Origin: Mobula birostris
Lineage: Eukaryota
NCBI RefSeq assembly: GCF_030028105.1
Contig: NC_092377.1
Location: 166,510,104-166,574,103, forward strand
Direction of reading: 5' to 3'
Length of the DNA stretch: 64,000 nt
The notes under the pieces were generated by a model, which saw nothing but the letters and a program-made list of their open reading frames with translations, made no database searches and was not told the DNA's origin. The translations under genes were made by a program, and so were the position numbers. This document shows, piece after piece, positions 1 through 64,000 of the stretch; within the stretch, counting starts at the first letter, position 1, and every line of letters begins with the position of its first letter.

Positions 1-1828
1 TTATTTAAGATTAACTTTTTACCCTTAATTGACCATATTATTCAACTTTCATCTAAATGGTTTCCTTTATATTTAACTTTGATTGGTCATATTAATGCAG
101 TTAAAATGTTTTTTTTGCCAAAATTTCTATATATATTTCAGGCATTACCAATCTTTGTTCCAAAATCTTTTTTTGATAAAGTTGACTCAAAAATTTCTTC
201 ATTTATTTGGCAAAATAAAAACCCGAGACTGGGTAAAATACATTTACAGAAAGCTAAGAGAGATGGAGGTTTAGCATTACCTAACTTTAGATTCTATTAT
301 TGGGCAATTAATATTCGACATATGAAATTTTGGTTACTTGACCAGGATATACTATCCATTCCTAAGTGGGTAGCATTGGAATTACAATCTGTTCAGGGCT
401 ATACACTTGGCTCTATTTTAGGTTCCTCTCTTCCTTTTGATTTGAAACGCCTTAAACAGGTGTCTAACCTGCTAGTTAAATATACCTTACGTATTTGGTT
501 TCAATTCAGAAAATTTTTTGATCTTAACCAATTTGGGCTAGCGATTCCTATTTTAGGTAACATTTTTTCCTCCCTCTTTTACGGATCGTGCTTTTCAAAT
601 TTGGAAGACTAAGGGTATTTCACGGTTTTTGGATTTATTTTTAGATGGTTCCCTTATGTCTTTTGAACAATTATCTAATAAACATAATTTATCAAGAATA
701 CATTTTTTTAGATATCTACAAGTTAGAAATTTCCTAAGTACTATAATTTCTTCTTTTCCAATGCTTCCTCCTACATACATTTTAGATACTATAATTAACC
801 TTAATCCATGTCAGAAAGGTGCATCGGCTATGATTTATAATATTATTATGAAACTTAAGAAAGCTCCATTTGATAAGATTAGGGTAGATTGGGAACAGGA
901 ATTGGGGTCTATCATTTCTGTGGATGACTGGGGGCAGATTTTACAATTAGTCAATACTTCCTCTATCTGTGCTAAACATTCCCTAATTCAATTTAAAGTT
1001 GTTCATAGAGCACATATGTCCAAAGATAAATTAGCTCGCTTTTATTCTCATATTAATCTTTTTTGTGATAGATGTCTGGGGCAGATATCCTCTTTAACTC
1101 ATATGTTTTGGTCTTGTCCTACTCTGGAAACTTTTTGGAGAGACATTTTTAATATTATCTCCAAGGTATTGAATATAGATATATCTCCTCACCCTATTAC
1201 TGCTATCTTTGGACTACCTAAAATTTCCAGTAATCTTTCTCCTTCAGCCCGTAGAATGATTGCATTTCTTACTTTAATGGCGAAAAGATGTATCTTACAA
1301 CATTGGAAAGAGCTTAATGCTCCAACTACCTTGTTTTGGTTTTCTCAGACGATATTATGCTTGAATTTGGAGAAAATTAGAAGCAATCTTTATGATTCCT
1401 CACTTAAATTTGAACAGACCTGGAGATCTTTTATTCACTATTTTCATTTAATGTAATTTTTTTTCTCTTTTTTTGCTCCATATTTATATACCCTTGTTTT
1501 TTTTTACTGTTTTTAATGGAGGTCGGGATTGAGGACGTGATTTTAAGTTTTTTAACTCTGCTTGGTTCCAAGTTAGCCCATTGCTTTGCTTTGCTTTTAG
1601 TTAGTTGCACGGTGGTTTTTTGGGGTTTTTTTTTCCTTTTCTCTATTGATATATATATATATATAAAAATCAGTATACTATTATGTTACCTTAGTATGTT
1701 ATGTTTAAATTACATTGTATCTTTTTTGTATTAATATCTCCTGTAATTTTATTATATTCTAACAGTGTATTAGTGCCTATATGGCTTACCTTTTTGTATA
1801 CTTATTCAATAAAAAGAAAGAAAGAAAG
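1..1828 (+). mobile_element. L1/Tx1-clade LINE, 3' part (ORF2 C-terminus, 3' UTR, A-rich tail)
   Basis: ORFs 79-612 and 629-1456 are one ORF2 tail split by a frameshift near 570. Motifs KMFFLPKFLYIFQALP, GGLALPNFRFYYWA and C-terminal CDRC..HMFWSCP. AATAAA at 1808-1813 is followed by (AAAG)n. Confidence 0.9.
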
Positions 1829-2548
1829 TTTGGAATCATCAGACAGATGGAAAGCAAAGCGCAGCTTTTCACGGCAGCTCGGTCGGTGTGATTACAGCGC
1901 CACAAATCATCAGTTAGGGTTGGATTCCTGCCTTGCCGGTTCTCAGCCGAAAATGTCGCTCTTTATTCCCCTCCATAACTGCTTACTGGGGTTTTTAAAG
2001 ATGGTTGGAGGGAACTCTAGAGGGAGAGAATCATGGTCATGTAGTCCATGATCGCCCACGCCCTGCGACACGGCGCATAACGAAGATCGTGATGGTGGGT
2101 AGGTGTGTGGAGCGCACCGCCGGGGGTGGTGGTGGAGGCAGTTACGTTTAAGGGATTCTTAGATAGGGTTATGGTTGATAGAAAAATGGAGGGCCATGTG
2201 GAAGGGAAGGGATAGATTCATCTTAAGAGTTGGTTAAAGGGCCAGCACATTGTGAGTTAACAGGAAGTAAACAATAGAATGTGGGGTAGGGTGGGGTGTG
2301 AATGTCTTTGCTCAGAGGGTGGTGAGTGTGTGGAACAAGCTGCTAGCCAAAGTGGTGGATGTGGGTTTGATTGTAACATTTGGATAAGTACATGGGTGGG
2401 AGGGATATGGAGGGCTATGGTCCAGGTACAAGTCGTTGGGACCAGGCAAAATAATATTTTGCCATGGACTAGATGGGCTGAAGGGCCTAGTTCTGTGTTG
2501 TAACACTGTGAGTCTCCACTAAACTGTGGTTTCTGGTTGATTCCACAG

Positions 2549-2699
2549 GGACGCCAGTGCTCAGCAGATCCTGACTGTGGCCCAGGAAAGTTCTGCCTTT
2601 CCTCTCGACGCGAAGAACCCATCTGTAGCCCTTGCAGAGGGATCAGGAGACGGTGCCACCGGGACACGATGTGCTGTGCAGGGAGCCACTGTCTGAATG
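2549..2699 (+). CDS. dkk4: Dickkopf-4 coding exon 2 (cysteine-rich domain 1)
   Basis: Acceptor ttccacag|GGA and donor AATG|gtaag. 151 nt, phase 0/1. Encodes GRQCSADPDCGPGKFCLSSRREEPICSPCRGIRRRCHRDTMCCAGSHCLN, the Dkk N-terminal Cys pattern, closely matching mammalian DKK4 exon 2 from memory. Confidence 0.93.
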
Positions 2700-2789
2700 G
2701 TAAGAGCTGTGCTAAGTTAACAGTGATCTTTCAGCAAAACCTTTGCTTCCTTTACAGGCAACAGGTAGATCTGCCCTTTCATGTACTTC

Positions 2790-3340
2790 AGGTCTATAGG
2801 AAATGGAGAGGGAAGTATCTCTCCAACAACTGTGGCTAACATATAGTTACTTGGGGTCCACATATATTGATCCCCCAACGTTGCTGCACAGGTTGATGAG
2901 GTGGTTAAGTAGGTGTATGGTGCGCTAGCCTTCATTTATCACGGGTTTGAGTTTGAGAGCTGCAAGGCAATGTTGCAGCTGCATGAAATGTTGGTTAGAT
3001 CACACTCGGAATATTGTGTTCAGTTGTGGTCACCTCATTATAGCAAAGATGAGGAAGCTTTAGAGAGGGTGCAGAGGAGATTTACTCGGATGCTGCCTGG
3101 ATTAAAGAGCATGTCTTATGAGGACAGGTTGAGTGAGTGAGGGCTTTTCTCTTTGGAGTGAAGGAAGAAGAGAAATGACTTGACAGAGGTGTAGATGAGG
3201 CATAGACAGATAGGGTGGACAACCAGCACCTTTTTCTCAGGCGGGAAAGGCTAACACAAGGGGCATAATTTTAAATTGATTGGAAGAAAGTACAGGACGG
3301 GTGTGAATGTCAGAGATAGGTTTTTTACAGAGTGGTGGGT
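2790..3340 (+). mobile_element. Degraded CR1 LINE 3' fragment
   Basis: HSEYCVQLWSPHYSKDEEALERVQRRFTRMLPGL, the CR1 ORF2 C-terminus. Confidence 0.8.
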
Positions 3341-3769
3341 GTATGGTATCTTGAACAGACCTCTTGGTCAATAGGAGCTCTTGACCTTGTGGACTACGTT
3401 GTTATGATCTTGCATTCCATTTATTTAGTTTTACCTGTGCTTCACTTCCTTTGTAGCTGTTGCACTTTATTCGGCATTCTGTTATTGTTTTTCCTTGTTC
3501 TACCTGAATGCACTGTGTAATGGTCTGATCTGTATGAACAGTATGCAAGACAAGCTTTTCACTGTATCCTTGTACATGAGACAATAAGAAACTAACAGCA
3601 AGTAGTTCACAGAACATTACCCAGTACAGTAGAGCCCTTTGGCCCATGATGTTGTGCCAACTTTGTAACCCACTCCAAGATCAATCTAACCCTTCCCTCT
3701 CACATAGCCCTTTCTTTTTTCCTTCATTCATGCACTGATCTAAGAGTTTGTTAAACATTGCTCATGCAT

Positions 3770-4385
3770 CGGTGGTAAGGAAGGCAAATGTAAGGTCAGC
3801 ATTCATTTCGAGAGGACTAGAATAGAAAAGCAAAAGATGTAATGCTGAAGTTTTATAAGACATTGGTCAAACTACATTGTGAGCAGTTTTGGGGCCTCAG
3901 AGCGGTTCCAAGAGGAGGTTCATAAGAGTGAATCCAGGAATGAAAGAGAGGAGCATTTGATGGCTCTGGGCCTGTACTCGCTGGAGTTTAGAAAGATGAG
4001 AAGGGATCTCATTGAAACTTATTGAAAGGCCTAGACAGAGTGGATGTGGAGAGGGTGTTTGCAATTGTGGGGGCGTCCAAGACCAGAGGGCACAGCCTCA
4101 GAGTAGTGGGACATCCATTTAGAACAGAGATGGTGAGGATTTTGTTAGCCAGAGGGTGGTGAATCTGTGGAATTAAGATGACTGTGGAGGCTGGGTCGTT
4201 GGGAATATTTAAAACAGAGGTTGATAGGTTCTTGATTAGTCAGGGTGTCAAAGGTTACAGGGAGAAGACAGGAGAATGGGGTTGAGAGGGATAATGAATC
4301 AGCCACAATGGAATGGTGGAGCAGACTCGATGGGATGAATGGCCTAATTTTGCTCCTATGTCTTGTGTTCTTGTGTTTTATGGTA
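3770..4385 (+). mobile_element. Degraded CR1 LINE 3' fragment
   Basis: CR1-type RT tail and 3' UTR ending tcttgtgttcttgtg. Confidence 0.7.
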
Positions 4386-4614
4386 TCTACCTCTACTACA
4401 GTCCCTGGCAGTGCATATCATGTACCCACCACTCTCTGTGTAAAAATGCAGTCATCGATATACAGTAATTGTTCAGTAAATTTCCAGTAATTCTAGTATA
4501 GCTGATTCTGTATTTTTCTTGAAATGTAGTTTTACTGCAGAAAGTAGACTACAAAAAGCAGTAATAACTCCCCTTATTTCCCCTTCTTCCCTTTCCTCTA
4601 TGGTTCACTCTCAT

Positions 4615-4895
4615 CTCCTATCAGATTCCTTCGTCTTCAGCCTTTTATCTCTCACTTATTACTTCCTATCTTACTTCTGACTTCCCTCCTCCTCCCCCAC
4701 CCAACCTGGTCTCACCTATCAGCTCATACTCCTTCCTCTCCTGCCACCTTGTTCTGGGTTCTTCCCCCTTCCTTTCCGGTCCTGATGAAGGCTCTCGGCT
4801 CGAAATGTCGCCTGTTTATTCCTCTCCATTGATGCTGCCTGACCTGCTGAGTTCCTCCAGCATTTTGTGCGTGCTGTCCTTGGGGACACCTTCTA
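4615..4895 (+). mobile_element. Penelope terminal-repeat fragment with degenerate hammerhead motif
   Basis: Pyrimidine-rich tract, then ggtcCTGATGAaggctctcggctcGAAAtgtc (core from 4782), then the gatgctgcctgacctgctgagttcctccagc tail shared with 27224-27660. Confidence 0.75.
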
Positions 4896-5240
4896 CAGGA
4901 GAGCTCACTAGAGATGACTCCTTGCTGATAACAGCATAGCTTCAGACAATATGTGGACATCCATATTAAATTGTGCTATGACAGCTCTGGGTGTCGAAGT
5001 TCAGAGCTCAATCCTCGTGTCCTCTGTAAGGAGTTTGTACGTCCTCCCCGTGGAACGTGCAGGTTTCGCCCAGGTGCTCGGGTTGCCTCCAAAGACATAC
5101 CAGGTAGTTTTGTAACTTCAACACATTAATTCAAAGGAACGCTTGAGAGTCCGAAATATGGGTCTAACTTCGTGTTAACTTTAAGTGAGGCACGCATATA
5201 ACACATGAAAGTGTGATGATGTCTGCAATTCACATATCTA

Positions 5241-8200
5241 CAGTGCCTATAAAAAGCATTCACCCCACCCCAGAAGTTTCCATATTTTGTTTTACAACAT
5301 TGAGTCACAGTGGGCTTAATTTGGCTTTGTTGTGACTCTGATCAATGTAAAAAGACTTTTTCATGTCAATGTGAAAATAGATCTACATTAATTACAAATT
5401 ACAAATATATAACACAAAATAATTGATTGCATGAGTATTGCCCCCCCCCCCCTTAATGACACCCCAAATCATCACTGGTGCAGCCAATTGGTTTTAGAAG
5501 TCATGTAATTAGTAAAATGGAGATCACCTGTCTGCAGTCAAGGTGTTTCAATTGAATGTAGTGGAAAATACACCTGATTCTGGAAGGTCCAACAGCTGGT
5601 GAGTCAGTATCCTGGCAAAGACAAAAGAACACTCCAAGCAACTCTGTGAAAAGGTTATGGAAAAGCACATGTCAGGGGATGGATAGAAGAAAATTTCCAA
5701 GTCACTGAATATCCCTTGGAGTACAGTTAAGTCAATCATCAAGAAATGGAAAGAATATGGTGCAGCTGTAAATCTGCCTAGAGCAGGCTGTCCTCAAAAA
5801 CTGAGTGACCGTGTGAGAAAAGGACTAGTGAGGGAGGCCACCAAGAGACCTATGACAACTCTGGAGGAGTTACAAGCTTCAGTGGCTGAGATGGGAGAGA
5901 CTGAGTATACAACTGTTGCCTGGGTGCATCACTAGCAGGGCCGGATTTAGTGGGGCTAGGGCCCCTGGGCTGGAGGCCCTGATGGGTCCCTGCCGACACT
6001 GTAAAATGCTGCTGTACCAAGCAAAAAAAGACAAAGGTCATACTGGCCTAAACATCAAAGTTGTGGACCGAAATATTGGTTTAGTACAATATGTAGGCTA
6101 TAAACTTACAGGCCTTAAGAGAGAGGACAGAAAGTAATGCAGATTCTTAGTTTGAAGGACAGCATCTAAAGCACTCAAAAATTGACCTAGGCTTAGTTGG
6201 CTTAGTAAAGTTATAAGGGAGACAAAGTATGATGTATCCAATCTTAAATCTTCATTTAGTTATTGCTGCACATACCATAGGCCTTAATTCTCAAACAATG
6301 CCAAAGCATTTTTATCTAGGTATTTTTCTCAACCGTGTGTTCTGAGAAAGTAAAATGGAAATGAGAGACAAAAAGGCCAAGAGAGATGGCACTATAGCAA
6401 ACTAGGAAACTTGACAATACTTCAACAATCTTTTTGAAAAATGAGATCTCGCACATACCAATCTATTGCTGTGCTGTGTGGCTTGCAGAGTAAAGACCAC
6501 TTATTACTTACTAGGTTTGTAAACAGTCAACTATTAGCCTATTGCCACAAAAACAGGAACAGCACTGACACACAAGCCTAGGATTTACAAAGTCAGATGC
6601 TTGTTTTTCAAAATTAAAACCTAGCTCTTCTGGATTTCTTCGCAGCAAAGTGCTTGATCAGATCCCTAAAATCCAGTTTCCGAACAAGATCACTTTCAAG
6701 TGACATCAGAGTAAGATGATTCAGCCTGTCCTGTCCCATTGTGGACCTGAGCCTATTCTTCACTAGCTTGAGCTTGGAGAAAGATTGCTTACCACTTGCA
6801 TTTGTGACAGGGAGAGTCAGGTAAAGCCTCAAAGCAATGCTTACATTTGGGAAGATGACCTGCAAGTTTTTTCTCTGAGGAAGCATAAAAGTTCTGTTGC
6901 GGATGAAATATCTTTGCCACTTACAAATTCTCTGAAATGGACAATCTCCTCCACAAAGTCTAACTCCAGGTCAGCTGAATATCTGCTTTGGAGATCAGAT
7001 GCTCTGTTGCACAGATCTTGTACAGAGAGAGAAGGGATATTGTTTAGGATGCCAAATGTGTTGTTAGGGTCATTATATGATGCAAATCTGCAATCAATTT
7101 CTGCAAGTAATCTATCCATCACGACCAAAAAAACAGTAGCTGAGAATTTTCTCTGGCTGGCAAGCCAACATCAGGTGTTGTGGATTCATCCGGAAAGGCG
7201 AGACGTTTTCTTTGTCGTTGGGTGTCTTCTTTGTACACTTGTGTGACTGTTGGAGACATAGTTTTAGTTTGGGTTTCAAAAATATCAAATTGATCACGCA
7301 AGCTTGTTATGTATCCCCGTAGTGATTTCACCAACTCCACAGCATTATACAGGTCTAGATTTACAGCTTGCAATACAACACTTGCATTTTCAAAGCGCTG
7401 AAGAACGCAATGTCACAATTTGCTCAGAAAAGCTATCTCAAGCTTGTCCATTTTTTTGTATAGTGACCTTGCTTCATTTCTGGTTGCCACGTTCTGATTA
7501 ATGTTATCTGCAATGCTCTTTAACGAATCTTGAATATTGGCATAATGTCCACACAATGCCTGTGTGGCTTCTGCATGTGCAGCCCATCTAGTATTAGAGA
7601 GAGAGTGCAGAGTTTCAATGCGCTTGCTCGCATTAGGCTGAAGTCCTGCTGTCACCACCCTCACCTAGAAGTTGAACACATTCTGCACGAAGCCGAAAAT
7701 ATCAGCTGTTTCAACACAACAGTTGACACTGTTGATTCCAACGAGATTCAATGTGTGTGCTGCACATGGAATCCACTCAGCAAGTGGATTAATTTCCTTG
7801 ATGCGGGATTGTAAACCTTTGTAAGCACCGGACATATTTGCAGCATTGTCATAGCACTGCCCCCTGCAGTTGCTTATGTCAATATTCATCTCACATAAAG
7901 CCTCCCCTGTGTGGCTCTCGACGGGTAGAAATCGTAAGAATCGCTCCTGAATGTTTCTATCAGTTGACACGTATCGTAAAATGAATGTGAGCTGATCTAC
8001 GTGTGCAACATCTGTGCTTGAATCGATGCTAATAAAAAAGTATTTGGCCATTTTCACTTCACTGACGATCTCTGACAGAACTCGATTGTTCATGAGCTCA
8101 ATAAACTCCTCACATGTTTTAGGTGGAAGATATGAAGGGGTGCCTGATCCTGCACTTCCAAATTTCTGTATGTGCGCCTTCAAAAACGGGTCAAACTCAC

Positions 8201-10107
8201 TTATTACTTCTGAATGCCCATCATGTGGTTGCCATTATCAGGCCTGCCAAATATGTCACTGGAGCCTCGGACAGCCAGTCCCTTCTCGACCAAAAACTTC
8301 ACAACCGCCACCACTCTTCTCAATATGTCGGTCCAGTAGACGCACTCTGACTAGAACTGTTTTTGCAGTTCTGTATCTATTCTTCCGCTGTCAGACGCTA
8401 GTGTAATGTAGGTCAGTATCGTTTTCCTGTGGTGTTCGCTATTTTCATGCTCTCCTATGCGCTCAGCAGCGTGTTTCCAGTCGCTAAAGCCAGTTTCGAA
8501 GATGGACTGACAGTTACCATCACTGAAGATGCGGCATGCGAAACAAAACACACAGCCGGTGGGAGGGGAATATAAGAGTCATTGCCTTGATATGTACTCG
8601 CCGTTTACAAGCCTGCGTTTGAAGTGAAATTTGGAGAAAAAACGCCTCTGCTGTTTGTATACTCGTTCCGAAGCTTTGATATCCACATCCGTATTCTGAC
8701 AGGACTCCGGCCCTTTCTCAGCCCAGTATGCTCGGACTGAATCATCTAACGTTTCCTTTCCCCAGCGAGCAGGATCAGTGCTGTAAGAATCCTCAGCAGC
8801 GGTTACGTTAACATTCATGGCGGCCCGAATTGGTTGTTTGGAGGCCTCTGTAGTTGAGAATCCCAAAGTCATGTTCCCTGCCTCTTACCGTTAGCTGCTG
8901 ACAGTGGCAAGGACGGTGGTCCTGTGCTAACACTGGTGCTAGCGCTAGCTGTTGAGCAAGTCTCCATTTGTCCACCGGTCTCAGACTGTGACAACAGCGA
9001 TGGTACTGCTGCATCATCGAGAACAGGTTTAAAAAATTCTGTCAATTTCAATGTCTTTTTTAATGCTTCTTTCTCACGGTCCTCTTTTTCTTGTTTCATT
9101 TCTTTTCTGTGCTCCACTCTCGTATTTTTTTTTTGTCCGCCATGATGATAGCTACCTATTTTGGGCCCTTCTGCAGCCCAGCCTAGCCTAGCCCTGCCTA
9201 AAGTCCGGCCCTGATCACCAGTCATAGCTTTCTGGGAGAATGGAGAGAGAAAGCCACTGCTGGAAACAAATCTCACTTAAAATCTTGGCTAGAGTTTGCC
9301 AGAAGGCATGTGGGAGACTGAAGTCAGCTGGAAGAAGGTTCTATGGTCTGATGAAACCAAAATTAAAGTTTTTGGCCATTAGACTAAATGCTATGTTTGG
9401 CGTAAACCAAACACAGCTCATCATCAAAACACACCAGCATGGTGGTGGCTGCATCATGCTGTGGGGATGCTTCATTACAGCAGGCCCTGGAAGGCTTGTT
9501 AAGGTAGAGGGTAAAATGAATGCAGCAAAATACAGGGAAATCCTGGAGGAAAACCTGATGCTGTCTGAAAGAGAACTGTGATCAGGGAGAAGATTTGTTT
9601 TCCAGCAAGACAATGACCCCAAGTATCAAGTCAAAGCTACACAGGGATGGCTTAAAAACAACAAAGTTAATGTCCTGGAGTGGCCAAGTCAGAGTCCAGA
9701 CCTCAATCAGTTTGAGAACTTGTGGCTGGACTTGAAAAGGGCTGTTCACTCACAATCCCCATGCAATCTCAGAGCTTGTGCAGTTTTGTAAAGAAAAATG
9801 GGGAAAAATTGCAGTGTCCAGATGTACAAAGCTGATAGAGACCTACCCACACAGAATCAAGGCTGTAATTGCTGCCAAAGGTGCATCTACTAAATACTGA
9901 CTTGAAGGGGGTAAATACTTGTACAATCAATTATTTTGTGTTTTACATTTGTAAATAATTTAGATCACTTTGTGGAAATCTGTTTTCACTTTGACATGAA
10001 AGAGTTTTTCTGTTGATCAGTGCAAAAAAAGGCCAAATTAAATCCACTCTGATTCAATGTTGTAAAACATGAAAACTTTGGGGGGGGGGGATTTTTTATA
10101 GGCACTG
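5241..10107 (+). mobile_element. Tc1-family DNA transposon (about 1.6 kb, long TIRs), interrupted by a hAT element
   Basis: TA|CAGTGCCTATAAAAA ... TTTTTATAGGCACTG|TA with about 200-bp inverted termini. Degenerate transposase on both sides of the insert: ISKSLNIPWSTVKSIIKKWKEYG HTH; HGGGCIMLWGCF; VFQQDNDPK; PSQSPDLN. Confidence 0.95.
5936..9213 (-). mobile_element. Full-length hAT DNA transposon (ZMYM1/Tip100-like transposase, frameshifted)
   Basis: TIRs CAGGGCCGGATTT / AAGTCCGGCCCTG. 8-bp TSD ATCACTAG (5928-5935) / ATCACCAG (9214-9221). Minus-strand ORF pieces show a TTF-like Zn finger (FCFACRIF..GFSDWKH), a catalytic region (SIDSSTDVAHVDQL, RGQCYDNAANMSG, CAAHTLNL, TRW) and the hAT dimerisation motif (TLPVTNAS..SFSKLKLVKNRLRSTMGQDRL). 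Confidence 0.95.
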
Positions 10108-11660
10108 TATAACCAAATCAATTATGTAAACAATAAAGATTGCTTAATCAAACAAAATATTTACAAGATTACTGAAATACTAAATACACAGCAGGAGGTT
10201 AATTGGTCATTGTAAATTGTCCCATGGTTTGGTTAGGGTTAAATCAGGTTTGTCAGGGATTGCTGAGTGGCACGGCTCGAAGGACCACAAGGATCCGTTC
10301 CGTGCTGTCTCTCTAAATAAATAAATGTCATTATTGTGTGATGGCTGCCACTTGTTCATTCAACATTTGACCAATTGGAATCATCAGTGAGGGAGATTAT
10401 CACTTTAAACAATTACCCAAAGCTTTGGAAGTGCTCTATTCATGTGGATTTGACCAAACAGAATAGACTAGCCACGGGGAGTAATGTAAGTAGGGAATCT
10501 CTGAATTGTAGCAAGTGAACGGGTATCTTTGATGCCAAGAGAATGTGTTGCTTGAGGGGAAAGTGATGCTCTAGCAAAGATCTGACCTCTATTGAACTGT
10601 AAACCTTAGATGTTTATGGTTACTGGGCAGTACATCACACACACAAGTCACTAAAGGAGCTGTGTTTCAATACAAGATGGACAGTAACTCCCAGAGGATA
10701 TCCCAGTGTTCGGAATGAATTTAACTTCAGAAAATGAGATACTATTCGGATTCAAGGTTCAAAGATTCAAAGTAGGTCTATTATGAAACTATGTTTGCAG
10801 TTTACAACCTTCACAGACAACCACGAAACAAAGAAATACTATGGACCCCTTTCAACGAAAAACATCAAACACCCAATGCATGAACAAATAACAACTCTCA
10901 CAAATGGCAAATAGATAGAAATACACTGAATATAAAATATCAAACCACAGAGTCATTGAAACAGTCCAGGAATGTCCAGTTTAGTTTAATTCAGTTCAGT
11001 CTAGCGCTGTGTCATTCACTGCCAGACCACCTTGACCAAAATCGCACAACATAGCAATAAAAAAAGTTGTAACCAGAAACACATCGTAACATGAACTCTC
11101 CATTAAACTCTTGCCAAGACCCAGGGCTCTGGCACCATCCTCTAGCAGTATTGAGCAAGAAAAGACTGCAAATGATATAGACTGGAAATGATAAAGTACT
11201 GGTGGTTGGGTTTGAGGAGGGGTTGATCAGCCTTACTGCTTGGGGAAAGCAATTGTTTTTGATTCTGGTGGTCCTGGCGAGGAGGCTACATAGCCTCTAC
11301 CCTGATGGGAGTGGGACAAACAGTCCATGAGCAGGATGGATGGGATTGTTCATGATACTGTTGGCCCTTTTCCAGCACCATTTTGTATATATGTTCGTGA
11401 TGGTGAATAAGCTGGCGCTGGTGATGTGTTGGGTAGTTGTGACGATCCATTGCAGAGTCTTCCTGTTCACCGCAGTTCTGTTTCTGTCCCATGGAGTGAT
11501 ACAATATCTGATTTAACTTCTAAACATCAGTTATAGCTTTAAGTTCAGACAAATGTTTCCTTGGTGTATTGCAAACACAAAACAATTACTTTTAAAACAT
11601 AAATTAAACACCTTTCCTCGTAGGTAATGACGGAAATGATCACCAATAGCTGTCTACACC

Positions 11661-12160
11661 TGGAGAATTGTGCTCAGTTCTGGTCGCCTCATTATAGGAA
11701 GGATGTGGAAGCTTTAGAGAGGGTGCGGAGGAAATTTACCAGGAATCTGCCTGGATTAGAGAGCATGTCTTATGAGTGAGCTAGGGCTTTTCTCTTTGGG
11801 TGAAGGAGGATGAGAGGTGACCTGATAGAGGTGTACAAGATAAGGGGCATAGATAGAGTGGACAGCCAGAGTCTTTCCCCCACAGGTGCAATGGCTAATC
11901 GAGGGGCATAATTTCAAGGTGAGTGGTGGAAACTAAAGGAGAGATGTCAGATGCATTTTTTTAAAACAGAGTTGGTGAGTGTGTGGAACGCACTGCTGGA
12001 GGTGATGGCAGAGGCTGATACATCAAGGACATTTAAGAAACTCAGGCACATGGATGATAGAAAACTGCAGAGCTATGTGGGAGGGAAGGGTTAGATTCAT
12101 CTTAGAGTAGATTTATTATGGGCCAAAGGGTGTGTACTGTGCTGTAACGTTCTGAGTTCA
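11661..12160 (+). mobile_element. CR1 LINE 3' fragment
   Basis: LENCAQFWSPHYRKDVEALERV.. followed by a CR1 3' UTR. Confidence 0.8.
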
Positions 12161-12379
12161 GGTGAAAGTTGCAACTAGCACTGCAGACTTCTGTACTTGA
12201 GATCATCATTGCTGCTTTGCGTAGTGGTTAGCACAACGGAATTACAGATCAGGGTGTTCTGGAGTTAGGAGTTCAATTACAGCTCTCTACTATAAGCAGT
12301 CTGTCTGCATCCTCCCTGTGATGGTACTACCAGGGAACCTTCTCAAAACAATTCCAGTTTTATTAAAATTCTTTGAACT

Positions 12380-12624
12380 TTTATTTATTGAGATACAGCA
12401 TGGAGTAGACCATTCCTGCCCAGCAATGATAGGACAATTTACAATGACCAATTAATGTACCAACTGGACCACCTTTGGACTGTGGGAGGAAACTGGAGTA
12501 CCCAGGGGAAAGCCAAGCAGACACAGGGAGAACGTACAAACTCCTTAGAGGCAGCACTGGGAATTGAACCTGGGTCGCTGGTACTGTGAAGCATTATGCT
12601 AACCACTATGCTACTGTGGCGCCC
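12380..12624 (-). mobile_element. tRNA-headed V-SINE (HE1-like)
   Basis: Reverse complement of the GGTTCAATTCC B-box and of the V-domain (ctccccgtg..gggtttcc..tttcctcccacagtccaaag). Confidence 0.8.
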
Positions 12625-12893
12625 CAGAAGTACTCCACATCCGTTCAGTGTTGTTGTTAACATGGTTCTGTTCTAGTTCCTCACCTTCCGCAAAATCTGT
12701 TTTATCAACAATCACCCCACCTTTATCTACAAGGCAAGTGTAGGTTATTGTCAGGTGCATAAGCACAGGTGTGATCAAATACTTATTTGCAGCAGCAGCA
12801 CAGGCAGATTTCATATCATTAAATTTGTTCTGCGGCAGCATGTCCAGTGCATATATTCTAAAAAATTACTAAGTTACAACAATAAGAAACATA

Positions 12894-13493
12894 GACTCAG
12901 TGGCCACTTTATTAGGTACACCTGTACACCTCATTAATGCAAATATCTAATCAGCCAATCATATGGCAGCAACTCAATACATAAAAGCATGTAGACATGG
13001 TCAAGAGATTCAGTTGTTGCTCAGACTAAACATCAGAATGGGGAAGAAATGTGATCTAAGTGACTTTGGCCATGGAATGATTGTTGGTTCCGGATGGGGT
13101 GGTTTGAGTATCTCAGAAACCGCTGATCTCCTGGGATTTTCACACACAACAGTCTCTAGAGTTTATAGAGGATGGTGTGAAAAACAAAAAAAAATCGAGT
13201 GAATGGCAGTTCTGTGGGCAAAAATACCCTGTTAATGAGAAAGATCAGCCAGACTGGTTCAAGCTGACAGGAAGGTGACAGTAACTCAAGCAAGCATGTG
13301 TTACAACAAAGGTGTGCAGAAGAATGCACAGCACATAATAACATTTCTTCCCCATTCTGATGTTTGGTCTGAACAAAACTGAACCTCTTGACCATGTCTA
13401 CATGCTTTTATGCATTGAGTTGCTGCCACATGATTGGCTGATTAGATATTCACATTAATGAGCAGATGTACATAATAATGTGGTCACTGAGTG
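12894..13493 (+). mobile_element. Non-autonomous Tc1-derived element (600 bp)
   Basis: TA-flanked TIRs ACTCAGTGGCCACTTTATTAGGTAC / GTGGTCACTGAGTG. Remnant HTH MGKKCDLSDFGHGMIVG..LSISETADLLGFSHTTVSRVY. Confidence 0.85.
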
Positions 13494-13664
13494 TAGAATC
13501 ATTGAGTAATTCAACACAGGATCAGGCCCTCCTTGGTCCAAGATGTCCATCTAATCCAGTCTTATTGTCTGCCTTTTGCTCATAACCCCCTAAACCTTTC
13601 CGAAATCTACTTACCTAGAAGTCTTTTAGACACTGTTATTGTACTTACCTTGCCACTTCTGCAT

Positions 13665-13945
13665 GGCAGCATAGTGGCTAGCCTGACTCTTTACAATGCC
13701 AGCAACCTGGGTTCAATTCCTGCTGCTGTCTATAAGGAGTATGTATATTCTCTCTGTGACCAAGTGGGTTTCCTCCTGGTGCTCCGGTTTCCTCCCATAT
13801 TACAAACACGTACAGGCTAGTAAGTCGTGGGCACTGGAAGTGTGTCAACACTTGTGTGCTGCCCCCAGAACAATTTGTTCTGTTGGTCGTTGATGCAAAC
13901 AACACATTTCACTGTATGTTTCAATGTATATGTGACAAAGCTAAT
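13665..13945 (+). mobile_element. tRNA-headed V-SINE
   Basis: A/B-box-like head and V-domain. The tail is shared with 20380-20650 and 56152-56410. Confidence 0.8.
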
Positions 13946-14539
13946 CCAATCAATTTGTTAATTCCCATCTCTAAGTCCTGTTGGATTAGGGCATAGAGTT
14001 TTTAATTCTTCTGATATTTCTCTTGTGGATTAACTTTCCTGTGCTTATAATTTTTACATCATCACCTACATACATGTAATTGTTCAGTAAATTTTCTAGT
14101 AGTCTCGCCAATTCTGTGTTTTCTACAAGTTTCTCAGTTTTTCTGCGGCTGGTGTTTCTCCACCTGAATCTGGCTATTTCACAGGCTACATGTTATCAAT
14201 GAGATGTACCTTATCTCTAATCTGAGTATGAGATGACCACAATGTCTTTGTCTCTCTTTGTTCCTGTAACATTTATTAAAATAGTTGAGCCATCAAGTTT
14301 AATGCCTCATTATCGTCTTCCAATGAACCCTTGGATCAACATCACCAGATATGTTCGACCAAAAAAAATCACTGTAATGTGAAAAATCTGTACAGGACAG
14401 GAGGTACCACTTGTCCTGTTGCGTGTGTGCAATATTTACAGTTTTATTTAGGTCTTGACAATGTATCCCAATGGAACAATGAATCCTATGTTTCATCATT
14501 TCAAGTAATCTGAGAAAATCAAGGCGTCGCTGAAATAAA

Positions 14540-15690
14540 TTTGCTTTTGAGGAAAAATAAAGGCTATACAAGGCATTGGTAAGACTGCAGTTGGAGTATA
14601 GTGAACAGCTTTAGGCCCCTTATCTGAGAATGATGTGCTGGCTTTGGAGAGGGTCCAGAGGAGGTTCACAAGAATGATCCCAGGAATGAAAGGGTTAATG
14701 TACGAGTTGTAATTGATAATTGATGGCTCTGGGTCTGTACTCACTGGAGTTTAGAAGAGTGGGGGGGGGAAATCTCATTAAAACCTATTGAATATTGAGA
14801 TAGAGTGGATGTTTCTTGTAGTAGGAGAGTCTAGGATCAGGTTCAGGAACAGTTATTACTACTCAGCCATCAGAACCAAAAGGGATAATTTCACTCATCT
14901 TCACTCACCCGATCACTGAGCTGGGCTCACTTTCAAGGATTCCATCTCATGTTCTCGATATTTATTACTTATTTATTTATTCTTTTTGTATTTGCATAGT
15001 TTGTTGTCTTCTGCTCTCTGGTTGAACGCCCAAGTTGGGCAGTCTTTCACTGATTCTGTTATAGTTATTATTCTATTGAGTTTTTGATTATGCCCACAAG
15101 AAAATGAATCTCAGGGTTGTACGTAGTGACATATGTGTACTTTGATAATAAATTTACTTTCAACTTTGTGATGAGGAATTTCTTTTGCCAGAGGATGGTG
15201 AACCTGTGAAACTCATTGCTGTTGATGGGTGCAGAGGCCAAGTCATTGTGTATATTTAAAGCAGAGGTTGATAGGTCATTGATAGGAACATGTTAGAGTC
15301 GATACTAAGGATGCGGTCTCAGCGTACTTGGAGGCACCAGATAAAGTAGGCCATAATCAGTATTGTTTCCTCAATGGAAAGTCTAGCCTGACAAATCTGT
15401 TGGAATTCTTCGAAGAAAAACAAGCAGTAGACAAAGGAGAATCGGTGGATGTCGTGTACTTGGATTTTGAGAAGGCCTTTGACAAGGTGCCACACATGAG
15501 GCTGCTAACAAGGTAAGAGCCCATGATATTACAGGAAAGATTCTAGCATAGATACAGTGGCTGATTGGCTGGAGGCAAAGGTTTCAGGGAGATGGTGTTG
15601 AGGGGGATAATAGATCAGTCGAAATGGAGCAGATTCGATGGGCTGAATGTCCTCTTTCTGCTCTTATGTCAGATGGTGTTATGGTTTGAG
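14540..15690 (+). mobile_element. Cluster of CR1 and Rex-type LINE fragments
   Basis: GKSSLTNLLEFFE..VDVVYLDFEKAFDKVPH RT fragment at 15328-15516, plus CR1 and Rex tails. Confidence 0.7.
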
Positions 15691-16414
15691 AAGTTGAGGC
15701 ACTGAACAACTCGAAATTCTCAGGAAGCTATAATTTTTTTCGGAGATGGATGCACAGACAGGAAGAATAGTTCAATAATGAGTTGTTAGAAACCTCAGAG
15801 GAACAAGAAAGGAAAGTTTGAGTGAGCAATGGCCATAATTACAACCCTTGGTATTAACCAACATTTGTAAAGCAGACATCTGCTTCTACACATGCTCTAC
15901 AAAACAAAAAATTCACTGTAATGTGAAAAATCTGTCTTGCCGGTTAACCGTATTCAAGATCTTCCTGCGAATGATTACGAGTGAACTCGTCTAATTTTTT
16001 AAAGCAATTTTTGTGGCAAACCTAGTTATTCACCCAAGAGGAAATTGCCTGTCTCCTCTTATGAAGTTGAGGTCCAGATAAATTACGAATCTGCAGCTCC
16101 TTTTGCATTTATGAGAAACCTGCTTGGAGAAACACCTTTGAAAAGAATCTTTAATCTTCTTCCCCTTTTTCCCTCGATCTCGACTACCCGAAGGCAATGC
16201 TTACATACAGCTGCATCCCAGGTAAATCTATACCCTCTGCTATTAACTGTCACACAATAAAAGTTCATTTTAAAAGAGTTCCCATCTTCTGAACACAATT
16301 CACACTGATGGACTCGCTTCATTTAAGAAGATTGATCCCTCGAGAACGTGACTAAACTTCAGCACTGGGAGGAGCAGCTGCTGACAGATGTGCTTTGTTC
16401 TTTTGTTTTATTAG

Positions 16415-16576
16415 ATGTGTGCACAGTATCGGAAGCCCAGGCAGCAGAGAAATTGTCCAAGGATAGAGAGTCATGGAACGCGAAAAGTGGAAAGAAGGCC
16501 AAGAAACTCAATGGCCACAAAAGGATGGAAGACCAGCAAGAATGGGAAAGGCTTGACAATCCTCAGGCAGGGAAAG
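16415..16576 (+). CDS. dkk4: Dickkopf-4 coding exon 3 (end of CRD1 and linker)
   Basis: Acceptor tttgttttattag|AT and donor AAAG|gtaatg. 162 nt, phase 1/1. Joins exon 2 as ..LN-D-VCT (10th Cys of CRD1) and exon 4 as ..GK-G-LEGETC, with no stop. Confidence 0.9.
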
Positions 16577-16597
16577 GTAATGCTTAGGACCGGCTCT

Positions 16598-17045
16598 TGT
16601 TCGCCACTTTTGACAGATCATTACAGTACAGTGTAGGCCCTTCACCCCATGATGCTGTACCAACTTTTACTCTGCTCTCTGATCAATCTACCTCTTCCCT
16701 CTCACATGGCCCTCCATTTTTCTATCATCCAGGTGCCTATCTAAGAGTTTCTTAAATGCTCTTAATCTAGATGTTCCCAACCCGGAGTCCACGGACCCCT
16801 CAGTTACTGGTAGAAATGCCGTAGAAATGCCATAGAAAAGGTTGGGAACCCCTCCCCTAATGCATCTGCCTCTACCACCACCCCTGGCAGCAAGTTCCAG
16901 GCACCCACCACTCTCTGTGGTTTATAAAACAAAAAGAAATCTACCTCTGATGTTTACCTCTGCACTTCCCTCCAAACACTTTAAAAGATGTCCCCTTGTA
17001 TTAGCCGGATCTGCCCTGAGAATGTCTCTGGCTGTCCACTCAATC
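16598..17045 (-). mobile_element. CR1 3' tail with an ~86-bp hAT-type mini-MITE inserted (about 16768-16853)
   Basis: CR1 3' UTR on -. Insert termini GTTCCCAACC / GGTTGGGAAC with a near-duplicated 8-bp flank. Confidence 0.65.
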
Positions 17046-17824
17046 TATATTTCTGACCGTTTTCTCACTCCAAAGAGCAAATCTGAGTGAGACTTACATT
17101 TATGCTTTCTCTCCATTTTGAGTTACCCTGGGGCATTCATAATGAGACAAGTTCATGACAAATAAATGTCTTGCCGCTACTTTAGTGGCACTTGACACAT
17201 ACATTAATCTTCAAGATAAACTTTTTTTTTCATACAGCCTTATAGACTTTCCCCTTCAATTGTAAAATGGCTTTCATAACTGGGGTTCTTTAATCATGTT
17301 TTAAACCCAAGTTGAGACTAGCTTCCCCAAGATAATATCCCGTCCTGCTGGAATGGGGCATAGAAACCATGGAGCATTACAGCACTGTACAGGCCTTCAG
17401 CCCAAAATGTTGTGCCAACCTTTTAATCTACTCCAAGATCAATCTAACTCTTCCCTTCCCACATAACCCTCAGTTTTTCTATCATCCATGTGCCTATCTA
17501 AAGGACTCGTAAATGTCCCTAATGTATCTGCCTCTACCACCATCCCAGTAGTACATTCACACAGCCACCTCTCTGTTTTTAAATAAAACCTATTTCTAAC
17601 ATTTTCTCCCTCCCCATACTTTCCTGCAATCACCATAAAGTTATGCCCCCTTGTATTAGGCATCTTCACCCTGGCTGTCCACTCGATCCATGTCCCAAGT
17701 CCTTGTTGATAGTTACAAAAAGACATGCCTTTGTAGTTCTAGTGACATCTTATGAAAATCAATACATTTACAAACCATTTTTTTTTGCAAATTCAGGACA
17801 TTCCACTGCAGACACAATATAGAG

Positions 17825-18027
17825 AAAGCAACACTCACAACACGCTGGAGGAACTCAGCAGGTTGGGCAGCATCCGTGGAAAAGATCGGTTGACGTTTCG
17901 GGCCGGAACCCTTCGTCAGGACGTCAGGTGTCCTGATGAAGGGTTCCGGCCCGAAACATCGACCGATCTTTTCCACTGGTTCTGCCGGACCTGCTGAGTT
18001 CCTCCAGCTCGTTGCGAGTGTTGCTTT
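17825..18027. repeat. Penelope-derived palindrome (two 98-bp arms, 7-nt loop)
   Basis: 17825-17922 is the reverse complement of 17930-18027 with few mismatches. Each arm is the Penelope terminal sequence. Confidence 0.92.
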
Positions 18028-18889
18028 GACCCCAGCGTCTGCAGATTATTTTGTATATAGAGAAAGTGTAGGGTGCTACAGTAGTGTGACACGATTATAG
18101 CTTGGAACATTTCGGAATTCAGAGCTCAGTTCCACCGCTGGCTGTAAGGAGTTTGTACACTTTCCCCAGAATCGTGTGGGCTTCATCCAGGCATTCTGGT
18201 TTCCTCCCAGAGTCTAAGGACATGTGGGTTGTTACTGTACATACAATGCACAGCCAAATTCTGTGCGGCAAGATCATACAACCTCCACTGATATGAAAGA
18301 AGAGGTAATTTGTTCTGTAATGTTGGATATTAGGTTTGTATTAACCGCAACACAAGAATTCTCTTGAGCATCTTAAAACTGTGCCAATGGATTTTGTACA
18401 TTTGCTAATGGCAGTAGGTTAGATCATGGTGTAATATTTTAGTCAGAAATTCAGCACCTCCAACAGAGAACTATGCATCACCTAAGTGTCAGCCCCAGTT
18501 AGATGCACAAGTGTACAAGCAGAGGTCAAAGGGTTACTATTTTCTTAATACAGAGACTATAAATGTGCCTCATCGATCAAAATGTTATTTGTCATCCTAA
18601 AGTAATCTGCCATTAAAGTATTTGATTGCAAGAAGCCTTTAATTCGTTACCTTCCACTTTATAGCCCGCCCAATAGATTACTGTGGTAATGAAAGGCTTA
18701 GCCTACTACTTAACACAGAATTGGCTTTCATTCTGCGGATTATTAGTGTCAAGTATTTGTTATCAGAAGCTGGACTCTTGCCAAATCAAGAATATTTTGG
18801 TTCTTTTAAATCTCTATTTTGGTAAGTTTTCAGAGTTCACTGAACAAGTTAATTGAGAAGCTGTAGTGACTGCATTGATTACAAGGGAA

Positions 18890-19425
18890 CTCATGCATGC
18901 ACACACAAACAGAGCTGGAGGAACTCAGAATATCAACATCAGTGTTTCGGGTCAAGACCCATCATCAGGACTAGAAAGGAAGGGGGAAGAAGCCAGAATT
19001 TCCCTATTCTGGATTTCCCCCCTCCCCCTTACCCTTTCTCTTCTTCTCACCCACCCACATCTCCCTCTGGTTTTCCTTCTTCCCTTTCTTCCATAGATGG
19101 CCCACTATCCTCTTCTATTAGCTTCCTCCTCCTTCAGCCCTTCACCTCTTCCACTGAAAACATCCCAGCTTCTTACTTTATCTCCCCCCGCCCCCCGGCT
19201 CACCTTCCACCACCCACCCTGGTCCCACCTGTCACCTGTCTGTTTGTATGCCTTCCACTCCCCCCAGTCACCTTATTCTGGCTTCTTCCCCTTTCCCTTC
19301 CAGCCCTGATGATGGGTCTCAGCCTGAAACGTCAACGGTTTATTTCCCTCCATGGATGCTGCCTGACCTGCTGAGTTCCTCCGGCACTTTGTGTATGTTG
19401 CACTGGATTTCCAGCCTCTGCAGAA
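18890..19425. mobile_element. Penelope-derived element with inverted terminal arms and a spacer
   Basis: gctggaggaactcag..catcatcaggac on the left and cctgatgatgggtctcagcctgaaacgtc..ctgagttcctcc on the right, separated by a pyrimidine-rich tract. Confidence 0.75.
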
Positions 19426-19611
19426 CCTCTTGTGTTGATTGTTGACCAGGGAGCTAGTAATTCTTCAAAGTTCACCTATAAACAATGTATTTGGGCCACA
19501 AACAAAGCTCAAGGTTTCAAACTTTGCAGCTGCAGAAATCCTTTCAAAGTGCCTTCTTCTGCAATGGGTGGAGTGAGCATTGTTGAGGCACATCGATGGT
19601 CACACCAAGTC

Positions 19612-19865
19612 AGTGCACTGTAGCTTAGCAGTTAGCACAATGCTATTATAGTACCAGCAACCCAGGTTCAATTCCCACCACTGTCTGTAAGGAGTTTGTA
19701 TGTTCTCCCCGTGACCGCGTGGGTTTCCTCCGGGTGCTCTGCTTTCCTCCCACAGTCCAAAGATGTACCGGTCAGTTGGTTAGGTGGTCACATGGGTGTA
19801 ACTGGGTGTCACAGGCTTGTTAGCCCAGAAGGGCCTGTTACCGTACTGTATCTCTAAACAATAAA
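19612..19865 (+). mobile_element. tRNA-headed V-SINE (HE1-like), well preserved
   Basis: tagcttagcagttagc..caggttcaattccc head; V-domain ctccccgtgaccgcgtgggtttcctccgggtgctc; tail ending tctctaaacaataaa. Confidence 0.85.
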
Positions 19866-20379
19866 GGAAAACTTTGACCTTTGTTTTCAAGCTCATGACC
19901 CACCCATACTTTAACCTCTAAGTTTATTTTTGTGTAATTCTTTATTCATTATAATTGTTGAATGTTGTTGTTTTTGTTGCATGTTGCTCCCTGACCAACT
20001 CACCACAGCAAATTCCTAATGCATGTAAGTGTATATATGGTGAATAAAGTTAGTCCCTGGTCCCTGGTAACACTTGAATTTCTGACTGAAATATTTCACC
20101 ATGATCCATTGTAGAAAATCCATTGGCATGGTTTGCAGATGCTCTTGTGCTCTGGCTAATATTTACTTCGTATCCAATAGTAGCATAGCAGGCAACGTTC
20201 CCTTTTTTTTAACAGCTGCATTGCTCTGAGCAGTAAATTTTTACACAGTTTGAAAATTGTGCAGTACTTTAATAAAACATTATACAAAAGAAAGATCCAG
20301 CTGCATAGTAACAAAGGCTATGTGCACAGGAGCATTTCAGTTACTGTGCGGCTGCACACCCACACGGCTTAGAGGCAAA

Positions 20380-20650
20380 GGTGGTAGCAGTTAGTGCAGT
20401 GCTCATAGAGCACCAATCACTAATTGATGTTTAATTCCCACCGCTGTCTGTAAGGAGTTTGTACTTTCTCTCTGTGTCTGCATGGCTTTCCTCCAGGTGT
20501 TCCAGTTTCCTTCCACAGTCCAAAGGGGTTAGGGTTAGTGTGTTGTGGGCATGCTACGTTGGCGCTGGAAGTGTGGCGACACTTGCAGGCTTCCCCTAGC
20601 ACAATCCTCACTGATTTGAATCGACCCATTTCACTGTATGACAAGGAATT
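20380..20650 (+). mobile_element. V-SINE
   Basis: Same head, V-domain and tail as 13665-13945. Confidence 0.75.
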
Positions 20651-20695
20651 ACAAAGGTTAGTTTTATTTGTCATGTGTATAATTAAATATATAAT

Positions 20696-23600
20696 TGGAG
20701 CTATGACGTGGTGGCCATTACAGAGACTTGGATGGCCCAGGGACAGGAATGGTTACTTCAAGTGCAGGGTTTTAGATGTTTCAGAAAGGACAGGGAGGGA
20801 GGCGAAAGAGGTGGGGGCGTGGCACTGTTGATCAGAGATAGTGTCACAGCCGCAGAAAAGGTGGACGCCATGGAGGGATTGTCTACGGAGTCTCTGTGGA
20901 TGGAGGTTAGGAACAGGAAAGGGGTCAATAACTTTACTGGGTGTTTCTTATAAGCTGCCCAATAGTAACAGGGATATCGAGGAGCAGATAGGGAAACAAA
21001 TCCTGGAAAGATGTAATAATAACAGAGTTGTCGTGATGGGAAATTTTAATTTCCCAAATATTGCATCTCCCTAGAGCAAGGGGTTTAGATGGGGTGGAGT
21101 TTGTTAGGTGTGTTCAGGAAGGTTTCTTGACACAATATGTACAAACACCTACAAGAGGAGAGGCTGTACTTGATTTGGTGTTGGGAAATGAACCTGGTCA
21201 GGTGTCAGATCTCTCAGTGGGAGAGCATTTTGGAGATAGTGATCATAATTCTGTCTCCTTTACAATAGCATTGGAGAGAAATAGGAACAGACAAGTTAGA
21301 AAAGCATTTAATTGGAGTAAGGGGAATTATGAGGCTATCAGGCAGGAAATTGGAGGGTTAAATTGGAAACAGATGTCCTCGGGAAAAGTACGGAAGAAAT
21401 GTGGCAAATATTCAGGGGATATTTGTGTGGAGTTCTGTATGGGTACGTTCCAATGAGACAGGGAAGTTATGGTAGGGTACAGGAACCGTGGTGTACAAAG
21501 GCTGTAACAAATCTAGTCAAGAAGAAAGAAAAGCTTGCAAAAGGTTCAGAGAGCTAGGTAATGTTAGAGATCTAGAAGATTATAAGGCTAATAGGAAGGA
21601 GCTTAAGAAGGAAATTAGGAGAGCTAGAAGGGGCCATGAGAAGACCTTGGCGGGCAGGATTAAGAAAAACCTCAAGGCATTCTACAAGTATGTGAAGAGC
21701 AAGAGGATAAAACGTGAAAGAATAAGACTATCAAGTGTGACAGTGGGAAAGTGTGTATGGAACCGGAGGAAATAGCAGAGGTACTTAATGAATACTTCAC
21801 TTCAGTATTCACTATGGAAAAGGATCTTGGTGATTGCAGTGATCACTTGCAGCAGACTGAAAAGCTTGTGCATGTAGATATTAAGAAAGAGGATTTGCTG
21901 GAGCTTTTGTAAAGCATCAAGTTGGATAAGCCGCCAGGACTGGATGAGATGTTTCCCAGTCTACGGTGGGAAGCGAGGGAGGAGATTGCTGAGCCTCTGG
22001 CGATGATCTTTGCATCATCAATGGGGACGGGACAGATTCCGGAGGATTGGAGGGTTGCGAATGTTTTTCCTTTATTCAAGAAAGGGAGTAGAGATAGCCC
22101 AGGAAATTATAGACCAGTGAGTCTTACCTCAGTGGTTGGTAAGTTGATAGAGAAGATCCTGAGAGGCAGGATTTATGAACAGTTGGAGAGGTATAATATG
22201 ATTAGGAATAGTCAGTATGGCTTTGTCAAGGGCGGGTCGTGCCTTAGGAGCCTGATTGAATTTTTTGAGGATGTGACTAAACACATTGATGAAGGAAGAG
22301 CAGTAGATGTAGTGTATATGGATTTCAACAAGGCATTTGATAAGGTACCCCATGCCAGGCTTATTGAGAAAGTAAAGAGGCATGGGATCCAAGGGGACAT
22401 TGCTTTATGGATCCAGAACTGGCTTGCCCACAGAAGGCAAAGAGTGGTTGTAGACGGGTCGTATTCTGCATGCGTGTCGGTGACCAGTGGTGTGCCTCTG
22501 GGATCTGTTCTGGGACCCTTACTCTTCGTGATTTTTATAAATGACCTAGATGTGGAAGTGGAGGGATGGGTTAGTAAGTTTGCTGATGACACAAAGGTTG
22601 GAGGTGTTGTGGATAGTGTGGAGGGCTGTCAGAGGTTACAGCGGGACATTGATAGGATGCAAAACTGGGCTGAGAAGAGGCAGATGGAGTTCAACCCAGA
22701 TAATTGTGAAGTGCTTCGTTTTGGTAGGTCAAATATGATGGCAGAATATTGTATTAATGGTAAGACTCTTGGCAGTGTGGAGGATCAGAGGGATCTTGGG
22801 GTCAGAGTCCATAGGACGCTCAAAGCAGCTGCGCAGGTTGACTCTGTGGTTAAGGCGGCGTATGGTGTATTGGCCTTCATCAATCGTGGAATTGAATTTA
22901 GGAGCTGAGAGGTAATGTTGCAGGCATATAGATGAGGGTAGTGCAGTGGATGTGATCTACATGGATTTTAGTAAGGCATTTGACAAGGTTCCACATGGTA
23001 GGCTTATTCAGAAAGTCAGATGGCATGGGATCCAGGGAAGTTTGGCCAGGTGGATTCAGAATTGGCTCACCTGCAGAAGGCAGAGGGTCGTGTTGGAGGG
23101 AGTACATTCGGATTGGAGGGTTGTGACTAGTGATGTCCCACAAGGATCGGTTCTGGGACCCCTGCTTTTCGTGATTTTTATTAACGACCTGGATGTGGGG
23201 GTGGAAGGATGGGTTGGCAAGTTTGCAGACGACACAAAGGTTGGTGGTGGTGTGGATAGTGTAGAGGATTGTCGAAGATTGCAGAGAGACATTGATAGGA
23301 TGCAGAAGTGGGCTGAGAAGTGGCAGATGGAGTTCAACCCGGAGAAGTGTGAAGTGGTACACTTTGGAAGGACAAACTCCAAGGCAGAGTACAACGTAAA
23401 TGGCAGGATACTTGGTAGTGTGGAGGAGCAGAGAGACCTGGGGGTACATGTCAATAGATCCCTGAAAGTTGCCTCACAGGTAGATAGAGTAGTTAAGAAA
23501 GCTTATGGGGTGTTAGCTTTCATAAGTCGAGGGATAGAGTTTAAGAGTCGCGATGTAATGATGCAGCTCTATAAAACTCTGGTTAGGCCACACTTGGAGT

Positions 23601-24673
23601 ATTGTGTCCAGTTCTGGTCACCTCACTATGGGAAGGGTGTGGAAGTATTGGAAAGGGTACAGAGGAGATTTATCAGGATGCTGCCTGGTTTAGAGAGTAT
23701 GCTTTATGATCAGAGATTAAGGGAGCTAGGGCTTTACTCTTTGGAGAAAGGGTGGATGAGAGGAGACATGATAGAGGTATACAAGATATTAAGAGGAATA
23801 GATAGAGTGGATAGCCAGCGCCTCTTCCCCAGGGCACCACTGCTCAATACAAGAGGACATGGTTTTAAGGTAAGGGGTGGGAAGTTCAAGGGGGATATTA
23901 GAGGAAGGTTTTTTACTCAGAGAGTGGTTGGTGCGTGGAATGCACTGCCTGAGTCAGTGGTGGAGGCAGATACACTAGTGAAATTTAAGAGACTGCTAGA
24001 CAGGTATATGGAGGAATTTAAGGTGGGGGGGGGGTTATATGGGAGGCAGGGTTTGAGGGTCGGCACAATATTGTGGGCTGAAGGGCCTGTACTGTGCTGT
24101 ACTAGTCTATGTTCTATGTATGTTATATAGGACCCTGGTCAGACCCCACGGAGTACTGTGCTCAGTTCTGGTTGCCTCACTACAGGAAGGATGTGGAAGC
24201 CATAGAAAGGGTGCAGGGGAGATTTACAAGGATGTTGCCTGGATTGGGGAGCATGCCTTATGAGAATGGGTTGAGTGAACTTGGCCTTTTCTCCTTGGAG
24301 CGACGGAGGACGAGGGGTGACCTGATAGAGGTGTATAAGATGATGAGAGGCTTTTGGATAGTCAGAGGCTTTTTTGCAGGGCTGAAATGGTTGCCACAAG
24401 AGGACACAGATTTAAGGTGCTGGGGAGTAGGTACAGAGGAGATGTCAGGGGTAAGTTGTTTTTTTACTCGTTGAATGCGTGGAATGGGCTGCCAGCAATG
24501 GTGGTGGAGGCGGATACGATAGGGTCTTTTAAGAGACACTTAGATAGGTACACAGAGCTTAGAAAAATAGCGAGCTATAGGTAAGCCTAGTAATTTCTAA
24601 GGTAGGGACATGTTTGACACAACTTTGTGGGCCGAAGGGCCTGTACTGTGCTGTAGGTTTTCTATGTTCTATG
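20696..24673 (+). mobile_element. CR1 LINE ORF2 (AP endonuclease and RT), frameshifted, interrupted by a second CR1
   Basis: YDVVAITETW and GDSDHN (APE); YRPVSLTS, GVPLGSVLGP and FADD (RT). Continues after the insert with TLVRPH..EYCAQFW and ends in a (TTCTATG)n tail. Confidence 0.93.
22924..24123 (+). mobile_element. Young 5'-truncated CR1 copy nested in the previous CR1
   Basis: Uninterrupted frame from about 22924 (DVIYMDFSKAFDKVPH..FADD..NALP) with its own 3' tail. The host reads gtaatgttgcag|..|tatataggaccc, contiguous as in the copy at 58590-58620. Confidence 0.9.
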
Positions 24674-25849
24674 TGAATGCATCACGTGTGTCAATGACCA
24701 ATGCTGTCCGAGGAGGTGCTGACATGATAGAAAAATGGAGGGGGGGGGGGAGGGCTTGAAGATTTTAGAGTAGATTAGTGGGTTAGCATAACATTGTGGG
24801 CTGAAGGGCCCATACTGCTTTGTAACATTCTGTTCAATGCAATAGAAAATACAATTTTTTTTTATTTTCAGATGACATTGATATCGTGCACATCAACCCC
24901 ACATGATAACACACAGGAGTATTGTGTGCAGTTTTGGTCACCTACCTAGAGGAAGGATATAAATAAGGTTGAAGGTGTACAGAGAAAATGTACAAGAATA
25001 TTGCCGGGATTGGAGGACCTGAGTTATAAGGAAAGATTGAATAGCTTAGGATTTTATTCCTTTGAAAATAAAAGATTCAGAGGAGATTTGATAGTTATAG
25101 AAAATTGAAGGTTATGGATAGGGTAAATGCAAGCAGGCTAACAATGCTTAGACCCATGTCTGGGGGTCCAGGCCTGGGGCTGGAGGCTCAGAGGCAGCCT
25201 GACCAGGGATTGGAGTGTCTGTGTGTTTGGATGGGTGTGTGCTAGAGAGGGAAAGGATTTGCTCTTGTTGACTTGTTTTGTGATTTTGTTGCTGCTGTGT
25301 GTGTTCTGCCGAGCGTTATGGGATTGCGATGTTGGCGTCGAAATGTGTGGCGACACTTGCAGGCTGCCCCCGGCACTTTCTTGGACTATGGTTGTTAACG
25401 CAAACGACGCATTTCACTGCATGTTTTGATGTACGTGTGATGCATCTGAATCTGGAACAGTAACTCAAATAACCACATGTTACATGTTACAATAGCGGTG
25501 TACAGAAGAGCAGCTCTGAATGCACAACATGTTGAACTTTGAAGTGGATAGGCCACAGCTGCAGAAGACCATGAACTTACACTCATGACCACTTTTAGGT
25601 ACAGGAGGTACTTTTAAAAAAAAAAAAATGGCCACAATCTTTAAAGTCAGTATAGACTAACAGATTTCATTCTGTTCCATAAGCTGTGTGGTTCCATGAA
25701 GCTTATCCCCGAAACAAAGATTGTAAACAGTCTGGCTCTGCTTGGGCAATAATCAGAAAGGGGGCTGACGTCAGCAGTCCAACAAAGCCAATAACTTCCT
25801 TGTGTTTTCTTGAAAGAAAGGATCAGAATCAGGTTTAATATCACTGACA

Positions 25850-27065
25850 TGACAGGAAAATAATTTAAAAGAAGAAGCAAGTAGGAGCATTCAGCACTTT
25901 TTGTGCACACAGTCCTGAGGAGACATCAGATTGCTTAGAGGGAGAGAGAGTTTAAAAGAAGTGAATGGGGGCAGTTGGCACTTTCTGAGCACCACAGTTC
26001 CCGTGGAGACATCGGATTGTGCATAATTAGTCACTTGGCAAGGACCAATGAAAAGAAGTTAGGTTTAGGTGGAGTGGCCATTGTGTGAGTGGGATGGTAT
26101 TAGAATGGGGCTCATCAAGATTTCCGCAAGGAGAGATATAGACCATAGGTCTATTTATTTATTTCATATTTATCCTTTCTTATTGCACATTTAGAGCAGT
26201 AAGGATGCAAGACAGAATATTGGAATGCTCTTCTCATGGGATGTGGGGACGCAGGAAGACTTCCAGTGTCCCTAATGACTACACTTATAAGAAGTGCATC
26301 CAGCTGCAGCTTCTAACAGACCATGTTAAGGAGCTGGAACTGGACGTGGATGAACTCTGTACCATTTGGGAGGCTGAGGGATTGATAGACAGGACATCCA
26401 GGGAGGTAGTTACACCCAAGTTACAGGACACCGGTAACTGGGTGACCTCAACAGGGAAAGAGGATAGTCCCCCAGTGCAGAGCACCCCTATGGCCATTCC
26501 CCTCAACAGTAGGTGTATCACATTGGATACTGTTGAGGGCATGACCTAGCAGAAGAAAGTTGTGGTGGTCAGGTCTCTGGTACTGAGTCTGGCTCTGTGG
26601 TTTAGAAGGGAAGCGGTGGGGAGAAGAGTTGAGCTGTAGTGATAAGAGATTCATTGGTCAGGAGAACAGAAAGGAGGTCCTGTGAATGAGAATGACATTA
26701 CTAGATGGTTTTTTTGCCTCCTCAGGGACAGCTCAACATTCTACAACAAGTGGGAGGGTGAGCAGCCAGATGCCATAGTCCTCGTCCGTACCAATCACGT
26801 GTAGGAAGAGTGACTAGGTCCTACGAAATGCTTTCAGAGAGTTAGGTGCTAACTTAAAGGACAGGAACTTCAGGGTTGTGATTTCAGGATTGATACCCGT
26901 GCCACCCGCTAGTGAGGCCGGAAATGGGAAGATCACACAGTTTAACACGTCATTAAGGAGTTGGTGCAGGAGGGAGGGCTTCAGATTTTTGGATCATTGG
27001 GCTATCTCCCAGGGAAGATGGGACGTGTACAGAAGGGACGGTTTGCACCTGAACTGGAGGGGGAC
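25850..27065 (+). mobile_element. CR1 5' region / ORF1 remnant (Zn finger, coiled coil, SGNH esterase)
   Basis: CSS..MW..C..CIQLQLLTDHVKELELDVDEL, and VISGLIPVP..NTSLRSWCRREGFRFLDHW..DGLHLN. Confidence 0.8.
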
Positions 27066-27223
27066 TGTAGCATTCTATGACTATAACATTTGTTGTTTGT
27101 GCCAGCAGTACAATACCATATGTTAAAACATCTATTACAGTAAGAAATGTATATAAAAATTAAATTCAGTGCAAAAAGAGAGCAAAAATAGTGAAAGAGT
27201 GTTCAGAAATCTGACGGTGGAAG

Positions 27224-29270
27224 TAAAGAAAACAACAGGAATTCTGCAGATGCTGGAAATTCAAGCAACACACATCAAAGTTGCTGGTGAACGCAGCAGG
27301 CCAAGCAGCATCTGTAGGAAGAGGTGCAGTCGATGTTTCAGGCTGAGACCCTTCGTCAGGACTAACTGAAGGAAGAGTGAGTAAGGGATTTGAAAGTTGG
27401 AGGGGGAGGGGGAGATCCAAAATGATAGGAGAAGACAGGAGGGGGAGGGATAGAGCCAAGAGCTGGACAGGTGATTGGCAAAAGGAGATACAGGAGGATC
27501 ATGGGACAGGAGGTCCAGGAAGAAAGACAAGGGCGGGGGCACCCAGAGGATGGGCAAGAGGTATATTCAGAGGGACAGAGGGAGAAAAAGGAGAGTGAGA
27601 GAAAGAATGTGTGCATAAAAATGAGTAACAGATGGGGTACGAGGGGGAGGTGGGGCCTTAGCGGAAGTTAGAGAAGTCGATGTTCATGCCATCAGGTTGG
27701 AAGCTACCCAGACGGAATATAAGGTGTTGTTCCTCCAACCTGAGTGTGGCTTCATCTTTACAGTAGAGGAGGCCGTGGATAGACATGTCAGAATGGGAAT
27801 GGGATGTGGAATTAAAATGTGTGGCCACTGGGAGATCCTGCTTTCTCTGGCGGACAGAGCATAGATGTTCAGCAAAGCGGTCTCCCAGTCTGCGTCGGGT
27901 CTCGCCAATATATAAAAGGCCACATCGGGAGCACCGGACGCAGTATATCACCCCAGTCGACTCACAGGTGAAGTGTTGCCTCACCTGGAGGGACTGTTTG
28001 GGGCCCTGAATGGTGGTAAGGGAGGAAGTGTAAGGGCATGTGTAGCACTTGTTCCGCTTACACAGATAAGTGCCAGGAGGGAGATCAGTGGGGAGGGATG
28101 GGGGGGACGAATGGACAAGGGAGTTGTGTAGGGAGCGATCCCTGCGGAATGCAGAAAGAGGGGGGGAGGGAAAGATGTGCTTAGTGGTGGGATCCCGTTG
28201 GAGGTGGCGGAAGTTACGGAGAATAATATGTTGGACCCGGAGACTGGTGGGTTGGTAGGTGAGGACCAGGGGAACCCTATTCCTAGTGGGGTGGCGGGAG
28301 GATGAAGTGAGAGCAGGTGTATGTGAAATGGGGGAGATGCGTTTAAGAGCAGAGTTGATAGTGGAGGAAGGGAAGCCCCTTTCTTTAAAAAAGGAAGACA
28401 TCTCCCTCATCCTAGAATGAAAAGCCTCATCCTGAGAGCAGATGCGATGGAGACGGAGGAATTGCGAGAAGGGGATGGCATTTTTGCAAGAGACAGGATG
28501 AGAAGAGGAATAGTCCAGATAGCTGTGAGAGTCAGTAGGCTTATAGTAGACATCAGTGGATAAGCTGTCTCCAGAGACAGAGATAGAAAGATCTAGAAAG
28601 GGGAGGGAGGTGTCGGAAATGGACCAGGTAAACTTGAGGGCAGGGTGAAAGTTGGAGGCAAAGTTAATAAAGTCAACGAGTTCTGCATGCGTGCAGGAAG
28701 CAGCGCCAATGCAGTCATCGATGTAGCAAAGGAAAAGTGGGGGACAGATACCAGAATAGGCATGGAACATAGATTGTTCCACAAACCCAACAAAAAGGCA
28801 GGCATAGCTAGGACCCATACGGGTGCCCATAGCTACACCTTTAGTTTGGAGGAAGTGGGAGGAGCCAAAGGAGAAATTATTAAGAGTAAGGACTAATTCC
28901 GCTAGACGGAGCAGAGTGGTGGTAGAGGGGAACTGATTAGGTCTGGAATCCAAAAAGAAGCGTAGAGCTTTAAGACCTTCCTGATGGGGGATGGAAGTAT
29001 ATAAGGACTGGACATCCATGGTGAAAATAAAGCAGTGGGGGCCAGGGAACTTAAAATCATCGAAAAGTTTAAGAGCGTGAGAAGTGTCACGAACATAGGT
29101 CGGAAGGGATTGAACAAGGGGTGATAAAACAGTGTCGAGGTATGCAGAAATGAGTTCGGTGGGGCAGGAGCAAGCTGAGACAATAGGTCGGCCAGGACAG
29201 GCAGGTTTGTGGATCTTGGGTAGGAGGTAGAAACGGGAAGTGCGGGGTGTGGGAACTATAAGGTTGGAAG
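27224..29270 (-). mobile_element. Penelope-like element, 5'-truncated: RT, GIY-YIG endonuclease and terminal repeat
   Basis: Open frame from about 29270 to 27658: FYLLPKIHKP..RPIVS, MDVQSLYTSI, GVAMGT..PSYA, YIDD, VIYCVRCSRCGLLYIGET..RF.EH. Inserted in a Rex-type tail with TGGAAG at both junctions (27218-27223, 29265-29270). Confidence 0.95.
27328..27363 (-). ncRNA. Minimal type I hammerhead ribozyme motif in the Penelope terminal repeat
   Basis: On -: AGUC-CUGACGA-AGGGUCUCAGCCU-GAAA-CAUC-GACU. Stems I and II are intact; the stem III palindrome is broken by one G>A change. Confidence 0.7.
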
Positions 29271-30309
29271 GAAAGAAGTTGTTTCTGAAATATTGAGCGT
29301 GTGTCTTCTGGTTCCTGTACCCTTCCCCTTGATGATAATAATGAGAAGAGGGCATGTCCTTCATGATGGATGCCACCTTTTTGAGGCATCGTCTTTTGAC
29401 GATAATTCTTTATAATTCCTTCTAAAGTTTTACTTCTGGGAAGTTAACATTACCACAAAAGGGGAGGGCAGCACAGAAATGTCAGAAGCTAATGGAAGGT
29501 AATAAAGGTTTTAGGACCTTACAGTCTGAAGCTGTGGAGAGAGGAGAAAGAAGGCCACCTGCAATGAATGTATTTAAGTAGCCAACTGATGTTCCTTCAC
29601 GGGGTTCATGCACAGTTAGTGAACATTCGGAGTGAGGAAATGGTGGGATGTTGGATGTCAGTAGCAGCACATTTGGGTCAGCGGAGGGAGACCCTGTTGT
29701 TGCATGAGTGGAGTCACTGGAGAAAAGTACTCATAGATATGAAGCAGCTTCTTTATTTGACAAAACGTGACACAGTAAACATCCAATTGAAAATGCTTTC
29801 GTTGGAAAGGTCTGGTTGGCCCATTGTGGGGTTCAATATTTTATGTGCTAAACATCAAAGAGCAATTCCATGATTTCTTTGAAACAACACACAAACTTCG
29901 CACCTCCCGATTCGCACCTACACCACAAACATCTAAATTAATTTTAATTAGCATTATCTGGGCTGTGATTCAAACTATTAGTAACCTATTGTTCAGAGCT
30001 GCATTTCAAATTAAGTCAAGCTATATTCAGATTTGAAGATTGGTGGCTGAAGTCATTTGCTAAACATAAACCCAGAAACACTCAAAACACTCAATCACTT
30101 CATTGCAGTGTAGAAACTTTGACAGTAGAAATTACAGCAAAACTCTTCCCAAGTTCTGTGGTGAGCAAGTAACCCAAATTGCATTACACCTTGTGGATCA
30201 GTTCCATAAATTTTTAATTTATTAATTATGTGGACAGCAGACATTTCGTGTACGGTCAACCCCTTCTAAGTATGTTAAATTATAGAACTTGGAATGAATT
30301 CATATTCTT

Positions 30310-30725
30310 CACATCAGCATCTCCCCACGAAAGAGTCAAGGCTGTTCTGGACATGATCAGATTTCATCATAGAAAACCTACAGCACAATACAGGCCCTTC
30401 GGCCCACAATGCTGTGCCAAACATGTACTTACTTTAGAAATTACCCTAGGGTTACCTATAGTCCTCTATTTTTCTAAGATCCATGTACCTATCTAGGAGT
30501 CTCTTAAAAGACCCTATCGTATCCGTCTCCACCAGCATCGCCGGCAGCCCATTCCATGTACTCACCACTCTCTGCATTTTTATTAAAAAAAAACTTAGCC
30601 CTGACAGCTCCTCTGTACCTACTTCCAAGCACCTTAAAACTGTGCCCTCTTGTGCTAGCCATTTCAGCCCTGGGGAAAAGCCTCTGACTATTCACACGAT
30701 CAATGCCTCTCATCATCTTGTACAC
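30310..30725 (-). mobile_element. CR1 3' fragment
   Basis: VYKMMRGIDRVNSQRLFPRAE and a CR1 tail, on -. Confidence 0.85.
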
Positions 30726-31554
30726 CTCTATTGCATCATGTGTAATTGAGTACAGGATCACTACACACACATTTACAGAGAGGCACTAGGGGAAAAAAAC
30801 TACAAAGTACAAGGTAAATTTATTATCAAAATACATTGTCACCATATACAACATTGAGATTCATTTTCTTGAGGGCATACTCAGTAAATTAAGAAATAGA
30901 ATCAATGAAAAACTGCACCCAACGGGACAGACAAGCAATGAATGTGCAGAAGGCAACAAACTCTGCAAATGCAAAAGAAAGTAAATAGTTGAGAACAAGT
31001 ATAGAGTCCCCCAAAGTGGGTTTTTAGGTTGTGGAATCAGTTTATTGTTGAGGTGAGTGAAGTTACCCATGCTGGTTCAGGGGCCTTGATAGTTGAAGGG
31101 TAATAACTGTTCCTTTACTTTGAACTGAAATTCCCATTGTAGTCCTAGGTATAATCCAGGACAAGAGGTGAATAAAACCAGAGGACATAGGCTTAGAGTA
31201 AAGGAAAAGAGATGAGGTAAATTTCCTTCACCCAGTACTTGGAACATGCTGCCTGAGAGCGCTTGAACTGAGTCACTAAGAGTGTTTAAGGGTCTAAATG
31301 GGTCCTTCAATCTATGGACCAAATACTGAATGCTGAGGTTTATTTGGAAGGTACGCATTGGTCAGCATGAATGAGTTGGGCCAAATATCTGTACGATTCT
31401 GATTTTTCCTCCAAACTGCATTCTGAGTTCAAGACTCTCCAGAGAGATGCACTATTGGCTACTTTATTAGGTACACTTGCGCAAATATCTAATCAGCCAA
31501 TCATGTGACAGCAACTCAATGCATAAAAGCATGCAGGTATGATCAAGGGATTTA

Positions 31555-32415
31555 GGCTACGTCCACACTAGACCGGATAAATCCGTAACCGAGGCTTTTC
31601 CTCTTTGTTTTGACCCTCCGTCCACACTGAAACGGCGTTTTCCTCCCCCGAAAACCGAACTTTTCAGAAATGCCCTCCAGAGTGAATAAATCTGAAAACG
31701 CCTACTACCTGGCGTAGTGAGTACGGGGTAACCAGCTAATTTTAAAACCGCCGTCATGACGTGCCGGAACAAATGGTGGCGGCAGCGCGGCATTTCATTG
31801 TTTTCTTGAACGCAACCTCCAACACCACAACAACAATATCTGACAATAGATGTGTAACAGCCTAATGTAACATTATATGGAAATACAAGATAACACTGAT
31901 GCAGACATGTTTTATATATTTAACAAGGTGCTTTATTAATGTATTGCTTATCCAAACATTCAATAGATGCAATTGTCACTTTTGCGCAGTAACCCGTTTT
32001 ATTGCACATGTTAAATACAGCAAAATAATACACTAAGACATGACAAAAGTAAAGGCAAACAAATGAGGTAACAGCGAATTTCACTTTTGCCCAGTAACAA
32101 GCCTTATTGCATTTAGTTGTAGCTGTCGTCCCTTTCATCAGTGAAGAGACTATGGCTGTAGGAAGTGTTTCTGGACAAATGCACACCGAGTCTTTCGTTT
32201 GGCAACTTCCTTTTAAATTTTTCCGTTCTGTAACTGGACAAATGCGCTCCAAGTATACCGTTTCCTCTTCGCTTGTTTTCTGTGTGTCCTGCGCATGCCC
32301 AGTATTTGGAGATTCGCCCAAATATCAGTTTTAATGTGGACAGAGGTAGAGGTGGACGCCTGTCATTTTTACGCGAAACCGGCGTTTTCAAAATTATCCG
32401 GTCTAGTGTGGATGT
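31555..32415. mobile_element. PIF/Harbinger-type MITE (about 860 bp)
   Basis: TTA|GGCTACGTCCACACTAGACCGGATAA ... TTATCCGGTCTAGTGTGGATGT; the last 4 nt of the right TIR are lost. CpG-rich interior with no long ORF. Confidence 0.85.
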
Positions 32416-32561
32416 TATAATTCAGCCAAACATCAGAATGGGGAAGAAATGTGATTTAAGTGACTCTGCCTGTGGAATGATTGTTGGTGCCAGAAAGGGT
32501 GGTTTGAGTAACTCAGAAACTGCTGATTTCCTGGGATTTTCACGTATAAAAGTCTCTAGAG

Positions 32562-32635
32562 CAGGGGTTCCCAACCTTTTTTGTGCCATGGGGCCTTACC
32601 ATTAACCAAGGGGTCCATGGACCTCAGGTTGAGAA
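32562..32635. mobile_element. hAT-type mini-MITE, right end truncated
   Basis: CTCTAGAG|CAGGGGTTCCCAACC start. Related copies at about 16768-16853 and about 34590-34665. Confidence 0.65.
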
Positions 32636-33925
32636 TGGTGTGGAGAACAAAAGAAATCCAGTGAGTGGCAGCTTTGTGGGCATAAACACCTGATAAATGA
32701 GAGAGGTCAGAGGAGAATGACCAGACTGGTTCAAGCTGATAGGAAGGTGACAGTAACTCAAATAACCACACGTTACAATAGTGGTGTGCAGAAGAGCATC
32801 TCTGAACGTACAACACATTGAACCTTAAAGTGGATGGGCTACAGTGACAGACAAGCACTGACGCACACTCAGTGGCCGCTCTGTTAGATACAAGAGGTAC
32901 CTCAAAGTGGCCTCTGAGTGCACATTGTTTTGTTTTTTCCTCTTAGGCTTGAGTTTACTTCCCATTCTGCTAAACTTCACTGTGCATAGCCTGATATTAC
33001 TAAGCCTAACTTTGCGGAACAAGATCTTCTTCCAAAATCAATAAAAAAAAGTTTATAGTAATCCTGTTTGTACAGGTTCAATCAACAGAACTATACCGTT
33101 CCTTTAATGTAGTAACAAATTACAGGAAAACATTGAAACCTTGCCACAAAGTAATTGTATAACTCTGACAAGCCCCGTCTCTTCCTCCTCATCTGTCACT
33201 GAGACTTTATGCTGTATTTGTGCCATTTGGTGCTGTGACTACAGCTAAGGTGGAAAAGGTGATACAAATTCCAAGTTGATATTTAGACCCCCTTATCTTT
33301 CTGTTTTGCAATGAATCATAAAAGTCAAAGTAAATTTATTATCAAAGTACATATGTCACCATATAAGACGTTGAGATTTATTTTCTTGCATTTACAAGAA
33401 AATATTCAATCATATTTATAAAAAACTATACATAAAGACTGACTAACAACCAAGGTGCAAGACAAATTGTGTAAGTGAATTGTAAAGAGTACTTGGAAGT
33501 GAATCTGTAGTTGTAAATATCAGTTAAGAGTTGAGGTGAGTGAAGTTATCCATGCCATTTCAGGAGCCTAATGGGTTATAGGTAGTAATTGTTTTGACCC
33601 TGAAGACATGGGATCTAAGGCTCATGTATGATAGTAGTAAGAAGAGAGCATAGCCTGGGTGGTGGGAGTCTTTGATGGACTCTGCTTTCTTGTGGCAATG
33701 CCCTTGCCTGTGATGAACTGGGCTGTATCCATCACTTCCTGTAGACCTCCATTCCTGGGCATTGGTGTTTCCTTACCAGGCTGTGATGCAACCAGTTAGT
33801 TCTGTATCTACAGGACTATTCATCTATAGATGTTTTTGGTGCCATGCTGAATCTAAGAGGCTCTGAGTATGTGCATAACTTAAAAACTAAACTGAGTATA
33901 TTGTCATCAATGTTCTTCCTTGCAG

Positions 33926-34179
33926 GGCTGGAAGGAGAGACCTGCTTACGAACATCAGATTGCTCCACTGGACTGTGCTGTGCCCGTCACTTCTGGTCAA
34001 AGATCTGCCGGCCTGTCCTGAAAGAGGGCCAAGTCTGCTCAAAACGGGGGAGGAAGGAGGGTCCTCAAGGGCCAGAGATCTTCCAGCGGTGTGCTTGTGG
34101 ATCAGGATTAGCCTGCCGTAACCAAAATCAACAATCTTCCCAGGGTTCCTCCAGGCTATGGATCTGCCAACATATCTAG
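33926..34179 (+). CDS. dkk4: Dickkopf-4 last coding exon (colipase-fold CRD2)
   Basis: Acceptor ttcttccttgcag|GG. Encodes [75 protein letters not shown], with 10 Cys, the CCARHFW motif and a DKK4-type QxPEIFQRC loop. Confidence 0.95.
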
Positions 34180-34245
34180 AGAGGTCTAACCCTGAACACT
34201 TGTAATGATGTCACAAATTAACCAGATTAGTACTGCACTAGTTCA

Positions 34246-34251
34246 AATAAA
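34246..34251 (+). terminator. Candidate dkk4 polyadenylation signal AATAAA
   Basis: First AATAAA, 67 nt after the stop codon. Position only, no transcript evidence. Confidence 0.5.
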
Positions 34252-34519
34252 ACACTGTCATTATACAAAGCCAAAAATACCAAACATTGTGCATCAAATG
34301 GTATAAATTATAAAACTTGCTCTGTACAGAGTAATCCCTAACTGCCACATAGAGTGTCTGATTGGGTGATTGTGTCAAATAAATTTATCAAGTATTGATG
34401 GTCAAAGATAATGTCCCTGTAGGCAGCAGTCCCGAAGAGAAGTAGCAAATGTTAATGCTTTATACTGGGACCTTTTGTCAGAGTGGATGTCGGACCTATG
34501 GGCAAAGCATTAGTTCACA

Positions 34520-35155
34520 AAGTCATAGCGCACAGAAACAGGCTCTTCAGCCTATTTAGCCTGTGCTGAATGATTAGCCTGTCTAGCCCAGCGGTTCCCA
34601 ATTTTTTTTATGCCACGTACCAATACCTTAAGCAAGGAGTTCATGGATCCCAGCTTGGGAAGTTTTGGCTAGTCCCATCAACTTGCATCTGGCACATAAC
34701 TCTCCATACCCCTCCATCCAGGTAGCTTTTTAAATTTCTCTTAAGTTGAACTTGCATCCACCACTTCCTCTGGCAGCTCATTCCACATTCGCACCACCCT
34801 CTGAGTGAAGAAGATCCCCCTCAACTATTTCACTTTTTACCCTTAGCCCAGGACTGCTAGTTCTAGTCTCCCTCAACCTCAGTGGAAAAAGCCTGTTTGC
34901 ACTTACCCAATCTATACCCCTCATAATTTTGTTTATGTCTATCAAATCCCCCCTCATCTTCCTACACTCTAGGGAATAAAGTACTAACCTATTCAACCGT
35001 TACCTGTATTTCAGATCCACAAGTCCTGGCAACATCCTTGTAAATTTTCTCTGCACTCTTGAAATCTTATTGAATCTTTCCTGTAGGTGACCAGAACCGC
35101 ACACATTACTCCCCGTTCAGCCTCATCAACGTCGTATACAACTTCAACATAAAAT
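34520..35155 (-). mobile_element. CR1 3' fragment
   Basis: RLVLYSLE..MRGDLI..IMRGID, on -. Confidence 0.75.
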
Positions 35156-38100
35156 CTCAGCTACAGATCAAGTTTAACTTTAGTATAAAGACCTATTTTT
35201 GTTAGTAATCTGACAGTCAATAGCTTTGTAGGCAAGGTTTCAAGAGGGACAGTTTATAAAGGGATAAAGCTGTGTATACCCACATGACAGAAAATAGAAG
35301 AACCAGTGTATAAACATTGAAGATTAATTTGGATGTAATTGGGGAATGGTTCTACTCCTGAAAAAGATGAAAAAATTCTTGAAAAAGGTAACTTTTTGAA
35401 CTGTCAATATTCCACAGCTGCACATTCCATCTTTGACATCTATTTCACATTTATATAGCAACTTCATAAAGATACTTCAAACCAATTAAGATCAAGTAAA
35501 TCATCTCTAATGTCCCAAGATGTAAATTAACTTTCTGTATAATTATTTTCCACACTAAATAGAATTTCACATGACAATTTTGAAATTATTCATACAACCC
35601 CTCTCAATTTTAATTCAAATTAATTTTATTAACTGAAGAGAAAAGATATTTTCCAAGATTCAAAGTACATTTATTATCAAAGTATGTATGCAGTATACAA
35701 CCCTGAAATTTGTCTTCCCCACAGACAGTCACGAAACAACGAAGAACTATGGAACCAACCTGTTCAAAGAAAAATATCAAATATCAAACCCCCTTCCCAG
35801 AGCAAAAAAATTGCACATACGGCAACAAAAAAGGGCAAAAACACAGAATACAAAACACAAAATCAAAAGGCATATTTCAGTTCAGTTCAGTTCCACTCAG
35901 TGTTATCTGCAGACTGCCCAAACGTAATAACAAAAACAAATGTATTTTTTTTAAAGCACAGTGAAACAAATTGCACCCAAAACAGGCAATTAAATCATGT
36001 TGTTATTTCTTCGAGCAACTTTGCAAATATTGTAAAAATTAAAAACAACAACCTCCGTGAAACAGTACACTGACACATATACCAGAGGAGAAAAGATAGG
36101 GGAACTGCAGACAATTTATAAGTTTGCTGAGTTTAATGTTTTTTTAAAGGAACACAATCCTTAAAATATCAAAGAAAACATTCATATAGTAAGTTCAGAA
36201 ATTGGCAGAATTTTTCACTTCGCATTTTTTATTCCATTAGGAAATAGTTCTGAACCAAATCTAAAATGTATAATCGCTCATGTTGTGATTATACAGTACC
36301 TGAATTGAACATTTTCAATTAGTTCTAAATAAGCATATTTTAATTTAAACTTTGAGACCAAAACAATTATTAACTGCAACCAAATTACTAACATAATTGC
36401 TTGAACGCCAGCTTGAACATAAATTGCTTAACTTAAGGACAGAGGTTTCAAGGCCTCATCTTGTTTCTGAAAAGCAAACTGCTGGAGCAATTCAGCAGGT
36501 CAGGTGGCATCTGTGGAGGCAGAGGGATGGTCAACATTTCAGACTGAGACTCTGCACCTGTACTGACACTTGACCCATTGAGTTCCTCCAATCATTTGCT
36601 CCAGGTTGTAATGTCTTCAGCCTCTTGTATATCCAAACTCTGAAGAAAGTATCCAACAGAAGTCCTACAGACAAAACAGATTATCTCCAATTTAAAACAC
36701 AAGAGATTCTGCAGATAGTGGAAATCAGCACAAACAAAATTGCTGGAGGAACTCAGCAGGTCAGGCAGCATCTATGGAGGGGAATAAATAGTTAATATTT
36801 CGGGCCAAAACCCGTCATCAGGATTTAAGCTTTTTCAGGGTATTGCCTACCCTGAAGAAGGTTAAATCTTCTCTTCAACGGGAGCTCAGTGAGACTCTCT
36901 CTCACTGCTTCCCCTCTGTGATCTTCAATTTAATCATCCAATATCTAGTTAGAATTTATCCTCAGCCCCAGACAGTTCATTGTTTAAAGATCTATCAAAC
37001 TGGAAAACCAACACATATCTATCACTTACATGTAACTTGAAAATTCTGATGCATGTACTGGGTTAATAATTTGCCAAATCTCAGATAGCGTTTCAAGATT
37101 TCTGGGTATATTTCACAGAGTTTAACTCAATTTTGAACTATGTCTCTCAAGCTTCTTAAAATACAGACTTTACTATTTCCAGCCACAAAGATGAAACTAC
37201 AAAAGTTTAAGTGGCTTCCAAATCTGCAAGCCCAACAACTAATGACACTGACTGAACAAGCAAGCAATTTGGCAGAAAAACTGCCGTGGTCATTATCGTT
37301 CACTCAGTCTGTCATTCATCGTGTTTCACAAAACAAGCGATTCTGCAGATGCTGGAAAGCTACAGCAACACACACTACATGCTGGAGGAACTCAGCAGGT
37401 CAGGCAGCATTTACGGAGGGGTTTGTTGACATTTTGGGCTGAGACCCTTCATTAGGATTTCCACGTTCCTATTCTTTTTCATTGTTGAAGACTGATCAAA
37501 ATCACACTATCTTTGCAATCTCCTGATTTTTTTTTATTACTTGGCCTCTCAAAGAGGACAATGCCAGAGAGGGTGCAGATGAGATTAAGCAGGATATGGC
37601 TGAAGCAGATAACATTATGTAGGGTAGATTACAGATAGAGCAGATCATAGAACACCATTCTCCAGAACATAAGTGTATAAAAACAAGAGAACATAAAATT
37701 AAGTGAAGGGATAGGAGGTTTAAGAGGACTCAGAGAATGGCGAATAGCCGGTCGATGGGAGTAGGTAGTTTAAATGGTTTCAGCATGGACTAGATGGGCC
37801 TGTTTCTGTGCTGTACTTTTCTATGGCTACGACTCTATACATTAGGATCATTTTTCATTATAATAAAAGAATAGAAGGACAAAGGAAAGTAGGCAGGAGT
37901 AGGCTATTGGGCCCCTCAAGCCTACTCTGCCATTCGAAATGATCATGGCTGGCTGTCCCAGGTCTCTACTGCTCTTCTCAGCCACTTCCACATAGTTTCA
38001 GTTGCTCAATCTTTCAGAAATTCTACTCTTTAAATAACTAATGATCTAGCCTCCATAACTCTCTGGGGCAGAGAATTCAAGAGATTTCATCACAAAAATT

Positions 38101-38647
38101 CCTACACTGCTCAGTTTTAAATGACTACTCCCTTATCTTGTAAAAATGTCCACACATAAATAAGTTAGACTGCTCTTCTGAAACTTTATTAACTTCAAAG
38201 TTATATTGTGTAATGAAAGCTGAAATTCACTTGTGGAATAGGTCCAGTATATCCACATTTTTAGGGACACAATAAAATTAAACTGGAATTCTGCACTAAT
38301 GTCAAAAATCTAATTCTAAATCACCCGATTTTTAATGCAATATCCTATAACATCCGGAACTGTTTAAGAAATGGTTTAAATATAACTAAATAACCCTGAA
38401 ATAGTTTGCACTCTACATAGAAGCTGAATGGTGTTTAGAAGCTGTGTGCTAAGCACTACTGCAGGTAAGCTACAGCTTCCAAACTCGAGACACAGGCAGG
38501 TGAGAGCATAGTATTACTCTCTAAACAGAGCATCCATATTAACCAGTTAAGAACGACTGACAGTATATTACCCATACATAGTAACACATGCATCTTTTTT
38601 GCTAGATTACATTGCACACAGGCCTAGTAACAAATAGGACACTAAGA

Positions 38648-38901
38648 TTTATTGGCTTTGCAATAATCAATTAAATATATAATCTACATAATGTTCTCAT
38701 TATTCAAATTAGCTAATGGGTATTGTTTGGAAAAGGTCTAATTGTGAACGTCATTGTAGTTTGCAGAGTTTGAGGTTACCCAACCAGTACATACCTTCCA
38801 TCTTGCTTGTTTTACAATCAATTATTATGTGTAATATTTGTATTTATTATTTTTCATTCCTTATTAAATACTGCACCAAAGTATCCTGAATGTGTTTTAT
38901 T
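38648..38901 (-). terminator. Cluster of candidate polb polyadenylation signals
   Basis: AATAAA on - at 38896-38901, 38843-38848 and 38648-38653, in AT-rich unique sequence downstream of the polb stop. Confidence 0.35.
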
Positions 38902-39105
38902 GCTTTTCCTGCACCTTATACAAAAGCTGATCTCAACATGTAAAATTCAACCACTATATACCATCCATATACGCGTTACAGGTAATGAGTAAATGAATGG
39001 AGAATTCTTTCTGGAATTTTTCACTCAGTTCTTCGCTTATCAGGATCATCAGATTCTCACACACACTGAATGTTTGGAGCTTCTCAGCTTGACCTTCATG
39101 GACAT

Positions 39106-39200
39106 TCACTCACTGCGCTCTCTCGGTTCTCGATATTTCCATTCAATATATTCAAAAATGTCTCTTTCACTTTCCACAGGCAGTGGTTCCCCTGGGACTC
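39106..39200 (-). CDS. polb: DNA polymerase beta last exon (14)
   Basis: Acceptor ttctgattgcag|GA. 95 nt encoding (G)[33 protein letters not shown], matching the Pol beta C-terminus. Confidence 0.96.
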
Positions 39201-41124
39201 CTGCAATCAGAACAATACAGCATTAATGAGACAGGAAACTTTTTAAATATACATCACATCAGAGTGGAATAAAACCAGAAAACACTGGAAATACTCAGCA
39301 GGCCAGGTAGATTCTGTGGAGACAGAGAAAGATTCAATGCTTCAGAACACAAGAGATTTTGCAGATGCTGAACGCTGAGCAATGTGTATAGAATGCTGGA
39401 GTAAGTCAGGCAGCCAGGCTCCATAGAGGGGAGTAGAGAGTTGATGTTTTGGTCCAGAACTCTTCATCCAGACTTGATGATGAAGGTTCTTCACTTGAAA
39501 TGTTGACTATTTACTCTTCTACATAGATGCTGCCTGACTTACTGAGATCCTCAGTGTTTTAGAACAAACAGCTTCTATCTGAACCAAGAAAGCTTAAAAT
39601 AAATTATGCTTTCAGTTGCAAAAAAGGGAGAAATGCAGAGACAGCATTGGGAAAGTCTTGAATAGAGTGTGGCCCAAAAGTGACTGACTGAGACAAAGGG
39701 TGATGAAGTATGATTGACCTGGAGAAGGTGGACCTCGGCATTCACTTTCCCTATTAAAGCTAGCTAGGGAATAACAATGAAAACTAAATGTGCCTAAGAT
39801 TTTTGCACAGTACTGTATTTGACAACATGGAGTGGAGAGCAAGCTTGTAAATATGGTGGGAGTAAAGGATATTGGGAATGGCAAGGGTGGAGCACCGCTG
39901 GAGTGGTATAGGACAGGTGGCAGGAAGGAGTGCCAGGGGTAGGTGCAGACACGCCAGGCAAGGTCATTTGATTACAAACAATTGGTTCATTGATCATATA
40001 TTTCTTGTTGCAATTTATAGAAATTGATTATGCCTTGCACTGTACCGCTGTCACAAAACAACAAATTTCACAATATAATTTAGTGATAATAAATCTGATT
40101 CTGATATCCATGGTCTGGCAGAGGAGACTAAATCTCAAATTTCTATGTCTGAGTTTGGAGAAAGATGTAGAAATGCTTCAATGGAATACAAACAAATTGA
40201 GTATATGGGCAAGAACATGACAGATGTAATAGAGCGTGAAAAAAATACAAAGTTTTCCACTAGGATGCACAAAACAGAAATGTAAAGTCTATTTATCAAT
40301 TAGGGAATGGGTAATCTGATGTTTAAAGGGACCAAAGTCACTGACGGGAGGGCAATTGGTACGTTAACCTTTATTACAAGAGGGTCTGACTACATTGTTG
40401 CAGTGATATAGGTTGAGGTGAGACTAACTGCATCAGTTTTGCTCTCCTTACATAATTAAAAGATTACACTATACTTGCAAAGAGGAAACACAGTGAAGTT
40501 CACTATTCACAGCACCAGATCTCACCAAAGTTTCATTGAATGAAGGAACAAAGATTATTCTTTGTTGAAAACAACATTTTCAAATGTTGTGTAACAAACT
40601 TTGTATCAAATCTACAACAAACTTACTATTTAGCTAAGTTTTCATGCACTACATGTGCCCCCACCCTCTAGCCATTACACTAGGAACATGTCACTACCTC
40701 TGTATTATTTTTCCTTGTATTCCCAATGAATTTTTAGTGACCATCCTACACTTAACATATATGGTTTTAAAATCCCACAGTAGTAGGAACATTTTCTATA
40801 CATCTACTGCATTAAACTAATTCATTATCTGAGAAGTCATCAATAATTGCTCAGGAAAATACAGGATTAGAAACTTTTCATCGCTTTAAGACACCACTGA
40901 ACTGTCGCTCTGCAGGGAATCTACCCAGCTCTGACCGCAATTCCTTGACGGTTAAATTTTACCCTGAACATCATGTACAATAGAACTGGTACTGAACGAT
41001 TGGCACATGAAGAATATCTGATCAGGTTTTCAATAAGTTGAACAATTCTAACACACAAAAACATTCTGTAATTATTTTTTACCGGTCTTCGTATCTCTAA
41101 GCCAAAAGATTGAAAAGAGTGAAA

Positions 41125-41640
41125 ACACTCAAAAACTTCTCCAGGTGTACTGCGGAGAGCATTCTGACTGGCTGCATCACCGTCTGGTATGGGGGGGGGG
41201 GCTACTGCACAGGATCGAAAGAAGCTACAGAAAGTTGTAAAATTAGTCAGCTCCATCATGGGTACTAGCCTCTGTAGTATCCAATTCAACTTCATCTTCA
41301 AGGAGCGATAACTCAGAAAGAACTCCCACCACCCAGGACATGCCCTCTTCTCACTGTTACCATCGGGTAGGAGGTATAGAATCCTGAAGGCACACACTCA
41401 GCGATTCAAAAACAGCTTCTTCTCCTCTGCCATCTGATTCCTAAATGGACATTGAACCCTTGGACAGTACCTCACTAGTTTTTATTTTGCTTTTGCACTA
41501 CATATTTTAAACTATTTAATATACTTACTGCAATTCATTTTTAAAAATATTTATTACGTATTGCATTGTATTGCTGCCGCAAAGTTAACAAATTTCACGA
41601 CATATGGCACTGGATAGTAAACCTGATTCTGATTCTGATT
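41125..41640 (+). mobile_element. Rex1/Babar-type LINE 3' fragment
   Basis: ESILTGCITVWY..; cactcagcgattc..aacagcttcttc tail; ends in (GATTCT)n. Confidence 0.8.
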
Positions 41641-42831
41641 TTGCACTTAATCATACTTATCTGCAAAGTAATATCCTCTCAGGTCTGGTATCAGACTCAT
41701 GAAACACTTTTGCATCCTTCCCATTTCCTTTCTTACAATTTGGGAGACAAAAACTATGTGCAGTACTCACCGTGGCATCTAACTGTGCTTTGATGCATTT
41801 AATATACTTTTTATGCTAACTTCTAACTTAATTTCCTTTACAAAAAACACTACAGCAATAAAAAAATATATGGGGTTGTGAACAGATGAAGGCCTTTCAA
41901 TAAAGCTTTAGTAGCCTTCCATTGTTTGGTGAACATGTCCTCTCAACCCTATTTAAACACTATCTTACATTTACTCAACATTCAATTCCATGCACGTTCA
42001 GTAAATTTATTAATGTCTTATATTCTAGTCACATTCTTTGTATTTTCAACACCATCATGCAGATATCGAAAGCCTCCTTTGAAAATTAAAACTAAATAAA
42101 CAACGAATCCTGTAATCAAAGAAATAATAGTAAATTTATGCCACGATAAAAAGAACTGCTCTATTTAGAATGACATGGCAGTAGTGATTTACATGATCTA
42201 ACTGCAGAAAAGTTAAAAAGCTTATAGAATACTCTGGATTTAGTTGAAGAAAGATGAACTAATGTACATAGTTTCTGAGGCGGACAGAAAAGGAACACTA
42301 ACGGAGTTAAAGGGGGAGGACAGGATTTGCTCTCTCAATACTCTGAAATCCTGAAAATACTCCTGGGCAAAAAAAGCACGCATTCCTAAAGAATAATCAC
42401 AGTACTCCAGATACACCATCGTCTAAACTTTGTATTAGCAATGCCAGGAAACTCATTGTATTTGCCATCCTTGCACTACAAAACCATTAGTAACTTATAG
42501 ACATTTACCCAAATGGAGGAATTCCAAAGCTAATGCCAGTAATTTAACACAACTCTGTAGGTGAGCTTTGATTTGGACAGAAGTTAATAGGGAACAGAAT
42601 CGATGCACTAATTCCCTAATAATTAGGGATAACCCATTTGAAGATTCTGTAGCAGGTTCTAGAAGAGTTTAGATTTATACTTAGGGTTATGTCAATGATA
42701 AAACACCTCATTCTGATTCTAAGTTTCACTGCAGTAGTAAATGTAGCTGGAAGGGGTCTAGGAAACAGATTTTCAATTGCTTATTGAATCACTAGTCTTT
42801 GACATCCATTTAACAAAATATTTCTGAAATA

Positions 42832-43650
42832 CAGTGGATTCCAGTTTATTTGGACACATCGGGACCAGTACACCTTGGCCCAATTAAGCAGCTGCCCTAA
42901 TTAACCAAAGTTTCATGGAAATAGTTAAAAAGGTATAAAAAAGACAAACTACCATTTAACTGAGTAACAAATTATATATTTAAATGAAATACAGAACAAA
43001 TTGGAACACTACAGTACTATAAAACTGTACATTGGTTCCTAATAGTTATCGATGGAGGAATTCATAAGGTGTATACCATTCTTTTGAAAGAGTGTAAATG
43101 AACACAACCAGCACAAACTCCTAGTGTAGATAATGGACTGCCTTCATACAATGCTTTTGATTTCATCCTCCAATTCTTCATTTTCATTTTACCATTCAAA
43201 ATGATTGTTGATACCTTCAAATTCTTCATAGTCCCTAACTTGTTGAAGTCGTAAAACAGTTTCATTTTCATTGCTGGCCGTTTCTGGCACCTCCAAGCCT
43301 GAATGCTTAGAACCACAGTGAGCAAAACAATTCTGAATTGCCTTATTTCTTATTTCTTGCCAACAATCAGAAAGAAAAATCACTGATTTTTGAACACAAG
43401 CACGTGTAATTTATGCTATTTAAAATCTGTTTGCTCTAAGCACAGTGTAGTGTCTAACGGCCACACAAGGACACGTATCCGATGCTACCTAGAAACTGTT
43501 TGGCAACAGTGTCCTGTCCCAGTTAAGTGTCCCAAATCAATGAAGGGAATCCCAGGTATTTTCTCAATTAGTTTTTGTTCTTTAAAAGTTGTCCCAAATA
43601 AACAGTTGCTCTGATTAACCAATGGCCTAATTAACTGAAATTGATTATAT
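42832..43650 (-). mobile_element. Tigger/pogo-type Tc1-mariner remnant
   Basis: TA|CAGTGGATTCCAGTT terminus and a degenerate opposite end. The - strand reads W.EI..KAIQNCFAHCG, like the Tigger transposase C-terminus. Confidence 0.7.
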
Positions 43651-43940
43651 ATCCAATCCAACGTGTTGACGACGCACATACCAACATTTTCTACCTCATT
43701 TATAGAGAGGATAAAATAGTTCAAATTGTAAACCTCTAGCTGGTAATTATTCCTGACTTTTATATTTTCTGAAGAGTTCTCCATCAAAATCCTTTATTTA
43801 TCATTTGCTGTGGGGTTCATAATTAAAAATCAAAGGCCCACTCTTAAAGCAGCTTAATTGTTTGGTTTTTAAAATTAGTTTATTAAAGAAATACTCAATC
43901 CATGTTTACATTGAGACTTCCAATATCATTCTGCTCCTAC

Positions 43941-44080
43941 CTGTGGTTCCCAGTGGGCGAATAGTGTACTCATTCAAGGTGAAGCCTTTCTCTAATGCCT
44001 GGGTCCGCATGTTCTTGTTAAAAAGATCACTGCCCGTGAAATAAAGCACACCGCAGAAATACTGATCTTTTGGAATAAGC
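43941..44080 (-). CDS. polb: DNA polymerase beta exon 13
   Basis: Acceptor tttttcttttag|G and donor ACAG|gtagga. 140 nt encoding (R)[46 protein letters not shown], with the X-family YFTGS motif. Confidence 0.97.
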
Positions 44081-44345
44081 CTAAAAGAAAAACACAAGCC
44101 AAAGGACAATAAGTTGGCAGATAATGGAAATGTTTGAATCTTACACTTATTCTTAATGGGTAGTACCTGTATGCTAACTTGACCATTTTCTGAAATAATG
44201 TCAATAGAAACTTCCTTTTCAAAAACATAGTAACAACCAAAATACCCTTTAGAAGCAGACCTGCTTCCTCCTTAGCATAGTCTATCCACAGATTCTGATT
44301 CAGGCATTTTATCAACAGTATCTGCAATCAAGTTAAAGGCATAGA

Positions 44346-44680
44346 GGGGCGGCACGTTTACACAGTGGTTAGCACCAGTTGAAAGATTGGGGTTCAATTC
44401 CCACCACTGTCTGTAAGGAGTTTCAACGTTCTCCCCATGTCCACATGGGTTTCCTCTGGGTGGTCCGACTTCCTCCCATGTTCCAAAATATGTATGGCTT
44501 AGGGTTAATGAGTCGTGGGCATACTACCATCCGTCACTGGAATGTGGGAGGAAACTGGAGCACCCAGAGGAAATCCACACAGTCAAGAGGAGAACGTACA
44601 AACTCCTTCTGGACAGCAACGGGAATTGAACCCCGACTGGAGATTGCTGGTGCTGTAATAGCCTTACACTAACTGCTACA
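44346..44680. mobile_element. Two V-SINE 5' halves in inverted (tail-to-tail) orientation
   Basis: + copy 44346-~44540 and - copy ~44541-44680. The B-box and V-domain segments are mutually complementary. Confidence 0.8.
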
Positions 44681-45255
44681 TTAGGACAGAACATCAAAAT
44701 CATTTACAGAAGTTCCTGTTTTCTTATTGCCAGATCAAAAGTCCTCACTGGAACAGACTCACAGCTCTTATTATATTTTAACCTTATTAAGTTTTCTTCA
44801 ACATTTAATTTATGAATAATATAACACTGGACATGCTTCAAGATGGTTTTATTGACTTCATTTTGAAGCTTGCCAGTTGCACTCTGTTGGTGGAAAATGC
44901 TCACCCTGTGGTATCAAATGTGAATTGAAAGAGGAAAGAAAACGGAGTTCAAGATATCCACTGTTCTTAAGCTAAAAACAAAGATAAACACAATGACAAT
45001 TTAGACAGATATATTATGCTGGAAGATCAACAAGAGTGGTAAATTTGCCTAAATGGAAAATATACACTAATTAACACTAGAATGGTAAAGATAATCATAA
45101 AACCAACTATAGACTCAGTATAGTTGGGAGGAACAAAAGGCTGTCCATTGCGACAGAGATGAAACATAAAATACAGAAGAGTACAGCACAGTGAGCTCTT
45201 TGGCCCACAACATTGTGCTGACCTATATAAATGCTCACAATTAACATAAACCTTT

Positions 45256-45386
45256 GCAACTGACGAAGGGTCTCGGCCTGAAACGTCGACTGTACCTCTT
45301 CCTAGAGATGCTGCCTGGCCTGCTGCATTCCCCAGCAACTTTGATGTGTGTTGCTTGAATTTCCAGCATCTGCAGAATTCCTGTTG
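45256..45386 (+). mobile_element. 131-bp Penelope tail insertion with a 15-bp TSD
   Basis: TTAACATAAACCTTT at 45241-45255 and 45387-45401. The insert carries CTGACGA-AGGGTCTCGGCCT-GAAA-CGTC-GACTG. Confidence 0.9.
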
Positions 45387-45547
45387 TTAACATAAACCTT
45401 TCCTCCATTTTTCTTTCATCCATGTGTCTATCTCAGAATTGGCCTCAATGTATCTGCCTCTATACCACTCCTGGCAGTACATTCTAGGCACCCACCACTC
45501 TCTGTGTAAAAAAAAACCTACCTTTGACATCTTCCCTAAACTTTCCT

Positions 45548-45930
45548 CCATCATCATCATTATGTACCGCGTCATATGATGTGGACAATCATGATCTTTC
45601 CATGACCATGATTGTTCTTAGCAAGTTTTCTACAGAAGTGACAGGCGATTGCCTTCTTCTGGGCAGTGTCTTTACAGGACAGATGGCCTTAGCCATTATC
45701 AATACTCTTCAGAGATTGTCTGCCTGGCGTCAGTGGTCACATAACCAGGACTTGTGATATGCACTGGCTGCTCGTACGACCATCCACCACCGGCTCCCAT
45801 GGCGTCTTGTGATCCTGACTGGGGCACTAAGCAGGTGCTACACCTTGCCCAAGGGTGACCTGCAGGCCAGTGGAGGGAAGGAGTGCCTTACACCTCTTTT
45901 GGTAGAGATATATCTCCACCTTGCCACCAA
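45548..45930 (-). mobile_element. SINE with a CORE-like block and (ATG)n tail
   Basis: On -: gtcacccttgggcaagg block and a terminal ATGATGATG repeat. Confidence 0.55.
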
Positions 45931-46302
45931 TTAGGCACATTATTCCAATATTAAAATTAGTATTATTTTTATCTTAAAATAATTTAATTAATTTCAGTTT
46001 ATTGTGTGCCTGAATAGACTTCTTTAAATTTTAATTATATTTTTAAATTATTTTAGACACGTTAGATTGTTCAAAAGGCCACCAAGGCATTTCAGAGGCA
46101 TGCTACAAGGGAGGACATTTCCTGAAGCTCTGCTAAGTACCTGAAAGTTGAACAATTGTAAGCTGTTTAACAAACACAAAAGAAGAGCTCACTATTCAGT
46201 TTTAAAGCCACAGACAAAGCACGTCTGGATATGTAGGTGTCAAGTTTAAGAGATGCCCTCCCCTCTATCACCAGTGATAATCTACCCCCTGAAATGACAG
46301 AT

Positions 46303-47120
46303 TTTTTCTTTCTTTTCAAATCTTTTTATTATTATCCAAAATTAACAAGAGTACATTGAAGTAGGAAACACTTACAATGTCTCAAGAAAAAAAACATTGT
46401 TTTAAAGATTGAAAAAATTTTGGTGACAAAAAAAGAGAAAAAAAAACTCTACTAAAGCAAAGAAAAGTGAGAAAAAACCCATTAGGTGTTCAACCCCGGA
46501 GCCGTGCGCCACACAAAAAGCTTCATTCATAAACATCAAACCACCAGCAAGAAACAAAAATGTACCAAAAATTTACAATTAGATCGTGGAGGAAATCTAT
46601 CAATTAACTCAATTAATAGTAACGAGCAAAAGAACCCCATCTTTTCTCAAAATCAAACATAGGTTCAAAAGTTCGACTTCTAATTTTCTCCAAACTAAGA
46701 CATAGCATCACTTGAGAGAACCATTGTGACAAAATGGGAGCCGGCGTATCCTTCCACTCCAACAAAATGGCCCTCCTAGCTATCAATGTAACAAATGCAA
46801 TAATATGTTGGTCAGAGATAACACGGATATTTTGAGGAATTATTCCAAAAAACACAGTTAATTTGTTAGGTTGTAAATTCATTTTAAGTGCTTTAGAAAT
46901 GTAGAAAAAACTGACTTCCAGAACTGTTCCAGTATAGAACAGGAACAAAACATGTGTGTTAGTGCAGCTGTCTCAGTTTTATATCTATCACAATAACTAT
47001 CAACATTAGAAAACATTTTAGACAATCTCTCCTTCGTCAAATAGTAATGATGTACAATTTTAAATTGAATCAGTGAATGATTAGCACAGATCGAAGAAGG
47101 GTTAACCAACTTCAGATTTT
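46303..47120 (-). mobile_element. L1/Tx1-clade LINE 3' fragment
   Basis: SSICANHSLIQFKIVH..CDR..THMFC; RRAILLEWK..CLSLEKIR. Paralogous to 1-1828. Confidence 0.88.
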
Positions 47121-47209
47121 TTAAACAACATTCAATCCCTGATCCTCTCTAATCCCAATGAAGAAGAGCAACACAGTGTCCATGTCTCGTGAGTAACCAG
47201 TCCTCATAG

Positions 47210-47915
47210 AAAACAAACCAATCCTTATTGAGGGATCAGAAGTGGAGAGAGTCAGCAGTTTCAAGTTCCTGGGTGTTAATATCTCTGAGAATCTAACCTG
47301 GTCCCAACATATTGATGTAGCTATAAAGAAGGCAAGACGGCGGCTATATTTCATTAGGAGTTTGAGGAAATATGGCTTATTACCTAAACTACTCAAAAAC
47401 CTCTTCAGATCTACAGTGGAGAGCATTCTAACAGGGTGCATCACCATCTGGTATAGGTGGGGGGGGGGCTACTGCACAGGATCAAAGTAAGCTGCAGAGA
47501 TTGATAAAATTAGTCAGCTCCATCCTGGGCACCAGCCTCCATAGCATCCAAGACACCTTCAAGGAGTGATGCCGCAAAAAGGCTGTATCCATCATTAAGG
47601 ACCCCCACCACCCAGGACGTGCCCTCTTCTCATTGCTACCATCAGGGAGGAGGTACAGGAGCCTGAAGACCCACACTCAGCGATTCAGGAACAGCTTCTT
47701 CCCCTCTGCCATTGAATTTCTGAATGGACACTGAACCCATGAACACTCCCTCGCTGCTTTTTAAAAGATTTTGTCTTTGCACTACTTATTTTAACTATTT
47801 GATATACACAGATATTACTCACTGTAATTCAGTTTTTTCTATTTTTATCATGTATTACTTTGTACTGCTGCTGCAAAGTTAACGAATTACACGACATAAC
47901 CGGTGATATTAAAAA
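47210..47915 (+). mobile_element. Rex1/Babar-type LINE 3' fragment
   Basis: ERVSSFKFLGVNISENLTWSQHI..ARRRLYFIRSL..VESILTGCITIWY. Confidence 0.88.
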
Positions 47916-48561
47916 TGATTCTGATCAATTTACCATTGCTCTACCCTCCACTGCCTTCTGTTTGTGTAAATCTCCACCTATCTTTACAAACTTGAGGTCT
48001 GTGACGTATTGCACAGAGCCCACTACTCTCTGCGGTTTCTTGTGTTCCTGCTGATCTGAACCGCAATGCCACACCATGATGAAACCAGTCAGGGTACTTT
48101 CAACAGGACATCTGTGGAAGGTTGGAAGTTTCTTAACTTTCTAAGAAAGTAAAGATACTAGCACTCTTCCCTTGTGATTGCATATATGTGTTGCCCAAGG
48201 ACAGATCATCCAATATGTTAATGCGCAGAAATTTAAAACTATCAACTCTCACTGCTGATCCCCCAGTGTGCACTGGTACGGGTGCGCCCTCCGTCTCCTC
48301 CCAGAATTTAATAATCAACCCGTTAAGTTCGCTGACATTGAGTGTGAAGTTGTTTTTGAGGCATTACTCAACCAAGTAACCTACTTTGTTCCCGGAAGCT
48401 GACTCATTGCCACCAGTGATATGTCCAACATAATGTCATTGATGAATCTGAAGATGGCTCTTGCATCAGAGTTAACTATGTACACATGTACAGAGAGCAG
48501 AACAAGGGGCTAAGCATGCTGCACTGAAAAAAGATCTAATGCTTTCCCAGTTTTTCTGACA

Positions 48562-48699
48562 AATAAACTTTTCTCGGGCTTCCAGCTGAGTACAGGTGTC
48601 AATTTTAACCAATGTTTCAATGACAAACTCTGCAGAGTTTGTCCTGGAAACATCGGTCAGTCGATACTGATACTCGACTGGAAGCCTGAGAAGTTTATT
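48562..48699. repeat. Second palindromic element with a perfect 22-nt centre
   Basis: AATAAACTT..CTCGGGCTTCCAG / CTGGAAGCCTGAG..AAGTTTATT outer arms and centre GACAAACTCTGCAGAGTTTGTC (48622-48643). Confidence 0.75.
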
Positions 48700-49302
48700 C
48701 GACGTTGTATTGATTGTGTTGATGGTCAGCAAGGAGATGCTGTTACCAATCCTCACTGCTTGTCAAGTATCCAGTTGCAGAGGGAGGTAAAGAGTCCCAG
48801 ATCTTGAAACCTGATGGTGAGTTTGATAGAATGATTATGTTGAACACCCAGTTACAGTCAATGAACAGCAGCCTGCCATGAGTTCCTTTTGCCTAGATGG
48901 TCCACAGCAAAAAGAGCTACAGAAATCACATCTGCTGTTACCCTACTGAGATGGTGTGCTTATTTGATCATCCAATGAAGAAATTCAAGCTCACCTTTGC
49001 ATGAGAAAATCCTTATATACGACTAGGCGGTTGGAAGCTATTGCAAGTATTTTGACCTGACTTTAGATAAATTGAGCAAAGTTCATATAAATTACTGATG
49101 AATGCTGCTAGGAATGGTGCATTTGTACAGTAACAAAAATGCTCCACTTGGAGATTGCCAATTCCATTGTTTTTAAAAAAGTAATGCTACTCACTCTGAT
49201 AATATTAAGCTGATGTTGTGAATGTTACTTAACAGATAAATGGACAAACAACTCAGAGAATTTAATGAAAATATTTAATCAAAGACTTTGTCATAGAAAA
49301 AT

Positions 49303-49609
49303 AAAATACAGGCATCTGTTAGTCTCATGAGACCATGGATTTACGCCTTGGAAGGTTTCCAGGGCGCAGGCCTGGGCAAGGTTGTATGGAAGAGCGGCAG
49401 TTGCCCATGCTGCAAGTCTCCACTCCCCACACCACTGATGTTGTCCAAGGGAAGGGCATTAGGGCCGATACAGCTTGGGACCAGTGTCGTCGCAGAGCAA
49501 TGTGTGGTTAAGTGCCTTGTTCGAGGACACAACACGCTGTCTCATCTGAGGCTCGAACTAGCGACCTTCAGATCACTAGACTGATGCCTTAACCACTGGG
49601 CCACGTGCC
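49303..49609 (-). mobile_element. tRNA-headed SINE with a CORE-like block
   Basis: On -: GGCACGTGGCCCAGTGGTT A-box, GTTCGAGCC B-box and gtgtcctcgaacaaggcacttaa. Near-identical family member at 57827-58139. Confidence 0.82.
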
Positions 49610-50015
49610 AACACATAGAAACATAAAAAACCTGCAGCACAATCCAGGCCCTTCAGCCCACAAAGTTGTGCCAAACACGTCCCTACCTTAGAAATTACTA
49701 GGTTTACCTATAGCCCTCTATTTTTCTAAGCTCCATGTACCTATCCAAAAGTATAGAAACAAAAGAGATGCAGCAAAGGTTTTTGTTAACTTTGAATTTA
49801 GAGATTAAGTTGCTGAGGGTTTAAAGATTTGTTCTCAGGGTATGTGACTGGTGCAAAGATGACACTCATTGTTTTAACTGGCTTTGGAAAAGCAGCTGTG
49901 AACCTACTCCTGAACCACCACAGTTAGTATGGTGAAAGCCCCGCGAGGCACTTTGGGACGAGGGTTTGAGACTTTGATCTGAGATCTTGGAAAGAAGGTC
50001 ACATTGCTTTATGTA

Positions 50016-50526
50016 CACTCAATGACCACTTTGGTAGATACACCTGCACACAAGCTCATCAACGCAATATCTAATCAGCCAATCATGTGACAGCAACTCA
50101 ATGCATAAAAGCATGCGAACATTGTCAAGAGGTTCAGTTGTCATTGAGGCCAAAGTTCAGAATGGAGAAGAAATGTGATCTAAGTGACTTTGACCGTGGT
50201 TTTGTATTATTGGTGCCAGATGGGATGGTTTGAGAATCTCAGAAACTGCTGATCACGCATAAAAGTCTCTAACATTTACAGAGAACGGTGCAAAAAAAAG
50301 TCATCTAGTAAGCAGTAGTTCTAGGGGGGGAAATGCCTCGTTAACTAGAGAGGTCAGAGGAGAATGGTTCAAGCTGACAGTAACTGAAATAACCACGCAT
50401 TACAACAGTGATGTGCAGAAGAGCATTTCTGAACACAACACATCAAACATTAAAGTGAATGAGCTAAAGCAGCAGAACACCGCAAACATACACTCAGTGG
50501 CTATTTCATTAGGTTCAGGTGGTACT
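50016..50526 (+). mobile_element. Tc1-derived non-autonomous element, degraded
   Basis: Same family as 12894-13493. Confidence 0.75.
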
Positions 50527-51106
50527 TATATACAGTATACAGTATATATAAAATTAAATTAGTGCAAAAAAAGAGAGCAAAATAATTGTGAGATAGTGTT
50601 CATGGGTTCATCAACCATTCAGAAATCTAATAGCAGAGGGGAAGAGATTGTTCCTAAAATCTGAGTGTATTGTTCCATTTGATGGACTACATTTTTTCTT
50701 AAATGTCACCCTGGCCTACATTCCAAGAACTTCCTTACTCAAAGTAAGATCTTTTATTCATGAAAAAGCAGTATTTTCATAAATATAGAAATCCTTGCAT
50801 CTTTCTGAAACATGGTTTGATCTCTGATGCTAGACAGAAATGTAGTTGCTAATAAAAATGATCTTTTTTTAAAAAATTCTCATATAGGTCAACCACATTC
50901 AGTGTTATTCAAGCAGCCATTTGAAGACATTCAGTAAACAGAATCAGATGTCCAGACAGGAACAATTGAGAACCTGGTCCAGCCATACTTTTCCAAGTAT
51001 TACTAGCAAATCAACCCTATTAATTTTTAAACTTGTGAATTATTAAGAAAACCATAATCGGGTATCCTGGCATTGAAGAAAAGAGCATGTTTCCTTAAAT
51101 CTACAT

Positions 51107-53245
51107 TCAATAAGCCCATAAGCTGTTGGAGCAGAATTAGGCAATTTGGCCCATTGAGTTTACTCTGCCATTTCATCATGGCTGACTCATCTTTCCTCTG
51201 AGCCCCAGTCACCTGCCTTCCCCAGTCTCCTGCCTTCCCCCAATCTCCTGCCTTCCTCCCAGTCTCCTGCCTTCCCCCGATCTCCTGCCTTCCCCCCCGT
51301 CTCCTGCTTTCCCCTGGTTTCCTGCCTTCCCCCAGTCTCCTGCCTTCCCCCAGTCTCCTGCCTTCCCCCAGTCTCCTGCCTTCCCCCAGTCGCCTGCCTT
51401 CTCCAGTCTCCTGCCTTCCCCCAGTCTCCTGCCTTCCCCCAGTCTCCTGCTTTCCCCCAGTCGCCTGCCTTCCCCAGTCTCCTGCCTTCCCCCAGTCTCC
51501 TGCCTTCCCCCGTCTCCTGCCTTCCCCCAATCTCCTGCCTTCCCCCAATCTCCTGCCTTCCCCAGTCTCCTGCCTTCCCCCCATATCCCTTCATGCCCTG
51601 AACCCTCTCCAGTTTCAACACATCCTTCCTAAGATAAGGGGCGAAACACTGCTCACAATCTCTAAGTGAAGCCTCAAAGGTGCTTTATAAAGTCTCGACA
51701 TCACACCTTTGCTTTTATATTCCAGTCCTCTTGAAAGGAATATTAACATTGTATTTTCCTTCCTCACCACAGACTCAACCTGCAAATTAACCTTTAGGGA
51801 ATCCTGCACGAGGATTCCCAAATCCCTTTTGTATTTTCTCTCCATTTAGAAAATAATCAACCTTTTCATTCCTTCTGTCAAAGTGCATGACCACACACTT
51901 CCCAACACTATTCTATCTGCCACTTCTTTGCCCATTCTCCGAATCCAAGTCCTTCTCTAGCTGCTTTATTTCCTCAAAACTACCCGCACCTATCTTTGTA
52001 TCATCTGCAAACTTTGCAGCAAGGCCTCAATTCCACCATCCAAATCACTGACATATAGCGTAAAAAGAATAGGTCCTGACACAGACCCCTCTGGAACACC
52101 AGGTTCTTAGTCACCAGCAGCCAGCCAGAAAAGGTTCCCTGATTCCTATTCTTTGCTTCCTGCTAATTAGCTACCATTTTGTCCATACTAAAACTTGCCC
52201 ATAATACCATGAACTCATAGCTTGTTAAGCAGCTTCATGTGTGGCACCTTGTCAAAGGCCATCTGAAAATCCAAGTACACAACATCAACCGAATCTCCGT
52301 TGTCTATCCTACATGTTAATTCTTCAAAGAATTCCAACAGATTTGTCAGGTAAGATTTTCCCTTGAGGAAACCATGCTGACTATGGCCCATTTTATCATG
52401 TGCCTCCAAGTACCCTGAGACCTCATCCTTAATAATCAACTCCAACATCTTCCCAAACACTGAGGTCAGACTAACTGGCCTATAATTTCCTTTCTTCTCC
52501 CTTCTTGAAGAGCGGACTGACATTTCCAATCTTCCAGTCTTCTGGAACCGTCCAGGATCTAGTGGTACTTGAAAGATCATTACTGATGCCTCCACAATCT
52601 CTTCAACCACCTCTTTCAGAACCCTGGTCACCATCTGATCCAAGTGACTTGTCTACCTTCAGACTTTTCAGTTTCCCCAAGAACTTTCTCCCTAGTAATG
52701 GTAATTTCACACACTTCATGACCCCTGACACCTGGAACTTTCACCATACTACTAGTTTCTTCACAGTAAAGACTGATGCAAAACGCTTATTCAGTTTATC
52801 TGTCATTTCCTTGTCTCCCCACTGCTACCTCTCCAGCATTGTTTTCCAGCGGTCCAATATCCACTCTTGCCTCTCTTTTACACTTTATGTATCTGAAAAT
52901 ACTTTTGGTATCTTCTTTAATATTATTGGCTAGCTTACTTGCATATTCCATCTTTACCCCCTTAATGGTTTTTTTGTTGCCTTCCGTTGGTATTTAAAAA
53001 CTTCCCAATACTCTAACTTCCCACTAGTATTTGCTCTATTTTATGCCTTCTCTTTGGCCTTTATGTTGGCTTTGACTTCTCTTGTTAGCCATGGTTGTGT
53101 TATCTTGCTTTTAGAATACTTCTTCCTCTTTGGGATGTAAATATCCTGCGGCTTCTGAATTGCTTCCAGAAATTCCAGCCACTGCTGTCACCCGTGCCAG
53201 TGTCTTTTCCAATCAAATCTGGCCAACTCCTCTCTCAGTTTTGTT
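51107..53245 (-). mobile_element. CR1 LINE fragment (RT and 3' tail) containing a minisatellite
   Basis: NYRPVSLTS..GKSYLTNLLEFFE..DFQMAFDKVPH, on -. Confidence 0.85.
51203..51582. repeat. Minisatellite, about 21 copies of an ~18-bp unit (CCCCAGTCTCCTGCCTTC)
   Basis: Directly counted tandem units of 17-20 nt with no unique spacers. Confidence 0.95.
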
Positions 53246-53424
53246 CAGTAGTTTTATTGTTTGGTTAACCACCCTCCACCACTCATCTCTGATGACAGCT
53301 TGCCATAATACAAAATGGAAGAACACATACCAGCCCTCAGTGAGGGGTCAGCGGTAAAAAAGGTGAGCAGCTTCAAGTTCCGGGTATCAACATCTCAGAG
53401 TATCCATCTGAGCCCAACACCTTA

Positions 53425-53952
53425 AAGCCACACACAGGTTGGAGGAACAACACCTTATATTCTGTCTGGGTAGCCTCCAACCTGATGGCATGAACATGGA
53501 CTTCTCAAACTTTCGCTAATGCCCCACCTCCCCCTCGTACCCCATTCATTACTTATTTATATACACACATTCTTTCTCTCTCTCTCCTTTTTCTCCCTCT
53601 GTCCCTCTCACTATACCCTTTGCCCATCCTCTGGGTTTTCCCCCCTCCCCCTTTTCCTTCTCCCTGGGCCTCCCGTCCCATGATCCTCTCATATCCCTTT
53701 TGCCTATCACCTGTCCAGCTCTTGGCTCCATCCCTCCCCCTCCTGTCTTCTCCTATCATTTTGGATCTCCCCTTCCCCCTCCACCTTCAAATCTCTTACT
53801 AGCTCTTCCTTCAGTTAGTCCTGACGAAGGGTCTCGGCCTGAAACGTCGACTGTACCTCTTCCTAGAGATGTTGCCTGGCCTGCTGTATTCACCAGCAAC
53901 TTTGATGTGTGTTGTTTGAATTTTCAGCATCTGCAGAATTCCTCGTGTTTGC
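53425..53952 (+). mobile_element. Penelope 3' fragment (GIY-YIG end and terminal repeat)
   Basis: LEEQHLIFCLGSLQPDGMNMDFSNFR*, followed by the same terminal repeat as 27224-27660. Confidence 0.92.
53817..53852 (+). ncRNA. Intact minimal type I hammerhead ribozyme motif
   Basis: AGUC / CUGACGA / AGG-GUCUCGG-CCU / GAAA / CGUC / GACU. All core nucleotides are present, with a GUC cleavage triplet (C53848) and a self-complementary ACGU stem III. Confidence 0.8.
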
Positions 53953-54744
53953 GTTAACAAATTTCACCAGATAGTTAGTGATAATAAACCTAGCTCTGAT
54001 TCTGAAGAAGGTCAGAGAAAAAGCCTTTGTAATCAGAGAATAATAATGTTCAGAAATAAAAAACTAACATCATGAAATGTTCAGCAGGTCAGGCAGCATC
54101 AATGAATCCATTACACAAATAATATTGGAGAATCACCAATGAGGAACAGTTGGCAAGTTTGAAACTTCTTGCTTGAGTGGGAATACCCACAGTTTACAAA
54201 GACATTCCCTGGCAAGTTCGAGTCCATTGATTTAGAATTTAAATCAGTTTCTTAACTGTTCAATGATTCGAAAGCATGCCCAGCAGAATGGTGAAAAACT
54301 AAATGAAAAAACACAAAGAAAAGCAAGCCAATGAAATATATTACACAACAGCTTTATCAACAGTCTTTTCCATGACGTTTTTCTGAAAAAAATCCCTAAG
54401 ACCATAAAACATAGGAATAGAATTAGGCCTTTTGGGCCCATCAAATTTGCTCCACCATTCCAACATGGCTTATTTATTTTCCATCCCAACCGCATTCTGT
54501 TTTCTTCTCCCTGTAACCTCTGACACCTTATTAATCAGAACCTATCAACTTCCACTTTAAAGATACCCAATGACTTGGCCTCCACAGCTGCCTGTTGCAA
54601 TGAATTCCACAGATTCATCACCCTTCTGGCTACAGAAATTTCTCTTCATCTCTGTTCTAAAGGGACATCCTTTTATTCTGAGCCTCTGCCCTCTGGTCTT
54701 AGAATAACCCACTACAGGGAACATCTTCTCCACGTCCATTCTAT

Positions 54745-55290
54745 CTCAATATTGGGAATGAATGAAATTTATTTCGGTCAGTACAAACATAACAAAAAGC
54801 ATCATTTTCAACGATGATTTCACAGGACAAAATTACACCAAAAAAAAGATATTCTTTAAAACAGACCAGAAGGGTGTAGGCTGAAGCTACAGCTTATTAC
54901 ACCTACCCCTCTTACTTATACAACAACATATTTGGCATCAATCATCACATCAAAACAAAAAATTTCATAATCTTTTAACACAAATCCAATTCCAAGTGTC
55001 ACTTATTTACATTACTCCCATTCATTTTAAATCATGTATTTTATATTTGTTCATTAAATTATTTTAAAATATTTTTTAAACTTGTTAAGTGTGGTACATG
55101 TTTTTAAATTCTCACTACAACTGTTCCATAGATTCATCTCTCTGATTGAAATACAATGATTTCTTACATTTGTTCTTATCCTTTGTTTTTGAAATATACA
55201 TGTTCCTCTCAAATCATGTTGACTTTCTCTCATTTTAAACAACTTTTGGATACTTTGTGGTAGCTGTCCATTTTTTACATTATTCAATAA
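54745..55290 (-). mobile_element. L2/Crack-like LINE 3' fragment
   Basis: LP.SIQKLFK.RES.HDLRG..IRTNVRNHCISI..LWNS..TLNKFKK, a C-terminal pattern typical of the L2/Crack group. Confidence 0.6.
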
Positions 55291-55502
55291 TATTCAATAG
55301 GTTTTAATGAGATCCCTCCTCATTCTTCTGAAATCCAGCAAACCATCAAACTGCCCTCATATGTAAATCCTTTCATTTCTGGGATCATTCTCATGATTTC
55401 TAAACATTGAATCAGGACATTGTAGACCACATGATAAGAGAGGTACATTATGGAAATTAGTAGATATTCCAGTTAGCTTTAAATACTCTGGAATTAACGC
55501 AC

Positions 55503-55567
55503 CTAATGTCAATTCTCCTGAATGGATAATCACTGCCATCACTGTCATCTGGCAATCGGCAGACACC
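55503..55567 (-). CDS. polb: DNA polymerase beta exon 12 (catalytic Asp256)
   Basis: Acceptor ctttgaacag|GGT and donor TTAG|gtgcgt. 65 nt encoding GVCRLPDDSDGSDYPFRRIDI(R). Phase 2 fits exon 13. Confidence 0.95.
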
Positions 55568-56151
55568 CTGTTCAAAGAAAGCAGAGAAAACTGGTTAGGA
55601 ATTTACTAACAAAACAGTCTTAAGTAACTATCATAAAATCAGCACGGACCAAAATCATTGCCAAAAACAGTATGGCAAAACAATGAATGTTTTTTGGTAC
55701 TTAGGAAATGAAAGAAAAATCTGGGAATTAATTATACTCGCATGTTCAAAGTACATTTATTATCACAGTATGTACACTATATACAACCTTGAGATTCACC
55801 TCCTTACAGGCAGCCACAAAACAAAGAAACCCAATAGAACCCATTAAGAAAAAGAAGATCGTCAAACACCCAATGGGTAGAGAGCGAGAAAAAACATGCA
55901 AACTAGAAAAGTAAGCAAATAGCATTCAGAACTAAAGTATTACAAAAGTAAGTCCACAGGCACAGGGCCAGGTATCATCGCAGCCAGAGCGAGCCAACAC
56001 CCTGACCTTTTCAACCTGGCCCGGCATTTAGATCATCCAAACATTGGGTCATTCCTTGCTCTTAGACCTAGGCCCTGTTGCTTCAATACGCTTGGGGCTT
56101 GGACCCTGTTGTCATCGTTAGTTTAACACCAGTATTCTACAAAGAGACAGC

Positions 56152-56410
56152 ATGATAGTATAACGGTTAGCACAATGCTATACAGCACTGGCTGTAAGAT
56201 TGGAGTTCAATTCCTGCTGCTGTCGGTCAGGGGTTTTCACCATAACCATGGTGCGTTAGTTGTGGGCATGTTATGTTGATGCTGGAAGTACGGGGACACT
56301 TGTGGGCTCTCCCCAGCATAATCTTTGCTGCTTTGATTTGACACAATCAGTGCATTTCACTGTATATTTTAATGTACATGTGACAAATAAAGATAATATC
56401 TAATCTTAAT
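56152..56410 (+). mobile_element. V-SINE, internally deleted
   Basis: Head ..ggttagcacaatgc..gagttcaattcc and the shared tail. Confidence 0.7.
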
Positions 56411-57702
56411 CTGAATCCCTTACAGATCATATTAGGCAGATTAATACTCCTCATTTTCCAATTGCTGGATTTGGTGATCAAGCAGCAACTTTATAAAATA
56501 CTGCATCACGAAGTTGGCTAAATTGTAGTAAAGTAAATGTGTCTGTGGAAGAAATAAACTTCATGAGTTGAATGATACAGATTGCTTTGATATTCATCTC
56601 CCATCATGAACCACAGCATTTATAAACAATGTAGTTCTTGCCAATTGGCAACCAGGGAATAGTTTCAACTTGCTCTAAACAATAATCATAACACTGATTC
56701 ATTAATCACTTAAAAGGGAACAATTCAGTTCTCTTAAGATTAAACTCTTCCCAGATAATTCATTTCGACCTAATGCAAGTCTTTCTTTTAAAATAGTTCA
56801 TGGGCAATTTTTGTCAGTATTATGAATTGCAAAAAGAACAGCGATAAACCACAGGAGGATATAACAATTTGATAGAATGAACAAACTTGTGGTGGGTGAA
56901 GTTGAAATCAATTTGACACTAGCTGATACATTTTTGTAGGAAATCTGTGGGGGGGTGGGGGGTTGGTGGGAGACTACATAAAACAAAGGACACTGTTCTA
57001 TAAAGAGTGGATGAGCAGCAGCATATGGGAGCATGGATGTATAATCTATTGGAAATAACAATGCAAGTTGTGAAAGAAACTTCTTTGGCATTCTTGACTT
57101 TGTCGAGGCATAGAGCATACAGGCAAGATGCACTTAGGAAAACAGGAGCAGGTCTCTCCTCATGACCCATCCCAGTCCCCAACTCTTCTGTTCCACATAG
57201 CTCCCAGTTCCACAACCTTTCTCATACATATCTACTTTCTCTTTAACTACCTTTAGTGATCAAATTTCCAAGAACCTCTAGGGTAGAGAATTCTATAGAT
57301 ACACCACCCTGAGAGATGATATTGCAATGCATTTCAGCTTTAAATGACTGTTCCTTTAAGTTGTAACTATGTCCCATTGTTCAAGACTCAAACATTTTGA
57401 CATTTACCCTGTGATCCTCCTTAGGATCATATACCTTTCAATGTTCATCTCTCATTCTCCTGAACTGCAACACTACAGCCCCATATGCAAGTTTGTGAAT
57501 CAAAAGAAAATGAAGGTAACTTTCAAAATAGCCATCTATGCAAGAATGAAAAAGCACAACCACTTAGTTTTAAAATTCACCTGGACCCACTCTTTGGAAG
57601 CACAATGAAGGACAATTTTAAAAGAAACTCCAAAAGATATTGTAATAATTATATTTTATTCCAGTATCTTCACTAAACATGATTACTTAAAGGTTAGCTT
57701 TA

Positions 57703-60195
57703 TTTAGAACATAAAACATAGAACATAAAACATAGAACATAGAAAACCTACAGCACAATACAGGCCCTTTGGCCCTCAAAGTTGTGCCGAACATGTCCCT
57801 ACCTTAGAAATTACTAGGCTTACCTAAAATAAAGGCATCCGTTAGTCTTGCGAGACCATGGATCTGTGCCTGGAAAGTCTTCACTCTCCAGGGCGCAGGC
57901 CTGGGCAAGGTTGTATGGAAGACCAGCAGTTGCCCATGCTGCAAGTCTCCCCTCTCCACGATATCAATGTTGTCCAAGGGAAGGGCACTAGGACCCATAC
58001 AGCTTGGCACCAGTGTCATCGCAGAGCAATGTGTGATTAAGTGCCTTGCTCAAGGACACACTGCGTTCCCTTGGCTGGGGCTCGAGCTCACGACCTTCAG
58101 GTCGCTAGTCCAATGCTTTAACCACTTGGCCACGTGCCCATCTATAGCCCTCTATTTTACAAAGCTCCATGTACCTATCTAAATGTCCCTTAAAAGACCC
58201 TATCATATCCGCCTCCACCACCATTGCCGGCAGCCCATTCCACGCACTCAGAGCTCTCTGAGTAAAAAACTTACCCGAAATCTCCTCTGTACCTACTCCC
58301 CAGCACCTTAAACCTGTGTCCTCTTGTGGCAACCATTTCAGCCCTGTGAAAAAGCCTCTGACTATCCAAAAACCTCTCATCATCTTATACACCTCTATCA
58401 GGTCACCTCTCATCCTCCGTCGTTCCAAGGAGAAAAGGCCAAGTTCACTCAACCTGTTCTCATAAGGCATGCTCCCCAATCCAGGTAACATCCTTGTAAA
58501 TCTCCTCTGCACCCTTTCTATGGCTTCCACATCCTTCCTGTAGTGAGGCGATCAGAACTGAGCACAGTACTCTAAGTGGGGTCTGACCAGGGTCCTATAT
58601 AGCTGCAACATTACCCCTCGGCTCCTAAATTCAATTCCACGATTGATGAAAGCCAATACACCATATGCCTTCTTAACTACAGAGTCAACCTGCGCAGCTG
58701 CTTTCAGCATCCTATGGACTCGGACTCCAAGATCCTTCTGATCCTCCAACACTGCCAAGAGTCTTATCATTAATACTATACCCTGCCATCATATTTGAAC
58801 TACCAAAATGAACCACTTCACACTTACCTGGGTTGAACTCCATCTGCCACTTCTCAGGCCAGTTTTGCATCCTATCAATGTCCCGCTGTAACCTCTGACA
58901 GCCCTCCACACTATTCACAACACCGCCAAGCTTTGTGTCATCAGCAAACTTACCAACCCATCCCTCCACAGGTCATTTATAAAAATCACAAAGAGTAAGG
59001 GTCCCAGAACAGATCCCTGAGGCAGACTACTAGTCACCGACCTCCATGCAGAATATGACCCGTCTACAACCACTCTTTGCCTTCTGTGGGCAAGCCAATT
59101 CTGGATCCACAAAGCAATGTCCCCTTGGATCCCAGGCCTCCTTACTTTCTCAATAAGCCTTGCATGGAGTACCTTATCAAATGCCTTGCTGAAATCCATA
59201 TGCACTACATCTACTGCTCTTCCTTCATCAATGTGTTTAGTCACATCCTCAAAAAATTCAATCAGGCTCGAAAGGCATGACCTGCCCTTGACAAAGCTGT
59301 GCTGACAACTCCTAATCATATTATGCCTCTCTAAATGTTCATAAATCCTGCCTCTCAGGATCTTCTCCATCAACTTACCAACCACTGAAGTAAGACTCAC
59401 TGGTCTATAATTTCCTGGGCTATCTCCACTCCCTTTCTTGAATAAGGGAACAACATTCGCAACCCTCCAATCCTCTGGAATCTCTCCCATTCCCATTGAT
59501 GATGCAAAGATCATTGCCAGAGGCTCAGCAATCTCTTCCCTCGCCTCCCACAGTAGCCTGGGGTACACCTCACCTGGTCCCGGCGACTTATCCAACTTGA
59601 CGCTTTCCAAAAGCTCCAGCACATCCTCTTTCTTAATATCTACATGCTCAAGCTTTTCAGTCCACTGCAAGTCAGCACTACAACCACCAAGATCATTTTC
59701 CATAGTGAATACTGAAGTAAAGTATTCATTAAGTACCTCTGTTATTTCCTCCGGTTCCATACACACTTCCCACTGTCACACTTGATAGGTCCTATTCTTT
59801 CACGTCTTATCCTCTTGCTCTTCACATACTTGTAGAATGCCTTGGAGTTTTCCTTAATCCTGCCCGCCAAGGCCTTCTCATGGTCCCTTCTGGCTCTCCT
59901 AATTTCCTCCTTAAGCTCCTTCCTATTAGCCTTATAATCTTCTAGATCTCTAACATTACCTAGCTCTCTGAACCTTTTGTAAGATTTTTTTTTCTTCTTG
60001 ACTAGATTTATTACAGCCTTTGTACACCGCGGTTCCTGTACCCTACCATAACTTCCCTGTCTCATTGGAACGTACCTATGCAGAACTCCACACAAATATC
60101 CCCTGAATATTTGCCACATTTCTTCCGTACTTTTTCCTGAGAACATCTGTTTCCAATTTAAGCTTCCAATTTCCCGCCTGATAGCCTCATAATTA
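57703..60195 (-). mobile_element. CR1 LINE (RT and tail), same subfamily as 20696-24673
   Basis: Colinear with 21325-24673. YRPVSLTS, FADD and a (CATAGAA)n tail at 57703-57745. Confidence 0.92.
57827..58139 (-). mobile_element. tRNA-headed SINE inserted in the CR1 3' UTR
   Basis: Host taccta|tagccc is split by the insert. A-box TGGCCAAGTGG and B-box-like GCTCGAGCC. Confidence 0.85.
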
Positions 60196-61119
60196 CATGT
60201 ATGCACATAAAAACATCAAAAATACAGTGAAATGTGTTATTTGCAGCAAATCAATTCAGCAGGGCCTGTGCTGGGCAGCCTACATGTCTCACCAGTGGCT
60301 ATGCTATCACAGAACAGGATAAAAGACACGAAAAGAGCAGAATCAACCAGTTAAAAATCTTGCCCTTATGTTTCATTATACATTCCTTTTTCCAACTTTG
60401 TACTTGTTCTAGGGCATAATAATTTTTGCCCTCTTTCATGGTGATAGTTAACAATCTTAAGTGTTCCTCATCAAGTAATGATTACTGGGAAAAAAAGACT
60501 TTATTTGTCCACATATTACTGAAACAGCAGTGAACATATAAAAACAATTTCATACCCTTGCACCTTAATGCACCTCACATCTCTGAATCATCTCTGCAGA
60601 TGTCTGAGCTTGGGATATAATTCCAAGTTAAAACTTTTGCACTTTTAAAAGCATTTGCAATCTTTAAAAACATTTACTGAATAGAATGGATTGGACTGTA
60701 CATAGTAATCATGAAGGGATCATTCTGTAATCTTGCTAATCATTTATTATAAACAACATTCTGTATTTCAAAAGAGCAATATAGCATAAAATTCACTCTC
60801 GGCAAGTTGTTATTTAGAAGTTATTAAATTATAAACTTCTTTTGCACTGATAGTTATGACATTTTGGCAACGTAATTATGGATTAACTAAAATGAGACCC
60901 AGTCTTCAGGAAATAAATCCTGTACACAGTTTCACTTCCAACTGATCCAAGAGTTTTGCTATCTGCTAAGAGCCAGATTAGTGGCGTTTAGGTCTGGGGA
61001 CCAAGTAAGATACAAGAGGTCAAGGTAAAGTGGCAATTCCAGACCTAACTGGAATCGCGAAAGGATCACACACAAAATGCTGGAGGAACTCAGCAGGTAA
61101 GGCAGCATCTATGGGAAAG

Positions 61120-63700
61120 GATGCTCAACAGCTGTGGCAGGACTTGACTGCTATCACTCCCTGCAAAGTAAAGCCTGGTGACAATAGGTGACAACAAGGT
61201 TTTGCTCCAAGATGAGCTCAATGCGTTTTATGCTCACTTTGACCAATGAAACATGGAGGTACATTCATAAACTCCCACAGCTTTCAACAACCCTATGATT
61301 TCAGTCTCTGAAGCCGACGTGCAAGCAGCCCACGGAACTTATGGAAAGCATCTGGCCCAGATAGGGTACCTGACCAAGTACTAAAGACCTGTGCTGATCA
61401 ACTGACTGGGGAGTTCACTGATAGTATTGTAACACCGTGGTTATGATTTTTACTGCTATGCTATAGGTATTTCATTTTAGCAGTTCTGTAAGAACAGTCT
61501 GCTCTGCTTTCAGCCTATTTGAGTTTGAGCTGAGATAAGGGGTTTTGTTGTTCACCCTAGGAATGTAGTGTCAGCCAATCAGGGTGGTGGAATTGGGAGA
61601 AGGTTCTAGAGTACCTGGGAGGAGAGGTTTTTGTGACGGACGCTGCTGTGGGTTAAGATGTTTTTGGCAGGAACTGGGAGAAGACAGAAGGGAAGATGGC
61701 TGAGGATGTCGTCCCTGTTGCACAAGGTGCTTTGTGCAGAAGAATATTTCAAGGAGGAAGGACTAATACTCCTGTGGGCGACCCCATTTGTTTGGGATGG
61801 CTTTCAAGCGACATTCAGAAGGTGGTGTGTGTGCTTTCATGCAGACCAAGGGTCCAGCTCACGAGTTACAGATAGCTTCAAGATGAGCTCCAACTTGTCT
61901 GTATATTTGACTGTTTAATTATGATGGCCCCATTGTTTTTTTCTTCTTTCTTTTCTTTAATAACTGTTTGGTTAAGTTAACTTAAATATATCTTCTTTAT
62001 AATTGTATGCAGTGTACAGCCTGTTATTTCTTGCCGATGGGTGATTGCGCAGGAGCAGCAAGTTATACAGCATTCACACAAGTCGGGGTTCGTGTGGGCA
62101 AGGTACCCAACCTCACGAGATTGCCGAGGTCCAGGTCATATCGACCCTAGACATACAGAGCCTGAGAAAGATGCTTTATCACTGCTGAGTCCAGTGGCTG
62201 TTAGCGAAGGGCTAATGAGCCGCATCTCTACAGATGCCCAGTAAAAAGGGGTTTCAGTATCTTTAACCTCTCACTTTGGCGATCTGAGGTACCCCTCTGC
62301 TTCAAGCAGGCTTCAATTAACCAGTGCCCAAGAAGATTGTGGTAACCTGCCTCAATGACTATTGTCCAGCAGCACTTACATCTACTGTGATGAAGTGCTT
62401 TGAGAGGTTGGTGATGAAATATATCAACTCCTGAGGAGCAACCTGGATCTGCTCCAATTTCCTTACAAGTGGTTGACAGCAGACGCCATTTCATTGGCTC
62501 CTCACTCAACTTACTGGCATTCAATACTATCATCACCTCAAATCTAATCAATAAGCTCCAAGACCTAGGCCTCGAGACTTCCTCGTGCAACTGGATCCTC
62601 AATTTCCACCTTTGCAGGCCCCAATCAGTTCAGATTGGCAAAAAATATCTCCTTCACAATTTCCAACAGTATTGGTGCACCAGTAGGCTGTGTGCTTAGA
62701 ATCAGTATATAGGAGGGAGATTGAAAATCTGGCTGAATGGTGCCATAACAGCAACTTCTCACTCAACGTCGCAAAACCAATGAATTGACTATCCACAACC
62801 AGAGGTCCATAAGCCAGTGCTCATCAGGAGATCAAGATGGAGAGAGTCAGCAACTTTAAACTCCTCAATGTTATCATTTCACAGAATCTGTCCTGGGTCC
62901 AGCATGTAAGTACCATTACTAAGAAAACATGGCAGTGCCTTTACTTTCTTAGAAGTTAGCGAAGATTCAGGATAACAGTCAAAATTTTAACAAACTTCTA
63001 TAGATGTGTGCTGGAGAGTATATTGCCTGGCTGCATCACAGCCTGGCATGGAAACACCAATGCCCTTGAATGGAAGAGCCCACAAAAAGTAGTGGATACA
63101 ATGCAGTCCATCACTGGTAACGCCCTCCCCATCAATGCTCATAGAGGGATCAGAAGTGGAGATAGTGAGCAATTTCAAGTTCCTGGGTGTCAATATCTCT
63201 GAAGGTCTAACCTGGTCCCAACATATCAATGCAGCTATAAAGAAGGCAAGACTGCGGCTATATTTCATTAGGAGCTTGAGGGGATTTGGTGTGTCACCTA
63301 AAACACACAAAAGCATCTACAGATGTACTGTGCAGAGCATTCTGACAGGCTGCAGCACCATTTGGTATGGGGAGACGACTACAGCACAGGATCAAAGAAA
63401 GCTACAGAACGTTGTAAAATTAGTCAGCTCCATCATGGGTACTAGCCTCTGTAGTATCCAAGACATATTCAAGGAGCAGTGCCTCAGAAAGGCAGTGTCC
63501 ATCATTAAAGACCCCCATTATTCAGGGCATGCCCTCTTCTTCTTCTCACCATCAGGAAGGAGTTACAGAAGCCTGAAGGCACACACTCAGTGATTCAAGA
63601 ACAGCTTCTTCTCCTCTGCTAAATGGATGTTGAACCCATGAACACTACCTCACTTTATAGAAAAATTATTTCTGTTTTTGCACTATTTTTAATTTAACTA
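61120..63700 (+). mobile_element. Rex1/Babar-type LINE remnants (older copy, and a younger 3' copy from about 63135)
   Basis: [17 protein letters not shown]; MKCFERLV; EIVSNFKFLGVNISEGLTWSQHI.. Confidence 0.8.
61428..62256. mobile_element. Probable solo LTR (829 bp) inserted in a Rex-type LINE
   Basis: TGTAACACC...GGGGTTTCA termini and a 4-bp TSD GTAT (61424-61427, 62257-62260). The host LINE sequence is contiguous across the insert. Confidence 0.75.
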
Positions 63701-63714
63701 CTTAATATACAGTT

Positions 63715-64000
63715 GCAAATTTCCAAGTTTTCTGGGCACCTTTTATTCTCACTCGCTGCCTCCTACCAATCAGCCAATGCTCTAACCATGATAGTAACTT
63801 TCCTGCAATACCATGGGCTCTTAACTTGGTAAGCAGCCTCATGTGTGGCACCTTGTCAAAGGCCTTCTGAAAGTCCAAATATACAACATCCACTACATCT
63901 CCTTTATCTATCCTACTTGTAATCTCCTCAAAGAATTCCAACAGGTTTGTCAGGCAAGATATTCACTTAAGGAAACGACGCTGACTTTGTCCTGTCATGC
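63715..64000 (-). mobile_element. CR1 RT fragment running off the window edge
   Basis: EFFEEITSRIDKGDVVDVVYLDFQKAFDKVPH. Confidence 0.88.

What the first reader, a model, noticed from the sequence alone, without database searches (positions are those of the whole stretch)
53817..53852. Intact minimal hammerhead ribozyme in a Penelope terminal repeat inside polb intron 12
Seen in the sequence: AGUC-CUGACGA-AGGGUCUCGGCCU-GAAA-CGUC-GACU. This gives a 4-5 bp stem I, the complete CUGANGA/GAAA core, a 3-bp stem II, a GUC triplet and a loopless, self-complementary ACGU stem III. Established: Penelope-like elements carry such minimal type I hammerheads, which are thought to cleave as dimers through the palindromic stem III. 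Inference: this ray Penelope family spreads self-cleaving RNA motifs through genes. At least 8 recognisable relatives lie in this window (cores near 4782, 17913, 17933, 18960, 19306, 27353, 36815, 45260), and no ORF track or gene model shows them.
Basis: partly seen in the sequence, partly recalled or inferred. Interest (0 to 1): 0.72.

Follow-up and report, generated by a model that had tools for sequence, protein, structure and literature searches.

The report
Penelope hammerhead motif, dead intronic copy
The 36-base motif is a real, sequence-intact copy of the small hammerhead RNA fold that Penelope-like jumping genes are already known to carry, but it sits in a truncated, probably dead copy on the strand opposite the host gene, so it is an ordinary member of a known kind.

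Summary
It is a Penelope-type minimal type I hammerhead: complete CUGANGA/GAAA core, GUC site (cut predicted after C53848), 5-bp helix I, and a palindromic ACGU in place of helix III. Helix II reads better as the family's invariant unpaired A (53828) plus 4 bp, closed by G·U instead of the usual G-C.

It lies in the 3' UTR of a 5'-truncated Penelope-like element (53424-53956). A longer copy (27224-29406, minus strand) encodes RT plus GIY-YIG.

Only the focal copy is intact; the others are CpG-decayed or lack helix I. Across Penelope lineages helices I and II covary strongly. Within the window the hammerhead is kept no better than the adjoining tail.

The polb exons are on the minus strand. The motif is therefore in the penultimate polb intron but antisense, and polb pre-mRNA does not carry it.

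Catalysis is untested. The active dimer fold is predicted to be disfavoured, which fits the weak, protein-assisted activity that has been published.

Verdict: a young, dead copy of a known kind. Low interest.

The parts
53817..53852 (+). Minimal type I hammerhead motif. Helix I 5' strand 53816-53820; core C3-A9 53821-53827; unpaired A 53828; helix II with loop 53829-53840; G12-A14 and A15.1 53841-53844; palindrome ACGU 53844-53847; C17 53848 (predicted cut between 53848 and 53849); helix I 3' strand 53849-53853.
53424..53956 (+). 5'-truncated Penelope-like element copy: last 31 codons of the ORF, 3' UTR, hammerhead and tail. It is 89% identical to 27752-27224(-).
53424..53519 (+). Remnant of the C-terminal end of the RT/GIY-YIG ORF, with its stop codon at 53517-53519.
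53853..53956 (+). About 105-nt tail after the hammerhead. Together with the hammerhead it forms the module shared by all Penelope subfamilies in the window.
27224..29406 (-). Longer, still 5'-truncated copy of the same family. Its 572-aa ORF (27658-29376) carries RVT_1 and GIY-YIG and matches residues from about 340 to the end of 890-930-aa relatives.
27328..27363 (-). Hammerhead of that copy, decayed at two CpGs: ACGU has become ACAU, so the palindrome is lost, and there is a change in loop II.
45260..45395 (+). Copy 94.6% identical to the focal module that starts at CUGA, so it lacks the 5' strand of helix I. Antisense to polb, in the same intron.
17829..18054 (.). Head-to-head fold-back of two hammerhead-plus-tail arms (minus arm to 17927, plus arm from 17925). 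It is flanked by a perfect 12-bp target-site duplication at 17817-17828 and 18055-18066.
4774..4817 (+). Decayed relative: helix II is weakened and ACGU has become AUGU.
18933..18976 (-). Decayed relative: the helix III/cleavage-site region is broken.
36786..36829 (-). Decayed relative: GUC has become AUU and helix I is broken.
19298..19341 (+). Relative with core and ACGU kept but helix I broken. It belongs to another subfamily with a different 3' UTR.
55502..55567 (-). polb exon coding sequence, residues 237-258. This is the upstream exon of the host intron.
43939..44079 (-). polb exon coding sequence, residues 259-305. This is the downstream exon of the host intron.

Best explanation
The motif is the hammerhead module of a Penelope-like retrotransposon (RT plus GIY-YIG class). 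It was copied into the penultimate polb intron as part of a 533-bp, 5'-truncated target-primed reverse-transcription product, in antisense orientation. In active, tandemly arranged master elements this kind of hammerhead has no helix III of its own. Two copies pair through the palindrome A15.1-C-G-U16.1 and through swapped helix I strands to form a double hammerhead, which cuts after C17. According to the literature the cut is slow and helped by the element's own protein (inferred here, not shown). At this locus the motif most likely does nothing. It is intact because the copy is young, not because it is under selection. The polb transcript carries only its complement.
For: Shown directly:
- Exact motif with 0 expected by chance.
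- The carrier is 89% identical to the 3' end of a copy encoding RVT_1 plus GIY-YIG.
- That ORF has 1037 homologues. Full-length ones are 890-930 aa, so both window copies are 5'-truncated.

Association and structure in relatives chosen by protein only (80 metagenome loci):
- My descriptor hits 17 times on the ORF strand and once on the other, against 0.13 expected in shuffles.
- 14 of 50 loci with enough 3' flank have a hit 77-854 nt after the ORF.
- R1 gives 28 hits, 25 of them on the sense strand, and L001 has one on each side of an 889-aa ORF.
- Helices I and II covary: 88 cells changed on both sides against 27.6 in shuffles, and 89% paired against 28-42% when the partner is slid.
- The unpaired A after A9 is present in all 28 hits, G10.1-C11.1 in 25 of 26, and 15.2-16.2 is always self-complementary.

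Young, neutral copy:
- All four CpGs of the motif are intact here, while sister copies differ mainly at those CpGs.
- The focal copy differs from the family majority at 13 or more of 533 positions, none of them in the motif. About one would be expected there by chance.
- Within the window the hammerhead (70% mean pairwise identity) is no better kept than the tail (66%).

Other:
- Antisense to polb.
- The literature describes exactly this motif class, its dimer model and its weak or protein-assisted activity (PMC4209133, PMC11167929, PMC6765202).
Against: - No cleavage or expression data could be obtained. The only raw-read runs were DNA from other species that lack the family. The possible RNA runs were contigs, which cannot show RNA ends.
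- The focal motif has G10.1.U11.1 where 25 of 26 relatives have G-C. Only 26-36% of family depth in two runs has C there.
- Nearest-neighbour energies disfavour the active fold. The double hammerhead is -12.7 kcal/mol against -32.7 for the best dimer. The monomer prefers a hairpin that pairs G5-G8 with C15.2-C17: -12.2 against -7.6, z = -0.65.
- pLTR organisation was not seen for this family.
- The pair counts come from motifs picked by a descriptor or a model that demand pairing, so the percentage paired is inflated. The variety of pair types and the strand and position bias are the independent part.
Confidence: 0.85

Rival explanations
1. In Penelope-like elements the motif is kept mainly as a structured RNA or protein-binding element for the reverse transcriptase, not for self-cleavage. 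The hammerhead resemblance is a relic, and cutting is incidental.
For: For the Anolis Poseidon element, catalytic hammerhead mutants did not affect insertion in vitro. Cleavage needed the element's protein, and no RNA-seq reads began or ended at the cut site (PMC11167929). Metazoan minimal hammerheads cut poorly even as dimers (PMC4209133). Here the active fold is predicted to be disfavoured, and most of the ray family has G.U at 10.1-11.1. Copies keep the roughly 105-nt tail past the cut site, so the RNAs that were inserted were uncut at the 3' motif.
Against: Every catalytic core nucleotide and the N-U-H site are conserved across lineages whose helices have changed completely. That is hard to explain without selection for catalysis. 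C3G/G8C rescue experiments in Anolis show true ribozyme chemistry.
Confidence: 0.2
2. The focal motif belongs to a separate non-autonomous, retrozyme-like or SINE-like short element rather than to a truncated autonomous Penelope copy.
For: Most module copies in the window start within a few bases of the 5' edge of helix I. Contig depth rises 5-7 fold at 53813-53817. A preprint derives animal retrozymes from Penelope pLTRs (10.64898/2026.07.22.740005).
Against: The focal copy continues 393 nt upstream of the motif into the 3' UTR and the last 31 codons of the RT/GIY-YIG ORF, colinear with the coding copy. There is no tandem array at or near the site. The two commonest upstream sequences are 3' UTRs of other Penelope subfamilies.
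Confidence: 0.03
3. The motif acts locally, for example by cutting an antisense transcript of the polb intron or otherwise affecting polb expression.
For: The motif is sequence-intact and lies inside a gene.
Against: It is on the strand opposite polb. No partner motif lies nearby on the same strand for dimer formation; the nearest, at 45260, lacks helix I. Nothing indicates plus-strand transcription. The intactness is what a copy of this age would show by chance.
Confidence: 0.03
4. It is a chance match to the short hammerhead consensus.
For: Minimal descriptors are permissive and Rfam gives no hit.
Against: 0 matches are expected in shuffles. The motif sits at the homologous position downstream of a Penelope ORF, as in unrelated hosts. 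It also shares features that no descriptor demanded: the unpaired A and G10.1.
Confidence: 0.01

Closest known systems
Minimal hammerheads (min-HHR) of metazoan Penelope-like elements (Cervera and de la Pena 2014, PMC4209133; Lunse et al. 2017, cited through PMC6765202)
   Same: Type I topology and full catalytic core. No helix III loop, with palindromic 15.2-16.2. An unpaired nucleotide between A9 and 10.1. Short helix I. Located in the non-coding flank of an RT/GIY-YIG element on the sense strand, with many dispersed single copies from truncated elements and some pairs on opposite strands.
   Different: The closing pair of helix II is G.U in the focal copy and in most of the ray family, instead of G-C. 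Helix II is short (4 bp, two of them wobbles), where the Schistosoma families have 7-8 bp. The host group (rays) was not among the genomes described in that paper.
Poseidon element of Anolis carolinensis (PAc) and its protein-assisted hammerhead (Frangieh et al. 2024, PMC11167929)
   Same: A vertebrate Penelope-like element with a hammerhead in the pLTR. Insertions carry a characteristic tail. The endonuclease cuts and extends both DNA strands, which fits the head-to-head fold-back with a 12-bp target duplication at 17829-18054.
   Different: In PAc the ORF starts inside the hammerhead. Here the motif is seen about 300 nt after the stop codon, and its position relative to the start codon is unknown because no full-length copy was found.
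Non-LTR retrozymes of animals (Cervera and de la Pena 2020, PMC7229834; Li et al. 2026 preprint)
   Same: Type I hammerheads with a weak, palindromic helix III. Thought to derive from Penelope pLTRs and to be mobilised by Penelope proteins.
   Different: Retrozymes are head-to-tail tandem arrays of a 170-400-nt unit that give circular RNAs. The focal copy is single, carries an ORF remnant and is not in an array.
Double hammerheads of newt satellite 2 and avocado sunblotch viroid (Forster et al. 1988, cited through PMC4209133)
   Same: An unstable helix III makes the monomer inactive. Two units form one extended helix III.
   Different: Those have a 2-3-bp helix III with a loop. Here nothing remains beyond the palindrome.

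Membership tests
Minimal type I hammerhead of Penelope-like elements | Catalytic core C3 U4 G5 A6 N7 G8 A9 and G12 A13 A14 | tested here: met
   53821-53827 reads CUGACGA and 53841-53843 reads GAA, followed by A15.1.
Minimal type I hammerhead of Penelope-like elements | Cleavage triplet N-U-H before helix I | tested here: met
   G53846 U53847 C53848.
Minimal type I hammerhead of Penelope-like elements | Open-ended helix I formed by the flanks (type I) | tested here: met
   53816-53820 pairs with 53849-53853: 4 Watson-Crick pairs plus one U.G.
Minimal type I hammerhead of Penelope-like elements | Helix II hairpin preceded by one unpaired nucleotide after A9 | tested here: met
   A53828 is unpaired. 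All 28 model hits in other Penelope loci also have an A there. Helix II has 4 pairs with loop CUCG.
Minimal type I hammerhead of Penelope-like elements | G10.1-C11.1 closing pair (highly conserved, per PMC4209133) | tested here: not met
   G53829 faces U53840, a wobble. 25 of 26 relatives have G-C. C at 53840 makes up 26-36% of family depth in two runs and is seen in 6 of 12 window copies.
Minimal type I hammerhead of Penelope-like elements | No helix III hairpin; A15.1/U16.1 with self-complementary 15.2-16.2, allowing a dimer | tested here: met
   ACGU at 53844-53847. Relatives have CG, UA, GC, AU or CGCG at these positions, always palindromic.
Minimal type I hammerhead of Penelope-like elements | Lies in the non-coding flank of a Penelope-like element, on the sense strand | tested here: met
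   It lies 298 nt after the ORF stop of the carrier copy, on the same strand. In relatives the strand split is 17:1 by descriptor and 25:3 by model.
Minimal type I hammerhead of Penelope-like elements | Compensatory changes in helices I and II among relatives | tested here: met
   Met across lineages. Among the 12 window copies there are no compensatory changes, only CpG-type decay.
Minimal type I hammerhead of Penelope-like elements | Mg-dependent self-cleavage after C17, as a dimer | not testable with these tools
   No raw RNA reads were available. The energy model disfavours the active fold.
Rfam hammerhead families (for example Hammerhead_1) | Score at or above the family's gathering threshold | tested here: not met
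   No hammerhead hit at gathering score over the window, nor at E up to 10 over 53700-53950. From my own knowledge, not checked here: those models include a helix III hairpin, which this variant lacks.
Penelope-like element, endonuclease-positive | Reverse transcriptase domain | tested here: met
   RVT_1 at E = 4e-6, 27.1 bits, just under Pfam's 29.6 cut-off. 1037 homologues at E below 1e-10, many carrying PF00078.
Penelope-like element, endonuclease-positive | C-terminal GIY-YIG endonuclease | tested here: met
   GIY-YIG at residues 475-549, 21.7 bits against a cut-off of 22.6. Homologues carry PF01541. The GVIY...YIGET motif with Cys-x2-Cys-x2-Cys between its halves is visible in the translation. 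That this insert is typical of the class is from my own knowledge.
Penelope-like element, endonuclease-positive | ORF flanked by direct pseudo-LTRs, each with a hammerhead | tested here: inconclusive
   Both window copies and the Mobula copy L084 are 5'-truncated, so no upstream repeat could be seen. The arrangement is present in relative L001, with motifs at 329 and 3319 around an ORF at 546-3215.
Penelope-like element, endonuclease-positive | 5'-truncated and inverted head-to-head insertions with target-site duplications | tested here: met
   The copies at 53424 and about 29406 are truncated. The fold-back at 17829-18054 has a 12-bp duplication.
Non-LTR retrozyme | Head-to-tail tandem array of hammerhead units without coding sequence | tested here: not met
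   No tandem array at the site, and the copy carries an ORF remnant.

The most novel reading that the evidence does not exclude
The roughly 135-nt hammerhead-plus-tail module of this ray family may be a retrotransposition template in its own right, an RNA whose 5' end is set at the 5' edge of helix I by a start site or a processing step other than hammerhead cleavage. It would be inserted either singly or as fold-backs by priming on both DNA strands. That would make it a minimal non-autonomous partner of Penelope elements, and an in vivo trace of the two-strand priming so far seen only in vitro.
Probability: 0.15. Interest if true: 0.5.

Novelty: new member of a known kind. Interest (0 to 1): 0.17.

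Why it matters
It matters little beyond annotation. It confirms that this ray genome, like fish, amphibian and reptile genomes, is peppered with Penelope-derived hammerhead motifs that gene and ORF tracks do not show, and that a simple covariance model finds them. It also gives a caution for such scans: an 'intact' motif in a young dead copy says nothing about function at that locus, and orientation relative to the host gene has to be checked. The G.U closing pair of helix II in most of the family, and the clustering of copy starts at helix I, are small points a ribozyme or transposon laboratory could test.

Tried and rejected
- Rfam at gathering score and at E up to 10 gave no hammerhead hit.
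- tRNA scan for a SINE head: none found.
- Tandem-repeat scan for a retrozyme array: none at the site.
- Sequencing runs: no run on record as RNA holds the stretch. The two raw-read DNA runs come from other species and matched only the CT-rich low-complexity part. The two possible RNA runs are contigs, so no RNA ends, strand or expression could be read.
- Joints from near the ORF end to 53817 in those contigs do not have GT..AG ends. I read them as other subfamilies with different 3' UTRs, not as splicing.
- Search for a full-length family member to test the terminal-repeat claim: the window copy and a Mobula hypostoma copy (L084) are both 5'-truncated.
- Lunse et al. 2017 is not held in the library, so it is cited only through a review.
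- The search of earlier findings by place and for polb returned nothing.
- I considered a splice-acceptor reading of the pyrimidine tract plus CAG just upstream of helix I, by analogy with Drosophila virilis Penelope (PMC4209133). I found nothing to test it with.
- I did not build any consensus or repaired version of the element.

Full report
**Observation.**
- The core pattern CTGANGA, a short spacer, then GAAACGTC occurs four times in the window, against none in 100 dinucleotide shuffles.
- I wrote a stricter descriptor. It requires the core, helix I of at least 3 bp, helix II of at least 3 bp with an optional one-base bulge, a self-complementary 15.2-16.2, and then U and H. It is met at only this one place in 64 kb, counting both strands.
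- Rfam 15 reports no hammerhead at gathering score over the window, nor at E up to 10 over 53700-53950. I take this to reflect that, as I recall them, those models expect a helix III hairpin, which this variant lacks.

**Anatomy.**
- Helix I is 53816-53820 with 53849-53853: four Watson-Crick pairs and one U.G.
- The core C3-A9 is 53821-53827, and G12 to A15.1 is 53841-53844.
- The palindrome ACGU at 53844-53847 replaces helix III.
The paper describing these motifs lists an extra nucleotide between A9 and 10.1 as a hallmark (PMC4209133), and all 28 relatives I collected have an A there.
- On that reading the closing pair is G53829.U53840, a wobble. Relatives have G-C in 25 of 26 cases.

**What carries it.**
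- The stretch 53425-53956 is 89% identical to 27752-27224 on the minus strand.
- That sister copy follows a 572-aa ORF (27658-29376, minus strand) with RVT_1 and GIY-YIG hits just under Pfam's cut-offs.
- The ORF has 1037 homologues at E below 1e-10. The best are from the rays Mobula hypostoma (94%) and Hypanus sabinus (77-87%), followed by sharks and many invertebrate-derived sequences at about 50%.
- Full-length relatives are 890-930 aa and align only from about residue 340 onwards, so the 27-29 kb copy is 5'-truncated.
- The focal copy is a shorter stub: the last 31 codons, the stop at 53517-53519, a CT-rich 3' UTR, the hammerhead and a tail of about 105 nt.
- This is the RT plus GIY-YIG architecture of Penelope-like elements.

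**Relatives in the window.** nhmmer with the hammerhead-plus-tail module finds 14 copies.
- I built covariance model R1 from 18 motifs, 17 of them from other organisms.
- With filters off it finds nine sites at E of 0.1 or below.
- Read base by base, only the focal site is whole:
  - 27328-27363 and 17925-17968 have ACAU instead of ACGU.
  - 17884-17927, 36786-36829 and 19298-19341 have lost helix I.
  - 45252-45293 starts at CUGA and has no 5' strand for helix I.
  - 4774-4817 and 18933-18976 are broken in helix II or at the cleavage site.
- The variable positions are mostly the four CpGs of the motif.
- Mean pairwise identity among 12 copies is 70% in the hammerhead, 66% in the tail and 39% upstream.
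- So, once inserted, the motif decays like its surroundings.

**Is the structure selected anywhere?** To test this without circularity I fetched 80 metagenome loci using the protein only.
- In their 262 kb the descriptor hits 17 times on the ORF strand and once on the other strand, against 0.13 expected for both strands in shuffles.
- 14 of 50 loci with at least 150 nt of 3' flank have a hit 77-854 nt after the ORF.
- R1 finds 28 sites, 25 of them sense. Eight of these (in seven loci) were not seeds, and L001 carries identical motifs on both sides of an 889-aa ORF, which is the classic pseudo-LTR layout.
- On these alignments helices I and II change completely between lineages while staying paired. 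88 cells are changed on both sides against 27.6 in shuffles. 89% of cells are paired, against 28-42% when the partner column is slid by 1-3.
- Caveat: the motifs were picked by tools that demand pairing, so the percentage paired is inflated. The independent evidence is the strand and position bias, the variety of pair types, and features nobody asked for (the unpaired A, G10.1, the palindrome).
- This reproduces what Cervera and de la Pena reported in 2014.

**Family abundance.**
- Two contig data sets from two organisms hold thousands of contigs matching the stub.
- Summed depth jumps 5-7 fold at 53813-53817 and falls at about 53948.
- Inside the motif the only listed variant at 10% or more is T53840C, at 26-36%. 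That table was truncated, with 31 rows not shown.
- The focal copy differs from the family majority at 13 or more of 533 positions, none of them in the motif. At that divergence about one change in 36 nt would be expected, so an intact motif needs no selection at this locus.

**Host gene.** Short Pol beta motifs located three coding pieces on the minus strand.
- Two were confirmed against solved Pol beta structures: residues 237-258 at 55567-55502 (E = 2e-5) and residues 259-305 at 44079-43939 (E about 1e-24).
- The last exon, with its stop codon, is at 39201-39109.
- The motif therefore lies in the penultimate intron. That is intron 12 if the gene has 14 exons as in human, which I state from my own knowledge.
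- It is on the opposite strand, so the polb pre-mRNA contains only the complement, which is not a hammerhead.
- The other well-preserved copy in this intron (45260) is also antisense.

**Would it cut?** This could not be tested.
- The nearest-neighbour model gives the monomer a hairpin that pairs G5-G8 with C15.2-C17: -12.2 kcal/mol, z = -0.65 against shuffles. The hammerhead-like fold scores -7.6.
- The double-hammerhead dimer scores -12.7, against -32.7 for the best dimer.
- Such models ignore tertiary contacts. Even so, the result agrees with published work: metazoan minimal hammerheads cut weakly even as dimers (PMC4209133). The Anolis Poseidon hammerhead cuts only with the element's protein, is dispensable for insertion in vitro, and leaves no read ends in RNA-seq (PMC11167929).
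- No RNA evidence was available here. The raw-read runs were DNA from species lacking the family, and the possible RNA runs were contigs.

**Verdict.**
- The functional inference is overstated. The copy is a young, truncated, antisense insertion; eight of the nine motifs in the window are broken; the terminal-repeat layout was not seen for this family; and self-cleavage is untested.
- The kind is well described, and the scan's own notes already list many hammerhead findings in this genome. Those are unchecked leads, not evidence.
- Interest is low.

**In passing.**
- 17829-18054 is a head-to-head pair of hammerhead-plus-tail arms that meet at the 5' edges of their helix I. A perfect 12-bp duplication flanks it at 17817-17828 and 18055-18066.
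- A second, older pair sits at 39346-39555.
- This fits the two-strand cleavage and extension seen for Poseidon in vitro. Other agents' notes on this genome describe similar stubs and fold-backs.
- Why copies so often begin at helix I remains unexplained. Hammerhead cleavage would leave a 5' end 32 nt further downstream.

Noticed in passing
window 17817-18066: A fold-back insertion. A minus-strand arm (17829-17927) and a plus-strand arm (17925-18054) of hammerhead plus tail meet head to head at the 5' edges of helix I. They are each other's closest relatives and are flanked by a perfect 12-bp direct repeat (17817-17828 and 18055-18066). This looks like one insertion event primed on both DNA strands, or a snap-back.
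   Followed up: partly
window 39346-39555: A second, more decayed head-to-head pair of hammerhead-plus-tail arms. It lies in the last polb intron just upstream of the final exon. No clear target duplication was found.
   Followed up: partly
window 53813-53817 and the other module copies: Homology between Penelope subfamilies, and many copy starts, begin within a few bases of the 5' edge of helix I. Contig depth in two runs rises 5-7 fold there. Hammerhead cleavage cannot explain this end, because it would cut 32 nt downstream.
   Followed up: partly
window 53800-53816: A pyrimidine tract ending in CAG lies just upstream of helix I, two bases before it, and looks like a 3' splice site. The 19298 subfamily has a similar tract abutting helix I. 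In Drosophila virilis Penelope the intron ends at helix I (PMC4209133).
   Followed up: no
L001:329-372 and L001:3319-3362; L083:3073-3116: Hammerheads of marine-metagenome Penelope elements with C instead of U at core position 4. In L001 the change is identical in both flanking repeats of an intact 889-aa ORF, so it may be a tolerated natural core variant.
   Followed up: no
window 51203-51581: About 21 tandem copies of an 18-bp C-rich unit, 89% matching, inside the same polb intron.
   Followed up: no
window 21922-24474 (+), 58915-59766 (-), 629-1456 (+): Other retroelement remains unrelated to Penelope: two adjoining RVT_1 ORFs at about 22-24 kb, an RVT_1 ORF at 59 kb inside polb, and a zf-RVT ORF near the window start.
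   Followed up: no
window 54060-54110 (-): A very decayed minus-strand fragment of the Penelope tail, with a 20-base exact match to other tails at 54081-54100. It lies about 100 nt past the 3' end of the focal copy, tail to tail.
   Followed up: no
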